Part shown: piece by piece, positions 1-64,000 of the stretch | Layout of the letters: every line of letters begins with the position of its first letter | Numbering within the stretch: position 1 is the first letter of the stretch | Source: Carcharhinus amblyrhynchos | Taxonomy: Eukaryota | NCBI GenBank assembly: GCA_965287045.1 | Contig: OZ336884.1 | Location: 51,708,001 to 51,772,000 of the forward strand | Reading direction: 5' to 3' | Length of the DNA stretch: 64,000 nucleotides | Program-made: the position numbers and the translations under genes | Notes under the pieces: generated by a model | Told to the model about the DNA's origin: nothing | Seen by the model: only the letters and a program-made list of their open reading frames with translations | The model's database searches: none

Positions 1-184
1 ATAGACCAAGGTCAAATATCCCTTAGCTCGCAGGATAGTGTTTCTTTTCTTCACAGTGACAATTGCCACCAATTGCTGGATAGAATATTTTCGTCTTACA
101 GATTTGTGAGGATAAAAGACTCTCCCTGCCATGCCCCCCCCCCGCCCCCCGCCCACCCCCACCCCCACCCAAACATCTCCCCTG

Positions 185-1040
185 ACTGCAGGAATGCAAC
201 AATTATAACTATCTGCAAAGAGGGTGATAAATGGTGTTGTGGAGACTATCGGGGCATTTCCCTCTGGTCATAGCAGGGAAAATTCTGACATGCATTCTTC
301 TGAACCACCTATTTCCTGTGGCTGAGGAAATCATACCAGAGACACAGTATGGCTTCAGACTTTCCAGAGAAGCCTCTGATGTTGTCTTTGTCATCAGATA
401 AATCCAAAAGATCACAGTCTTCAAACTGACCATCGTGAGGTTCTGTGGATTGTGCTCCAAAGATTTGGATGCCCAAGGAACCTCATTACAATCCTCAAAA
501 GATGATATGACTGCAACTATCTTGAATGCAAGATCTGAAAGAGATGCCTTCAAAAATCTGGACCAGGATCAAGCAAGGCAGTGTGATTGCCCCCATCACA
601 ATCTACCTGATACTGACTATTCACTTCATCAAAGATAAACTGCCCTCTGCTGTCAGCATTGACCACCAAATAAATGGGAAAGCTCTAACCTCAGTCACCT
701 CCATGCCAAAACCAAACTGACCACCATAGACGTATGTGCGGATGACTGTACTGTCATTTGCCACTTGGCAAAAGATTTGCAAGCCACACTTGATCACTTC
801 AATTCTGCACAGAAGAAAATCAGCTTGTCCTTGAATATTGCCAAAACCAAAATTCATACATCAACATCCAGTCACACCAGAAATCAATGGGCTTTTGGTT
901 GGGCCGCCAAATCTTCCGCAATGAGTCCTGCCAAGATGGGGCAGAAAATCCCAGTCCCTGTCAGCCAAACATTCAACCTTCCACAAACATTGAAAGAGAG
1001 GTTCTGCAATATGCTGAGCTGAGCACTTCGATGACTGAAT
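185..1040 (+). mobile_element. Degenerate RTE-clade LINE reverse transcriptase fragment
   Basis: Frameshifted motifs ATIITICKEGDK..GDYRGISL, EIIPETQYGFR, IKQGSVIAP, ADDC, LQATLDHF..LNIAKTK are typical of RTE ORFs. Confidence 0.8.
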
Positions 1041-1197
1041 GGTAACCATAAGACTAGCTTTCAATTTCAGATTTTATTAATTGAAGCTAAATGTCACCAG
1101 CTGTCATAATGGGATATGAACCCAGGTTCCCCACAGCATTCGCCTTGACCTCTGGATTGCTAGTCCAATCACGTTAATACTGCATCATCTTGTCCCC
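1040..1197 (-). mobile_element. tRNA-derived SINE, family B, 5' part
   Basis: Similar to the head of the full copy at 21235-21685 (tRNA-like head with B box ggttcatatccc). Confidence 0.6.
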
Positions 1198-2486
1198 CGT
1201 ACTTCAGCAAATAACTATGCCAGTGCATTATTAGTGTAAACTCAAGTTTCTTGCATGCTTTGGAGTTATGTAAACAAAAGGCAGAGATTTATAACTTGAA
1301 GAGATATAAACAATTAAGGATATTTGTGTGAATCAATATTTTCACGCAAGTCCAGTGTAAATCAGTAACACAAAATCTCTTTGCAATAAACCATGTTGGT
1401 CTTGTATCACCGTTACCCTGAAAAGTTCTAGGACATTCTTGCCAACATCTTTAGATAGGTCAAGAAGAAAAGGTAGGAGGAACTTAATATTCAGGAAAAC
1501 TCCAGCCAAAGTAAGATAAGGTCCAGCTGTCAGAATTCAGAACATTACTTTTCATCAAGTTTCAACAAAGACTCCCCATCGAGATTATGAAAGCTATTGA
1601 CAATTCTAGTCCATAATTCTTTCAGCCAGTTCACTGTTTAATTAGACAGTTAACACTCATGTTTCTACCTCATAATCACATAAAACTTCTGTGTATTTAA
1701 ATTGTGTGTTCAGACCCAAACTGACACCAAAGCATGTTGATTGAGAATATCTTCTCAAGGCAGAATCGCTTTGTGTCGTTGTTGGGACAAGCCTTCACGA
1801 TCTGGATTCAGGCTATTTGATAACTGTAGACTTGGTGCAAGACTGCTTTACACTCCCTCCATAGTTGTTGTGTGAATATATCCTTGGGCAATGTTTCTTT
1901 AAAGGATTCAGCTGCATTGATTGTTACAGTTTCAATTTCATACATAATCCTGCGGCCAGGAGAAAAAATTATTTTGAGTTATCCCAGCTTTATCCAAATT
2001 CTCTACCATTGTGGCTTAATTAAATATATGAAACAAAAAAAAAATTGCTTTTCCATGATTGTAAGATGATTCTGAAAATTAAACCATGCATGTCAACAAA
2101 GATACATTGTTCATTTTGGGCTAAAGTGCTAATGTAATGTGTTGCACACTTCCCAGCATCACTCCAGAACGTGTGAAGGTTAAATCTCGAATCTTGTAAA
2201 TGAAACTCAAACGTGTTTTTCATCATCTAGCACAGCATCCCTACAAGTTGCCATTTGTTATCCTGCAGTGATTAATTTTACGCTGAATGAAGTTGGCAAG
2301 CTAAGCACATTTTGTTATTTGCAGTGATCAATTCATAATCTAACTAAGAAGGCTATATATTCCTCAAGGGATGGAAGAGGTGCCATTTGTCTGGCAACAC
2401 CAATCAGTCCTTGCAAGCAGATATGGAGTTGAAATATTCTTTTACGACAGAAGTTTAAAGCAGTGAAAATATCAATTTTTCCTTAC

Positions 2487-2643
2487 ACGATGAACATCAT
2501 TCTGCTGTTGTACAGCAGGAACATCGCCACCAATAGGTCTTTGCCTTGTCAGTTCATCGTTCTTCAAATTCAACCATGCCAGTAAGTCCTGGAGAGAAAT
2601 GTGTAGTCGCTTCCACTGCTCGGCACTCGTCTCCAGACAGGCT
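2487..2643 (-). CDS. DMD: Dystrophin coding exon, orthologue of human DMD exon 57
   Basis: Reads (R)[52 protein letters not shown] versus recalled human SHLEASSDQWKRLHLSLQELLVWLQLKDDELSRQAPIGGDFPAVQKQNDVHR. Acceptor tttttaccgttttag|A, donor CGT|gtaagg. 157 nt; the AG+A split codon joins exon 56 in frame. Confidence 0.97.
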
Positions 2644-3499
2644 CTAAAACGGTAAAAATAAACCTCAGCATTGTGTTCACTCAATAAACACAAAAACAAA
2701 AAAAAGGCTGTGCAAATGGCTATACCTACTAACTGCAGCCTAACAGCTCTATTTGAGTGTTGCTATTCCATAACATGTAGAATGTTTCTGTGTTTCCAGA
2801 ACCATACACTAAAACAAAACAGTACCATAAAAACCTCTTCCAGCATATTATTCAAACGCATTTCTTGCTTTGCATGATCAGTTGAAATTCTCTCTGCAAA
2901 ACATGTGACAAGAAATGGAGCACTCCTAGAGAAATAGACCAAATCACTGAATATTGTTAATAACCTTCTTGACATCAATGAATATTCCAAACCCAAAAGT
3001 TCTTTATTTTTTTCAAATAAAACAGACAGCATAAGATTCTACATTGGTGTAACACATGCAATGTGCTTCACAAAGTCAGTGTCAGCTACAATTTTACAGA
3101 ATGCTTTACCTTCTATCCCCTCTCCATGACTGCTGTAAAAATACTGGCTGGTGCATTGCTACAGTACAGAGATCCAAAAAGTCCAAGCTTTGGTTCTCAG
3201 TCATTTAAGCTAAAGCATTCAGCTTCAAGTTCCTTAGACAGAGATGGGACTAAAGTCAGTGAAGTCTGTCTTTCTTGATTGCTATCCAATGACCCTTGCT
3301 GGGAAACATGCAAGTCTGAGCCTTAGAAGGAAACATGATTGGTTGCAAAGTGATTGGATGCCGTTTAGAAAGGGTGCCCCGATCTCTCCCTGCTTCCACC
3401 ACTACTCTTGATGTGGATGTTCCGGCGTTGGACTGGGGTAAACACAGTAAAAAGTCTGACAACACCAGGTTTTAGTCCAACCGATTTATTTGATGGTAA

Positions 3500-3541
3500 A
3501 CTCACAAGCTTTCGAGGGGACTCCCTCTTCGTCAGGCGAAT
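3500..3541 (-). ncRNA. Minimal type I hammerhead ribozyme in Penelope pLTR (DMD-sense)
   Basis: ATTCGC-CTGACGA-A-GAGGG(agtc)CCCTC-GAAA-GC-TT-GTGAGT. Confidence 0.75.
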
Positions 3542-3905
3542 GGAGAGTTCTGGCCTCGGACAGAGCATATAAAGCACAGACAGTTTAGAGATTACTGATT
3601 AGAATGCGAATCTTTACACCTAACCTGCTGTCAAGTTCCACACACGAGAATGGTCTCAACAGGGATCTTGGGTTCATGTCGCACTATCTGCAACCCCCGT
3701 GACTTGCCTGGGTTTGCAAAACCTCACTCACTGTGCTGTCTGGAGACAATACACATCTCTTTAACCTGTGATCAGTGCTCCTTCCACTCACATTCTCAGC
3801 TACTTTAGGACTTGAACAGCAGGTTAGGTGTAAAGATTCGCATTCTAATCAGTAATCTCTAAACTGTCTGTGCTTTATATGCTCTGTCTGAGGCCAGAAC
3901 TCTCC

Positions 3906-3947
3906 ATTCACCTGACGAAGAGGAAGTCCCCTCGAAAGCTTGTGAGT
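3906..3947 (+). ncRNA. Minimal type I hammerhead ribozyme in Penelope pLTR
   Basis: ATTCAC-CTGACGA-A-GAGG(aagtcc)CCTC-GAAA-GC-TT-GTGAGT: stem I, conserved core, stem II hairpin, palindromic AGCU stem III. Confidence 0.75.
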
Positions 3948-4719
3948 TTACTATCAAATAAATCGGTTGGACTAAAACCTGGTGTTGTCAGACTTTTTAC
4001 TGTGTCCACCACTACTCTGCCAGTGGAAACCAGTAGTGATTCTCACTGGGTCCACTCCACCACTGGAGGTCAGAAGATCCCGGGATCTGGGAAAATCCCA
4101 CATTGAATGGGCTAAGTATATTTGAAAGTTACATTAAATATGCTAATTGGCCTCGTGCCTTTCCTGGGTGGGATCCGGTTTGCACCAGTAGCCAGGGACC
4201 AGGATGATTACAAACTGTTTGGCACTGGGTGCAAAACCCATTTTTAGGCCCACATGCAATATTGCAGGATTGTCATGATCTGCTGTAGGCATGGTGAGGT
4301 CAGAAAATCAGCCCCACTAACAATTTGCATCAGCAGAGTACAAGAATCTAAAAACAATTGTTTTAAGTCACAAAGCTAGTGTTGGTTCATAAAATGCATT
4401 TTATCCAAGCAGTCTGTTCCTTAGCACTACACTGAACATTAATCTGAGAAACCAATTCTGATGACTTCTATTCAGAGGTAGATAGTCTTAAACCTTGTGA
4501 AACAATGGACAGAATTTCCCCAAAAACTGGCAAAGTGTCAGGTTCCGCCTAAAAACCGATGCGTTTCTTCCAGAAAAACAGGCAAGTTTTCTCTCCACAT
4601 TTTCTAACCTTTGTCAAAATAAAAGCAGGGGGATAGGTTTTGAGCCATTGTTCCTGAGGGGTGTGGCCTTAAGACCAGCAAAGCCGGTTCCACAGAAATC
4701 AATCTCAGGTTGAAGATAA

Positions 4720-5530
4720 AGTATCCCCCTGCCTCATCACTGCTGGCATCAGGGCATCAGAGCCCTCTCCCCTCTCCGAACGTAGGCAGGCAACCCCCCT
4801 GCACCCAACGCAGACATCCCTCTTCTCCATCCCATAATGCAGGCAACAATCCCTTCCTCCTGTTAAGTGTGGCCACCCCATCTTCCCCCACTATCCCCAA
4901 ACGCAAGCAAGCAACCTCCCCTCCCCCAGCCTCTATGCAGGGATTACCACTTCCCACCCCCAATCCAGGCATCCCTCTTCCCAAACTGCAGGGTCCCCTT
5001 CCATAGTTCAGCTCACCCTCCCCCACCCCCAATGTAGGCATTCCCCCCTTCTGCAATGCCCCTCTGCCCCCAAAATCAGGCATCTCCTCCCTCCACACAC
5101 CCGACACACCGCCCCCCCCCCCTCCAATGCAGGCATTTCACCCTCCCCATCAATGCAGCTGGAGGCCCCCCTTCACTCCCAATGCAGCCACACCCTCCTC
5201 CCCTCAATCCAGGCATCCTCTCCCCTTGACCAATGAAGGCGTTCCCACCTTCTCCATGACCACTGTAAATACTTCTCCCTCCTCCCTTCCCCACACCCCC
5301 AACACAGGCATTGCCCCTCTCCCATGCAATCATTTCCCCCACTTCTGTACCCCAATACAGGCATCCCTCCTTCTCCTCAAAGCAGACACACTACCCAACT
5401 CCCAATGCAGGCATCCCCCCTCCCTCAAAAGGAGATACCCACCCTCCACCACCACTTTGCCCCACCCTACATTATGTGAAGCCAAGCCCCCAAATGGGTT
5501 CCCTTGAGACAACCCCTCCCACCCCCGGCA
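4720..5530. repeat. Degenerate C-rich minisatellite (G-rich on the DMD strand)
   Basis: About 10 imperfect copies of ccccAATGCAGGCATcccc separated by C-runs, next to a MITE-like segment at 4507-4720. Confidence 0.7.
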
Positions 5531-5799
5531 GTGTCAATCTGGCGTATATCTGTTTTCTTCTGCTTACTATTCAAGTATGTACCAAATACTACCGACTGAC
5601 CATCCAGGAATAGTGACCTTCCAGCACAATGTAGTGTAAGGTGTTTCTAGATAATTAAGATAGGCTAATGGACTTCATATTGATTGAATTCTTGAGGGAA
5701 AATTAACATTTCCACTGCATTTCCTATTAGACTGGTATGAAACACAACACTTAAATTTAATTATTTTCCTAAAACCTCTCAGTGACAAAAGCACCTCTC

Positions 5800-6500
5800 A
5801 ATACCAACCTCCCATCTCCAAAGTCCTTGAAATATCATAGCCCACATCTGCAACTATATATCTCACCAACTTACTACCTGAATTTCTCCAATCAGATTTC
5901 TACCTCTCCCAAAGTAATAAAATGACCCAAACCAAAGTCTCAAATGACTTTTTCTGAGACTGTCATTACATTATCTATATGTTTCTTCTGCAACTCCTAT
6001 AAAGCCTTCAACAGTGTTAATTGCACTTTCACTCACCAACTCTTTTCCTGTGTAGCTCAGTTCCATGAGATTGCTTTCACTCAGTTCCAATCTTACATAC
6101 TTGATTGCAGCCAATTTTATCTCCAGTAATGGCTTTTATTGCTCACATTGCACTATCATCTTAGAACTCCCCCAGGGCCTTATCCTTAGTCCCCTCTTCT
6201 TTCTGATTTGCAATCTATCCCTTAGCGAAATTATCCACATATGGGAAAACTTTCATATCTGATCCGATGTCACACATAGTCTTCCCTAACTCCTATAGGA
6301 TTCCCTAACTCCTCCAACACACACAACTGCTTCTCTACTCTCAGACCAGATGTTTAACATTTAGTCTTGGATGAGTATACTTTCCTCCAGACATTGGAAA
6401 ACCCAAAGCCATCGCCTTCATTCCCTGCCATAAACCTGGCCAACTTTATCCTCTCTACCAGCACTGTCTGAGCCTAATCCAGATTGTTTACAAACTCATC
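5800..6500 (+). mobile_element. Highly decayed L2-clade LINE RT fragment
   Basis: Remnants resembling QSGF..TKVSND, KAFNSV and LPQGLILSPLFFLIC (GVPQGSILGPLLF). Confidence 0.55.
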
Positions 6501-8349
6501 AATGTCCATTTTTCAAGTGAAGCAACTTGGGAGCCATACAGTGGCCCTGAACAAAACTTGATTTGGTAGACAAGAATTATTACAGCACTGGATGAGATGT
6601 GAGCTTACTTAAAGTTACAAAAGATCCCACAAAATTACAACAGATCTCCTACTGATGATCTTGGTTGGGTCAAGACCTTAAGAAGCCAAAACTCTGGGAA
6701 GATAAAGCGAAGGGAGGGGAAGCCACTATCCGGTTTTCTCTCTCCATCACAGGTCCTAGGAGCACGCCTGCCTTTACCTCAGGGATTACAACCAATTTCT
6801 GCAGGTAGCATAAGGAAGTGGCAGCAGTATGATGGCAAATGTGCCAGGAACCTAGACCTCACCGACCAAGCCAACATTTCGATACAGTGTGCAAGGAAAG
6901 AGTGGCCAGCAGCAGTGCACTTGTGATAAGAAGTGGAATTTTTTCAGCCTGATTTTGTACAGGACACAAAGGTTTCAGGTTTACTCTTGGATTGTGCTGT
7001 TCACTTGATGTAAGCCAGAGTAACAGTTTGCTACAATTATCCAAAAACTGCAGGAAAATAACAAGTCACTCTTACTGCTGACTATTAGTCAATGACTCTC
7101 AGTCAATAGGGCACCTGTCATGAAATCAGGTAGGTCAAGAGCAACAGAACTTGTGTAAAATGGCCCATTTGGTGAAATAGCAACAGTAAAGCAGGCACAT
7201 TGAGAAAAAGGGGACAACATGTTTTGAAAAGACGAAACATCTGCAAAAGAAACCATTTATGTGACAATACACTTGTATCTGGTGCCCCATAGTTTTCCCA
7301 TCAACCAGGTTGGTAGCTCTGCAATGGAGTTATGAGAGCAGGCTGTTCTCCAAACTGAATCAATTGAAAAAGAAATCAAAGTGCACATCAATACCCCTAT
7401 AAATTGGATATCAGTGTTTTCTCTGTGAATCAAAGCTGTTAAGCTATGTAACTTTCTCCTTGATTCAGTCATTAAAGCAGATCATCTAATAAGCAAGCTT
7501 GTGTGAAAGGCCAAAAAGAGCTGACATATTTATTAATAGCCCTTGAATAAACCTCTATTCCTGACTCCAAATGATAGAAAAAATGTCATTATTGCTATCT
7601 GATGTTGCCAGTTTTTGAACAAGATAAATCTTCCTGTCAATACATTTGCTTTCTGAATAGGGTTTTTATCATCCATAAAGGCTTATTCAGTTTGACATCA
7701 GCTGAAAACAGTTGCTTGGTTCACACATGAACTCCTACCCCAAGAGGCATTAGTTATTGCCCAAGAATGATTGTTGGGTCTCAGTAATTAGCAGCAATGC
7801 TGATCTTGCTGAATCAAAATCCAGATTGCATTTTTAAGGCTGTGCATGTACTGTTTATGTTGCAATTCTGCAACATTGCTTTGCAGAAAGAATTCTCATA
7901 AATGATTATAAAGCAAAGTAGATTGAAAGCTGGGATGAACTGCTGGCTTTCATTAAACCAGCAGGCATGACATGGAAATTAAGTGGCTAAATTTAAGGTG
8001 CAGCAAGAGGTGTTAAGACTCAGCTTAAACAGGCTGCCTCACACAACATCAGCATGGGCTGCCGCAATAACTGTTCTGTTGGCTTTTCAGCACTAAATTC
8101 TAACCAGCACAAAGGACACGGGATGGACACACATGCACACTTGCATGGACAGATTGTGCAAGACTAGGGGAAGCAGTGTGAATTAATACCTCCAGCTAAC
8201 TGGTAGCTTTAGCATAGAAGTATCATTTGTGAAAGCGTATCTGCAGCATTTGTCAGAATAGCAAGAGCAAGCAGCAGTAACTTGGATGCTTGATGATACC
8301 AAACATGTTGTTCATATACTCCATCAGTCCTTAAACTTTTTTCACGTGG

Positions 8350-8730
8350 TGTCCAGTTGACTCTGTTAGCTGACGCAATCAGCAAACCATACAATTCAGG
8401 AAGGTCTCTGCTATAGAAGTCTGTGCTGAGTCTGCTAACCTCTTATGAGACAGAAGCCAGGCATATGTGGCCTCAGAAAGCCTCAGCTGGGATAATGAAA
8501 ATCAGCCAAGGGTCCTGATTTTATTGTTCTTCCACGAATACAGTTGGAAGTGAGGCCACATGGCAATCAGGTGAGAATTAGGGTGGTTTAGCTGTAATGC
8601 TCCGTGAGGTTGGATAACTGGCTGATGATCAGTGTCTGGGTTCACACATGAATAATGGTATTAATTGAGTAAAGGAAGGTGAATGGCATCTGTGTATTGC
8701 TGCCAGGAAACTGATGAAAAAAAGAGAACA
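8350..8730 (+). mobile_element. Old SINE-like repeat, unnamed family C
   Basis: Shares blocks (gtctgtgctgagt..aaaatcagccaaggg..ggctgtgatg..cacacatgaataatgg) with 12150-12540, 14810-15010(-), 35330-35670 and 35790-36060(-). Confidence 0.45.
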
Positions 8731-9116
8731 AAAATCTGCACCCCTCATACCCAAAATATAGCACTCCTCTTGCATGAATACTTTTGCTAGAGGATATATA
8801 CCTCTTGTAACTAAGATTGGTTCTGTTGCATCATATGCCTGTAAAACATATTAGTAAGATGGATAATTTACTTCTTAAAAAAAAGCAGCATTGGGTATGG
8901 GTAGTTTATCTGACAAAATGAACTTCGGGGTGTCACGTGACTTATTTTGTGGTTTCTGTACAAGCACAGAGTCAGGTGCGGCTGTGATATCTCTGGGAAA
9001 ATATGTAAAATGTAAATTGCCTTCCCAAGTGTTGATTACTTCTCTCCGTTTCAATTGAAAATACTTAAAATAACAATGAATCTTGAATGAAATGTACAAA
9101 ATTTGTACAGGGCTTT

Positions 9117-9490
9117 TGATTTGATTTGATTTATTATTGTCACATATATTAGTATACAGTGAAAAGTACTGTTTCTTGCGTGCTATACAGACAAAGCATA
9201 CCGTTCATAGAGAAGGAAACGAGAGAGTGCAGAACGTAGTGCAACAGTTGTAACTAGGAGGTAGAGAAAGATCAATTTAATGCAAGGTAGGTCCATTCAA
9301 AAGTCTGATGGCAGCAGGGAAGAAGCTGTTCTTGAGTCAATTGGTACGTGACCTGAAACTTTTGTATCTTTTTCCTGACAGAAAAAGGTGGAAGAGAGAA
9401 TGTCTGAAGTGGGTGGGCTCCTCAATTATGCTGGCTGCTATGCCGAGGCAGTGGGAAATGTAGACAGATTCAATGGATGGGAGCCTTCAT
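9117..9490 (-). mobile_element. Rex1/Babar-like LINE 3' end
   Basis: (CAAAT)n tail; ORF end with RTNxLKNSFFPAAIRLLN. Second copy at 59770-59960. Confidence 0.7.
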
Positions 9491-9504
9491 GGTAGACGCA
9501 GGAA

Positions 9505-9795
9505 GTTGGGGGTCTGGAGCTAGGTGGCACAGTCTCAGAATAAGAAATAGGTCATTTAGGACAGAGATGCGGAAACACAGTCAAATGATGTTAAATCTTT
9601 GAAATTCTTCGCTTGTGGAGACTCAGTTATTGAGTAGGTTCAAAGCAAAGATTAATAGGTTTCTCGATACTAATGATATTAAGGGATATGGGGATCATGC
9701 AGGAAGATGGCATTAAGGTAGAAGATCACCGATGATCTCGATAAATGTTGGTGTAAACTCGAGGAGCTGAATGGGCTACTCCTTCTCCTATGTTA
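9505..9795 (+). mobile_element. Old CR1 LINE 3' end
   Basis: Remnant of RGHSLRI..FRTEMR followed by CR1 3'UTR ending actccttctcctatgtt. Confidence 0.7.
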
Positions 9796-10091
9796 CATTG
9801 TACTAGCCACATGAAGATGGAATTAGAAATAAAGATATTCTGGTAGTAATCAATGTTGGAATGTTGATGGGATAGCGAGCATCCTCCATTGTGCAATGAA
9901 CTGCTTAGCCATCAACTCATTGTGAGCACTATGGGAAACATTGATACTGTTGTCACATGACAAAAACACACTTGATGTATCAGATATCATATTATTCTAA
10001 TAACAGCCCAGAAACTCAGTTCAGGGTATGCAAACCAGAGGGAAGCCATTTTTTCCAGCAAGAGAGAAAGAGCCCTGACTGAAAAATCCAC

Positions 10092-10360
10092 AGTAAGAAG
10101 TCTCACAACACAAGGTTAAAGTCAAACAGATTTAGTTGGAAGCAAAAGCCACTAGCTTTCAGAGCGCTGCTCCTTTGTCAGGTAAGTTCACAAACAGGAC
10201 ATGTTAAGAGACAGCATTAATGCTCTCTCCACTCACATTGTCTGCACCTTTATGACTTGGTCACCTGTAAAAACTTTCATTCCAACCATTATTTTGTAAA
10301 CTGAGTGTGTGCCTTTATATGCCCTGTTTACCCCAGTCCAACGCCAGCATCTCCACATCA
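10092..10360. mobile_element. Rearranged Penelope pLTR fragment with a decayed hammerhead
   Basis: Same family as 3409-4004. 12-bp TSD TGAAAAATCCAC at 10080-10091 and 10361-10372. Minus-strand core CTGACAA..GGAGC/GCTCT..GAAAGCTA at 10147-10187. Confidence 0.75.
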
Positions 10361-12149
10361 TGAAAAATCCACCACAGGGAGAGAAATGGGGCTAATTTGT
10401 TTTACCCACAAGATTATATTTATTCATTCAAGGTGCAGCCATGCCTTTGATTGAATTGTCAGAAAACTTATAACGCTAGGAATACTGTGTGAATTCATCA
10501 CCAGAGATCCTTTCTCATCCAATGAGCTGAAAGGGAATACCTAGGCCTGCAATGCTTTTGACAGTCACTTTGGATAGAGCAATAGTAACTTTAAATAAAT
10601 TGAAGTCTATGCTACGTTTTTAGAACTCATTTTTCTTTGGGTGTGTGGTTCTATGTGTATGAGAAATGGCTCTTTGCTGCAATTACATTTTGGATATTTA
10701 GAATATGAATATGTATCCTTTCCTTTGACTCAAACTTAAAATGAACCTTTTTTATGTCTGCTTTTAAAAGTCATGGCACTCAAGGGGTTAAAACACTCCT
10801 TCTCAAAAATATATTCTGTTGCAATCAGTTGAGAGGCTGGGAAGAAAGGGGAAATCATTCAACGTCTTTCCCTTGCCCATAGCAAAATACACTGAAATAC
10901 GCTGAAAATGATACGCTGAAATAGCATTTCATTTGCTGTGAATATTAGTATTCATATTTGCAATTCAAAATAGTGACAGCAGCTGAAAACTGTGTGTCGA
11001 GTAATTACTTAATCTGATCAATATATGAACAGGCTAATAGGATTTTTACTCTTTACAGTTAAAGTGTGTACAAATTTAAATTGAAAGAAATGTGAGCAAT
11101 CCCCACCATTGAGACATGGATTAAAGTATTATGGGACTTAATACCTCTAGAAAATTGACCTATTCACCAAGGCTAAGACAGGATCAGTTTGTGAATGTGT
11201 GTTCCCGGCACGGTTCCCCACGTGTACCCCCCATTTCAGCCTACCACCAACCCCCTGCATCTGGATTTCTACAAGCATGCACCTAATCCAATTTCACCTC
11301 TAAGGGAAAATTAGTATGTCCTTCAAACTGCAAACAGCGGATTTTACATCATGTGTCTCTGTCTGTTGCATGCAGAGAGGTATTTCTAGCAACACTACTG
11401 TTACTTCACAAACATGGCCTGCACATCAGAGGACAACCTGCTGACCTTGAGAAATAAAAATTCCTATTAGCTATCAGTGGTAGAAATAAAATCTATAAAT
11501 GTGGTATGTTCACTTGAAATAAAATGAAATATCAGTTTGTGTCCACAAGTCGAAAATACATGTTTATGCTTTTACAACAAATCTGTGTTATTTATTAGTA
11601 GGCAAGCTAGGTTAAAACATATAAAAGATAAAATAAATGAAATGTGTGAGTAAGCAGTCTAGTGATGATTACAGGTTTGACTGACAGGTGCTTGTAAGAA
11701 AGCTTAGTCTTCAGAGCAACTCTAAATCCTATTACAATAGAATAGTCAGTATATTGGATTTATTTAAATGAGAGACTGATATCATCTAGCTAAAGAAATG
11801 GAATCATCTCTGGATGCTGTAGGATGTCTGATACCGTGTCAAGGCAATCATCACTTTGCTAGAAGACAAGATTTGTTTTTATTAGTTTTAAAGAAAAACA
11901 AAATAAGAAATACTGATGTGAAAATCCCTTAACAAAGCAATGTGTAGCAAGTTATCCCACTGACATCAGAAATTGCCATTCATGTCACCAATATAGACTT
12001 GCTTGATGATTTATTTTATGGACATTGTGCTTTAAAGATAAATTAATACGGTGAGCAATTGAACATTATTTTACAGTTTGTGCCCTGTTTCAGCATTTAG
12101 TAGTCCCTATTTGCTTCCTTGGAGACTCAATGAATACAATCCAATTTTG

Positions 12150-12540
12150 AATGTCTGGGTGTGAGCCACGTTGATCAGTAAGATCCCAGTTTTGATTCCT
12201 GGCCCGTACTGAGTTAGCCAATCCTAGCCTCACTGAATAATATTCAAAAACCCCCTGACGAACCCCATACCAAGAGTTTAAGGAGAGGGGGAAAGGACAA
12301 AAGAATGGGCACAACAATGGGCCAGAGTTTCTGCATTCGTTCTCCACTGAGTCCTGCTAAAAAAAATTGTGAGCCTTGGATGCAGACTGGATAAAAATTG
12401 GCTGTGAAACCTATGATCAAGTCATTTGCTGGCGGTGTGCCTAAGATCATGTGAAGAATGTGAAGTTAGGTTAAGTACTGCAGGACTAAGAATGCAAATA
12501 GTTTCAGGATAAAATAGGAGATGGGGAAAAACAATAAACA
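12150..12540 (+). mobile_element. Old SINE-like repeat, family C
   Basis: Similar to 8350-8730. Confidence 0.4.
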
Positions 12541-13564
12541 AGACCAAACAATTTTTGACAGTCTTCCCACAGCATGATGACAATTTACCTTTTTATTCCA
12601 GCCAGAAATTATTTAGATAACAGCACTTCTCTACATTCATAAAGAGAGTGTTATGAGTTGATTAGTAATGCAAATTTCAGGTCACATCTGGTGCCGTAAA
12701 TTATTTTTATCTTTGGTTTTAATAAGAAATAAGGCAAGTTTCAGATGTAGACACTGCCACTGCTCCAGTTCAATCCTATCCAGAGGAACACACGCAGACA
12801 GATCTGCAGAGTGTCTCAGAGCAAGCTATTCATAGCTGTCTTAGTATTTGAATCTCTGCAAAGATAAAAGTAACAAATGTGACACTTACTATTTACCTGA
12901 ATAGTTATTTTAATCTGTGGGTTTTTGCCCTTTATGTTGTGCAGTGTAATGTGTTTGTCAATTCATTGCTGGTCTCAATTTCCTACATATGCATGTGCAA
13001 ATTTCTATGTGTCAAGCAACATGGTTATTGCTGATGATCCTGCTGAAGTTGCAGAGGACAAGCAAATATCACTGTTGACATAAATCTGGAAATGAAAAAT
13101 ACTCCAAAAATTTGACTGACCTTTGACAGCACCAGAGTCATAATGTACAGTGTCATTTGGAAGGTATGTTGATTTATATAAGTAACATTAAAGTGTCATT
13201 AATATTGAATGTTAATGAGGCTCATCAGCTTCACTGAAGCTTCAGGCAGGAATTCTGCACTCTGACTTACTAATGAGGTACTTCCAGAGGCAATTAAAGT
13301 TTGCTGCTTCAGATATGTGCTGTTTACAGCCTTGACATCCAGAATGAAAGGGAAAAAAAATGCACCATTGCAAGACCATTCCCTGTTGGAACTGGAGTCA
13401 AAGTCAACTGTTGATTTTCAGCTAACTGAAGAATATGCAATGCTATTGACCATCAATACCTGCTTGAGGAAAACCAGTTATGTCTGGAAATTAAGCTTTC
13501 AGTTGCAGCATGTATTCAAATGTTCAGTTTTTTTAGATATCTCACAAATGGCATATTTCAAGTA

Positions 13565-13840
13565 AAAAAAAGTTTATTTATTAATCACGTTGGCTTACAT
13601 TAGGATTTCAATAAAGTTACTGCGAAAATCCCCTAGTTGTCACACTCCCGCACTTGTATGGGTACACTGAGGGAGAATTTAGCATGACCAGTGCACCTAA
13701 CCAGCACGCCTTTCAGACTGTGGGAAGAAACCAAAGCATCTGGATGAAATTCACGAAGATGTGCAGACTCCATACAGACAATGACTAAACAGGGAATCAA
13801 ACCCAGGTCTCTGACGCTGTGAGGCAGCAGTGCTACCCAT
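13565..13840 (-). mobile_element. HE1-type V-SINE with alternative tail (type 2)
   Basis: tRNA head gcactgctgcctcacagc..ggtttgattcc, V domain, tail ctaggggattttc..taataaataaactt. Confidence 0.8.
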
Positions 13841-13899
13841 CAGCTTTCCAAACAAGAGATCAGAAGCAAAAGTTCATTTTGAGTGAACCAGCAACTGAC

Positions 13900-14195
13900 T
13901 GCACTGGGTCCCTGCCACGGTTCTGCATCTTCCGCTTGCAGAGGGCGGTCAAGGTCTGGTGTGCCTTCGCACTCAGATAGCGATCTTCTGCCTCCAGACC
14001 CTGCAGAGATACCTTTATGTTGAGCCCTCGCGATGTATTTCTTCCACCAGTAGCATGGCCTGAATTATGACGTGCAGCTCCTGCACATCAATCTGGGGTG
14101 TGTTTTGACCTCCTTGCAGGAGTTGCCTATCTTTTACCAGGACCTCCTCACTGTCTAGAACATGGTTGCCTTGCGATGTAACTCTCCGCCATCAG
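13900..14195 (+). mobile_element. Tx1/L1-clade ORF2 fragment
   Basis: Translates HWVPATVLHLPLAEGGQGLVCLRTQIAIFCLQTLQRYLYVEP ... LQELPIFYQDLL, the post-RT region of Tx1-like elements. Confidence 0.7.
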
Positions 14196-14809
14196 GGGCG
14201 GGCGGGGGGAGGTGGTGTCAAAAAAACATGAACACAATCATTGGATGGTAATTGCAAATGATTGCAATGTCATGTTAGTGGATTCCTGAAATACATCCAT
14301 TAACATACCAGCAGCAATACTGCCAGAATGCTGAGCTGAGAATTATGAATATAAACAACACAATGCTGTTTGTTACACAGTGTTGCATTGTTTTCCAGAC
14401 AATAACACCACTGTTGAGTGATTTCCAATGGGAGCGAGGGCAGCAGAATGAACCCCAAATCCAGCAGTTCAGTGTGAATGCTTCGTGCATTAGCTTTCCG
14501 CAAAGACTGGAAAATTTATTATTAGTTTTTCCAAGAGACACTTCCTGTATCAAGCAAAGAAGAAGCCCACTAAAACAGTTATTTTTCTTGGTACAAACAT
14601 TACTCCTGTGCAGTGATGGGACTGAGTTTTTCCTTAATGTTACTGCACGTGCAACACTTGAAACCAGTTTACAGACTCATTGGAGAATATTAAATGCCAA
14701 AATATGTGACATAGTGAAATGGAAGAACCATAATCATCATGGCTTTTCCTCTTTTCTGCACTGTGATGAGCACTGTAATGAAGAAATTAATTAAGACTCC
14801 TTCCCCCAT

Positions 14810-15010
14810 TCTCTTTCCATTTAGTTATTTTTCCCCTGCCTCTTGTATCCTGAAGCTTATTCCTGAGTTAGCTGTATTTCCAGGGATGTCAGGCAATAGT
14901 TTCTCCAAGGACCTTTGAACTTGAGCCTGAGAAGTGAACATCAGGTGGTCTATAATCCTTAGTATCACACCACACCGCACATCACATTTACCGAACTGCC
15001 ATCAGGGGAA
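14810..15010 (-). mobile_element. Old SINE-like repeat, family C
   Basis: Weak reverse-complement similarity to the other family C copies. Confidence 0.35.
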
Positions 15011-15171
15011 ATAGTGCATCCAAGTTTTTATCTTATAAATTGTAACACCACTGTGGATTCCTAATAATTTTGAAATAACATTTTGAAGCAGAAATGCTGA
15101 ACTTTTACCTTTACACAGGAATCAAAAGCAAAGCTTAGTCTTTCCAGGGGAGTGCAGGTGAAAGGTCCTAC

Positions 15172-15344
15172 CTAATATTTAGCGATTTTTTCCTGAGCTC
15201 AGTCCAATGCAAGTTCATGTCATCAAGACGCCTCTGCAACAAAACCCCATCCTCTGCACCTTCCAGACCTTTGAGTATTTTCTGTCCATTCTCATCCAAG
15301 TTATGGTAAGTGTCAGTGTGAGCTTCAATTTCTGTCTGAAGATC
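15172..15344 (-). CDS. DMD: Dystrophin coding exon, orthologue of human DMD exon 56 (rod-domain spectrin repeat region)
   Basis: Reads DLQTEIEAHTDTYHNLDENGQKILKGLEGAEDGVLLQRRLDDMNLHWTELRKKSLNI(R), about 80% identical by eye to recalled human DLQGEIEAHTDVYHNLDENSQKILRSLEGSDDAVLLQRRLDNMNFKWSELRKKSLNIR. Acceptor tttttttccttcttcgacag|GAT, donor ATTAG|gtagga. 173 nt, phase 0 to 2, same size as human exon 56. Confidence 0.97.
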
Positions 15345-15534
15345 CTGTCGAAGAAGGAAAAAAAACACATTGCTTTTATATTTCTCGATTTGTCAAAAAT
15401 GGGCTTTCACGGTCAGAACAATCATTGAACTGTGCCTGACTTCACATTTTATTCAATTTAATGATAAATTGGAAATAAAATTGACAACAAAATAAAACAA
15501 AACAGAAAAAAAATGCATTCCTGACACCACTGAC

Positions 15535-15564
15535 CTTTACGTAATATGTTTTTCTTTGCGGCAT
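15535..15564 (-). CDS. DMD: Coding part of the Dp116 isoform-specific first exon (MPQRKTYYVK)
   Basis: ATG CCG CAA AGA AAA ACA TAT TAC GTA AAG|gtcagt. Phase-0 donor 190 nt upstream of the exon 56 acceptor. 7/10 identical to recalled human Dp116 N-terminus MLHRKTYHVK. A at -3 of the ATG. Confidence 0.88.
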
Positions 15565-16100
15565 TTTTAATCTAAACCTTGGAAGGATGCAAAGACTTTG
15601 TGGTGCCTGCATTGCGCCCAAGATAGTTTGCTTGAGAAAGCGCAGATCCTTGTCCACTTTCTGCTCAGTAAAGTGTGGCTGGATAAGAACCAGCCTTAAC
15701 ATTCAATATTGCATAACCAATCCAGAGGATACAATACCATCATTCAGGGCAGTGGCCTTTCAGCAACACAACAGTTGAATAGACCACTCATATAATTAGC
15801 TTTGTTTTTTATTGAAATAAAAAAGCATCACAGTTCTCAGTTCTCTTTAAATTTTAAAGGGTTCTGGCATGTGAACATTCCTCAAACAGATGCCACGCTC
15901 CCAATTTGCAAATAGTTATGCACATCACAGCATACTAACCCACCTACAGGCTCGATTGGGCCAACTGCACTATACTGAGTGAGCTTTTTGCTTTTCTGTA
16001 CATCGGGCAATTGTTTTCTTTTCATCCTCATGATCCTTCCTACCTGCATCTTCTCAAAGAAGGAAATATAAGGTGAGAGTATCTATGTAGGTAAACTCCG
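15565..16100 (-). promoter_or_regulatory. Putative Dp116 5'UTR and promoter region
   Basis: Inferred from position only: repeat-free sequence directly upstream of the Dp116-like exon. The TSS cannot be located from sequence. Confidence 0.4.
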
Positions 16101-16384
16101 ATACCCCAAATTGGCAGGACCGTCAACACTGGACAATTCTTAAGTGAGAGACAGTTCACTCATGAGACAAATCGTTGAAACATCTATTACTGAATCATTA
16201 ACATAACTAAAAACAACAAAACGTGACTGCTATATTGGCTACTGCAGACAAATATATGTTATATCTCAAAGTAAGATAGAAGATGCTGAAATATAAAGCA
16301 TATCCATCAGCAAATTCAACTATTGCTCCAAACACAATTCCTCAGATAATGAAGCAGTCTATGTCAATTTGCCGTAAGACATAG

Positions 16385-16570
16385 ACACTATCAAGGCTTG
16401 TACCGATAAATGGCAAGCAAATTAAAAACACACGGGTCCCAGACAAAAATCATCACCAAAAAGAAGTGTCAAAGCACTTTCCTTTGTCGTTCAATGGCAA
16501 TGCCATTGCTAAATCTTCCAACCTCAACATCCTGGTGGTCACCACTACCCAGAATTTAAATTGGAATAGA
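16385..16570 (+). mobile_element. CR1/L2-group LINE RT fragment (partner LINE of SINE family B)
   Basis: DKWQ.. and aacatcctggtggtcaccactacccagaatttaaattgga match the reverse complement of 21985-22170. Confidence 0.6.
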
Positions 16571-17304
16571 GGGAATGAGTAAAGTGTGAAATCACAACCA
16601 TCTTAGGACTCAGTTATCAGGGAGCCCAGCCGCAAAAGCATAGCGATTCAAGTGCACTGGTCCCTTGTGAAGGTGTGATTTTATGCATATGGTTGAGATG
16701 ATGGATAAGCAGAAGTCTATTACCAGCATTTGTAGCTTCCTACAAATGCAGGAAGCTTCTCTCAACCTGTACATGGAGATTCGTGAGTGAACAGACATTT
16801 TAAATGTTATAAACCCAAAATAGGAGCAGCAAAGATATTAATATTTTAGGATCCCAAGCTTTCAAAGGGATACTTGAAGACAATAGAGAACTAAGATGAA
16901 AGCAGAAAGAAAGGTATTTATGAAAATGAATTTTCAGCTACAGTTCATTGTTGGGGAGGCCAAGCCCTAGTGAAAGCCAATTCCTGTGTTTTGGGGTATA
17001 TGGAAAATCTGCAATTTTAATTGAAGCAACTCAGTCTTGGGTTAGGAGAATATCTGAACTGAGATACAGTTTGTTTTGGATCTCCCTTGGGAAAAAAAAT
17101 ACATCAGCGTGGATTAGCTCTGGGAAGTCATGGATTGTGCTTTTGTTTAAAGTGAAAGCAATTTCTCAGTTTGGGTAATATTTATTGGATTTTATGGTCA
17201 GCAATCTATAGATGTTGTTGCCAAAAAGACAGTTTTATTATGCACCTTTTATAAAGCACTCATTCCTGACCACAAACTCATATTAGTGACATTGCTGATG
17301 GCAT

Positions 17305-17465
17305 AGAATCACAGAATTCCTACTGTGCAGAAGGAGGCCATTCGACCCTTTGAGTCTGCACCGATTCTCCAACAGCGCATCCCACCCAGGCCCTATACCC
17401 ATAACCCCACATATTTTCCCCTCTAATTCTCTCAACCCATACATTTTGGGATAATAAGGGGTAAT
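17305..17465 (-). mobile_element. HE1 SINE 3' part (tail type 1)
   Basis: gggcctgggtgggatgc..ggtgcagactc..ggcctccttctgcacagtaggaattctgtgattcta, as in the other HE1 copies. Confidence 0.7.
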
Positions 17466-17467
17466 AT

Positions 17468-18495
17468 ATAAGAACATAAGAAATAGGAGCAGGAGTAGGC
17501 CATCTAGCTCTTCGAGCCTGCCCCGCCATTCAATAAGATCATGGCTGATCTGTCGTGGCTCAGTTCCACTTTCCCGCCCTCTCCCCATAACCCTTAATCC
17601 CCTCTCTTATCAAAAACCCATCAACCCGCGTCTTAAAAATATTTAGCGAGGCATACTCCACCACTTCAACGGGCAGAGAATTCCAGAGATTCACCACCCT
17701 TTGAGTGAAGAAGTTCCTCCTCAACTCCGTTCTAAACCGCCCCCCCTTTATCTTGAGGCTGTGCCCTCTAGTCCTACTGTCCTTTCTGAGCGGGAAGAGT
17801 CTCTCCATCTCTATCCTATCCATCCCATTCATCATCTTATACGTCTCAATGAGATCTCCCCTCATTCTTCTAAACTCTAACGAGTACAAGCCTAGTTTAT
17901 TCAGCCTCTCCTCATAGTTCAACCCCCTCAACTCCGGCATCAGCCTAGTAAACCTCCTCTGCACTCCCTCCAAGGCCAAAATATCCTTGTGTAAGTGCGG
18001 CGACCAAAACTGCACACAGTACTCCAGCTGCGGCCTCACCAGTGCCCTATACAGCTGCAGCAAGACCTCCCTACTTTTATATTCAATCCCCCTCGCTATG
18101 AAGGCCAGCATCCCATTCGCCTTCCTGACCACCTGCTGCACCTGCAGGCTGGGTTTTTGCGACTCATGCACAAGGACCCCGAGGTCCCTCTGCACCGTTG
18201 CCTGCTGCAGTTTTTCACCATGTCAGTAATAGTCCTTCCTACCATTATTCCTACCAAAGTGGACAACCTCACACTTGCCAACATTAAATTCCATTTGCCA
18301 GTTCCTGGCCCATTCGCCCAGCCTATCTAGATCCTTCTGCAGACTCTCCATACCCTCCGCGCAATTTGCCACCAATCTTGGTGTCATCAGCAAATTTCGA
18401 CACCATACACTTGGTTCCCTCCTCCAGATCATCTATATAAATGGTAAATAGCTGAGGCCCCAGCACGGACCCCTGGGGCACTCCACTAGTCACCA
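17468..18495 (-). mobile_element. Young CR1 LINE, subfamily A, 5'-truncated
   Basis: RT C-terminal ORF 17560-18195 (QRDLGV..LEYCVQFWSP..RGDLIE..TRGHSLK..FFTQRVV). (TTCTTATG)n tail; possible TSD AATAT. Confidence 0.95.
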
Positions 18496-20095
18496 AATAT
18501 CCCTCAACATCTAATTTGTCAAACCTCCTGATAAATGTTTATATATAAATTAGATCACCTCTCATTCTTCTAAATCTAAGGAATATAGGAAATGGTTCAG
18601 AAAAAAGCACCCTTCCCATCTCCCCCAAGTGCCCCCTTCCCAGCCCCCCCCGACCCCCCACCCCAATGCTTCCTCATTGCGCTCATTCCCATGTTTCATC
18701 CTTCAAAGCACTAAAACAGTTGTGGAGGATCTGAGTCAGCAGCCTTTAAAAGCACTCTACTGCAGCGATCGGCAATCTAGATTTGTGAGTGGGCCACATA
18801 AGGGACCCTCCTTCATCTCATGTGCTGCAAGACTGAAATTGGGTTTGTTGACTAGCCACGACCTGATGAATAAGATTGAATATGCACTGAGTATTATAGA
18901 GTGAGTTATAAGAAATGTTTAATCATTCATACATTAGTAGGACTCCAAAATGTTAAAAACAAAATAAATATTTATGCTTTGGAAGCAGAGAGAGTGCAAA
19001 ATTCTCACAGTCAATGTTATGTGCAAACAGCACGTACCTCACTTCAGTCACCCTTGCTTTATGTGTGTACACTTCAGTCATACTGGGAGTGAAAAGACAC
19101 TATGTGGCTGGAAATTAGCAGAATGTGACAACCCTGCGCGTGAACGAATGTCAATAAAATATCTCTTGAGCTGCACTTGGAACCTAGATGCGGCCCCTAG
19201 GCTGCATACTGTCCAGCACTGGCTAACAGCCTCAAAACTGGTGGTAATTCAGAGACAAACCCAGGTCTCTGTGTGCATCTTCCTGGAATATCAACTCATG
19301 TATATATGTTACACATGTGTATGCTTCTTACATCAATGCATATTATTTAAATCAATCCACAAGGAGGAAGATGGAACAAATTCAACCCAAGGCAGCTTAA
19401 TTATGAGTCAGAGTGGTAGTTTATATGGTAAGTTACCAGTAGAAATATAAGTCATATATATATATACCTGTATATTTGAAATGCATTATTTCTTATCAGG
19501 CTGAAGCAACCCTTTACAACCTGCATACATTTACGGATGATAACTGGAACAAGTTAACTTTTCTTTCAAAACATTGTATGTACTTTTACTCTGCCATGAA
19601 GTAAATTATTATAGCTGTTCATCTTTTTGATACATTTCCTATTCTATTCTTATATAGAGCATTGAGCAATGAACGTTTGTTTGCACCAAAGATATATCAC
19701 TAATTGATTGTTAAGCCCAAAAGTTGCAGAGCACTCATAAATGGTTGTTATAAATATATAACACTTAAAAATGATTGCCAGCAATATTATTATAGCCACA
19801 ACATAACTTGTATCAAATTCTTCTTTGTTTTAAGAGAGCTAACCTCTTCATTAAAATGCCAGAGTGGAATTAGATACATTGCGTAAATATGAAATTCTGA
19901 TTTTTGAATTCCTTTCATGGGGCATGGGAATCACTGGCAAGGTCAGCATTTGTTGCCCATTCCTCACTGTCCTTAAGAAAACCATGGTCAGCCATCCCCT
20001 ACAACTGCTGCAATCCATCTGCTGAAGACATACAATGCTGTTAAGAAGAGAGTTCCAGGATTTTGAACCAACAACAGTGGAAGAATGGCAATGTA

Positions 20096-21167
20096 GGGAA
20101 TGACTCTCCCATTGCGACCCACGTACTTTTTGGCGGGTGTGATCTCGAGAATCGTGTGTTGGCCATTTCGTGGGATGTGCACGTGTTCCCGACGCATACG
20201 CATCTCCCAGAGCCAGGGAACAGTCACAGTCGGAACCGTGCTGGAAACAGGTGAGAACAGCCATAAGTGATTTAAATCTGTATTTAATGCATTTTAAATG
20301 TATTTTACATGTGATTATCCAGGGTGGGCCCAATAGCACCTCCCACCTTGCCAGGAGTACTTTATTCTGGCGAGGTTTAGAATAATTCCCCATGTTCAGG
20401 GAACTAGTGAGGGACCCCACTGGAGCTAAGGGGGGCAATCAGGGCCTCCCAGGGGGTTGGATAGCAAGGGATGGTGCCCCCAGGCATGGGCACCCTGATA
20501 GTGCCAGTCTGTGCTCCTTGGAGCAGCTGAAGGGGCAGTGCCCATGCCTAGAGGGCAGTTTGGCACTGCCCACCAGACATCGGCAGTGCCAAGGGAGCAG
20601 TGTACTGTTGGCAGGGTTTATTTGGGTAGGGCCTAGAGGCAACTGGTGGTGTTGGGGGTCCCGCTGCCACTCTGCATTGGGATCAATCTCAGCTAGAGGA
20701 GGTCAGCGATCGAAGCAGGTTGAGGGGCTGGGTCTGCCGCGGGGGGAGATTTGCCTCCCGTCGAGGAGGGGATCTGACCTGGGGAGGGGTGATCTGCCAA
20801 GGTGAGCGGGGTGTGGGGATTGCCATTGCTGGGTATGGTGGGGCTGGACATCGGGGCACTCTGGGACGGGAGAGGTTGGGGCTGGCTTGGGAATTGTGAT
20901 CGGCCTATGGGGGGTGCTGGAGCAGCAGCACTGTGGGGATCCTGGACTGGTCAGTGATTGAGGAACATGACAGATCAGTGCCACTGCACATGTGCAGAGT
21001 TCCAGAGCTGTCAGACTCTAACGCGAATAGGCCCTGGGGTTTTTAATGATATTCATTGTGACCTCTGCATTGCACAGAGTGGATTCAAGTTTGAAGTTGC
21101 ACTGAAAAAACAGTGGTGATCTAGGACAGTTTTCCCACCAATTCAGCACTTTTGGGAGAATCGCCCC
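20096..21167. mobile_element. Non-autonomous DNA transposon (MITE-like, possibly PIF/Harbinger)
   Basis: Imperfect TIRs gggaatgactctccca / tgggagaatcgcccc; GC-rich interior; cleanly splits the host LINE. Confidence 0.55.
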
Positions 21168-21234
21168 ATTGTTTCAAAGCAGGACGGGTCTGTGGCTTTT
21201 AGGGGAACTTGCAGGTGACAATGTCCCAAGTGTC

Positions 21235-21685
21235 TTTTTTTGCATTCATTTGTGGGACATGGGTGTCGCTAGCTGGCCAGCATTTATTGCCCATCCCTAG
21301 TTGCCCTTGAGAAGCAGGTGGTGAGCTGCCTTCTTGGAACACTGATACAACTGAGTGGCTTGCCAGACTATTTCAGAGGGCAGTTGAAAGTCAACCTTAT
21401 TGCAATGGTTCTGGAGTCACATGTAGGCCACACCAGGTAAGGACGGCAGATTTACTTACCTAAAGGACATTAGTGAATCAAATGGGTTTTCCACAATTGG
21501 CTTTTGCCAATTATGGTCATTATTATGGTCAATTTATGGTCATCAGTAGATTCTTAATGTCAGATGTATTTTATTAAATTCAAATTCTACCATTGCTGTA
21601 GTGGGATTCAAATCTGGGTCCCAGAATATTATCTGAGCTTCTGGATTAACAGGCTAACAACAATGCCACTAGGCCATCACCTCCC
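21235..21685 (-). mobile_element. tRNA-derived SINE, family B, near full length
   Basis: Head ggtgatggcctagtggcattg..agatttgaatccc; body gtcctttaggtaagtaaatctgccgtcc; tail gggcaactagggatgggcaataaatgctggcc plus A-rich end. Confidence 0.8.
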
Positions 21686-22963
21686 TTAAAGCCCTGGTTG
21701 TTCTTGGTGGTAGAGATTCAGGTTTCTGCAGCTGAATGAGTGTTGGTGTGTCTGTGGTGGAGGGGTTAAATTTTTAAGGTGTTAGACAGGGTGCCAATCA
21801 AGTGGGTTGCTTTGTTCTGGATGTTTTTGAGCTTCTTGACTGCACCCATACAAGCAAGTGGGGAGTATTACACCACACTCCTGATTGTTGCCTTGTAGAT
21901 GTTGGATTTATTTTGGGAAGTCAGAAGGAGAATTTCTCATTGCAGAATTCATAGCTTCTAACTTGCGCTTGAAGTTATTTATATAGCTGTTCCAGTTTAG
22001 TTTCTGGTCAATGTTAACTCCAGAATGTTGATGGTGAGAAATTCAGAGATAGTAATGCAATTGATTGTCAAAGGGAAATTATTAGATTCTCTCTTGCTGG
22101 AGATGGTCAAAGCCTGATACTTGTGTGTTTGATTATTATTTGCTGCTTATCAGTCTGAGTCTGAATATTGTCCATATGGTCATCAATAGCATCACTCACA
22201 ATAATTTCCAGGCTGAGTAATATCCTCTTAACAATAAAACAAGCTTTTATTTTGAAGGGAACATCCCAGTTATACAACTGATTTCTTGAAACTAGGATCC
22301 CTCATTTGCTTGTGAATACACAGGGCAGAAAAAAAGAACAAGTCCCAGTTTCACACAGTTAAATATTCATAGGCACATTTCCATATACGTTGGCCAGTAT
22401 CCTGCAAGTATAATAATTCTGACAATATTCTCCTCTGGTTCTTGTATTAAACGCATTTGAATTGAATAAATGCCACCACGGCAAGAAAACTGATTTCTCT
22501 GATCCTGTCTTATCATGTGAAACAATAATGAAATGGACTGTTTTTGAAATTGACTGTTGGAACTACAACTACCATGGATATTGATAAAATAAAATCTTTT
22601 GTAATCTTCGATTAGACCCTGAATCATTTCACAGCATAATTTATTCAAGAAGGCTTAATTTTCACTTTGGGCACGATGCCTTGAAGCTTGTGCAGTGATA
22701 TGCAATACAAAGCAATAATGCTGTATGGGCTTCTCAAGACAATCCAAGAAAGAATTTGCAGCTTTGCTTTTGCTTTGATCTGTCGGTTAATGCTATATTT
22801 GCTCAGGGCAGGCTTTGTAACTTAACGCATTGTATACATTCTAAAATGCAGTGTAACCATGCATTGAAACATCAAGCTATCACCTGGATGTTGGGTTCCA
22901 AGTGCAGAGCTAAACACTTTTTTTTAAAAACAGCTATTACTATGCTGCAAACCCCACAGAATA

Positions 22964-23278
22964 GGGGTGCAACAGTGGCACAATGCTTGGCACTGCTGCC
23001 TCACAGCACCAGGGACCTGGGTTCAATTCTAGCCTCGGGTCACTGTCTATGTGGGATTTGCTCATTCTCCCTAAGTCTGTATGGGTTTCCTCCAGGTGCT
23101 CCAGTTTCCTCCTACAATCCAAAGGCTGATTGGCCATGCTAAATTGTCCCTTACTGTCAGGGGGATTAGCAGGATAATATATGGTGTTAAGGGGATAGGG
23201 CCTGGGTGGGATTGTTGTCGTTGTAGGCTTGATGGGTTGTATGGCCTCTTTCTGCATTGTCGGGATCCTATGGTTCTA
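22964..23278 (+). mobile_element. HE1 V-SINE (tail type 1, CR1/HER1-like)
   Basis: ggtgcaacagtggcacaatg..gcactgctgcctcacagc..ggttcaattc, V domain, tail ggcctctttctgcattgt..cctatggttcta. Confidence 0.85.
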
Positions 23279-23344
23279 GAATACATTTCTATTTTTAGCA
23301 AGCCTTACGTTGTCCATCAATATTATATGTTGCTGAAAATAAAC

Positions 23345-24717
23345 TGCTACGTTAGTGTACCTTTAAGAGATTTTTTTATAAATCATGTTTTCTGCAGTTG
23401 TAAGCAGGCCTTTTTGGCTTCAATTGTTTTCTCATTATTGGCACCGGTGTCTCTGGAGGAGTCTTTTTATTGTTGCTTAAATGGAGGTTTGTTTATTTTT
23501 ACTGGGATGTTTATGACTTTGCATTGTTAGAAGAAAAACTGGTTGGCAGGTCAGGTGACAGGAACTTTTTCATTTTTCTGTTTGGCTGCAGTTTGGGTTT
23601 GGTTTTCAGATGGGACATTAAGCTGGAAAGAAGTATCTCTCTCTCCTTGGTTTTAGAAATTCTGTTGGCCATCTGAAACTGTACTGTGTGCAGTTTTGGG
23701 CGCTGCACCTGCGCAAAGATATTTTGGCCTTGGAGGGAGTGCAGAGGAGGTTTACTAGGCTGATACCAGAGTTGAGGGGGTTGAGCTATGAGGAGAGGCT
23801 GAATAAACTAGGCTTGTACTCGTTAGAGTTTAGAAGAATGAGGGGAGATCTCATTGAGATGTATAAGATGATGAATGGGATGGATAGGATAGAGGTGGAG
23901 AGACTCTTCCCGCTCAAAAAAGACAGTAGGACTAGGGGGCACAGCCTCAAGATAAAGGGGGGGCGGTTTAGAACGGAGTTGAGGAGGAACTTCTTCACTC
24001 AAAGGGTGGTGAATCTCTGGAATTCTCTGCCCGTTGAAGTGGTGGAGGCTGCCTCACTAAATATTTTTAAGACGCGGGTTGATGGGTTTTTGATAAGAGA
24101 GGGGATTAAGGGTTATGGGGAGAGGGCGGGAAAGTGGAACTGAGCCACGACAGATCAGCCATGATCTTATTGAATGGCGGGGCAGGCTTGAAGGGCTAGA
24201 TGGCCTACTCCTGCTCCTATTTCTTATGTTCTTATGTTCTTGTGAAAGCAAGGTCTTACCTTTCTGGAGGATGGAATCTGCTGTTGTTGGTTTGCTGAGA
24301 GTTCCTGGTGTTTTGGGAAGCTGTTCTGATTCTATCCAGAGAACTGTAGGCTTCATCCAAAGCAGTCAACTACAGTATCATGTGAGCATTAGTCTATGCC
24401 GTATTAAAGCTGTTTGAAGGGTCTTGTTTATGGGATTGGTTTGATTGGGTCATCTCCTATATTTAAGTATTATACATTATCATGGTTGTTTTGGTGTTGT
24501 CTGTAAGTGATAGAAGTTATTGCTAATATTCCTACTATACATGTTGACTATATTCTTAAATAAACTTTGTTTGATAAAAGCTCTCGTGGGTCATTTGAAT
24601 CATACCTGAAGTGAAACCTGTCTTGCTTATCCTAGCCAAATTCAAGATGCAAAACATATGATCCAGGTGAGCTCCGTAAAACACTTTTTATGGAGTTTTT
24701 GACCTGAACCATATAAG
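23345..24717 (+). mobile_element. Solo LTR interrupted by a CR1
   Basis: Homologous along its length to the reverse complement of 47753-48819. Starts TG; AATAAA near 24559. Confidence 0.65.
23681..24241 (+). mobile_element. Young CR1 subfamily A 3' fragment
   Basis: ORF 23688-24143; (TTCTTATG)n tail; TGAAA duplicated at 23674-23678 and 24243-24247. Confidence 0.95.
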
Positions 24718-27700
24718 AGATATTTTGTTGAAGCTTTTCATATTCAGTGACTGGCTGCCATTGTTCTATGTTCTCCATTGTTGTCCTCATGGCAACAGTT
24801 CACCCAGAGTCAGCTTGCCAATCAATCAGCACATCTTTCTCCTGTAATATAAATTGTTGTGATCGTTTGAAATTTGGTCTTGCATTTGTCCTAATGCAAG
24901 ACTAAAAGCTCTTCTCAGCAACATTCAAGTAAATTGCAAGTCTTGAGCATATATTCTAGGCTGACTCTGCAGTGCAATGACGGAACATTGCTGAGTTAGA
25001 GGTGCTGGAATCCATTTTTTCAAGTGAGTTTTTCAGACAAGACTCAAGCTCTGCAGGCAAACAATGAGATTTCTCTTTTTGTTCTCCACTGACATTCACC
25101 ACAATCTGACTACTGAGCAATTTCACATAATTGCCAGATGAACTTTGCAGCAAATATTCTAACAGTCCCAACAGAATATTTGAACATTTGAACTTAGAAA
25201 CACTGATATTTGGTGCACCTCCTTCATCTATAACAATATATGTTTCCACAATTGACAATCTTAAAAACATCTGTCCAGCTCATCTTCAAAATAACTAACT
25301 GACATACCAGTAACTGTGTTAGATGGATCAAACCTTCAAACAGTTGACTTTCATACAATAAACAATTACTTTGAAATAGGAGAAATGACAAAAATCTCAT
25401 CCTGGCACAAGCTTGCTTATCTTCCAGCTCAAATAGGAAATATACCCCAAAAAGTCATCTATCCTTTCTATTTTCAGATGCTAATGGACTGCTTTGTCTT
25501 TATGCCATTGTCCAGCTATATTTAAAAAAAGTAGAAATTTCTTGTCATGGCTGCATGAACAGACTAAGTCTTCCATTAAAATAGCACAGAGAGGAATTTA
25601 GTGCCAGAGCACTGAGGATCCAGAAAACAAAACAACAAGATCAATGGCAATTCTTCTTCTTATAAATCTTTAATACACATAAGCCATCATTGCACTATCA
25701 CAATGCAAAGTGGATATTATCCAAAAACACTGTAAATTAATCTATGACTAATTAGGATCACAAAGACCAAGTATAGATTTTAATACCAAACACCTCTGCA
25801 AGGAAGTTCTCAAGTCAATTCACAAACCTGATTATTAAGCAGATCTGATCCTTAAGAAAGAAACAATTATTAGCTGTTTGATCAGTAGCATGCCCTGTTG
25901 CATCTGCCTGACAATAGCTCAAGATTAGTCCCCAGTTATTAATTCACAGCTGTACTTAAATTGACAGTAATGTGTACGTCAGTACCCAGTGACCATGGTA
26001 CAATTAAGCTATGTTTGGAGTTTGTAAGCTCCAGAGTAAATAAGAGAGAGTCGGTAATTCATGAAAGTACAAAATCTGCTTCAACAAGGTGACTTCAACC
26101 TTGTTGCTGTAGATAATGTCTGACAGTCTGATGGTAGTATATGGCACTCGTATTTTAAATCAGCGCTGCCTGCAGAAACACATTTGGTAACATTAATCTG
26201 CTCTGAACAACAAAAATGCCACAAAGTAAAATTAAGCAGAAGACTCAGCTTTAGGAAACAACAGGCCTAACACAGGGGATCATGCAAACACTGAGGACAA
26301 TAGAGTTTGCCTCCTTACCATGACTGTTAATCACTACAAAGATACTGCACCATTAATATCCAAACACAGAACTGATGAATCTTTGCTAATTCAAATTTGC
26401 CATGCTTCATAGAAAGACAAACATAACTTGATTGCAAGCTCTTGAATCTAACATGGAGCAGAATAAAATCATGGACCATTTATTTCATAATTGGTATGTG
26501 CCAATCTGGAGTCATGTATCCTAATAAATGACATGTTCCATCTGTTAAACAAGCACTGGGAAAGATTCAAGCTCCACACATGCTGCTAATGTAGCCTCTC
26601 AGATAACAGTTACCAAAAATTAAAAATTCAGACCTAATGAATAGGACCAAATTTGGAACATACAGCACAACAACAATTAAGCACAGCTATTGTAAATTCT
26701 TATTTATAATACTCCTATTTTATTTATCTATTTTATAGATGCATCTATTTTATAGATTCTTCCAAGATATTTAGTGGACTATTGAAATTTTAACTCATAA
26801 GCATCCAGTGGACCACCTGTGTTTTTATCACACAGAGACAATAAATGCTCTGGCACAAACTGCGATTACCGATATGCTGTGCCACTGAGTGATAACATGA
26901 GGGTTTCTGCCTGAAATTCTTGACAAGTCAAGTTCCTAATTTTAGTCATACTACTACGTGGAGAATCCTCGAACATAGAGAAATTGGCAGGAGGTTCCCA
27001 ACTAGATGAAGCCGATATAGCTCCTAGCAGCCAATTCAGAAGGATCAAAGTCTTTATCGGTGAGTAACCTTTCACTATCTACAATAAGTTCCATCTTGTA
27101 AATATAGGTGGCAATGGAAGAGTCAAATAGGCTATTATTGTATTTAACAGGAATTACCATAAAGGGGAAATTAAAACAAACTGTAGCCGAAAATTAATGC
27201 AAAATATTTCACTTGATCAATGAATTTCAACTCATACCGCTACAACTATAAAATAAGTTAGAAAATCAGTTTGGTAACTTTTCTAATAACACACAAAATT
27301 TTTAGAGAAATATGGGGATATGGGAGCAGAATGGAAAACAATACTGGATGAAGCACATTGGAATATAAAATCTGTCATAGATCAGATAGGCCAAATGGCC
27401 TTCTTCCATTTTATGGATTCTACATATCTTAGATCAGTTTCTGAAATACTGAGTTATACTTGTGCTTTCCTTTATCGCTCCTGGGCATTATTGTATTAAC
27501 CTCTAAATCAAGAGAGTTGAGATAATTGGTTCTTTGATTTGGCTGGGGGAGGGGGGTGGTCTGGGAGAGGGCAGGTGGGGAGAATGAGAGAGAATGTGAT
27601 TGTAGGTATATGTAGTGAAAAGAGAGGCCCCATCAGTAATGTTTGAACTGACTATTATCCAACTGCTACTTGAAGGAAGAACTATCACAGCACTTTGCTT

Positions 27701-29399
27701 TATTATCTTTCAGACATCTCTGTCTATGCTAAATTCCTTTGCATGAAATGACCTCTAATTTTCTCAAGCACTTTCATACGTGGCATTTTATCAAATGCTT
27801 TTCTAAGCCCAGATAAACATTATTTATCACATTCCTCCAAGGGATTCTGGTCCTGAAATTACGTGAAGGTTCTAATTGGATTCCACCATAACTTTGGCAG
27901 GATATTTCTCATTCTGTAATCACTCCTTAACCCCAACTCCCTTCTCCTGCCTGCCAAGCCTCCACCGCATGCTGTGATCTATTCTGATTGCCAGAATTCA
28001 TCCCTGGTGGCACCTAGCTGGCACACCAATCTGGCCGTCTCACATGAATTTTGAAAAGTCATGGTTGGATATTCCACTGTTCTGTCGCTGAGCCCCTTCC
28101 GGATCATTAGGTGTTGTATGTTTGTATAAATCCTTTTGCATACTGCAGCTTGCCATATTCATGTGACCTTTGATGTCATTATATGCAAATAAAGATTTCG
28201 TGCAGTAGCCACTTTACACACCACGTGGAACGCCAGAATAATTAAAACTTTGGTCTGCAAACCGTGACAGGATATCACAGCTGCCCAAGTCATTGTGGTT
28301 TTGACTTATCCAATATCTGCACTGAGATTAAGGGAGACTTCAGGAGGAATTGCCAGTCACAATGGCAAAATTATAAGGTTGTTACAGAGTTGAACAAAAA
28401 ATCTGAACCAATAAGCGCAGCAATCCTGTAACCAGTGATGGGGGAAGGAGTGCCACAAGCTATGTTACATTCTCGACCTTGGTGAAGAGCAGAAAAAGCC
28501 AAAATTGTGCATGCTGGAGACCTTGAGGACTCATTTTGGAACGACCACTAATGTATTTTATGAATTCTATGTGCTTAACACTTGGAGCTCTTGAAAAGAG
28601 GAAGAATAGTGATCAGTGTGCAACTGCACTGAGACATCTTGTTGAGCCTTGAGAGTTTAGGCAGCTAAAGGATGATATGATTATCTGAGGAACAAGAGAT
28701 CCTGCTGTAAGAGCATGTCTGCTCAGGAGAGAAACCTAGGGTTAGATTTACGCCATAGAGGCGAGAAGCTCAGGTTAGGAAATTTCCTGACTTGGCACAT
28801 GTGTCTCCTTTAAAGGGGAACCCACCCACCATATTTTCATTCTGGGGAGATGGAGGCAGGATGGAATTAGGCTTGACATCTCTAGAAGCAGTCACAGATG
28901 TGACATACTTAGAAAGACTGCCTTGGTTCCCTGGCAGTACAGAGTTATATTAAAGGCTGTTGGGCATTCTAACCTTTACTCCTCACATTGCCTCATACTG
29001 TTGCCCACCTACTCTCCCTGCCAACTCCATATTCCAAGCCATCAACATGCCTGTTTGCCACCTTTATGCTTCCAGATGGAGGGCACTAAGCGCCATCATT
29101 TCAGCTGAAACAAGTCAAAATCTTGGACTCAATACACTTTAAGCAGCAGAAGAGATTTGCTGTGTTTTGCATAAGACCAAGCTATTGACAGCTGAGCAGG
29201 TTCTGATAGACAAGTATCCTGTTAAGATCAAGCAAACTATATGAAATGCAACTCTTGAATTGCAAAAGGAAGCTGTGATGAAATGATGGCTTAAAACCAT
29301 CAAGTCCACAGCTGTTGCTGTGAGAGAGAATCAGGCATACAAATGGCTTCCCAAGATGGCATCTTGTACAGTTGGCTTTGATAGATAGAGAAACATTAC

Positions 29400-32300
29400 T
29401 TAAAGGGTGAAGGTGGATAGGAAATGGAAAACATTGAAAGAGTGCAAGGGTGAACTGCAACAATTGTTTATTTCTGTTTGGTGCAAAAGTAGAATGGGAA
29501 AGGTGGCCAAACCATGGCTTAAAGGGAAATTAGGGATTGAATTAAATCCAAGGAGAGGTATACAAATTGGCCAGTAAAAAATAATAGACCTGTGGATTGG
29601 GAGCAGCTTAGAATTAGGCAAAGGAGGACCAACGTTATTGACCAAGGGGAAAAATGAGTGTGAGAGTAAGATTATGGGAACCGTGAAAACTGACTTTAAA
29701 AGTTTCTATAGGTATGTGAAGAAAAAACAATTGGTGAAGACAAATGTAGGTCCCTTAGTCAGTAACAAGGGAATTTGAAATGGTGAACAAAGATGGTAAT
29801 AAGCTAAGTTCTGTCTTCACAAAGGAGGACACAAATAACATATCAGAAATGTTGGGGAACACAAGGTTTAATGAGATGAGGAAACAGTATTAATAGAGAA
29901 ATGGTGTTGGGAAAATTGATCTGAAAAAAATTGATCTAAAAAAGTTTCATCCCATTTGGTTAGGACTTGACTTTTCTGATGTGCATTGCCAGATCCAGAC
30001 CTAATACAGAGATATTTTCCAACAGACCCAAAGGAGTTCTTTACAAGAAGTTCAAATGCATTTGTAACCATGTGCTTTCAAGTAATCTCAATGGGCTGGG
30101 ATTGATTGAAGACCAATATATCCCTAGGACCTGATAATCTATATCCCAGACTACTTAAGGAAACAGCCCTAGAAACAGTGGATGCATTGGTGGTCATCTT
30201 CCAAGATTCTATAAGTTCTTGAGGATTGGAGGGTAGCTAATGTAACCCTATCATTTAAAAAGGGAGGTTGAGAGGAACCAAGGAATTATAGACCAGTCAG
30301 CCTGATGTCAGCTGTGGGGAAAATGCTCGCACCAATTTAAAAGGCATAATAGCAGAGCATTTGAAAAACAGCAGGAGGATTAATCAGCATGGATTTATGC
30401 TTGACAGTGAATCATGCTTTGACAAATCTACTGGAATTCTACGAGGATGCAACTAGTGGTTATGAGGAGGAGCCAATGAATGTGGTTTATTTGGACTTTC
30501 AGAAGGTATTCAAAAAGGTCTCACAGAGATCAGCACATAAAATTAAAGTGCATGAGATTGTGGGTAGTGTATTCTTGCAGATTGTTTTGAAAAGTGGGAA
30601 TAAACGGGTCTTTTTCCCCAGTGGCAGACAGTGACTAGTGAGGTACCAAAGGGATCAGTGCTAGGACCCCAGCTATTCACATAAGAACATAAGAAATAGG
30701 AGCAGGAGTAGGCCATCTAGCCCTTCGAGCCTGCCCCGCCATTCAATAAGATCATGACTGATCTGAAGTGGCTCAGTTCCACTTTCCTGCCTTCTCCCGA
30801 TAACCCTTAATCCCCTTGCCTACCAAAAATCTATCTACCCGTGTCTTAAATATATTTAGCGAGGTAGCCTCCACCACTTCAACGGGCAGAGAATTCCAGA
30901 GATTCACCATCCTTTGAGTGAAGAAGTTCCTCCTCAACTCCGTTCTAAACTGCCCCCCCTTTATCTTGAGGCTGTGCCCTCTAGTCCTGCTGTCCTTTCT
31001 AAGTGGGAAGAACCTCTCAACCTCTACCCTATCCATCCCCTTCATCATCTTATACGTCTCTATAAGATCCCCCCTCATCCTTCTAAGCTCCAACGAGTAC
31101 AAGCCCAGTCTATTCAGCTTCTCTTCATAGCTCAACCCCCTCAACTCCGGTACCAGCCTAGTGAACCTCCTCTGCACTTCCTCCAAGGCCAAAATATCCT
31201 TGCGCAAGTGCGGCGACCAAAACTGCACACAGTACTCCAGCTGCGGCCTCACCAGTGCCCTGTACAGTTGCAGCAAGACCTCCCTACTTTTATATTCAAT
31301 CCCCCTCGCTATGAAGGCCAGCATCCCGTTCGCCTTCCTGATCACCTGCTGCACCTGTAGGCAGGGTTTTTGCGACTCATGCACAAGGACCTCCAGGTCC
31401 CTCTGCACCGTAGCATGCTGCAGCTTTTCGCCCTTTAAATAGTAGTCCCTCCTACTATTATTCCTGCCAAAGTGGATAACCTCATACTTGCCAACATTGT
31501 ACTCCACCTGCCAGGTCTTCACCTACTCGCTTAGCCTATCTAGATCCCTCTGCAGACTTTCTACACCCTCCGCACAATTTGCTTTTCCACTTATCTTTGT
31601 GTCATCAGCAAATTTTGACACCCTACACTCAGCCCCCTCCTCCAGATCATCTATATAAATGGTAAATAGCTGAGGCCCCAGCACCGATCCCTGGGGCACT
31701 CTATTAGTCACCAACTGCCAATCTGAATAGCACCCATTGACACCTACTCTCTGCCTCCTATTAGACAGCCAATCCTCTATCCACGCTAACACCTTACCCC
31801 CAACTCCATGCCCCCTAACCTTCTGTAACAACCTTTTGTGCGGCACCTTATCAAACGCCTTCTGAAAATCGAGAAACACCACATCCACTGGTTCCCCCCT
31901 GTCCACCGCAATGTATATTAATGATTTAGGTGAGGGAACTAAATGTAATATCTCCAAATGAAACAAAGCTGGGTAGGAGGGAGAACTGTGAGGAAGAGAT
32001 GTGTCAGTATGATTTGGACAAGTTGAATGATCAGGCAAATGCAGGACAGATGCAATATAATGTGGATGAATGTGAGTTATCCATTTTGGTAGCAAAAACT
32101 GGAAAGCAGATTGTCTGAAAGGTTACAAATTGAGAGAGGGGAATGTGCAATGTCCTTGTATTACCCAGACACTGACAGTAAGCATGCAGGTGCAGCAGGC
32201 AAGGTAGAAGGACAATGGTACGTTGGCCTTCATCGTGAGAGGATTCACGTTTAGGAGCAGGGAAGTCTTGCTGCAGTTATCCAAGGATTTGGTGAGGCCA

Positions 32301-32850
32301 CACCTGGAATAGTGTGTACAGTTTTGCTCTCCTTATTTGAGAAAGGTTGTTCTTGCTATGGAGGGAGTGCAGTGAAGATTTACCAGAATGATTCCTGGGA
32401 AGGTGGGATTGATGCGTGAGGAGAGATTGAATTGGTTAGGATTATATTCACTGGAGTTCAGAAAAATGAGGTGGGTTTTAATGGAAGCTGGTAACATTCT
32501 CACAGGATCACACAGGGTGGATGAAGGGAGAATGTTCCTGATGGCAATGAAGTCCAGAACCAGGGGTCATAGCCTGTGGATACAGGTTTAGGACTGGGAT
32601 GAGAAATTTCTTCACCCAGAGACTGGTGGAATTCTTTACCATAAAAAGCAGTTGAAACCAAAATATAGTATTTTTTCATGGTGTTAGATATAGCTCTTGG
32701 GGCTAAAGGGATCAAAGGATATGAGGCGGGGGCGGGGGGGGGGGACAGGGGAGGAAGTGGGGATAGGTAACTGTGTTGGATGATCAGCCATAATCATAAT
32801 GAATTGTGAAACAGGCTCAAAGGCCCTCTCCTGCTTCTATTCTCTATGTT
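29400..32850 (+). mobile_element. Older CR1 ORF2 remnant interrupted by a young CR1
   Basis: Decayed motifs [51 protein letters not shown]|IYINDL, RPHLE, SRTRGHSL, plus 3'UTR. Confidence 0.85.
30681..31909 (-). mobile_element. Young CR1 subfamily A, 1.2 kb, antisense inside the older CR1
   Basis: One reading frame from [22 protein letters not shown] through FADD to GKWN*, broken only by a TAG at 31523-31525; (TTCTTATG)n tail. Confidence 0.95.
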
Positions 32851-33139
32851 GGTCTGGCACTCATGCAATATACTCAATGACTCCTTACTTCACCATTGAT
32901 CACCAGTTTTAAATTTTGTCAAAATCTTTCTGAAATATATAGTAAAAATTACTCTCTCTTTGTCATTATTCCAGTAATGCAGTCCAAATCACCAGCAGAT
33001 TAGTTGAGCGTGACATGCCCATTTTTCTTTCCTCTGTGCAGTACACTTGTCTGTATTAAATTTCATCTGTCATTATTCTGCCCACTTACATATTTTATCC
33101 AGCTCATATTGTAATTTTTCAGCTGCCTCGTTTGAGTTA

Positions 33140-33462
33140 TTTTTATTCTTTTATGGGCTGTGAACACCGCTGGCAGGGCCAGCATTTATTATCCATCCCT
33201 AATTGCCCTTGAATTGAGTGTTCGGCCATTTCAGAGGGAACCAAAGAGCCAGCCATGTTTCTGTGGATACCCAGTACAGGTAAGGATGGCAGATTTCTTT
33301 CCCTTAAGGAAATTAATGGACTAGATGCATTTTTGTAATAATTGACAGTAGACTTGCAATTTTTACTGAAATTCAAATTTCACCGTATGCCATGGTGGGA
33401 TTTGATTTGAATCCAGGTCCCAAGGTCTCCAGATTACTGGTCCATTGTGTCACCACCTCTCC
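33140..33462 (-). mobile_element. tRNA-derived SINE, family B
   Basis: Matches 21235-21685. Confidence 0.75.
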
Positions 33463-35329
33463 TGAGTCCACAAGCTTGTCCAATTTGACCAGTCTGCTTT
33501 GGGTTTCTGAGTCTGTCACTGTATAAGTAAGAGGTCCAAAAATCATCCCTAGGGCATTCCATTCAGTGCTTCTCCTCACCTTGTCATAATTAGTAAAATG
33601 AATACATATTTTCCTCTCCCCTTCAAATAATTTCCAAGATTTACCCTGAACAAAGTGCGCATACATGGAAAAGATTAGTTCATGTTGCTTTGGCACAAAG
33701 GTGAAGTGAAACACTAAACCGTTCAGAAATTTGTTCAGTGCCAAGGTTGATTGACAACTTCCAGTTCATTAGTACTGTGAACCATTTGTTAAGCCTCTCA
33801 ATCTAGAATTCATGGCTCCCATGTTGACAAGTAGTGTGCAAGGGAATGCATGGAGAAAACTATGACGGTGACCTTGAGACAATTCATATCCCAGTGCACG
33901 AGGAACAATCTTGTCTCTCCCTGCCCACAAGGAAACCCGAGAAATAAACAAAGCATAATACACTGTGGCCCTTATGTGCCCATCCCAGGATTCTGCTCCC
34001 TGCAGGATTTAGCAAACACAGGGTCTCTCTCTCCTTCCCACCTTCTCACTCGGGCCTTAGTTTAAAATTGCAGATTGATTGTTGATGGTAACAAGGAATC
34101 ATATTCTTTGTCCTGCTCATCTGCTCACAAGAAAAGTATAGGAACACGGCAGCAGGAAGCAGGATCAGAGTGGAGAAGTGAGTCCTGATATTTAAATGCA
34201 CCTTACCCCTTAGCCTGGTTTCTGCCGGATGGGGGCAATTGAAATCAGGCCAATCGGTTACAAATTGAGTTGAATCTTAGAAAGGCAGTTAGTTCTTCCA
34301 GCAAGACACTGCCTATTTAGATGTCTGGAGGACAGAATTAACATGGTAAAATCAACATTCTAACTGGGTACACCATTATTATTGATTCCACTGTGATTTG
34401 ATTTACAATCAGGCCATAAGTCTGAGGCACAATTTATTCTTCAAATAGACTTTCCTATTACAATGCTCAGATAGTGTTAAGAGAGGTCTCAAAGGAGAAA
34501 ATAAATGAAAACACCTGCTCTTCAGCACTGGCTAAACAATGTCACATCACACTACAGCATCTACTCTTAACAACATTGATTAAAAAGAGACAGCTTTACA
34601 CGGGTACATGATCTGCTCGTGCGAGCGCATCCCAATGAAAAACTCATATCAAGTGCAGCACCACAATATATAAGGATTCTACCTGAATATATTATTGACA
34701 TTTAAAACATTTGGAGTGACTATGTGCCACTAGCTATTTCTATTCCTCAACATTGCCTGAGACACCAGACTCATTCCTTCCACCCCTAATTTTTTCAATT
34801 TTATCTGTTACTATGTGCCATAAGATTATAATGGAGGACACAAGATACTATGGTGGGGGAATATATTTCACAATAATATCAAGGAACTACATCTTAAATT
34901 TAATATTTCAATTCAATATTTTGTTTCCATTGAAAGATAATACTTTAACCAAAGGGTCAAAACTTTAACTTGTTCACCTGAACAGGAAGTAAATTCATGA
35001 TCATGAATATTCGATATGACAGCACATACTGGAATTTAATTGTGGATTATGGCATTAATATATAAATACTGAGCACACTGGTGCATGATTACTTTGTTTT
35101 TTAACGAAGGGTTAACTTAATCTGCTGGTAAATGTGCTATGTGCCATACCAGTTACAAATTAAAATACTAGCGTAATATACAAATTTAGCAAGTGGCCAT
35201 TTGCTAATATTGTGAGCTATAACTCCTTGGCTTCTACTGTTTATATAAATCCTCAAAAATATACCATAAATATTTCTTTGGATCAAAATATGCAGAGTTA
35301 ATCTGGCACTACGTGGTGCTGTTTGCAAA

Positions 35330-36060
35330 CATTTATGACCAGGGAGCTCCAATTATTGATCTCTGCTTGTGACAATGGGGCAGAGGATAGGACTTCAATG
35401 TTCCCTGACCTGTGAGACAGAAATTAAAAAACAGCTGTGGTTCCTGCATGTTTCATTTTGTCTGACATCATTAGTAGTGCACATGTAGATACAAAATAAG
35501 GATATGATTGGGCTGGTCTGTGATAATCCTTGCTGTTAATTAACCTTGCAAAATTCAGCCACAACCAATCGAATGATGATTGAGGCTACCATGCGATCAG
35601 AGCCTCAATCTGAGTTCTTGTCTTCAAGAAAGGAACATCAAGAGGACAAAAGCAACAAAAGAAAAAAATTGACATAACAACAGTTTAGCTCATAGTAAAA
35701 CAGAATTACATTGAAAGGAAGCTTTAAATATTTTGTTCCAAGTATTCAAAATAATCCAACAACAGTGCCACCTCAATTTTAGACGTAAATTATTTTTCTT
35801 CCCCCTCCGCTTGGAAATGCTGACGTAAATTTCTTGCCATTATCCAGAACCTCATCCAAGTGATTATGTTGTGTGAGCAAACTAATGGACCATAGAGCCC
35901 AGTACATTCAAGTTTAATCCTGTCCCCTTCAAACAGTGACCAGTGGTGCTATGTAGTGTCCCCAGCTACATGTGCTCAACTGAGAATGACTAATTCAGCA
36001 TACAGACCTAGGTCAGCATGGCTCAGTTATGTGCTAGCTTCCCCAACTGAGCCAGCCATT
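35330..36060. mobile_element. Two decayed family C SINE-like copies, tail to tail
   Basis: Weak block similarity to 8350-8730 at 35330-35670 (+) and 35790-36060 (-). Confidence 0.35.
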
Positions 36061-38004
36061 TCTCATAGGGTGTTCCCTCACTCCCAAGAAAAATCACATT
36101 ATTTGAGATAAGATTTCAGTAGTTTTTTTTTTAAACAAATCTTTGAATAACATTCAGAAATCATCAAGGTGTTACCACTGCACCAAAAAGTCATGCAACC
36201 TAGCTGACTATGAAGGCATGACCAGACAAAATTAGATCCTACTTCCCTCATGGGAACAAGCCAAAAATTACCATAATCAAACCACAGCAGACAGTTTAAT
36301 TGTGAGATGTGATTGCATACCTGTCAACATGAACAAAGTTGGGTCTTATCTCCAATAATTTTGTTTTTACAACAACACAAATATAATGGTCAAAATAGCA
36401 AACATTTTAGTCAGATACTGGGAGGCTTTATGTATCCACTTTTATTAAAATTAAGACTTGCTTGGCTTAATTTATACTCAACAGTTACAATCATCAGCTG
36501 CATGTGTTGGCCCTTACCCATGTTTGTTTATATAACAGATAGAACTGAGTGTGGGATGGCAGATGTGCTGCACCTAAATTGATCTCAACATTAAAACCAT
36601 TCCTTGATTATATTGCTCTCTACCAGGAATATTTTAGCTTCTGAATGTGGAATCAATAATATTCATGCAGCATAACACTTACTCATTTCATAGATGCAGT
36701 CTTTCTGGCAAAAACAGAGGCAAGTACCAAACTAAATGGCTAGTTTACACTAGGCAGTTTCTCAGCATGTTTACAACTGCAGTGAAAGCGTGCACACATT
36801 AAGCTCATGCTGAATTCTTGGTCCCAATTCATTAGAATTGCAGCACAACAACAGGTTAAGTACCAAACATCGGCTAACAGTTGATATCAAATCATTTATT
36901 GTGAAACCATGAAGCTGTTTTCTCTAGCTCACAAAGCTAATCTTACACCTATTGAAAGTCGCTCGTAAACTTAAGTTTGAGTGCAGTATAATTGACTTTA
37001 CAGTCCAGTTAAAATGTACTCACTGTACTGATATTGTATTTGTTCCAATCCCAGGAATTCCAGCAAAGGTCTAGGTCCATCCTTCTTTATCTTCTATTAC
37101 TGTTTTCAGCCTATTCAGAGCTTACCCTAATATTTGTTCCTGTGCCTTTCTCTATAAAAAAAAACCTCGTTCTAGCTTGCCATTGATTTAGAAAAGATTC
37201 CCTTCAGCTTCATGCACACATACTCACAAAAACACAGGTTGTAACAGTGCTAGTATACAAAGCTTGCTTTCATTCAGCAATCCACCCAAGGTCTTTCTGC
37301 CTATTTCCACGGCAATCCATTTCCCTCCAGGATAAAGTAGAACAGCTACTGCTGCCATTAGTTCCGCTCACATCCCACTGCTTCCAATTAGCACCAATTT
37401 CCCCTTACAATACAGGCAGCCAGAAGGGCACGGCAGAAACAAAAAGGCAGCAGTCTTAAAAGCTGGGAGCAAACACAAGAAAGGTTTTCTTCCTTCCACC
37501 TGCTGAGTTATTAAAGCGGCTGCAGCAAATACAGTGTCACTCTCCTGGGCTTTGCTTTTCCTGATATGGGGTTAAACAGTATTTTTATGTAGAGTGTTAA
37601 TTAGCCTTATATACATTTCTGCCAGTTTCTGCAGTTCTTGCCAGATCCTCTGGTCTCATGCTCCTCAAGGGAAGCTGTGTGTAAAAATAAAAAATCATAC
37701 CCTCTGCAATATCCTATTTTACTTTGTTCTTTTATACAGGAAGACGCTGATAAATCTTTTACTTATTATGGCTTTTGAACATGTTTTTCCTGTATCAAGC
37801 TGCTGCATCACCCTCATCACCCCCACCATCACCCACCCCCCGACCTTCTCCCACACCACCACTGCCTTCAATGAGCTCGTGGCCATACTGCTGTGTAATC
37901 ACTAAGAGGTGCACTTAAACAACTTGGGGTGATTGCCCAGACCATTCTTAATCACGCCATTGTGGAGAAATGCCTCCATTAGTTTATGCAAAAATCACCT
38001 CCCA

Positions 38005-38360
38005 CAGTTCAGACTGGCACATTCCAAAGTCCAAGATTATGTGCTGAGGGATGCACCAAAGCTTGAAGCAGCTGTCACAGAGGTTCTGTGGGAAAGGCCA
38101 TTGTTGAAGGCCCTCCTGCCACAACATACAGAAGGGTTAGAAACCATGTAAAATCCTTGGGCTGTGTGTGCCAAAGGATGTTTGACATGAAATGTAAATG
38201 TACACTGAAATTATACATTTGCACAAATGTAATGATGAGTGTGGTGAGGCATCTCATTTACAGTTTTGAAAGAAACTGATCTGTGCTGCATTTTCAGTAA
38301 TGTCAAATTTGAAGTGCAATTGTGCTTAATATTACAAACTTTATTATAAAGGGGAAAAAT
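38005..38360 (+). mobile_element. Tx1/L1-clade ORF2 C-terminus and 3'UTR
   Basis: FRLAHSKVQDYVLRDAPKLEAAV..LW, followed by an AT-rich UTR. Confidence 0.6.
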
Positions 38361-39054
38361 CACCTAGGACAGTGCAGATGAGGTCAGCAACTTAATATGT
38401 GGGAAGCTGTAAGCCTCTACCCAAAGCCTACTGATGCAGTTCTGTTAGTGCATGAGTGTGTAAGTGCAGTGTGTCTAATTGTTGTGTACAGGCATAAAGT
38501 AGGTCAAAATGGCAAAGAATGGGTGCCAATGTCACTGGAATGGGATAGTAACAACAGCACTCACAGTCTGTGGTTGATTTTTGAAAGACAATGTATTCTG
38601 CTCTCAGAGTTACAAAGCCAATGTGCAGAGTGGACAGAGCAAACTTTCATCCATCACCTTGCTTTCTCCAAAAACCAGTTCAATTCAGATTGAATCCAAT
38701 TCACGGTCTCTACAAAAGAAACAAGGTGGAGCCAAGCTGACAGGAAGAGGCATACCAGATCTTGGGCTTACTCTGCAATTGATCTCATATGCGTAATTTT
38801 CTCACCATGGATTTAAGCAGATGAAGGATGTATTGGGAATGAAACAATTAAAGGAAAGCGTGACGACAGTAATACAGGAACACCTTAAAAAGACTGCAGA
38901 GGAAATATAGAAAGTAAGAGCGGGAGTAGGCCACTCTGCCCTTTGAGCCTGCCCTGTCATTCATTATGTGGCGATGCTGGCGTTGGACTGGGGTAAACGC
39001 AGTAAGAAGTCTCACAACACCAGGTTAAAGTCCAACAAGTTTATTTGATAGTAA

Positions 39055-39096
39055 ACCCACAAGCTTTCGGAAATGGTGTTCCTTCATCAGGTGAGT
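39055..39096 (-). ncRNA. Minimal type I hammerhead ribozyme in Penelope pLTR (DMD-sense)
   Basis: ACTCAC-CTGATGA-A-GGAA(caccat)TTCC-GAAA-GC-TT-GTGGGT. Confidence 0.7.
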
Positions 39097-39192
39097 GGAA
39101 AGTTCTGATCAGAGAAGGGCATATAAAGGAACACACAGTTTACAGAATACTGATTAGAATGCGAGTGTTTACTTCTTTGACCAGGACCTTCC

Positions 39193-39233
39193 ACTCACCT
39201 GACGAAGGAACTGTGTTCCGAAAGCTTGTGGGT
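39193..39233 (+). ncRNA. Minimal type I hammerhead ribozyme in Penelope pLTR
   Basis: ACTCAC-CTGACGA-A-GGAAC(tgt)GTTCC-GAAA-GC-TT-GTGGGT. Confidence 0.75.
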
Positions 39234-40405
39234 TTACTATCAAGTAAACTTGCTGGACTTTAACCTGTTGTTGTGAGATTTCTTACTGCCGTTCATTATC
39301 ATGGCTGATCATCAAATTCAATATCCTGATCCTCTCCCCACTTCTTGAAATTAGACAATGCTTAGGCCTCAACTACATTGTTAGTGAATTCCACCCATTC
39401 ACCTTCTCTGGGTGAAGAAATTTCTCCTCACTTCAGTTCTAGAAGGTTTACCCTTTATAGGAGATTATTTTACAAATGGAAAGGCACCTCTCTTGACAAG
39501 TATTTTCATAGGGTGGCATAGTCTCTTTAACAGCAATTCAGTCAGCTCTCCATAATTATTTTCAGTTCATACAGCAATTAATAGGAAGGCATTTCTCGCA
39601 ACTTGAATGTTTCGACCGAAGGGATCTGTATTCACACTGAAACAAAAGAGGAATCTATTCAGTATCGACAGCTGTTCAAACCAATCCAAAGAGATTGGGA
39701 ACATTTTGTTTTCACACATGAAGAGGAAGTAGCAAGTTTCACACTTTTATTCACATTCCATGGATTCACCAAAACAGCTGCAACCCACAGATAGCAGAAA
39801 TAGCGAAAGCATTTGATTCAAACTCCCAGGAGCAAATGTGGGAGTTTCACATAGAAGGAAGTGAATACGCACGTTCATTAGGGCATTCTCACCTCCTATA
39901 GAAAGGAAAGACAAACATTCAATAAAACCGGAACGCTCATAAGCATTGCAGAACTTGTATACAATATATTGCACGATGAGTGCCACACACCCTTCTGTCA
40001 CTTCTCCAGCCTCAAAATAAAAGATAAATTCAGTCATATACTTTTATATGAATATAAATTTCTGTCCAAGATCATCACCAAACAGGTCTAGTCTGTTTTG
40101 GAAATGGTGACCCAGCTGGATCATGATATACCCAGCAGGAAGATCTCTGACACTCCAGTGCTACTTAGGAGATAATGATTGCTGATATACAGGACAGGAT
40201 GGTGGACACCCATCTAATCAGCTTGGCCTGGGAGAAGGCCTTTGATAGAATATCACACACATATACATGATGGATGCGCTCTCCAAAATAGGTTTTTAAG
40301 GAGAGAATCTACAATTGGATCGAACTGCTCTGGCTAATCATCATACAGCTGTAATCAGGAAACAGAGAACATTCTGCTTAAAGCTGGAGTCACGTTTAAA
40401 GTTCT

Positions 40406-40715
40406 TTTTTAAAGTTTATTTATTAGTGTCACAAGTGAGCTTACATTGAAGCTGAAATTAAGTTACTGTGAAAATCCCCTAGTCACCACACTCCGGCGCT
40501 TATTCGGGTACACTGAGGGAGAATTTAACATGGTCAATCCACCTGGCCAGCATATCTTTTGGAGTGTGGGAGAAAACCTGAGCACCCGGAGGTAATCCAC
40601 GTAAACACGGGGAGGACGTGCAAACTCCACATAGACGTTGACTCAAGTTGGGAATTGAACCTGGGTCCCTGGTGCTGTGAGGTAGCAGCGCTAACCAGTG
40701 TGCCACCATGCTGCC
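40406..40715 (-). mobile_element. HE1-type V-SINE, tail type 2
   Basis: Same head, V domain and tail as 13565-13840. Confidence 0.85.
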
Positions 40716-41168
40716 TTTTTTGATAAGGTTGTCCTCGCTGTGTCCTGTTTCTGCATTGTAGAGAATCCCTTTCTGAGTCCATCGGGAAGGAGATAAGAGC
40801 ACTGACAATCCTAGACAGCAGAGGCACTGAGGTCAAAGCCTCTATGCACACAGAAGATGTCACTGTCCCCTGCTCAGATCCACTATTGGTCTGCAAGATT
40901 AACGAACACCCATTACCTCAAAGGCCAGAGTACATCACAGTAAAAAGGAAATCATGTTTTTTTGGGGAACTGGATGAACCAATTCTTTGTTCCTTCACCA
41001 TCAGATCAGACTGCCTGGAAATATAATTTGGGTGGAATGAGGCATGCACCAAGAAACAAGGAGGAATTAACAGTCCCAGTTAAACAGAAATTGGGAATGT
41101 GGGAGCAATGTACCCTCTGCATTGCACGTAAGAAGCTGGTTATCAAGTGCAAGGTGTTGGCATATATT

Positions 41169-41474
41169 GAATCATAGAATCTGTACAGTGCAGGAAGTGG
41201 CTATTCGGCCCATCAAGCCAGGACCGACAACAATCCCGCCCAGGCCCTATCTCAGTAACCCCATTTATTTACCTTGCTAATCTCCCTGCACTAATGGCCA
41301 ATTAACCTAACCCACACATGGTGTGTGGGAAGAAACCAGAGTACTTGGAGGAAACCCACACAAACACAGGAAGAATGTGCAAACTCCACACAGATAGTCA
41401 CCCGAGGCCGGAATTGAACCCAAGCCCTTGGCGCTGTGAGGCAGCAGTGCTAATCACTGTGCCACCATGCCGCT
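41169..41474 (-). mobile_element. HE1 V-SINE, tail type 1
   Basis: Head gcggcatggtggcacagtgattagcactgctgcc; tail ..ctgcactgtacagattctatgattc. Confidence 0.85.
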
Positions 41475-41889
41475 CCTACATGGTCGCCCCTATCCTGCTC
41501 CTGTGCGATGACAGTTACTCAACAACATCCAACTTATCAGGAGATTGAAAACGGACTGTATGCACAGAGACATGATTAAAAACTACCAGATAAAGTGGGA
41601 GAAAGATAAGCAATGTGCCCTCATTCTGATGGCTACACCAAGCTACATGTCAACCCTCAGTATGCAAACACCAAGGCCAAGATTTTTCTGACCCCATGGG
41701 CATGGGTTTGGAGGTGGTGGGGTGGGGGGTGGCAGGAAGGCAGGTAAATAGGGGGAGGCATATTGGAATAGCTCTTTGATATATTCCCATCAACGAGAAA
41801 GTTACCCTGGGGTAGGCAAGATGTGGATTGGCTGTCTGCTCCAAGGAGGCAGATGGCTGATTTAAATTCTTAAGGCTCTGATTAGGTGT

Positions 41890-42142
41890 GGTATTTCAAG
41901 AGGTGATGTGACAGTGATTGCCTTTGGCAGCAAGGTAGTATTTGACCAAATGTGGCATGAAGAGACACTTTGCAAAACTCATTAATGGGTATCAGGGGAA
42001 AGCTCCATCCCATAAAGGAATCATTGGAGGCTGATCATCTCAGTGCCAGGACATGCAGATGTTTCTCAGGATAGTTTCCTAGGTCCAACCAACTTCAGCT
42101 GCTTCAAAAGCCTTCCCTCCATCATAAGGTCAGAAGTGGAGA
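41890..42142 (+). mobile_element. CR1/L2-group LINE RT fragment
   Basis: KVVFDQMWH and SQDSFLGPTNFSCF..LPSIIRSEV remnants. Confidence 0.6.
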
Positions 42143-42302
42143 TAAAAACAAAATACTGTAGATGCTGGAATCTGATGCAAAAACAGAAAATGCTGGAAAA
42201 TCTCAGCAGGCCTGACGGCATCTATGGAGAGAGAACAGAGTTACTGTTTTGAGTCTGCATGACCCTCCAGATCCATGGGCTCTGACAAAGGGTCACCCAG
42301 AC
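42143..42302 (-). mobile_element. Second Penelope family, pLTR fragment
   Basis: Reverse complement matches 47630-47750 (ctctctcca.agatgc..cctgctgag..ttccagcat). Confidence 0.65.
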
Positions 42303-43559
42303 CCTTCTGAGGCATTTCCACCATTGGGTAACTTTTTCACGTGGAGCCTTGTAGCCCTCCGCTGTCCACTGATTAGAGGTGGGCAGCCAATTTACATTGT
42401 TAAAGCCACAATTTGGGTTGAATTTGAAAACCTCATCAGCAATTTGCTGCTGGGGGAGCAGCCCCCTGCCATGCACCTGCCGCAGCCCCCTGCCGCTTCC
42501 CCGGGTCCACTGATTTTGCCCTTCAGAGTTTTTTTATTTAGGCCTCTGAGGGCGTTTCCAATTTGAGATGCCCTCACAGTCCTCAATCTGCCTCAGCAGT
42601 GCTCTGATCTCCCAGTGGGGTGTCAAGAATTTAGAGTGGCCAGCCCTCCAACTGGATTGACAGTATCGACAGTCCATTTGATGATCTTAATAGGACGGAG
42701 AGTGAGGAGGGGGCTAAATAGGAGGCTGTTTTAGACTGTGAGCTCACTGCCGGCAAATTGATGCTCAGGACTCTCATCTGGTCCTGGCATCAGAGTCCTG
42801 AACACTGTGGCAAAACCCTACCGAACAGCCTAAATGTAAACATTAGACTCTTTTTTAAATAAATTGTGAGCATGCCTTCATAGATTAAACCCTGTTCTAA
42901 AATGGTCCTTAGGAAAGCGTTTGATGATGAAGCCAGCAACTAGCCTAATGATGAGTGAAATGCTTCAGCCGTCAAAATGTACAGTTAGTCTTTATCAGAT
43001 AATCTGTACCAAGAATGGAATTGTGCAGGTTTATACAGCTGAAAGATTCTGATTTTGAATTCTTGGAATGGAAAGGTTTGACAGAACATGGGGGTCAATG
43101 GCAGCAGCACAGGAGCAGCTGATGGTGTGCTGGCTGCTCATTTTACATTGTGGTCATTTTTCTCTTGGTTTCCTGCAGTGAGGGGCCGGGTAATTTTAAC
43201 TGCTGGGAGTCGTTCAAACGAGTCAAATGGATTTCCCGCCTGAAGCAAGCAGGGATGATGTGGAAGCTGGCAGGAGCGGCATTCCAGAACTCAGGAATCC
43301 ATGTCGGCTGTTCCTGCTAGTTAAATAAGTTGATCCGGAGATGCCTGAAGGGATCGCAGTCAGAGAAAGGGGAGATGCCAAGTTTTCTCATGAAGGAACA
43401 TGTGAACATCTCTCTTTAGCTGTCAGAGCCAGTGAATGAGCCAGAAATCTCTCTCTGATAATGATAACATTTGTAAGGGGACAAGAGGGTCACAATACTG
43501 CCAGAAATTTGAAGTGTGAAAAAAACCAGAAAACATTGGAGGGAGAAACTGTTTTTTTT

Positions 43560-43858
43560 CTGGTCAATAACTAGAGGCCATAGCTGGCAGACAAGAGAAC
43601 TAGAGGGACATAAAGAGCAATTATTTCACACAGAGGGCTGTTATGATCTAGAATGTATGACCTAAAAAAGTGATGGAATCGGATTCCATTGGAACTTTCA
43701 AAAAGCAATTGGATATGCTTCATTAGCACTAATTAGAAGAGTCACGTGGAAAAAAAAAACTGGGGTACGAGTTAAATTGCACAACACAGTGAAAAAGCCA
43801 GTTCAGGCACAACAGGTTAAATGGTCTCCATCTATGCTGTAAGATTCTATGATTCTTA
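43560..43858 (+). mobile_element. Old CR1 3' end
   Basis: actagaggccat..ttcacacagaggg..(attctatg)n tail. Confidence 0.6.
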
Positions 43859-44740
43859 TGTCCACAAACGCTGCCTGAATTGCTTGAGTGTTTCCAGCAT
43901 TTTTGATCACAACAGTCCAAAAGGTTCCTTCAGTCTCTTCCCCAAACAGCCACATCCCCGATTTCCAAATTTTCCTGAAAAGCAGGCTAGTCACAGACAT
44001 GGAAACTGAGTACACTCCAGTATCAGAATGCACAGAGCTTCTAATCAGTGAGCGCATTGCTGTAATTGAATCATTGCTATGGCATGAGGCTGCCTTTGAA
44101 CACTGTAACGTTATTAGAAATGTCATCGTATTTCCATTCCTGAAAGACGCTACGCTTCGGCAGCAATTTGAAAAATAACTTGCAGAGCAGAGTGCTCCAT
44201 GCTCCATTCATTCACAACAGATCTCATTTGTGTGAGGTTTGCAGTTCATAGTGAAGCACTGTTTATCTTAGGCCACAGCTTTTACACACGCTGTGATACT
44301 GAAACTCTCATCGACAGCCACAATGATATGTTGATAGGGTTAGAAGAAGGAGGCTCATGAGGAGCATAAACACTGGTAGAGACTGGTTGGGTCAATTGGT
44401 CTGCTTCTCTGCTGCACATTCTCCATAATGCTATGCAGCTCAGTAAATAAGGACTGAGATTGTGTTCATCTTTAACACCTTTCTACAACATCTGTCTTAC
44501 TCCTGAATGTTGACCAGCAGGTACGGCCATTGCTGTTTTGTTGCAGTCACTGGAAACCACCAGACATGAAAAGGGTTAAAGGATTATCAATTAACGTCAC
44601 TCAAATTGACTTTAAGCTGAGACTCAAACAACACATCAACATTTCTGATTTTTGTAATAAAGGAATCGAAAATGCATTTGTTAGACCTTTTTATGCTCTT
44701 TATGGTAAAAACTAAATTAAAGTTTGTCAGTGGCACCAAT

Positions 44741-45076
44741 GAATCATAGAACCCTACAGTGCAGAAAGAGGCCCTTCGGCCCATCGAGTCTGCACTGACC
44801 ACAATCCCACCTAGGCCCTATTCCCTTTTCCCTACATATTATCACCCACTAATCCCTCTAACTTAAGGACCTTAGGACACTAAGGGGCAATTTTAGCATG
44901 GCCAATCAACCTAACCCGCACATCTTTGGACTGTGGGAGGAAACCGGAGTACCCGGAGGAAACCCACACAGACACAAGGAGAACATGCAAACTCCACACA
45001 GACAGTGACCCGATCCAGGAATCGAACCCAGGTCCCTGGAGCTGTGAAGCAGCAGTGCTAACCACTGTGCTACCGT
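44741..45076 (-). mobile_element. HE1 V-SINE, tail type 1, well preserved
   Basis: acggtagcacagtggttagcactgct..ggttcgattcc (A and B boxes), V domain, tail gggccgaagggcctctttctgcactgtagggttctatgattc. Confidence 0.9.
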
Positions 45077-45710
45077 ATTTTCTTGGAACTTTCCTATTAT
45101 GAATACTGCAGATTCTCTGATCAGCTATGCTGCAGTTCAGAAAGCTTTGCCTTCGCCGGTTAAGTCATTAGGCACACCCTAACCATCACAACCAGATAAA
45201 CAAAGTTAGAGGATGTTATGGCCTGGCACTGACAAAGAATTCTGAAACATTTGCAATTGCATGTTGAAGGGAAGTGAACACGGAAGACACAATGGGGGTG
45301 TTTTACAATCCCCATTTCAGGGGGCGGGATCGGGGGCAGGCAATTGGATGGAGTCCCAAAATGCATTTTACACTGCCAGGATTACCACTTGCAATTATCC
45401 CCACCCCTTGCTTCAGTGTTGGGATCCCTATTTGAATATATTTAAATATAATAAGATTTTTATGTCCGTTGGTCTTACGCCTATTTAATTGTCTATTTGC
45501 ATCAGTGTGCCCTGAATCATAACAGGTGTCCCATGATGTGCACTTGGCAAGCAGAACCCACTGGAGACATACAGGTGAGTACAGACCTCAGAGGGGAAGC
45601 CTGAGTTATGTTGGGAGGGCAATGCCTGGTGAGTGTTCTTTAGAAGAGAAAGTTGGGTGGGGGAACACTACTCTTTGGTGATGGGAGAGGCATTCCTTGG
45701 TTACGAGGTT

Positions 45711-45757
45711 GGGGGCGGGGGGGGGGGGGGGGGGGGGGCGGGGGGCGGGCGGGGGAG
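45711..45757 (+). repeat. Poly-G tract within a GC-rich MITE-like segment (about 45295-45800)
   Basis: Run of more than 20 G seen directly. Confidence 0.8.
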
Positions 45758-46967
45758 GTGTCCTTGGGCCAGTGGCTTCCACTTCACTTTTCCGCCAGCT
45801 GCAGAACTCTACAAAAAAAAACGACTTTCAGCCCAATGTGTGCTTTGATCGAGCAACAGTACCAAAACTAAAGGCAAACAGAGTGACTTTAGGCACTGTG
45901 CACATCTAACTTTTCATTAACTGGGCACAAATTTCTGCTTAGTGGAAGGAAATAAAAATGATTTAGGGAACTGACATGCATAGTACAATGGCTTTGACAG
46001 GAACTGATCTGAGCAGCTGAAGATGATATTTGATCGGCTAATAAAATTTCATATGGTCAGGCACCTCCTCAACAAGAATGGAAATTTGACAAAGGGAGGC
46101 AAAACACTGAATTAAATGATCTGTGTCAATCCAATGTGTATAATATGATGCTTTTAAAATAAGAAAAACACCGAAGCTACTGATATTTTATTCATGTGCT
46201 GATTGTACAGTACGTAAGGGCTACATACCTTTGGGAGAAGCTTATTCTTAAACAAAATTATTTTCTGGTGAAACTTTCTACTGCCACTAATTTGTCATTT
46301 GGTCTCATGTCCACATTTCAACAATGCCACTAACAAGTTCATCTCTCTCTACTTAAACCTTAAGGCATCACTCTCTTCCTATTTCCATTCTAAATAAAGA
46401 GAGCGATGATGAGGGCTGGGTGCAGCAGATAAAACTGCATTATATTTGCATTTTGAAACAACATTATGCACCAATATGGCCAATGAAGTTCCAATGCAAT
46501 GCAATTCGTACATATAGAGTCCATGGACATAAGGGAGGTTTGATTTATTTCTACAATGAACAGCACCATTCAGGTTTGCATTACCATCAAATTAACCAAT
46601 TTAAAGGGTGAAAGGAAGTGGCCAAAGGGTAATTTGTTTAGGAAAAAGGTTAAGCATAGGAACAGGTTACCGAATAAACCAAAAAAAGGAGATGCATTTT
46701 GTGTGCCATGGCCTCAATAGGGAGCAACTTGTTCAGTTTTTATTTTAAGAATTCAAAACCCAGCTATTTATTAAAAGAATGAAGCCACAAGGTTCATTCT
46801 AAAGAAAAGAATTTCACAACACCAAGATCAAAGAACAGGAATACTCATAACCATTGTCTACTATAATTGTCAGTTACTTTAAAGATATTGAAGTACAATG
46901 AATACAGATACTTATGCTTTATTTCAAATTTCTTACTCAATGTCTTCGTCTTTACTGTCTAAATTCC

Positions 46968-47751
46968 TTTCAGGTCAAACAGCATTTCATTTGCACCTCC
47001 TTCAATTTGATAAGCTGTATTCACTATTAACAATGCGGTCTTCTCCACATTAGGGAGACTAAACGCAGACTGGGTGACCTCTTAGCAAAACACCTCCACC
47101 CTGTCTGCAAGCATAACCCCACCCTTCTGGGCACATGCCATTTTAACTCAGCACCTTGTTCTCATGCCCATATGTCCGTCCTTGGCCTGCTGCTTTGCTC
47201 CCATGATGCACAACACAAACCATAACACCATCAACTCATCTTCTGATTAGGCACGTTGCAGCTTTCTGGGGCCAACACAGTGTTCAACAACTTTAGACTG
47301 TGAACTTCCCCCTCCAATTTAACCCCCTTTCCTTGGTTTGTTCCAGTACAACCTCACCTCCCCCACATAGCCATCCATCCCTTGTTTTTCAGTTTTGCTT
47401 TCATTGAGCACTGACCCTTGTTCTCCCATTAACACATTCTATCTTGATGCCACTGTTAGCATTCTTCAGTCCTTAATGCCACATTAACATTCTATTTGTG
47501 TTGTGTCAGTGACATCTTTGTCTATCTCTCCTTAGCTCTGATCTATCCCTGATCTTCTGTTCTGCCCCGCCCCCTCCACTCACTATATAAATCATTACTT
47601 TTCTATCCCTCTTCATTTCTGTAGAAGAATCATATGAACTCAAAACATTAACTTCGTTCCTCTCTCCACAGATGCTGCCAAACCTGCTGAGTTAATCCAA
47701 CGTTTTCTGTTCTTGTTCCAGATTCCAGCATCCACAGTACTTTGCTTTTAA
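46968..47751 (+). mobile_element. Penelope-like element, second family: GIY-YIG 3' region plus pLTR
   Basis: FQVKQHFICTSFNLISCIHYxQCGLLHIRETKRRLGDLLAKHL..CHFNS is a decayed GIY-YIG domain (YCI..C..C...YIGET.R.L..R..EH). Confidence 0.8.
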
Positions 47752-47752
47752 A

Positions 47753-48819
47753 TGTTATGGTTCAGTTCAGAAACTCCAAAGTGCTTTACGGAGCCTGCCT
47801 GGATCATGGAGGCTGCCTCGCTAAATATTTTTAAGACACGGGTTGATGGGTTTTTGATAAGTGAGGGGATTAAGGGTTATGGGGAGAGGGTGGGAATGTG
47901 GAACTGAGCCACGACAGATCAGCCATGATCTTATTGAATGGCGGGGCAGGCTCGAAGGGCTAGATGGCCTACTCCTGCTCCTATTTCTTATGTTCTTATG
48001 TTCTTTTAAGTTTTGCATCTTGACTTTGGCTAGGAAAAGCATGAGATGTTTCACTTCAGGTATGATTCGAATGACCCCCTCGTGAGATTTTATCAAACAA
48101 AGTTTATTTAAAAATATAGTTAACATGTATGGCAAGAAAATTAGCAAGAACTCTCATCAATTACAAACAAGAAACAAAACAACTGTGATGTATAACCCTT
48201 AACAAATATATCTACTGTGTTCCAATCAAACCAATCCCATAGACCAAAAGATCTTTTTCACAGGTTTAACACAGCAAAGGCTAATGCTCTATGATACTGG
48301 ACTTAAGTCCTTTGGATGAAGTCTGCTGTTCTCTGGAGAGATTCAGAACAGTTTGAAGTTAGAACAGTTTCCCAAAACACCAGGGGCTCTAGGCAGTCAC
48401 CAACAGCAGATTCCCCCTTTAGAAAGGCAAAACCTTGCTTTCAGCTAACCAGTAGAATTTCTAAAACCAGGAACAGCGAAATAGGGAGAGAGAGAGACAG
48501 AGAGAGAGACTCCTTTTCTGATTGCTTTCCCTTCTAAAACTTAACTCTAATTGCAGCCAAACAGAAAATGAAACTTTAAACTCGCTGGAAAGGAAAACAA
48601 AACTGTCTAAAAACATATGACCATCCTCCTAACAATGCAGGATCATAAAATAACTCAAAGTTAAAATAAATAGACCCCATTTTAGCTAGTGAAGTAGTAA
48701 TAAAAGAACTCCTCACAGACAACATGGCAGCAATGAAATGAAACTGAAAACAGTTTGCTTACAACTGCAGAGAACAGGATTAAAAAAAAACTCTCTTAAA
48801 GATACACTAATATATTATA
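47753..48819 (-). mobile_element. Solo LTR interrupted by a CR1 tail
   Basis: Inverted homologue of 23345-24717; ends ..accataaCA on the minus strand. Confidence 0.65.
47807..48005 (+). mobile_element. Young CR1 subfamily A, 200-bp 3' end
   Basis: Near identical to 24043-24241; (TTCTTATG)n tail. Confidence 0.92.
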
Positions 48820-49559
48820 CTGAATCAGAACTCTCCTGGTTCTAATATCCTTTAAAATTGAAGTCTTGCATCCAAGAACTCTCTCTCTCATCCATCTCGG
48901 CTGAGCTATGCCTAGAAGTCCAATTCATTGTGAGGAGTCCTTCAGTTAACATGAGGTTTAAACTCTTTTAGCCAACATACACAATTTCAACTGATTCCTG
49001 GTTGAAATAGATGCTTGCTGCAAATATCGTCTAAAACCAAAAATTGAAATCATTCCTGAAACAGCATCACACCCAGAATCTACTCACCCCTATGATTGCC
49101 TTTATGTCGCCCCTTTATTACTCTACTGTTAATTTCTCAAGTAACTTGTTCACCTGATCAGTTCCTTGATGCAAGTGCCTGTTTACTGTTAATCAAAGAA
49201 ACCATGTTCTTAAAGGAACCATCACCCCAGCATGAAAAATATTTTTCTTTTTGAAAAGAATATGGCCCATTATAATGTGGTCAAACAGAGAGATTGCGGC
49301 ATTAATGCTTCATAACATAAAGTGGGACATTAATGCACCATTATGTCAAATGAGGTTCCTATACAATGCAATTCCTATACAGGCAGCTCCATGGACATTA
49401 GAGGGCTCTCAGGGTCCAGGCCCTCCAGAGGACGATTGTCAAGGGCATTACAGGCTGCGGGGCATGGTAGACAGCTGGCCACCTCCACCTCCGATGTACA
49501 TCCTGGGGCAACACCAAGACATAGTGCCTCCACAACTTCTTAACTTTAGGTGGCCTACC

Positions 49560-50289
49560 AATAAGTGATAATATGAAAACTTGTGAACATGAGACTTAAA
49601 GTTTCTAAATATTCTATCTACTCAGTGTTGCCCTTCACCAATGCCATCTTAGTGCCACTACAACTTCTTAACTTTAGGTGGCCTAACACTAAAATGGCAT
49701 GGGTAAAGGGCACTGGGTAGATATTTTGGCCTTGGAGGGAGTGCAGAGGAGGTTTACTAGGCTGATGCCGGAGTTGAGGGGGTTGAGCTATGAGAGGCTG
49801 AATAGATTAGGCTTGTACTCGTTAGAGTTTAGAAGAATGAGGGGAGATCTCATTGAGACGTATAAGATGATGAATGGGATGGATAGGATAGAGGTGGAGA
49901 GACTCTTCCTGCTCAGAAAAGATAGTAGGACTATGGGGCATAGCCTCAAGATAAAGGGGTGCGGTTTAGAACAGAGTTGAGGAGGAACTTCTTCACTCAA
50001 AGGGTGGTGAATCTCTGGAATTCTCTGCCCGTTGAAGTGGTGGAGGCTGCCTCGCTAAATATTTTTAAGATGCGGGTTGATGGGTTTTTGATGAGAGAGG
50101 AGATTAAGGGTTATGGGGAGAGGGCGGGAATGTGGAACTGAGCCACGACAGATCAGCCATGATCTTATTGAATGGTGGGGCAGGCTCGAAGGGCTAGTTG
50201 GCCTACTCCTGCTCCTATTTCTTATGTTCTTATGTAATATTTAGAAGCATTAAGTCTCACGTTCACAAGTTTTAATATTATCACTTATT
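49560..50289. repeat. Imperfect palindrome (about 95-bp arms) with the right arm split by a CR1
   Basis: 49560-49654 is the reverse complement of 49687-49722 plus 50236-50289. Confidence 0.75.
49720..50235 (+). mobile_element. Young CR1 subfamily A 3' fragment
   Basis: DILALEGVQRRFTRLMPELRGLSYERL..., with a frameshift in the G-run near 49957; (TTCTTATG)n tail. Confidence 0.95.
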
Positions 50290-52136
50290 TTGAAGGCATT
50301 TTTATTGGCACCAATAAATATTATTTCACCCGCCACCTATGACTAATTTGCCTCTAACAGCAACGTACTTACCTCGACAGTTGCCGGAGGACCTTGCACA
50401 TTGATGCCAGTGGGGGAAGCCCGTCAATGCACTGCTACTGAGAAAATCAAAGCACTCAAATAATTCACTGGCTACAGTGGGTTGCATACATTGGCAGTGA
50501 CTTACAACATCTCCATTGCATCCCCAGAACCCAGTTGTGGCTACAGATAGTGTTGTTTGACAAGTCCTGGGGCCGCAGCACTGCCGCTTCAGAGAGTTTC
50601 TAGCCCATGCTCACCAGCAACAGTGCTTGATGCTGCATGCACTAGGACCTAGAGTCAATGCTAAGACCCGAGGTCAGCACTTGCACCCCCCACTCCCCCA
50701 ACCACGGCTGCCATGAAGCAACCTTTCCTAAGCAGCATGGAACAGTTTGAAAGCTGAAACTTACCTCTTCCCTCATTTCTCAAGTACCTGAACGCGACTT
50801 TTATACTCAAGATGTTTTCCTGATCAATCCAGCTGCAGTGAACGCAGCTGTTAAGGTAAGTGAGTCTCCATTTAATGCAAAGGCAATTTGAGTGAGTTTG
50901 ATGGTTGATATTTTAATCCTTAAATGCTTGATGATTTTGAGTAAGTGCAACAAGACAGTCATGATCCAACCTCCTGATTGTTAACATTAAGCAGCTTTGC
51001 ACAGGCAAAATAAACAACTTACAAAATAAGCCTACCTGTGCACAGACCTGTGACTCTTTCTTATACTATGTAGAGGAATTTGCCATCATCTTCAACATAG
51101 ACTGGAATGGCTTCAATGGCAGTTCTCACAATGTTTATCATTTTATGATTTTATGTCTTATTCAAAATCAGATTCCTCTTAAATAGTAATATTTATGGTG
51201 TGGCTAGTCAGGGCAAAATTAAGATCAATATTTTTGATTAATCAGTTCAAGGCATTTTCAATGAATAACTCAGTTGCTTTCCTGAAGCGAAAGGCTTTTT
51301 ACTGATTATCACTGATGTATTGTGCTATACGGGCTAACCTTCTGCCATGAACTATTAAAAAGATTCCATTAGGAATAGCACTCCAAGATGAAGACGGTAA
51401 GATGGAAATGGTCTGTCCCATCACCAGAAACTACATGACTTGTTGTGACTGAAAGTTCCTTGTATGGAGTGCAAGGATTATTGTCACATAAGCAATCTTC
51501 AGAAACAATAATTTCTTCCAGTGGCTAAAATAGCAAATTACTTGAAATTACAGTCACTTACTTAATTGTTTTTGCTTGGATTTGTACAAAGCAATATTTT
51601 GCTATTAGTGAATAATAAATCCTCAGCATGATAATTATAAGGTAAGAGCTAATAGAGACTTTTACATGGTTGGTGCAGCTTGGACTGTGGCACCCTGGAG
51701 AACACATGAGACAACGACACAGCATAAGATGTTTAAAATAAAGTCAGACACTTTACCTCTGTTATTCATGAAATTAGTTTTCCTTTATTTTTCATGATTA
51801 GGTAGCTTTTTTCTTTAGCTTCCACCACTCTTTTATCCTGACCTGTCCACACTCTGGAGAAAGTGACCAGCAAATGCCAATAGTACCAACTTACCCAACC
51901 TTTTTGCATGAGGGGCCACATTTTAATATTTTTTCTCACTCAAGGAGCTGATGACCAAATTTCAGAAAGGTAAGGTTTGGCATCACATTTAATGTGAATT
52001 TCAAATAAAAAAGTTGAGTTGTGAAGAAAGGAAGCATTTGCTGAGTAAAAATAATACAATGTCAAAGCATTAAACTGGTCATTTAAAAAAAAGAATAATT
52101 TATAAAGATAACCAATAAAGTATGAGAGCATAAGTA

Positions 52137-52139
<3 letters not shown>

Positions 52140-52189
<50 letters not shown>
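52140..52189 (+). repeat. (GT)25 microsatellite
   Basis: Seen directly. Confidence 0.95.
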
Positions 52190-52191
<2 letters not shown>

Positions 52192-52299
52192 TTGGCTCAC
52201 ATCCAATCTCAGGGCACTCATTCACTCACACAACCATTGTGTGCAGTGTTTGAGGATGGGGTGAAGGTGAGAGGGAACAAACATGAATGAATGCACGCG

Positions 52300-52644
52300 C
52301 GCACACATAGTCTGACTCTCTCCTGCACTTCCATATTCATTCTCTCTCCCACACTCTCTTTCTCCCACCCAGTCTCTTTCCCCACACTCACTCACCAACT
52401 CTCTCTCTCCCACACTCACTCACCCACTCTTTTTTTCCCCCACATTCGCTCTCTCTCACACTGTCTCCCACATTCACACTCTGGCTGGAATTTTACCAGC
52501 CCACATGCCATGGGAATCAGAGTAGGTGAGGGGTGGACAATGGAAAGGCTTTTTGATTTTGGGTGGGATTTTACGGTTTCAGGATGAGCAAGGTCATAAA
52601 ATTCCCCCTGCTTCTCCCTCGCCCGCGCTCTCCCCCCGCTTCTC
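52300..52644 (+). repeat. CT/CA-rich low-complexity tract, continuing at 54731-54995
   Basis: ctca and ctct repeats on both sides of the CR1 insertion. Confidence 0.75.
52482..52607. mobile_element. Short MITE (about 125 bp); second copy at 59961-60064
   Basis: TIR-like ends ggctggaattttac / ataaaattcccc; interior ccatgggaatcagagt..ggattttacggttt is shared by both copies. Confidence 0.6.
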
Positions 52645-54730
52645 AGTACAGAAGGAAGGTGGCGGATATTCAAGGAATGTTTGACTGGAGCTCTGCACGA
52701 TAACGTTCCGATGAGACAAGGAGGTTTTGGTAAGGCACGGGAACCATGGTGCACGAAGGTTGTGGTGAACCTGGTCAGGAAGAAAAGAAAGGTGTATAAA
52801 AGGTTCACAGAACTAGGAGATGTTAAGGATCTAGAGGAGTATAAGGCTTGTAGAAAGGAGCTTAAAAAGGAAATTAGGAGAGCCAGAAGGGGTCATGAGA
52901 AGGCCTTGGCAGGTAAGATTAAGGAGAATCCCAAGGCCTTCTACAAATATGTGAAGAGTAAAAGGATGAGAAGTGAAAGGATAGGACCTATAAAAGGTGA
53001 AGGGGGAAAAGTCTGTGTGGAACCGGAAGAAATGGCAGAGGTGCTTAATGAGTACTTTGCCTCAGTATTCACGGTGGAAAGTGATCTGGGAGGTTGTACT
53101 ACAGGTTTGCAGCAGACTGAAAAGATTGAGTATGTGGATGTTAAGGAAGACGATGTGTTAGAACTTTTAAACTCTATCAAGATAGATAAGTCGCCGGGAC
53201 CAGATGGGATGTACCCCAGGTTACTGTGGGAGGTGAGGGAGGTGATTGCAGAGCCCCTGGCGATGATCTTTGCGTCGTTGATGGAGACGGGAGGGGTTCC
53301 GGAGGATTGCGGATGTGGTTCCTATTTTCAAGAAAGGGAACAGGGATAGCCCGGGAAATTACCGACCGGTGAGTCTGACCTCAGTGGTTGGTAAGTTGAC
53401 GGAGAGGCTTCTGAGGGACAAGATTTATGAGCATTTGGAGAAGTTTAGAATGATCAGAAGTAGTCAACATGGTTTTGTCAAGGGCAGGTCGTGCCTTACG
53501 AGCCTAGTTGAGTTCTTTGAGAATGTGACTGAACACATTGACGAAGGAAGAGCGGTAGACGTGGTTTACATGGACTTCAGCAAGGTGTTTGATAAGGTCC
53601 CCCGTTCAAGACTTCTTGAGAAGGTGAGAGGGCATGGGATCCAGGGGGCTTTGGCCTTGTGGATCCAGAACTGGCTTGCCTGCAGAAGGCAGAGAGTGGT
53701 TGTGGATGGGTCTTTTTCTGCATGGAGGTCGGTCACCAGTGGAGTGCCTCAGGGATCTATTCTAGGACCCTTGCTGTTTGTCATTTTCATAAATGACCTG
53801 GATGAGGAAGTGGAGGGATGGGTTAGTAAGTTCGCCGACGATACAAAGGTTGGTGGTGTTGTGGATGGTCTGGAGGGATGTCAGAAGTTGCAGCGGGACG
53901 TAGATAGGATGCAAGACTGGGCAGAGAAGTGGCAGATGGACTTCAACGCAGATAAACGTGTAGTGGTCCACTTTGGCAGGACCAACGGGATGAAGGAATA
54001 CAATATCAAGGGTAGGAGTCTTAGCTGTGTTGAAGAGCAGAAGAATCTTGGGGTCCGGGTCCATAGGACTCTTAAATCAGCCTCGCAGGTGGAGGATGTG
54101 GTCAAGAAGGCGTATGGTGTACTGGCCTTCATTAATCGAGGGACTGAGTTTAGGAGTTGGGAGGTAATGCTGCAACTTTATAAGACCCTTGTCGGACCTC
54201 ACTTGGAGTACTGTGCGCAGTTCTGGTCGCCTCACTATAGGAAGGATGTGGAAGCTATTGAGAGGGTGCAGAGGAGATCTACAAGGATGTTGCCTGGATT
54301 GGGAGGCATGCCTTATGAAGATAGGTTGAGGGAGCTGGGACTCTTCTCCCTGGAGAGACAAAGGTTGAGAGGCGACCTGATAGAGGTTTATAAGATGTTG
54401 AGAGGAATAGATAGGGTGGATGCTCAGAGGCTATTTCCCCAGGCTGAAATGGTCACTACGAGAGGACACAGATTTAAGGTGCAGGGAAGCAAGTACAGAG
54501 GAGATGTCAGGGGTAAGTTTTTCACTCAGAGGGTGGTGAGTGAATGGAATCGGCTGCCGTCGGTGGTGGTGGAGGCGAACTCGCTGGGGTCTTTTAAAAG
54601 ACTTCTGGATGAGTATATGGGATCTAATGGGATTGGGGGTTATAGATAGATCTATGGTTTAGTAGGTATAGAAGTGATCGGCGCAACTTGTGGGCCGAAG
54701 GGCCTGTTTGTGCTGTAGTGTTCTATGTTC
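52645..54730 (+). mobile_element. Young CR1 LINE, HER1-like subfamily B, 2.1 kb, 5'-truncated, full RT domain
   Basis: ORFs 52681-53349 and 53315-54649 (NPKAFYKYV, KSPGPDG, NYRPVSLTS, QHGF, MDFSKVFDKV, GVPQGSILGP, FADD, LEYCAQFW). Tail gggccgaagggcctg..ttctatgttct resembles the HE1 tail. Confidence 0.96.
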
Positions 54731-55944
54731 TCCCTCGCCTGCGCTCTCCCCATCTCTCCCTCACAAGCTCACTCACTCTCTCTCCCTCCCTCACACACTC
54801 ACTCAGTCTCTGTCCTCGCACTCACTCACTCTTCCTCCCGCACTCACTCACTCTCCCTTGCACGCTCATTCACTCTCACTCACTCCCCCTGCCTGTCTCT
54901 CCCTCCCTTGCACGCTCGCTGCCTCTTTCCCTCGCATACTCACTCACTCTCTCTCCCCCTCGCACATGCACTCCCTCCCTTATCCCTCTCACACTTCGGT
55001 GTGTGTGCAGCCAATTGGACACCTGTGTTGGTACATTCACTGACACCTTAAATGCTATTTAAGCGGTCAGCTCTCATATCACTAAGAACTACGAGTTGCA
55101 AAAACAATCACTTCATTTGGCTAGGAAGTGGCATCCGGGGCACAGTGTGTTGGAAATTATTTTTTCTTCTTGTAAATTAAGTAGCCAATATGTGCAAAAA
55201 ACTTTGCCATAATGGACTGTCTGTTGTAAGTGGCTTTATTATATGTAGCTTGTCTTGCACTGATATAGGAAAATCAATAGTTACAGCCAGTAAATACTAT
55301 AGTAGTGAAAACCCTGGTGTCAGAAATACAATATTAATTTAGTAGCCACAGTCTGGTTAGATTCTAACATTTCCTGCCCAGCTCGATCCTGTATTCAGTC
55401 AATGAAATCACCATATCAAAGTTTCTATCCTTAATCTAATAACAACAAGTGACAATTCTAGATGTCTGAAGCTACAAGATTGGATTTTATCATATCATGT
55501 TTAACATGGACTGTTTTACCAGAATTGAAGTGTTTTCTGCTTTAATGAGAATTTGGCCTTTGATGGATTTACATTTCAAACTGAATGTCTACAAATACCA
55601 TTTACACATTTTAGGGACAAAGGCAACTTAGGCAGGACATGCCCAAAACCTGATCTCTGAGCCCACAGTTTCCAGCAATGGTCCTCCCCTCTAAGTCGGT
55701 ACACACAGGCTGAGGTACAGGTAATAGGAAGTGCCTGGGCTGAAGCTGACAGCAAGATGTTGGTTTGGCTCTCATTTCAGTGTTGCAATATAACTTTTTT
55801 TCACCTGTCCATTAATGCAAATCTTTGTAATAGATCTTCCCCACTGTTAGCCTTACTCTCTGGCCAACTGTAACCAAATTTAAGTGAAGTCACGATCAAC
55901 AAACTTATTCTTTGAAGAAACCGTACTTACTATTTAATAAAGTT

Positions 55945-56960
55945 CACACTATTTAATAAAGTTCACATCAAGGGTTATTGTGGAAAATGAAAGCTCATAG
56001 TATGGGGGTAACATATTGGCACGGATGGAAGATTGGCTGGCTAACAGGAAGCAAAGAATAGGCATGTAATGAGTAGCATGCTGCAGGGATCAGTGCTGTG
56101 ATCTCAACTGTTTAAAATTTATATAACTGACTTGAATGAAGAGATCATTGCCAAATTTGTTGATGAAACACAGATACGTAGGAAAGTAAGTTGTGAAGAT
56201 GACATAAGGAGGCTACAGAAGGATATAGTTAGGGTAAAACGAATGTACAAAGATCTGGCAAATGGAATATGATATGGAAAATATGAAACTGTCCATTTTG
56301 GCCAGAAGAATAACAAAAAGCAATGCATTATCTTAATGGTGAGAGATGGCAGAGCTCTTGAAGTGCAGAAGGATCTGGGTGTCCTAGTAGATGAATCACA
56401 AAAGGCTCGTAAGCAGGTGCCGCAAGTAATTAGGAAAGCTAATGGTATTTATTATTTATTGCAAGGATAATTAAATACAAAAGTAGAGAAATTATGCTAC
56501 AGTTCATGGCACTAGTGAGCCACTAGTCTGGAGTAATGTGCATAGTACTGGTCACCTTATTTAAGGAAGGCTGTAAATGTGTTGGAAGCAGATCAGAGAA
56601 GGCTTGCCAGATTAATACCTGGATGTAGTGGGTTATCTTTAAGGAAAGGTTGGACAGGCTAACTAGTCTAAAACTGGGGGTCACTGTCTAATAATAAGGG
56701 ATGGCCCATTTAAAATGGAAATGAGAATTTTGTTTCACTCAGAAGGTCATGAGTCTGGCACTCTGTTCCTGAAAAGGTTGTGGAAATACAGTTTTTGAAT
56801 TTTTTAAAGCAGAGATGGATAAATTCTTGGCAAGTAAGGGGGTGATGAACTACTGGGAGAAGGCGGAACGTAGATTTGAAGTTATTATCAGATGTGCCAC
56901 AGTCATATTATATGGTGGAGCAGGTTCAAGAGGCTGAATGGTTTATTCCTGCTCCATGTT
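55945..56960 (+). mobile_element. Old CR1 RT and 3' remnant
   Basis: WMEDWLANRKQRI, QGSVL, IAKFVDETQI, QKDLGV remnants plus 3'UTR. Confidence 0.8.
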
Positions 56961-58344
56961 TGAATATTTACCTAAAAACAAACCAATATGAAATAGCACA
57001 TGAGGCTCCAGGAATAAGAAGTACAGATTTGATACTTCAATTTTTCAATTCAGAGATGGGTTTGTGAGAAGGTATCCAATAGTACAAAGGAACAGGAGCA
57101 GATCATTCAGCCCTTCAAGCCATTCCACCATTTAATTAGATCACGGCTAATATGAACCTCAACTTCTACCCATCTTGTCTTACAAATGTGTAGAATTTGC
57201 ACATTTCCCTACAGAAATGGAAAAAGTATTACAGGGGGTTCTGCCCAAATTCCGCAGCAATTCTGGCTGAGGTTAAATTAACCTACCAGAAAATGGCAGG
57301 GTTCACCTTAATGGTGCCTTGGCTAGTTCTGCCATGTTTAAAAGGGATAGATTCTATTCCTTCCCTTTACATGGCATATACTGCTGGGTAACGCGGTGTG
57401 GGTGATAATCTCCCTACGCCGAATGCTCCTGCCTCTGTGTTTCATTTCACACCCAGGATTGCTGTTGTGACCTACATGTCGAGCAAGTTTTTGCGCACTG
57501 TCCTCCAGATGGGTGACGGACTAAGGTCCAGGCCAGACAGGCAGCCTGGATCCCAAGGGAAAAAAACAATTTAATAAAAAAAAAACCTAGATCACCCTGC
57601 TTATACAGGACACCAAGGATGTGGGCTGCAGGTGTAGTGGTAGAGGACACCAGTGATCATTACCAACAAGACTCCATCTCAGGTATATTTGCAGCCTTAA
57701 TTTTAATACTGAAATTCTATTATAAAGTTAGAAGCTGCTAAGGATAACATTTTGCTTAAAATACAAATTGAATCGTTTCATATTAGTTGAGAATGTCACG
57801 TGGTGCTTGACAATAAATGGAAGTGCAGCACCAGACAGTTAGTTATTCAGAACAAGTCAACACTGTTAATTAGAATCTTCTCTGCTCCAGGACAATCACT
57901 TAACAGGAACTAATTTAATAGGAAAAAATACAAGTGTCTTCAAATATATGCAGCGCTCAGTAAACAATCATCAAATTTAAATCTTAACAAAAGAAAGCCC
58001 TGGAGTGCCCTTCCATTACTGATATAGTTCTGTAATTCAAGTGAGCTAGAATGTTCCAAACTGTGGAAATAGTACAGTCTATTCTCAAAATGTTTGCTTG
58101 CTTGTCTTCCTGTGTTCTAGCTTCCTCACGGTTCATAATTTTGCTGCTCTCTTTCAACTGAGTCACGTTTCCCATTGCTGCTCTCTCCCTTTCCTGTATT
58201 CCTGCTCCAATCGTTTTCATGATTAGAGAATTCTCTGATCAATTCCACCATTGATTTTCCTCTTTTACGTATTCTTTCTGCCACTATTACTTTTTCTTTT
58301 TTCTGATTTCTGCTGCCATTTTATTCCTCACCAAAGTCATAATT

Positions 58345-58466
58345 CAGTAAGAAGTCCCAGGACATCAGGTTAAAGTCCAACAGGTTTATCACGAGCTTTC
58401 AAAGTGCTTCATCCAGTGAGTGGGTCATGATTCCAAATAACTCCAATGCCAACATCTCCACATCAA
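58345..58466. mobile_element. Short decayed Penelope pLTR fragment
   Basis: cagtaagaagtc..aggttaaagtccaacaggtttat..agctttc and ccaatgccaacatctccacatca, as in the other copies. Confidence 0.6.
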
Positions 58467-59769
58467 ATCTAAATTCCTATGGGTTGCGCTCGCTCCCTTT
58501 CAACTCTCACAGTTGCTCCCTCCTTCCTGAGTCCAAGTTCCCACTTTCCTGAGCCCCAGTTCCAACTGCTGCCCCCTTTATTGAATTCCAGCTGCTATTA
58601 CCACCTTCTATCCTCAGAATTGGCTTTTTTTTTCACCCTTTGCTTTCATTAATTATCCCCCTACCTCTCAGAGTCCAAGCTGCCGTAACTTTTTTCTGTG
58701 TAGTAAGTCTGAGGTCCAGGTCACATGACAGACTGATGCCCAGGTGCAATGTATTTCTCTTGCAATGGTAACCTAGGGTGATTTTAAATCACACAATCTA
58801 CCATTCTTCATCAATCTTTCTAGCTGCCATTGTGCTCTTTATTTCAAAGATTCTCAGTCTTCTGGAGATTTAATTAATTATTCCATCTTCTCCTGTCCAG
58901 CATAAAATTGAGACTAATGATAAATTTACTCTGGATCTTTGCTCTGATGTATTATGGAAGGAATGAATCTCTCAGCAAGAGTTTGAATTTCTTTCATGAG
59001 AAATTTTAAAAATATGTATATATTTTAACTTGCCTTCCCTCTACTCCCACCAGAAATACCATACTGGTGCTGGTGGGTCGGTGAAAAGGAGTTTGGAAAT
59101 AATTTTACTTAAAACATTCCCAATGACAGTGAGGAGCTAGGGGTTTAGCCTAATTTCTTGTTCATTATTACAGGATATTTTTAAAAACACAGTTAAAATG
59201 AATGCTAGTGATGTTATTTTAAACAGGCTAAAACCTCCATTAAAATTGCAGAGGAATTTGAAATAAATATTCATTATCTGTACAGTACCATCACCAGCAG
59301 TTATTTTAAGATTTATCTCTATTACATTTCATACAGAGAGATACAAGCATTGGGAGACTTGTGTATGGGAGGAAACTTGGACACTTGGAATAAAAAGCAG
59401 AGAGCTAGTGGAAGAAACGAAGGATGAAGGTCACAAAAAAAAATTCTAGGGCCCATGGATTTCTCACGGTTCAAAGACAAAGAACTACCTCTTGTAACAA
59501 AATCTACTGTACAGATTAATTTGATTTGAGAGCAATATATTTCCATACATCACATTATTTGTACTGTGCACTTACTGACCTTATTTCAACAGACTATAGT
59601 AGTTTCAACATTATATTACATCAAGTCCAATCACCAGACTATTCTCTGTAGGACCACTGCCATCTTTTAAGTTCATTTATTTTATGTAGTGTGTGTTTAG
59701 GACCTGGAATGGACTGCCTGAGATGTGTTGTAGACAGATGCAACGGTGGCTTTCAAAAAAGGAATTGGA

Positions 59770-59960
59770 CTCAACAACAGCTTCTTCCCTACTGCCTTCA
59801 GACTTCTGAATGAACATATATTAAGTTGGTCTTTCGCTACACCCTAGCTATGACTGTAACACTACATTCTGCATCCTTTCCTTTCCTTCTCCCCTAGATA
59901 CTCAATGAACGGTATGCTTTGTCTGTAATAGCATGCAAGAAACAATACTTTCCACTGTGT
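59770..59960 (+). mobile_element. Rex1/Babar-like LINE 3' fragment
   Basis: Reverse complement of 9150-9340. Confidence 0.7.
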
Positions 59961-60214
59961 ACCATGGGAATCAGAGTGGGGTGAGGGGCAGAGCATGGAA
60001 AGGTCCATCAGCCTTGGGTAGGATTTTACGGTTTTGGGACAAAAGCAGGCTTAAATTCTTGCCCAATATCTTCATGAAAAGTATTATATTTGGGAGAGAA
60101 CAATGACTTCAACTGATAGCTGAAAGATGTGGAACAAGATCAGAGAAGCAACAAATGCCAGAGGAGTAGGGACAAGGTATGATCTGGTGATAAGATCTGA
60201 ATCTGTGACAAAGA

Positions 60215-60440
60215 TAAATTTTTGCTCCTCATCCTTCTCGGCCTGTCTGCAGCCTTTGAAATGGTTGACCACACTGTCCCCCTCCAATCCCTCTCCACTG
60301 TTGTTCAGCTGGAAGAGACTGCTTTAACCCGGTCTCATCCTTACGTTTCTACTATTGTAAGGGAATCATTTCAGTGGTTTCTCTTCCTGTTTGCCTTCAC
60401 CTTCTTCAAAGACCTCTCTTTTGTCCCCCTCCTCACAGCT
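60215..60440 (+). mobile_element. L2 LINE RT fragment
   Basis: LLILLGLSAAFEMVDHTVPLQSLSTVVQL (L2 LLDLSAAFDTVDH). Confidence 0.75.
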
Positions 60441-60484
60441 GGCTATAAAAGATCCCATTGCGTTATTTGGAAAAAGAGTAATTA

Positions 60485-60710
60485 TGTTCTCCCAGTGACT
60501 TGACCAATATTTTGCCGTCAGCCAACATTTCTGAAACAAACTATTTAGCTATTTTCACATTGCAGTTTGAGGAAGCCTGCTGTGTGTAAATTGGCAGCTA
60601 TTTCTCCTGCATTACAACAGTGATAACACTCCAAAACTACTTTATTGGCAGTAGACACTCTGGGACATCCTGAGGCCAAATAGGGTGCCATTAAAATGCA
60701 AGCTCTTCCC
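60485..60710 (+). mobile_element. Deu-domain SINE (SacSINE1-like) 3' part
   Basis: gttctccc..ccaatattt..gctgtgtgtaaattggcagct..cattacaacagtga..gggacatcctgagg..aaatgcaag, resembling recalled shark DeuSINE. Confidence 0.55.
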
Positions 60711-62457
60711 CTTGTTCACATTTACACTGCTGGATTCAAACATATGGGCTGTATACAGCTGATGACAACACCCCTGTAAACATGTCACATTTCCCATCAC
60801 TGGAGGCTGGGAAATGTAATAATTTACATCTGCCCAGCTGCTTTCAGGCCTTACTGAACCTGGCAAGTTTATCTTTACTTGAACTGCCAGCTGTGCAGGA
60901 TCTGAGCAGAACGAACTCACCATGAGCATATTATTCAGGTGGCTGACCTTTTAAAATTAACCATTGCTGGGATGGAAATCAACATAGCTGCATGCCATTT
61001 TCATCACAACAATGTCACACATTATAATACGAAGTTGGGGGGGTGCGCAGGGGGCGGAGAGCAGGAGGATGCTTTGCAATTCAATTTAACTTGTATTACA
61101 TCATATCACATTGGTAGTCCTATGCCGTAAAATGATTTGACAAGCACTCTTCAGTAGAGGTGTTGCTTTTTAACAACTGTACCTACGGGAATGATAATTA
61201 TTTTTAAAGAACACAGAGCCACAATTAAAGCAGTCATTAGGAAAAATTGAATACAACGTGATTTCAAACATTGTGAATGTGTGCGCTACTTTTAACGTCG
61301 CACTGATTGAGCCTCTCAGGTATGTCACAAGCTTCACTTAGTAATTCTATGGGAAAAATGTCCTCATCATGTGGGAAGGTAGCGATGTGTTGCAAATCCA
61401 ATCATCACATTTATTTCCACGTTAAAACAATCCCCTCAATCAGCAGCACTGTCACTGATAATCTCAGGCAACTCCTGTCTTCATCTCAAAATCAGCTCCC
61501 TACAAATAGGAAAAAAGTTAACCACTAAGTATTTTCCTGTCTTGACCAATTCCTGCTCATTTGTCACAACACCAAAGCACTGTCTTGGGAAGTTCTGAAC
61601 AAGCTAACACACCTAAAAGCTTACAGGAAGTTTATTCATGCATTTTTAAAGAATACATAACCCAATGACTGATTCAGTATCTCTATTGTGTGGATTAAAA
61701 TGCATCGTTCAAGGGTTCTTGCCTCCGGTTAACATTTCTGCCAGAAACGTGTCTGTATAAATATTACAGGCCAGTGCAGCATTGGTGTAAATTGTGGCAC
61801 TCCCATGCCCAAACCTGCACTCGAAAAGTGGACATGAGTAAACGGCCAGCATCTGTAGAGCAGTATCTTAGAAAGACTACTTCAAGAAAGTAGGAAAAAA
61901 ACCATAGTCCTACATATTTCCATTTCATATTTCCGGACTACTTGATCTTATTTTACAAGGTGGAACTACAAAAAGGATTGCACTTAAAATGTATGTTTAA
62001 GCAGGATATGATGTAAGCAAAATTCAAAAGGATCAGTACATACTGATGTAGCAGTATGGGTGGAAGCGAATTGACACCTGATGCCTGTGGCTGGTTCAGG
62101 AGTGGTCCTTGAACATAACCTGAATAATGTAGGTAAGCTGCCAGCATGGCTTTAAAGGCAGTTTTCTGCTTTGCAACAGACAATTTCAGGCTTCCAGCTT
62201 CATTGGTAGCACTCGGGTAATTTAAATCCTATCCAGCCCTGAGCTAAATGCACATACACTCAGGAGGGAGAACAGTTGTGTGGAGCCGGTCAAGGATAAC
62301 AGCAAAGGTATGAAGTTGGAAGGTTTTAAAAGTTAAGTAAGTTTTCCAGGACATTTTTTGAAATAATTTGGCTATTATCTGGAGGCCACTGACTTTAGGT
62401 GATGACTGTCACTGAAAGAATCTATTCTGCTCCCTGCAACTTGCTTTCAGGTGAGGA

Positions 62458-62975
62458 AGCATAGGAACATGGGAAAAGAAGGAGGCCATTCAGCCCATCG
62501 AGCCCGCTCTACTATTCAATGAGATAGTGGCTAATCATCCACTTCAATGCCTTTTGCCTACACTATCCCTGTCACTAGCATTTAGAAATCTGTCGATCTC
62601 TGCTTTAAACATACACAATGATGGCATTTCCACAGATTTTAGGGGAACCAAAACTACACACAGTACTCCAGGTGCAGTCTAATCAAGGTTCTACACAACT
62701 GAAGCAGGATTTGGCCAGCCCTGTACTCAAATCCTCTTACGAGCAAGGTTAACCTACCACAATCTTCCAAATTGCTTGCTGCGCCGTCAAGCTAGCCTTC
62801 CAATTTGTACTACTACTCTGGCTCCTATCTGCCTGACAAGCTAGACTGAACCCTCCCCAATAACACTAGCAAATCTCCATGCAAGGATATTAGTCCCTAT
62901 CTTGTTAAGGTGTGGCCTGGCTAGCTTGTAGAGGTCCCATCTGCCCCCAAACCAGTCTCTATGCCTGAGAAATCG
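62458..62975 (-). mobile_element. Internally deleted old CR1 (ORF1 C-terminus joined to RT remnant and 3'UTR)
   Basis: RWDLYKLARPHLNKIGTNILAWRFASVIGEG (SGNH-esterase ORF1 end) at about 62840-62960, then HLEYCV.FW and the CR1 tail. Confidence 0.65.
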
Positions 62976-63789
62976 GTCCAAAAAGAGATGGTAGACAACT
63001 TATTATCATGACTTATCAGTGCCTGCTCAACAGATATTTGGGATAGGCAATAAATGTTGGTCTTGCCAGCAACCCCCAATCCCAAGACTGAGTAAAAGAA
63101 ACGGGCTTAATTGCTCATTTTAGGCTGTTGTCAGGGATGATGAAAATTGGTGCAATTCAATTAGGGTGCAGTATACTGGAGCCCAATATTAAAGCACCCT
63201 GTACTCATTTTATGCCATGGAATGGGTTCAACAGGGTACAATTTCTACTCCAAATATTTCATTAAATGTTCTGCCATTGTTAACATGGATTTTGGTTTAC
63301 TAAATTAATTTATTAAATTAATTGAAGAGCAATATGTACATACAATGATTTGAAACTATATTCACTGCTTTGAAACATTACACTACATCCAATTGGCAAT
63401 ATGTACATTTTTATTAATCAAAGCATAGGCTGAATCCCTTATTAAGTTGAAAGTAAACAGTGCCTGAGAGGGTATGTGCAAGCCATGATTAAGAGTGTTG
63501 AACAGAAGGCTGTTTTGGAGAGACTGGCTGTTTATCACAGCCAAATTGAATGTAATATTACTTGAAAGATGCTTAATTGAGTTGACTGTTTTGGAAGTCC
63601 AGCTCTCAGCTCAGGTCTAGGAGTGCAGCAGAAATAACCAATGAGAATCACTGAGCAAATCATTATGTATGGAATGAAGATGTGCACACAATGTTTTTTT
63701 AAAAGCTTGTTTCTCAAAAGATTGCATGTACTTTGCCACATTGAATACGACAACACAGTTTAGTGGATTAATTTTAAACAATGGACACG

Positions 63790-64000
63790 TGCCATATGAG
63801 ATTAAGAGGTAACTGTGGAGCAGGTGGTCATGTGTACATTGGGATGGTGTGGACACAAGAAGTGATGGGTTAGCAGCATGGGAGTTCTCCCCAGCATGGA
63901 TAGTCACACGTGCAAAGATTGTTGAATAAACCCTTCTGCCTGTTAGTTCTTTGTCATCAGTTCATTCAACCCAGCAACTTTAACATGGTGTCAGCGCAGG
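63790..64000 (+). mobile_element. Probable Ty3/Gypsy 5' LTR plus primer-binding site
   Basis: TG..AATAAA(63925)..aaCA(63985) followed directly by TGGTGTCAG, complementary to the 3' end of tRNA-Leu. The LTR start is a guess. Confidence 0.55.

Follow-up and report, generated by a model that had tools for sequence, protein, structure and literature searches.

We propose that intron 55 of the dystrophin gene in the shark Carcharhinus amblyrhynchos holds two internal first exons: S1, an orthologue of the Dp116 first exon (15612-15535), and a more distal exon, W, both predicted to splice to one acceptor, that of exon 56. We consider this explanation, taken whole, to be highly probable. It was developed from a 64,000-nucleotide stretch of genomic DNA (the window), in which all of the dystrophin features listed in Table 1 lie on the minus strand.

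The identity of the host gene is evidenced by exon 56, which matches the dystrophins of whale shark and catshark at 53 of 57 residues, that of chimaera at 48, and that of beaver at 44, vs 28 of 57 for a teleost utrophin. The two shark values against the utrophin value indicate that the gene is dystrophin. Exon numbers 55 to 57 were assigned from PMC5664101 together with gene order. Exon 55 lies outside the window: its end is 14.3 kb past the window's edge and separated from exon 56 by 62,989 nt.

Table 1. Features of the dystrophin intron-55 region in the window and of the utrophin-like paralogue on another contig (C12)
Feature	Positions	Strand	Remarks
Dystrophin exon 57, 157 nt	2487..2643	(-)	Seen in contig loose ends
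Dystrophin exon 56, 173 nt	15172..15344	(-)	Second half of a spectrin repeat, Pfam PF00435 positions 45-95 of 105
Isoform-specific intron, S1 to exon 56, 190 nt	15345..15534	(-)	3' end with pyrimidine tract and AG
S1, 10-codon core MPQRKTYYVK	15535..15564	(-)	Phase-0 donor AAG/GTCAGT
S1, 16-codon in-frame extension, Dp118-type start	15565..15612	(-)	ATG at 15612, G at -3
Open frame up to weak-context ATG 15702	15613..15702	(-)	Likely 5' UTR or promoter
Intron, exon W to exon 56, 21,679 nt	15345..37023	(-)	Contig joint falls precisely on GT and AG
Exon W, 19 codons, MDLDLCWNSWDWNKYNIST	37024..37080	(-)	Donor ACA/GTGAGT, phase 0
Dystrophin intron 55, part in the window	15345..64000	(-)	62,989 nt in total
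G-utrophin first exon	C12, local L013 113-12	(-)	About 69.5 kb above utrophin exon 56
Second utrophin intron-55 exon, 17 codons	C12, local L006 4184-4134	(-)	3.6 kb above exon 56

The original prediction described S1 as an ATG followed by MPQRKTYYVK, a phase-0 donor, and a 190-nt intron to exon 56, and each of these elements is exact on the minus strand. The ATG at 15564 lies in the context aaaATGc, the 30 nt from it to 15535 encode the decapeptide, and the joint to exon 56 (15344-15172) keeps the reading frame; if the intron (15534-15345) is retained, a stop is met. We ranked every open-frame GT site of the intron over its full 62,989 nt, assembled from the window and two adjoining stretches, by the similarity of the peptide ahead of it to known Dp116 N-termini. 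The S1 donor ranked first of 1942 sites with each of five Dp116 N-termini, scoring 35 vs 22 for the runner-up with the amniote peptide, 22 vs 21 with the frog peptide, and 21 vs 19 with the medaka peptide. The S1 match is not a chance one.

An exon in this position could also serve full-length dystrophin as an internal cassette exon, reached from exon 55 via an upstream AG, and six in-frame open AG sites do lie above S1, with a pyrimidine fraction of at most 0.7 vs 0.85 and 0.65 at true acceptors. Nevertheless, exon 55 is joined straight to exon 56, and exon 56 to exon 57, in contigs of all four sequencing runs that were mapped and compared by eye (X1, X2, X7, and X11, from 22 listed runs, of which 17 are presumed to be RNA). 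S1 is moreover N-terminal in curated-type models and internal in three or four only (including P0011, P0016, and P0095, within longer predictions), while mammalian and zebrafish S1 are described as cloned first exons in the available text of PMC5664101 and PMC1790709. Given this evidence, the cassette reading is very improbable. No contig from the same four runs covers S1 or its 190-nt joint; the tissues of these runs are unrecorded, and the result weighs neither way.

Homologues show that S1 is the dystrophin first exon of Dp116 type, here in a cartilaginous fish. Its core is identical at 7 of 10 residues to the human peptide given in PMC5664101, and, as in Dp116, it lies in intron 55 just above exon 56 and in phase 0. 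The closest counterpart is whale shark XP_048458782.1 (isoform X2), in which a 26-residue start is joined to exon 56, with identities to the reef shark sequence of 23 of 26 residues in the start and 53 of 57 in exon 56; it comes from another species and is an automatic model (as RefSeq XP entries are) rather than a published description. Peptide, intron-55 place, frame, and whale shark model thus agree with the original prediction of a Dp116-type alternative first exon, whereas the expectation that gene predictors would miss such an exon fails, since this RefSeq model contains S1. S1 here extends a known isoform to a lineage where it was expected, and whale shark annotation already contains it. 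It differs from human S1 in lying 190 nt rather than 755 bp from exon 56 (PMC5664101); given the human spacing, a distance of 190 nt is not striking.

Among 319 compared proteins that have an exon-56-like stretch, 30 carry S1 with an MQ extension and 25 carry the 10-mer alone, by a pattern outside which two 12-residue sturgeon S1 forms fall. Carriers of the MQ extension include mammals, birds, turtles, alligator, tuatara, coelacanth, and whale shark. Separately, the sturgeon forms, two residues longer than the 10-mer, and a bat form, two residues shorter (P0100, P0114, and P0149), suggest alternative donors 6 nt apart; GT sites in phase 0 near the S1 donor of the window occur at 15541 and 15526.

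The conserved coding part of S1 reaches further than the 30-nt coding exon originally predicted from ATG 15564. The reading frame above this ATG is unbroken and contains two more in-frame ATGs, at 15612 and 15702. The 26-mer read from ATG 15612 is the one that matches the whale shark start, and its alignment score was reached by 0 of 5000 shuffles. Below ATG 15612, and in frame, is the conserved extension pattern MQ...C..PR..LK, and the extension is identical at 9 of 14 residues to that of a beaver protein (P0063), the shark form being two whole codons longer. Because vertebrate similarity extends to 15612, the coding part of S1 would be at least 78 nt, not 30. Since the length difference between shark and tetrapods is two whole codons, coding constraint is favored in the extension.

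This extension corresponds to the start called Dp118, which the available text of PMC5664101 presents as a predicted upstream start of Dp116, unproven as a protein and bearing an SPRF kinase motif. The term was found in one paper only in a search of the full-text literature, and transgenic Dp116 studies, according to the same source, employed the short form (PMC5664101). The shark extension shares with Dp118 the in-frame upstream MQ start, a cysteine, and PR-x-x-LK, and differs from it in having 16 codons rather than 14, one cysteine rather than two, and leucine in place of the SPRF serine, a replacement found in both sharks (this one and the whale shark). The human S1 exon measures 91 bp, 72 of them coding, which leaves about 19 nt of UTR.

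S1 could be a real first exon in which only ATG 15564 is used, with upstream conservation reflecting constraint on promoter or 5' UTR DNA. Several observations fit this reading: ATG 15564 carries A at -3, the 25 proteins with the 10-mer alone begin at the 10-residue Dp116 start, and Dp118 has never been demonstrated as a protein, as far as the available text of PMC5664101 states. Because frog, sturgeon, medaka, and gecko models begin at the second ATG, the extension may also lack universality, and the start codons of S1 may differ, as noted in the available part of PMC1790709. However, whale shark, coelacanth, and amniotes all retain the upstream ATG with its open frame, and the length change preserves that frame, as coding constraint predicts. 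Exclusive use of ATG 15564 therefore strikes us as somewhat unlikely, and translation most likely starts at ATG 15612, giving the 26-residue form.

The remaining ATG, at 15702, is an unlikely S1 start, as its context is weak and it shows no conservation. The stretch from 15613 to 15702 is probably non-coding, either 5' UTR or promoter, and the similarity of its frame to bird upstream models and to G-utrophin was not above that of shuffles. A protein search with the 56-aa S1 frame as the query returned zero candidates. A Pfam Ependymin match to this frame (E 0.002, below the cut-off) was taken as chance.

A Dp116-type first exon in a cartilaginous fish makes the isoform older than the split between sharks and bony fishes. 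This part of the original prediction was borne out; the novelty of that age was not, having been published already. The accessible text of PMC1790709 (2007) reports a zebrafish S1 transcript confirmed by RT-PCR and conservation of S1 to zebrafish, speaks in a figure legend of conservation "across all gnathostomes," and infers that the promoter predates the duplications that gave rise to dystrophin, utrophin, and DRP2. With these statements in print since 2007, neither the age of the isoform nor a link to myelin is new or shown by the present data. In a recent preprint (bioRxiv 10.1101/2024.12.06.627177), the available part calls the Dp116 promoter vertebrate-restricted.

The proposal that this isoform and myelinating Schwann cells originated together in jawed vertebrates draws on the role of Dp116 as the Schwann-cell isoform in mammals (PMC5664101, in its available text) and on the RKTY-type peptide, which occurred only in gnathostome proteins among those compared. 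However, sections of PMC1790709 infer an intron-55 promoter predating the duplications, cite isoforms that arise in this intron in sea urchin and fly, and place G-utrophin expression in brain and ganglion. Mouse Dp116, as described in part of PMC9896479, occurs in neurons, astrocytes, oligodendrocyte-lineage cells, and photoreceptors and is thus not Schwann-restricted. The sole hagfish protein compared has exon 55 upstream of exon 56. A joint origin with myelinating Schwann cells is, in our judgment, improbable. A search of the full-text literature outside subscription papers found no paper with a chondrichthyan S1 sequence, and the supplementary first-exon alignments of PMC1790709 may hold one.

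A second candidate first exon, W, lies further up the same intron. Its ATG has A at -3 and G at +4, with an in-frame TAA just upstream. In run X2, presumed to be RNA, a 97-nt contig with a depth of 3.9 combines 30 letters from exon 56 with a loose end of 67 letters, which belongs to neither exon 55 nor S1; the 30 of these 67 letters that were compared match 37024-37053 exactly and once. The exon-56 part is one letter below our 31-letter bridging rule, and the W joint occurs in one of the four runs. The stretch holding exon W occurs once in the genome. None of the AG sites listed for the 276 nt that precede the W donor provides an open in-frame acceptor, so W is not a cassette exon.

Automatic tetrapod models provide counterparts of exon W. 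The 17-residue start of dystrophin X8 from the salamander Pleurodeles waltl (XP_069060860.1, P0091) aligns to W with a score reached by 0 of 20,000 shuffles, and turtle models from Trachemys (X13, XP_034610632.1) and Mauremys mutica (X19, XP_044858247.1) have 13-residue starts with W-like ends. With all three tetrapod ends, the donor at 37024 is rank 1 of the 2034 to 2270 open-frame GT sites in the intron, scoring 28 vs 20, 28 vs 22, and, for turtle P0308, 23 vs 22 for the runner-up. Conversely, these ends (P0091, P0308, and P0318) take the first three places among 139 distinct pre-exon-56 ends when compared with W. Shark and salamander W have in common the frame, the Met, an acidic start, the Trp spacing, and a terminal Thr. 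The turtle N-terminus matches window DNA only via a frameshift (the +1 frame of the window reads GIGT where the turtle reads MIGT), so the 5' half of W is probably frameshifted in turtles. Like W, these salamander and turtle exons are N-terminal and joined to exon 56; they differ in length (17 and 13 residues vs 19), the turtle 5' half is probably in another frame, and they are unnamed automatic isoforms that were compared by protein only.

W-like ends are rare. They occur in only 3 of the 319 compared proteins, none of them a bird or mammal protein among the cluster members listed. A search with residues 1-52 of P0091 gave 52 matches and no further W-type start, and an exon 56 search of 50%-identity representatives gave 134 matches with no W-type start.

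This rarity, the single low-depth contig with the W joint, and a turtle start that reads another frame of the same DNA would fit a W whose DNA (promoter and donor) is constrained rather than its peptide, or low-level cryptic splicing with a partly chance likeness to the tetrapod starts. Nevertheless, the shark and salamander exons agree in all of the features named above, exon W has a strong start context and a consensus donor, and the models in salamander and turtles are separate. We give this alternative a smaller but appreciable share of the probability and think it likely that exon W is real and homologous to the tetrapod exons. W is then probably an undescribed second intron-55 isoform, apart from automatic models; no description of a second coding exon in dystrophin intron 55 was found in the full-text literature outside subscription papers. 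We rejected the idea that W was copied from S1 or from one of the two utrophin intron-55 exons, because 1126, 3225, and 2645 of 5000 shuffles, respectively, reached the alignment scores.

Other elements lie near exon W. A donor-like G/GTAAG at 37125-37121 (-), 45 nt above the W ATG, could be an alternative non-coding donor, and TATATAA at 37613 (-), about 530 nt above the ATG, could be a promoter element. In humans, non-coding transcripts arise about 55 kb above the Dp116 promoter, and the sense ones are unspliced, according to the part of PMC3448672 available.

Utrophin offers a paralogous comparison. The genome contains a utrophin-like paralogue on another contig (C12), whose exon 56 is identical to utrophin at 42 of 57 residues. 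Its G-utrophin exon is identical to the teleost G-utrophin start at 29 of 32 residues, and its second, 17-codon intron-55 exon matches the teleost utrophin models P0284, P0285, and P0296. G-utrophin (Up113), which is listed with Up109 among the short utrophins in the available text of PMC10789850 and is expressed in brain and ganglion (PMC1790709, in part), resembles S1 in layout, being a coding first exon in intron 55 that is also present in this genome; it differs in belonging to another gene, in its distance of about 69.5 kb from exon 56, and in showing no similarity to S1 above that of shuffles. Exon W, too, scored within shuffles against the G-utrophin exon, and the residual similarity of S1 to G-utrophin claimed in PMC1790709 (available part) did not rise above shuffles here. 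That S1 might itself be the G-utrophin exon is ruled out, because that exon sits on C12. A plus-strand match to the second utrophin exon at 51933-51968 of the window (E 1e-4) was also rejected, as it is on the wrong strand, has no ATG, and lies inside a dispersed repeat. This repeat (51890-52000) has at least 40 genome matches at 77-87% identity and is the source of the false utrophin peptide match.

Anatomy, frames, homology, and the one W-to-56 contig anchor a working model that proposes promoters, start-codon use, tissue, and tail functions for the two exons. An internal promoter would start the S1 transcript, and S1 would splice in phase 0 across 190 nt to exon 56. Translation would mostly begin at ATG 15612 and give the 26-residue form, while ATG 15564, with its 10-residue form, would be used through leaky scanning or on transcripts with a shorter 5' end. 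The product, of about 970-990 aa, would have neither the actin-binding domain nor most of the rod and would retain the last spectrin repeats as well as the WW, EF-hand, ZZ, and C-terminal regions by which the dystroglycan complex is anchored. A profile search of the whale shark isoform detected WW, EF-hand, and ZZ domains, and the accessible part of PMC5664101 describes Dp116 as assembling the dystroglycan complex without direct actin anchoring.

Because exon 56 begins in the middle of a spectrin repeat, S1 or W stands in for the repeat's first half. In an AlphaFold model of the whale shark isoform, residues 1-22 have pLDDT below 50 and no helix, and a helix begins at residue 25, in a model whose mean pLDDT is only 52. 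The S1 tail carries a net charge of +6 and a single cysteine; for the W tail, the net charge is -2, with four aromatic residues. The S1 tail would be short, basic, and probably unstructured, most plausibly a membrane-targeting or modification handle. We infer a basic targeting tail that is possibly lipid-modified, and modification at such cysteines was suggested in the available text of PMC1790709. Exon W would use the same acceptor and encode the same body behind an unrelated acidic, aromatic tail, and its main job is most likely to supply a start codon for a second promoter, active in other cells or at other stages.

Further observations concern the compared dystrophins and the surroundings of S1. 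Chimaera, catshark, reedfish, and paddlefish dystrophins (P0003, P0005, P0121, P0039, P0106, and P0107) have a Met 279 residues before exon 56, and bird and mammal models of the corresponding length start at this Met. In P0005 and P0121, residue 1 is the sole other Met ahead of it. We read this Met as the possible Dp140 start; if so, it bears on whether Dp140 predates tetrapods, which the available part of PMC1790709 leaves as a question. At 16325-16391 of the window, several unrelated contigs from three of the four runs match at lower identity, probably because of a small repeat. A 220-codon open frame at 17560-18222 (-), 2 kb above S1, resembles what we take to be the end of a LINE reverse transcriptase.

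By keeping a Dp118-type start in frame, the shark provides an outgroup argument on which ATG starts Dp116. Exon W, if read correctly, indicates one more internal promoter in dystrophin, with an age close to that of jawed vertebrates, and utrophin in this genome has the same two-exon intron-55 layout. We lean, by a modest degree, toward a jawed-vertebrate ancestor with two dystrophin intron-55 promoters, one for a basic S1 in which the Dp118 ATG is ancestral and one for an acidic, Trp-rich W that would have persisted in cartilaginous fish and salamanders and undergone a frameshift in turtles. If this is true, another isoform joins the textbook list of dystrophins, and a remnant of W in human intron 55 could be relevant to deletions with a breakpoint in that intron.
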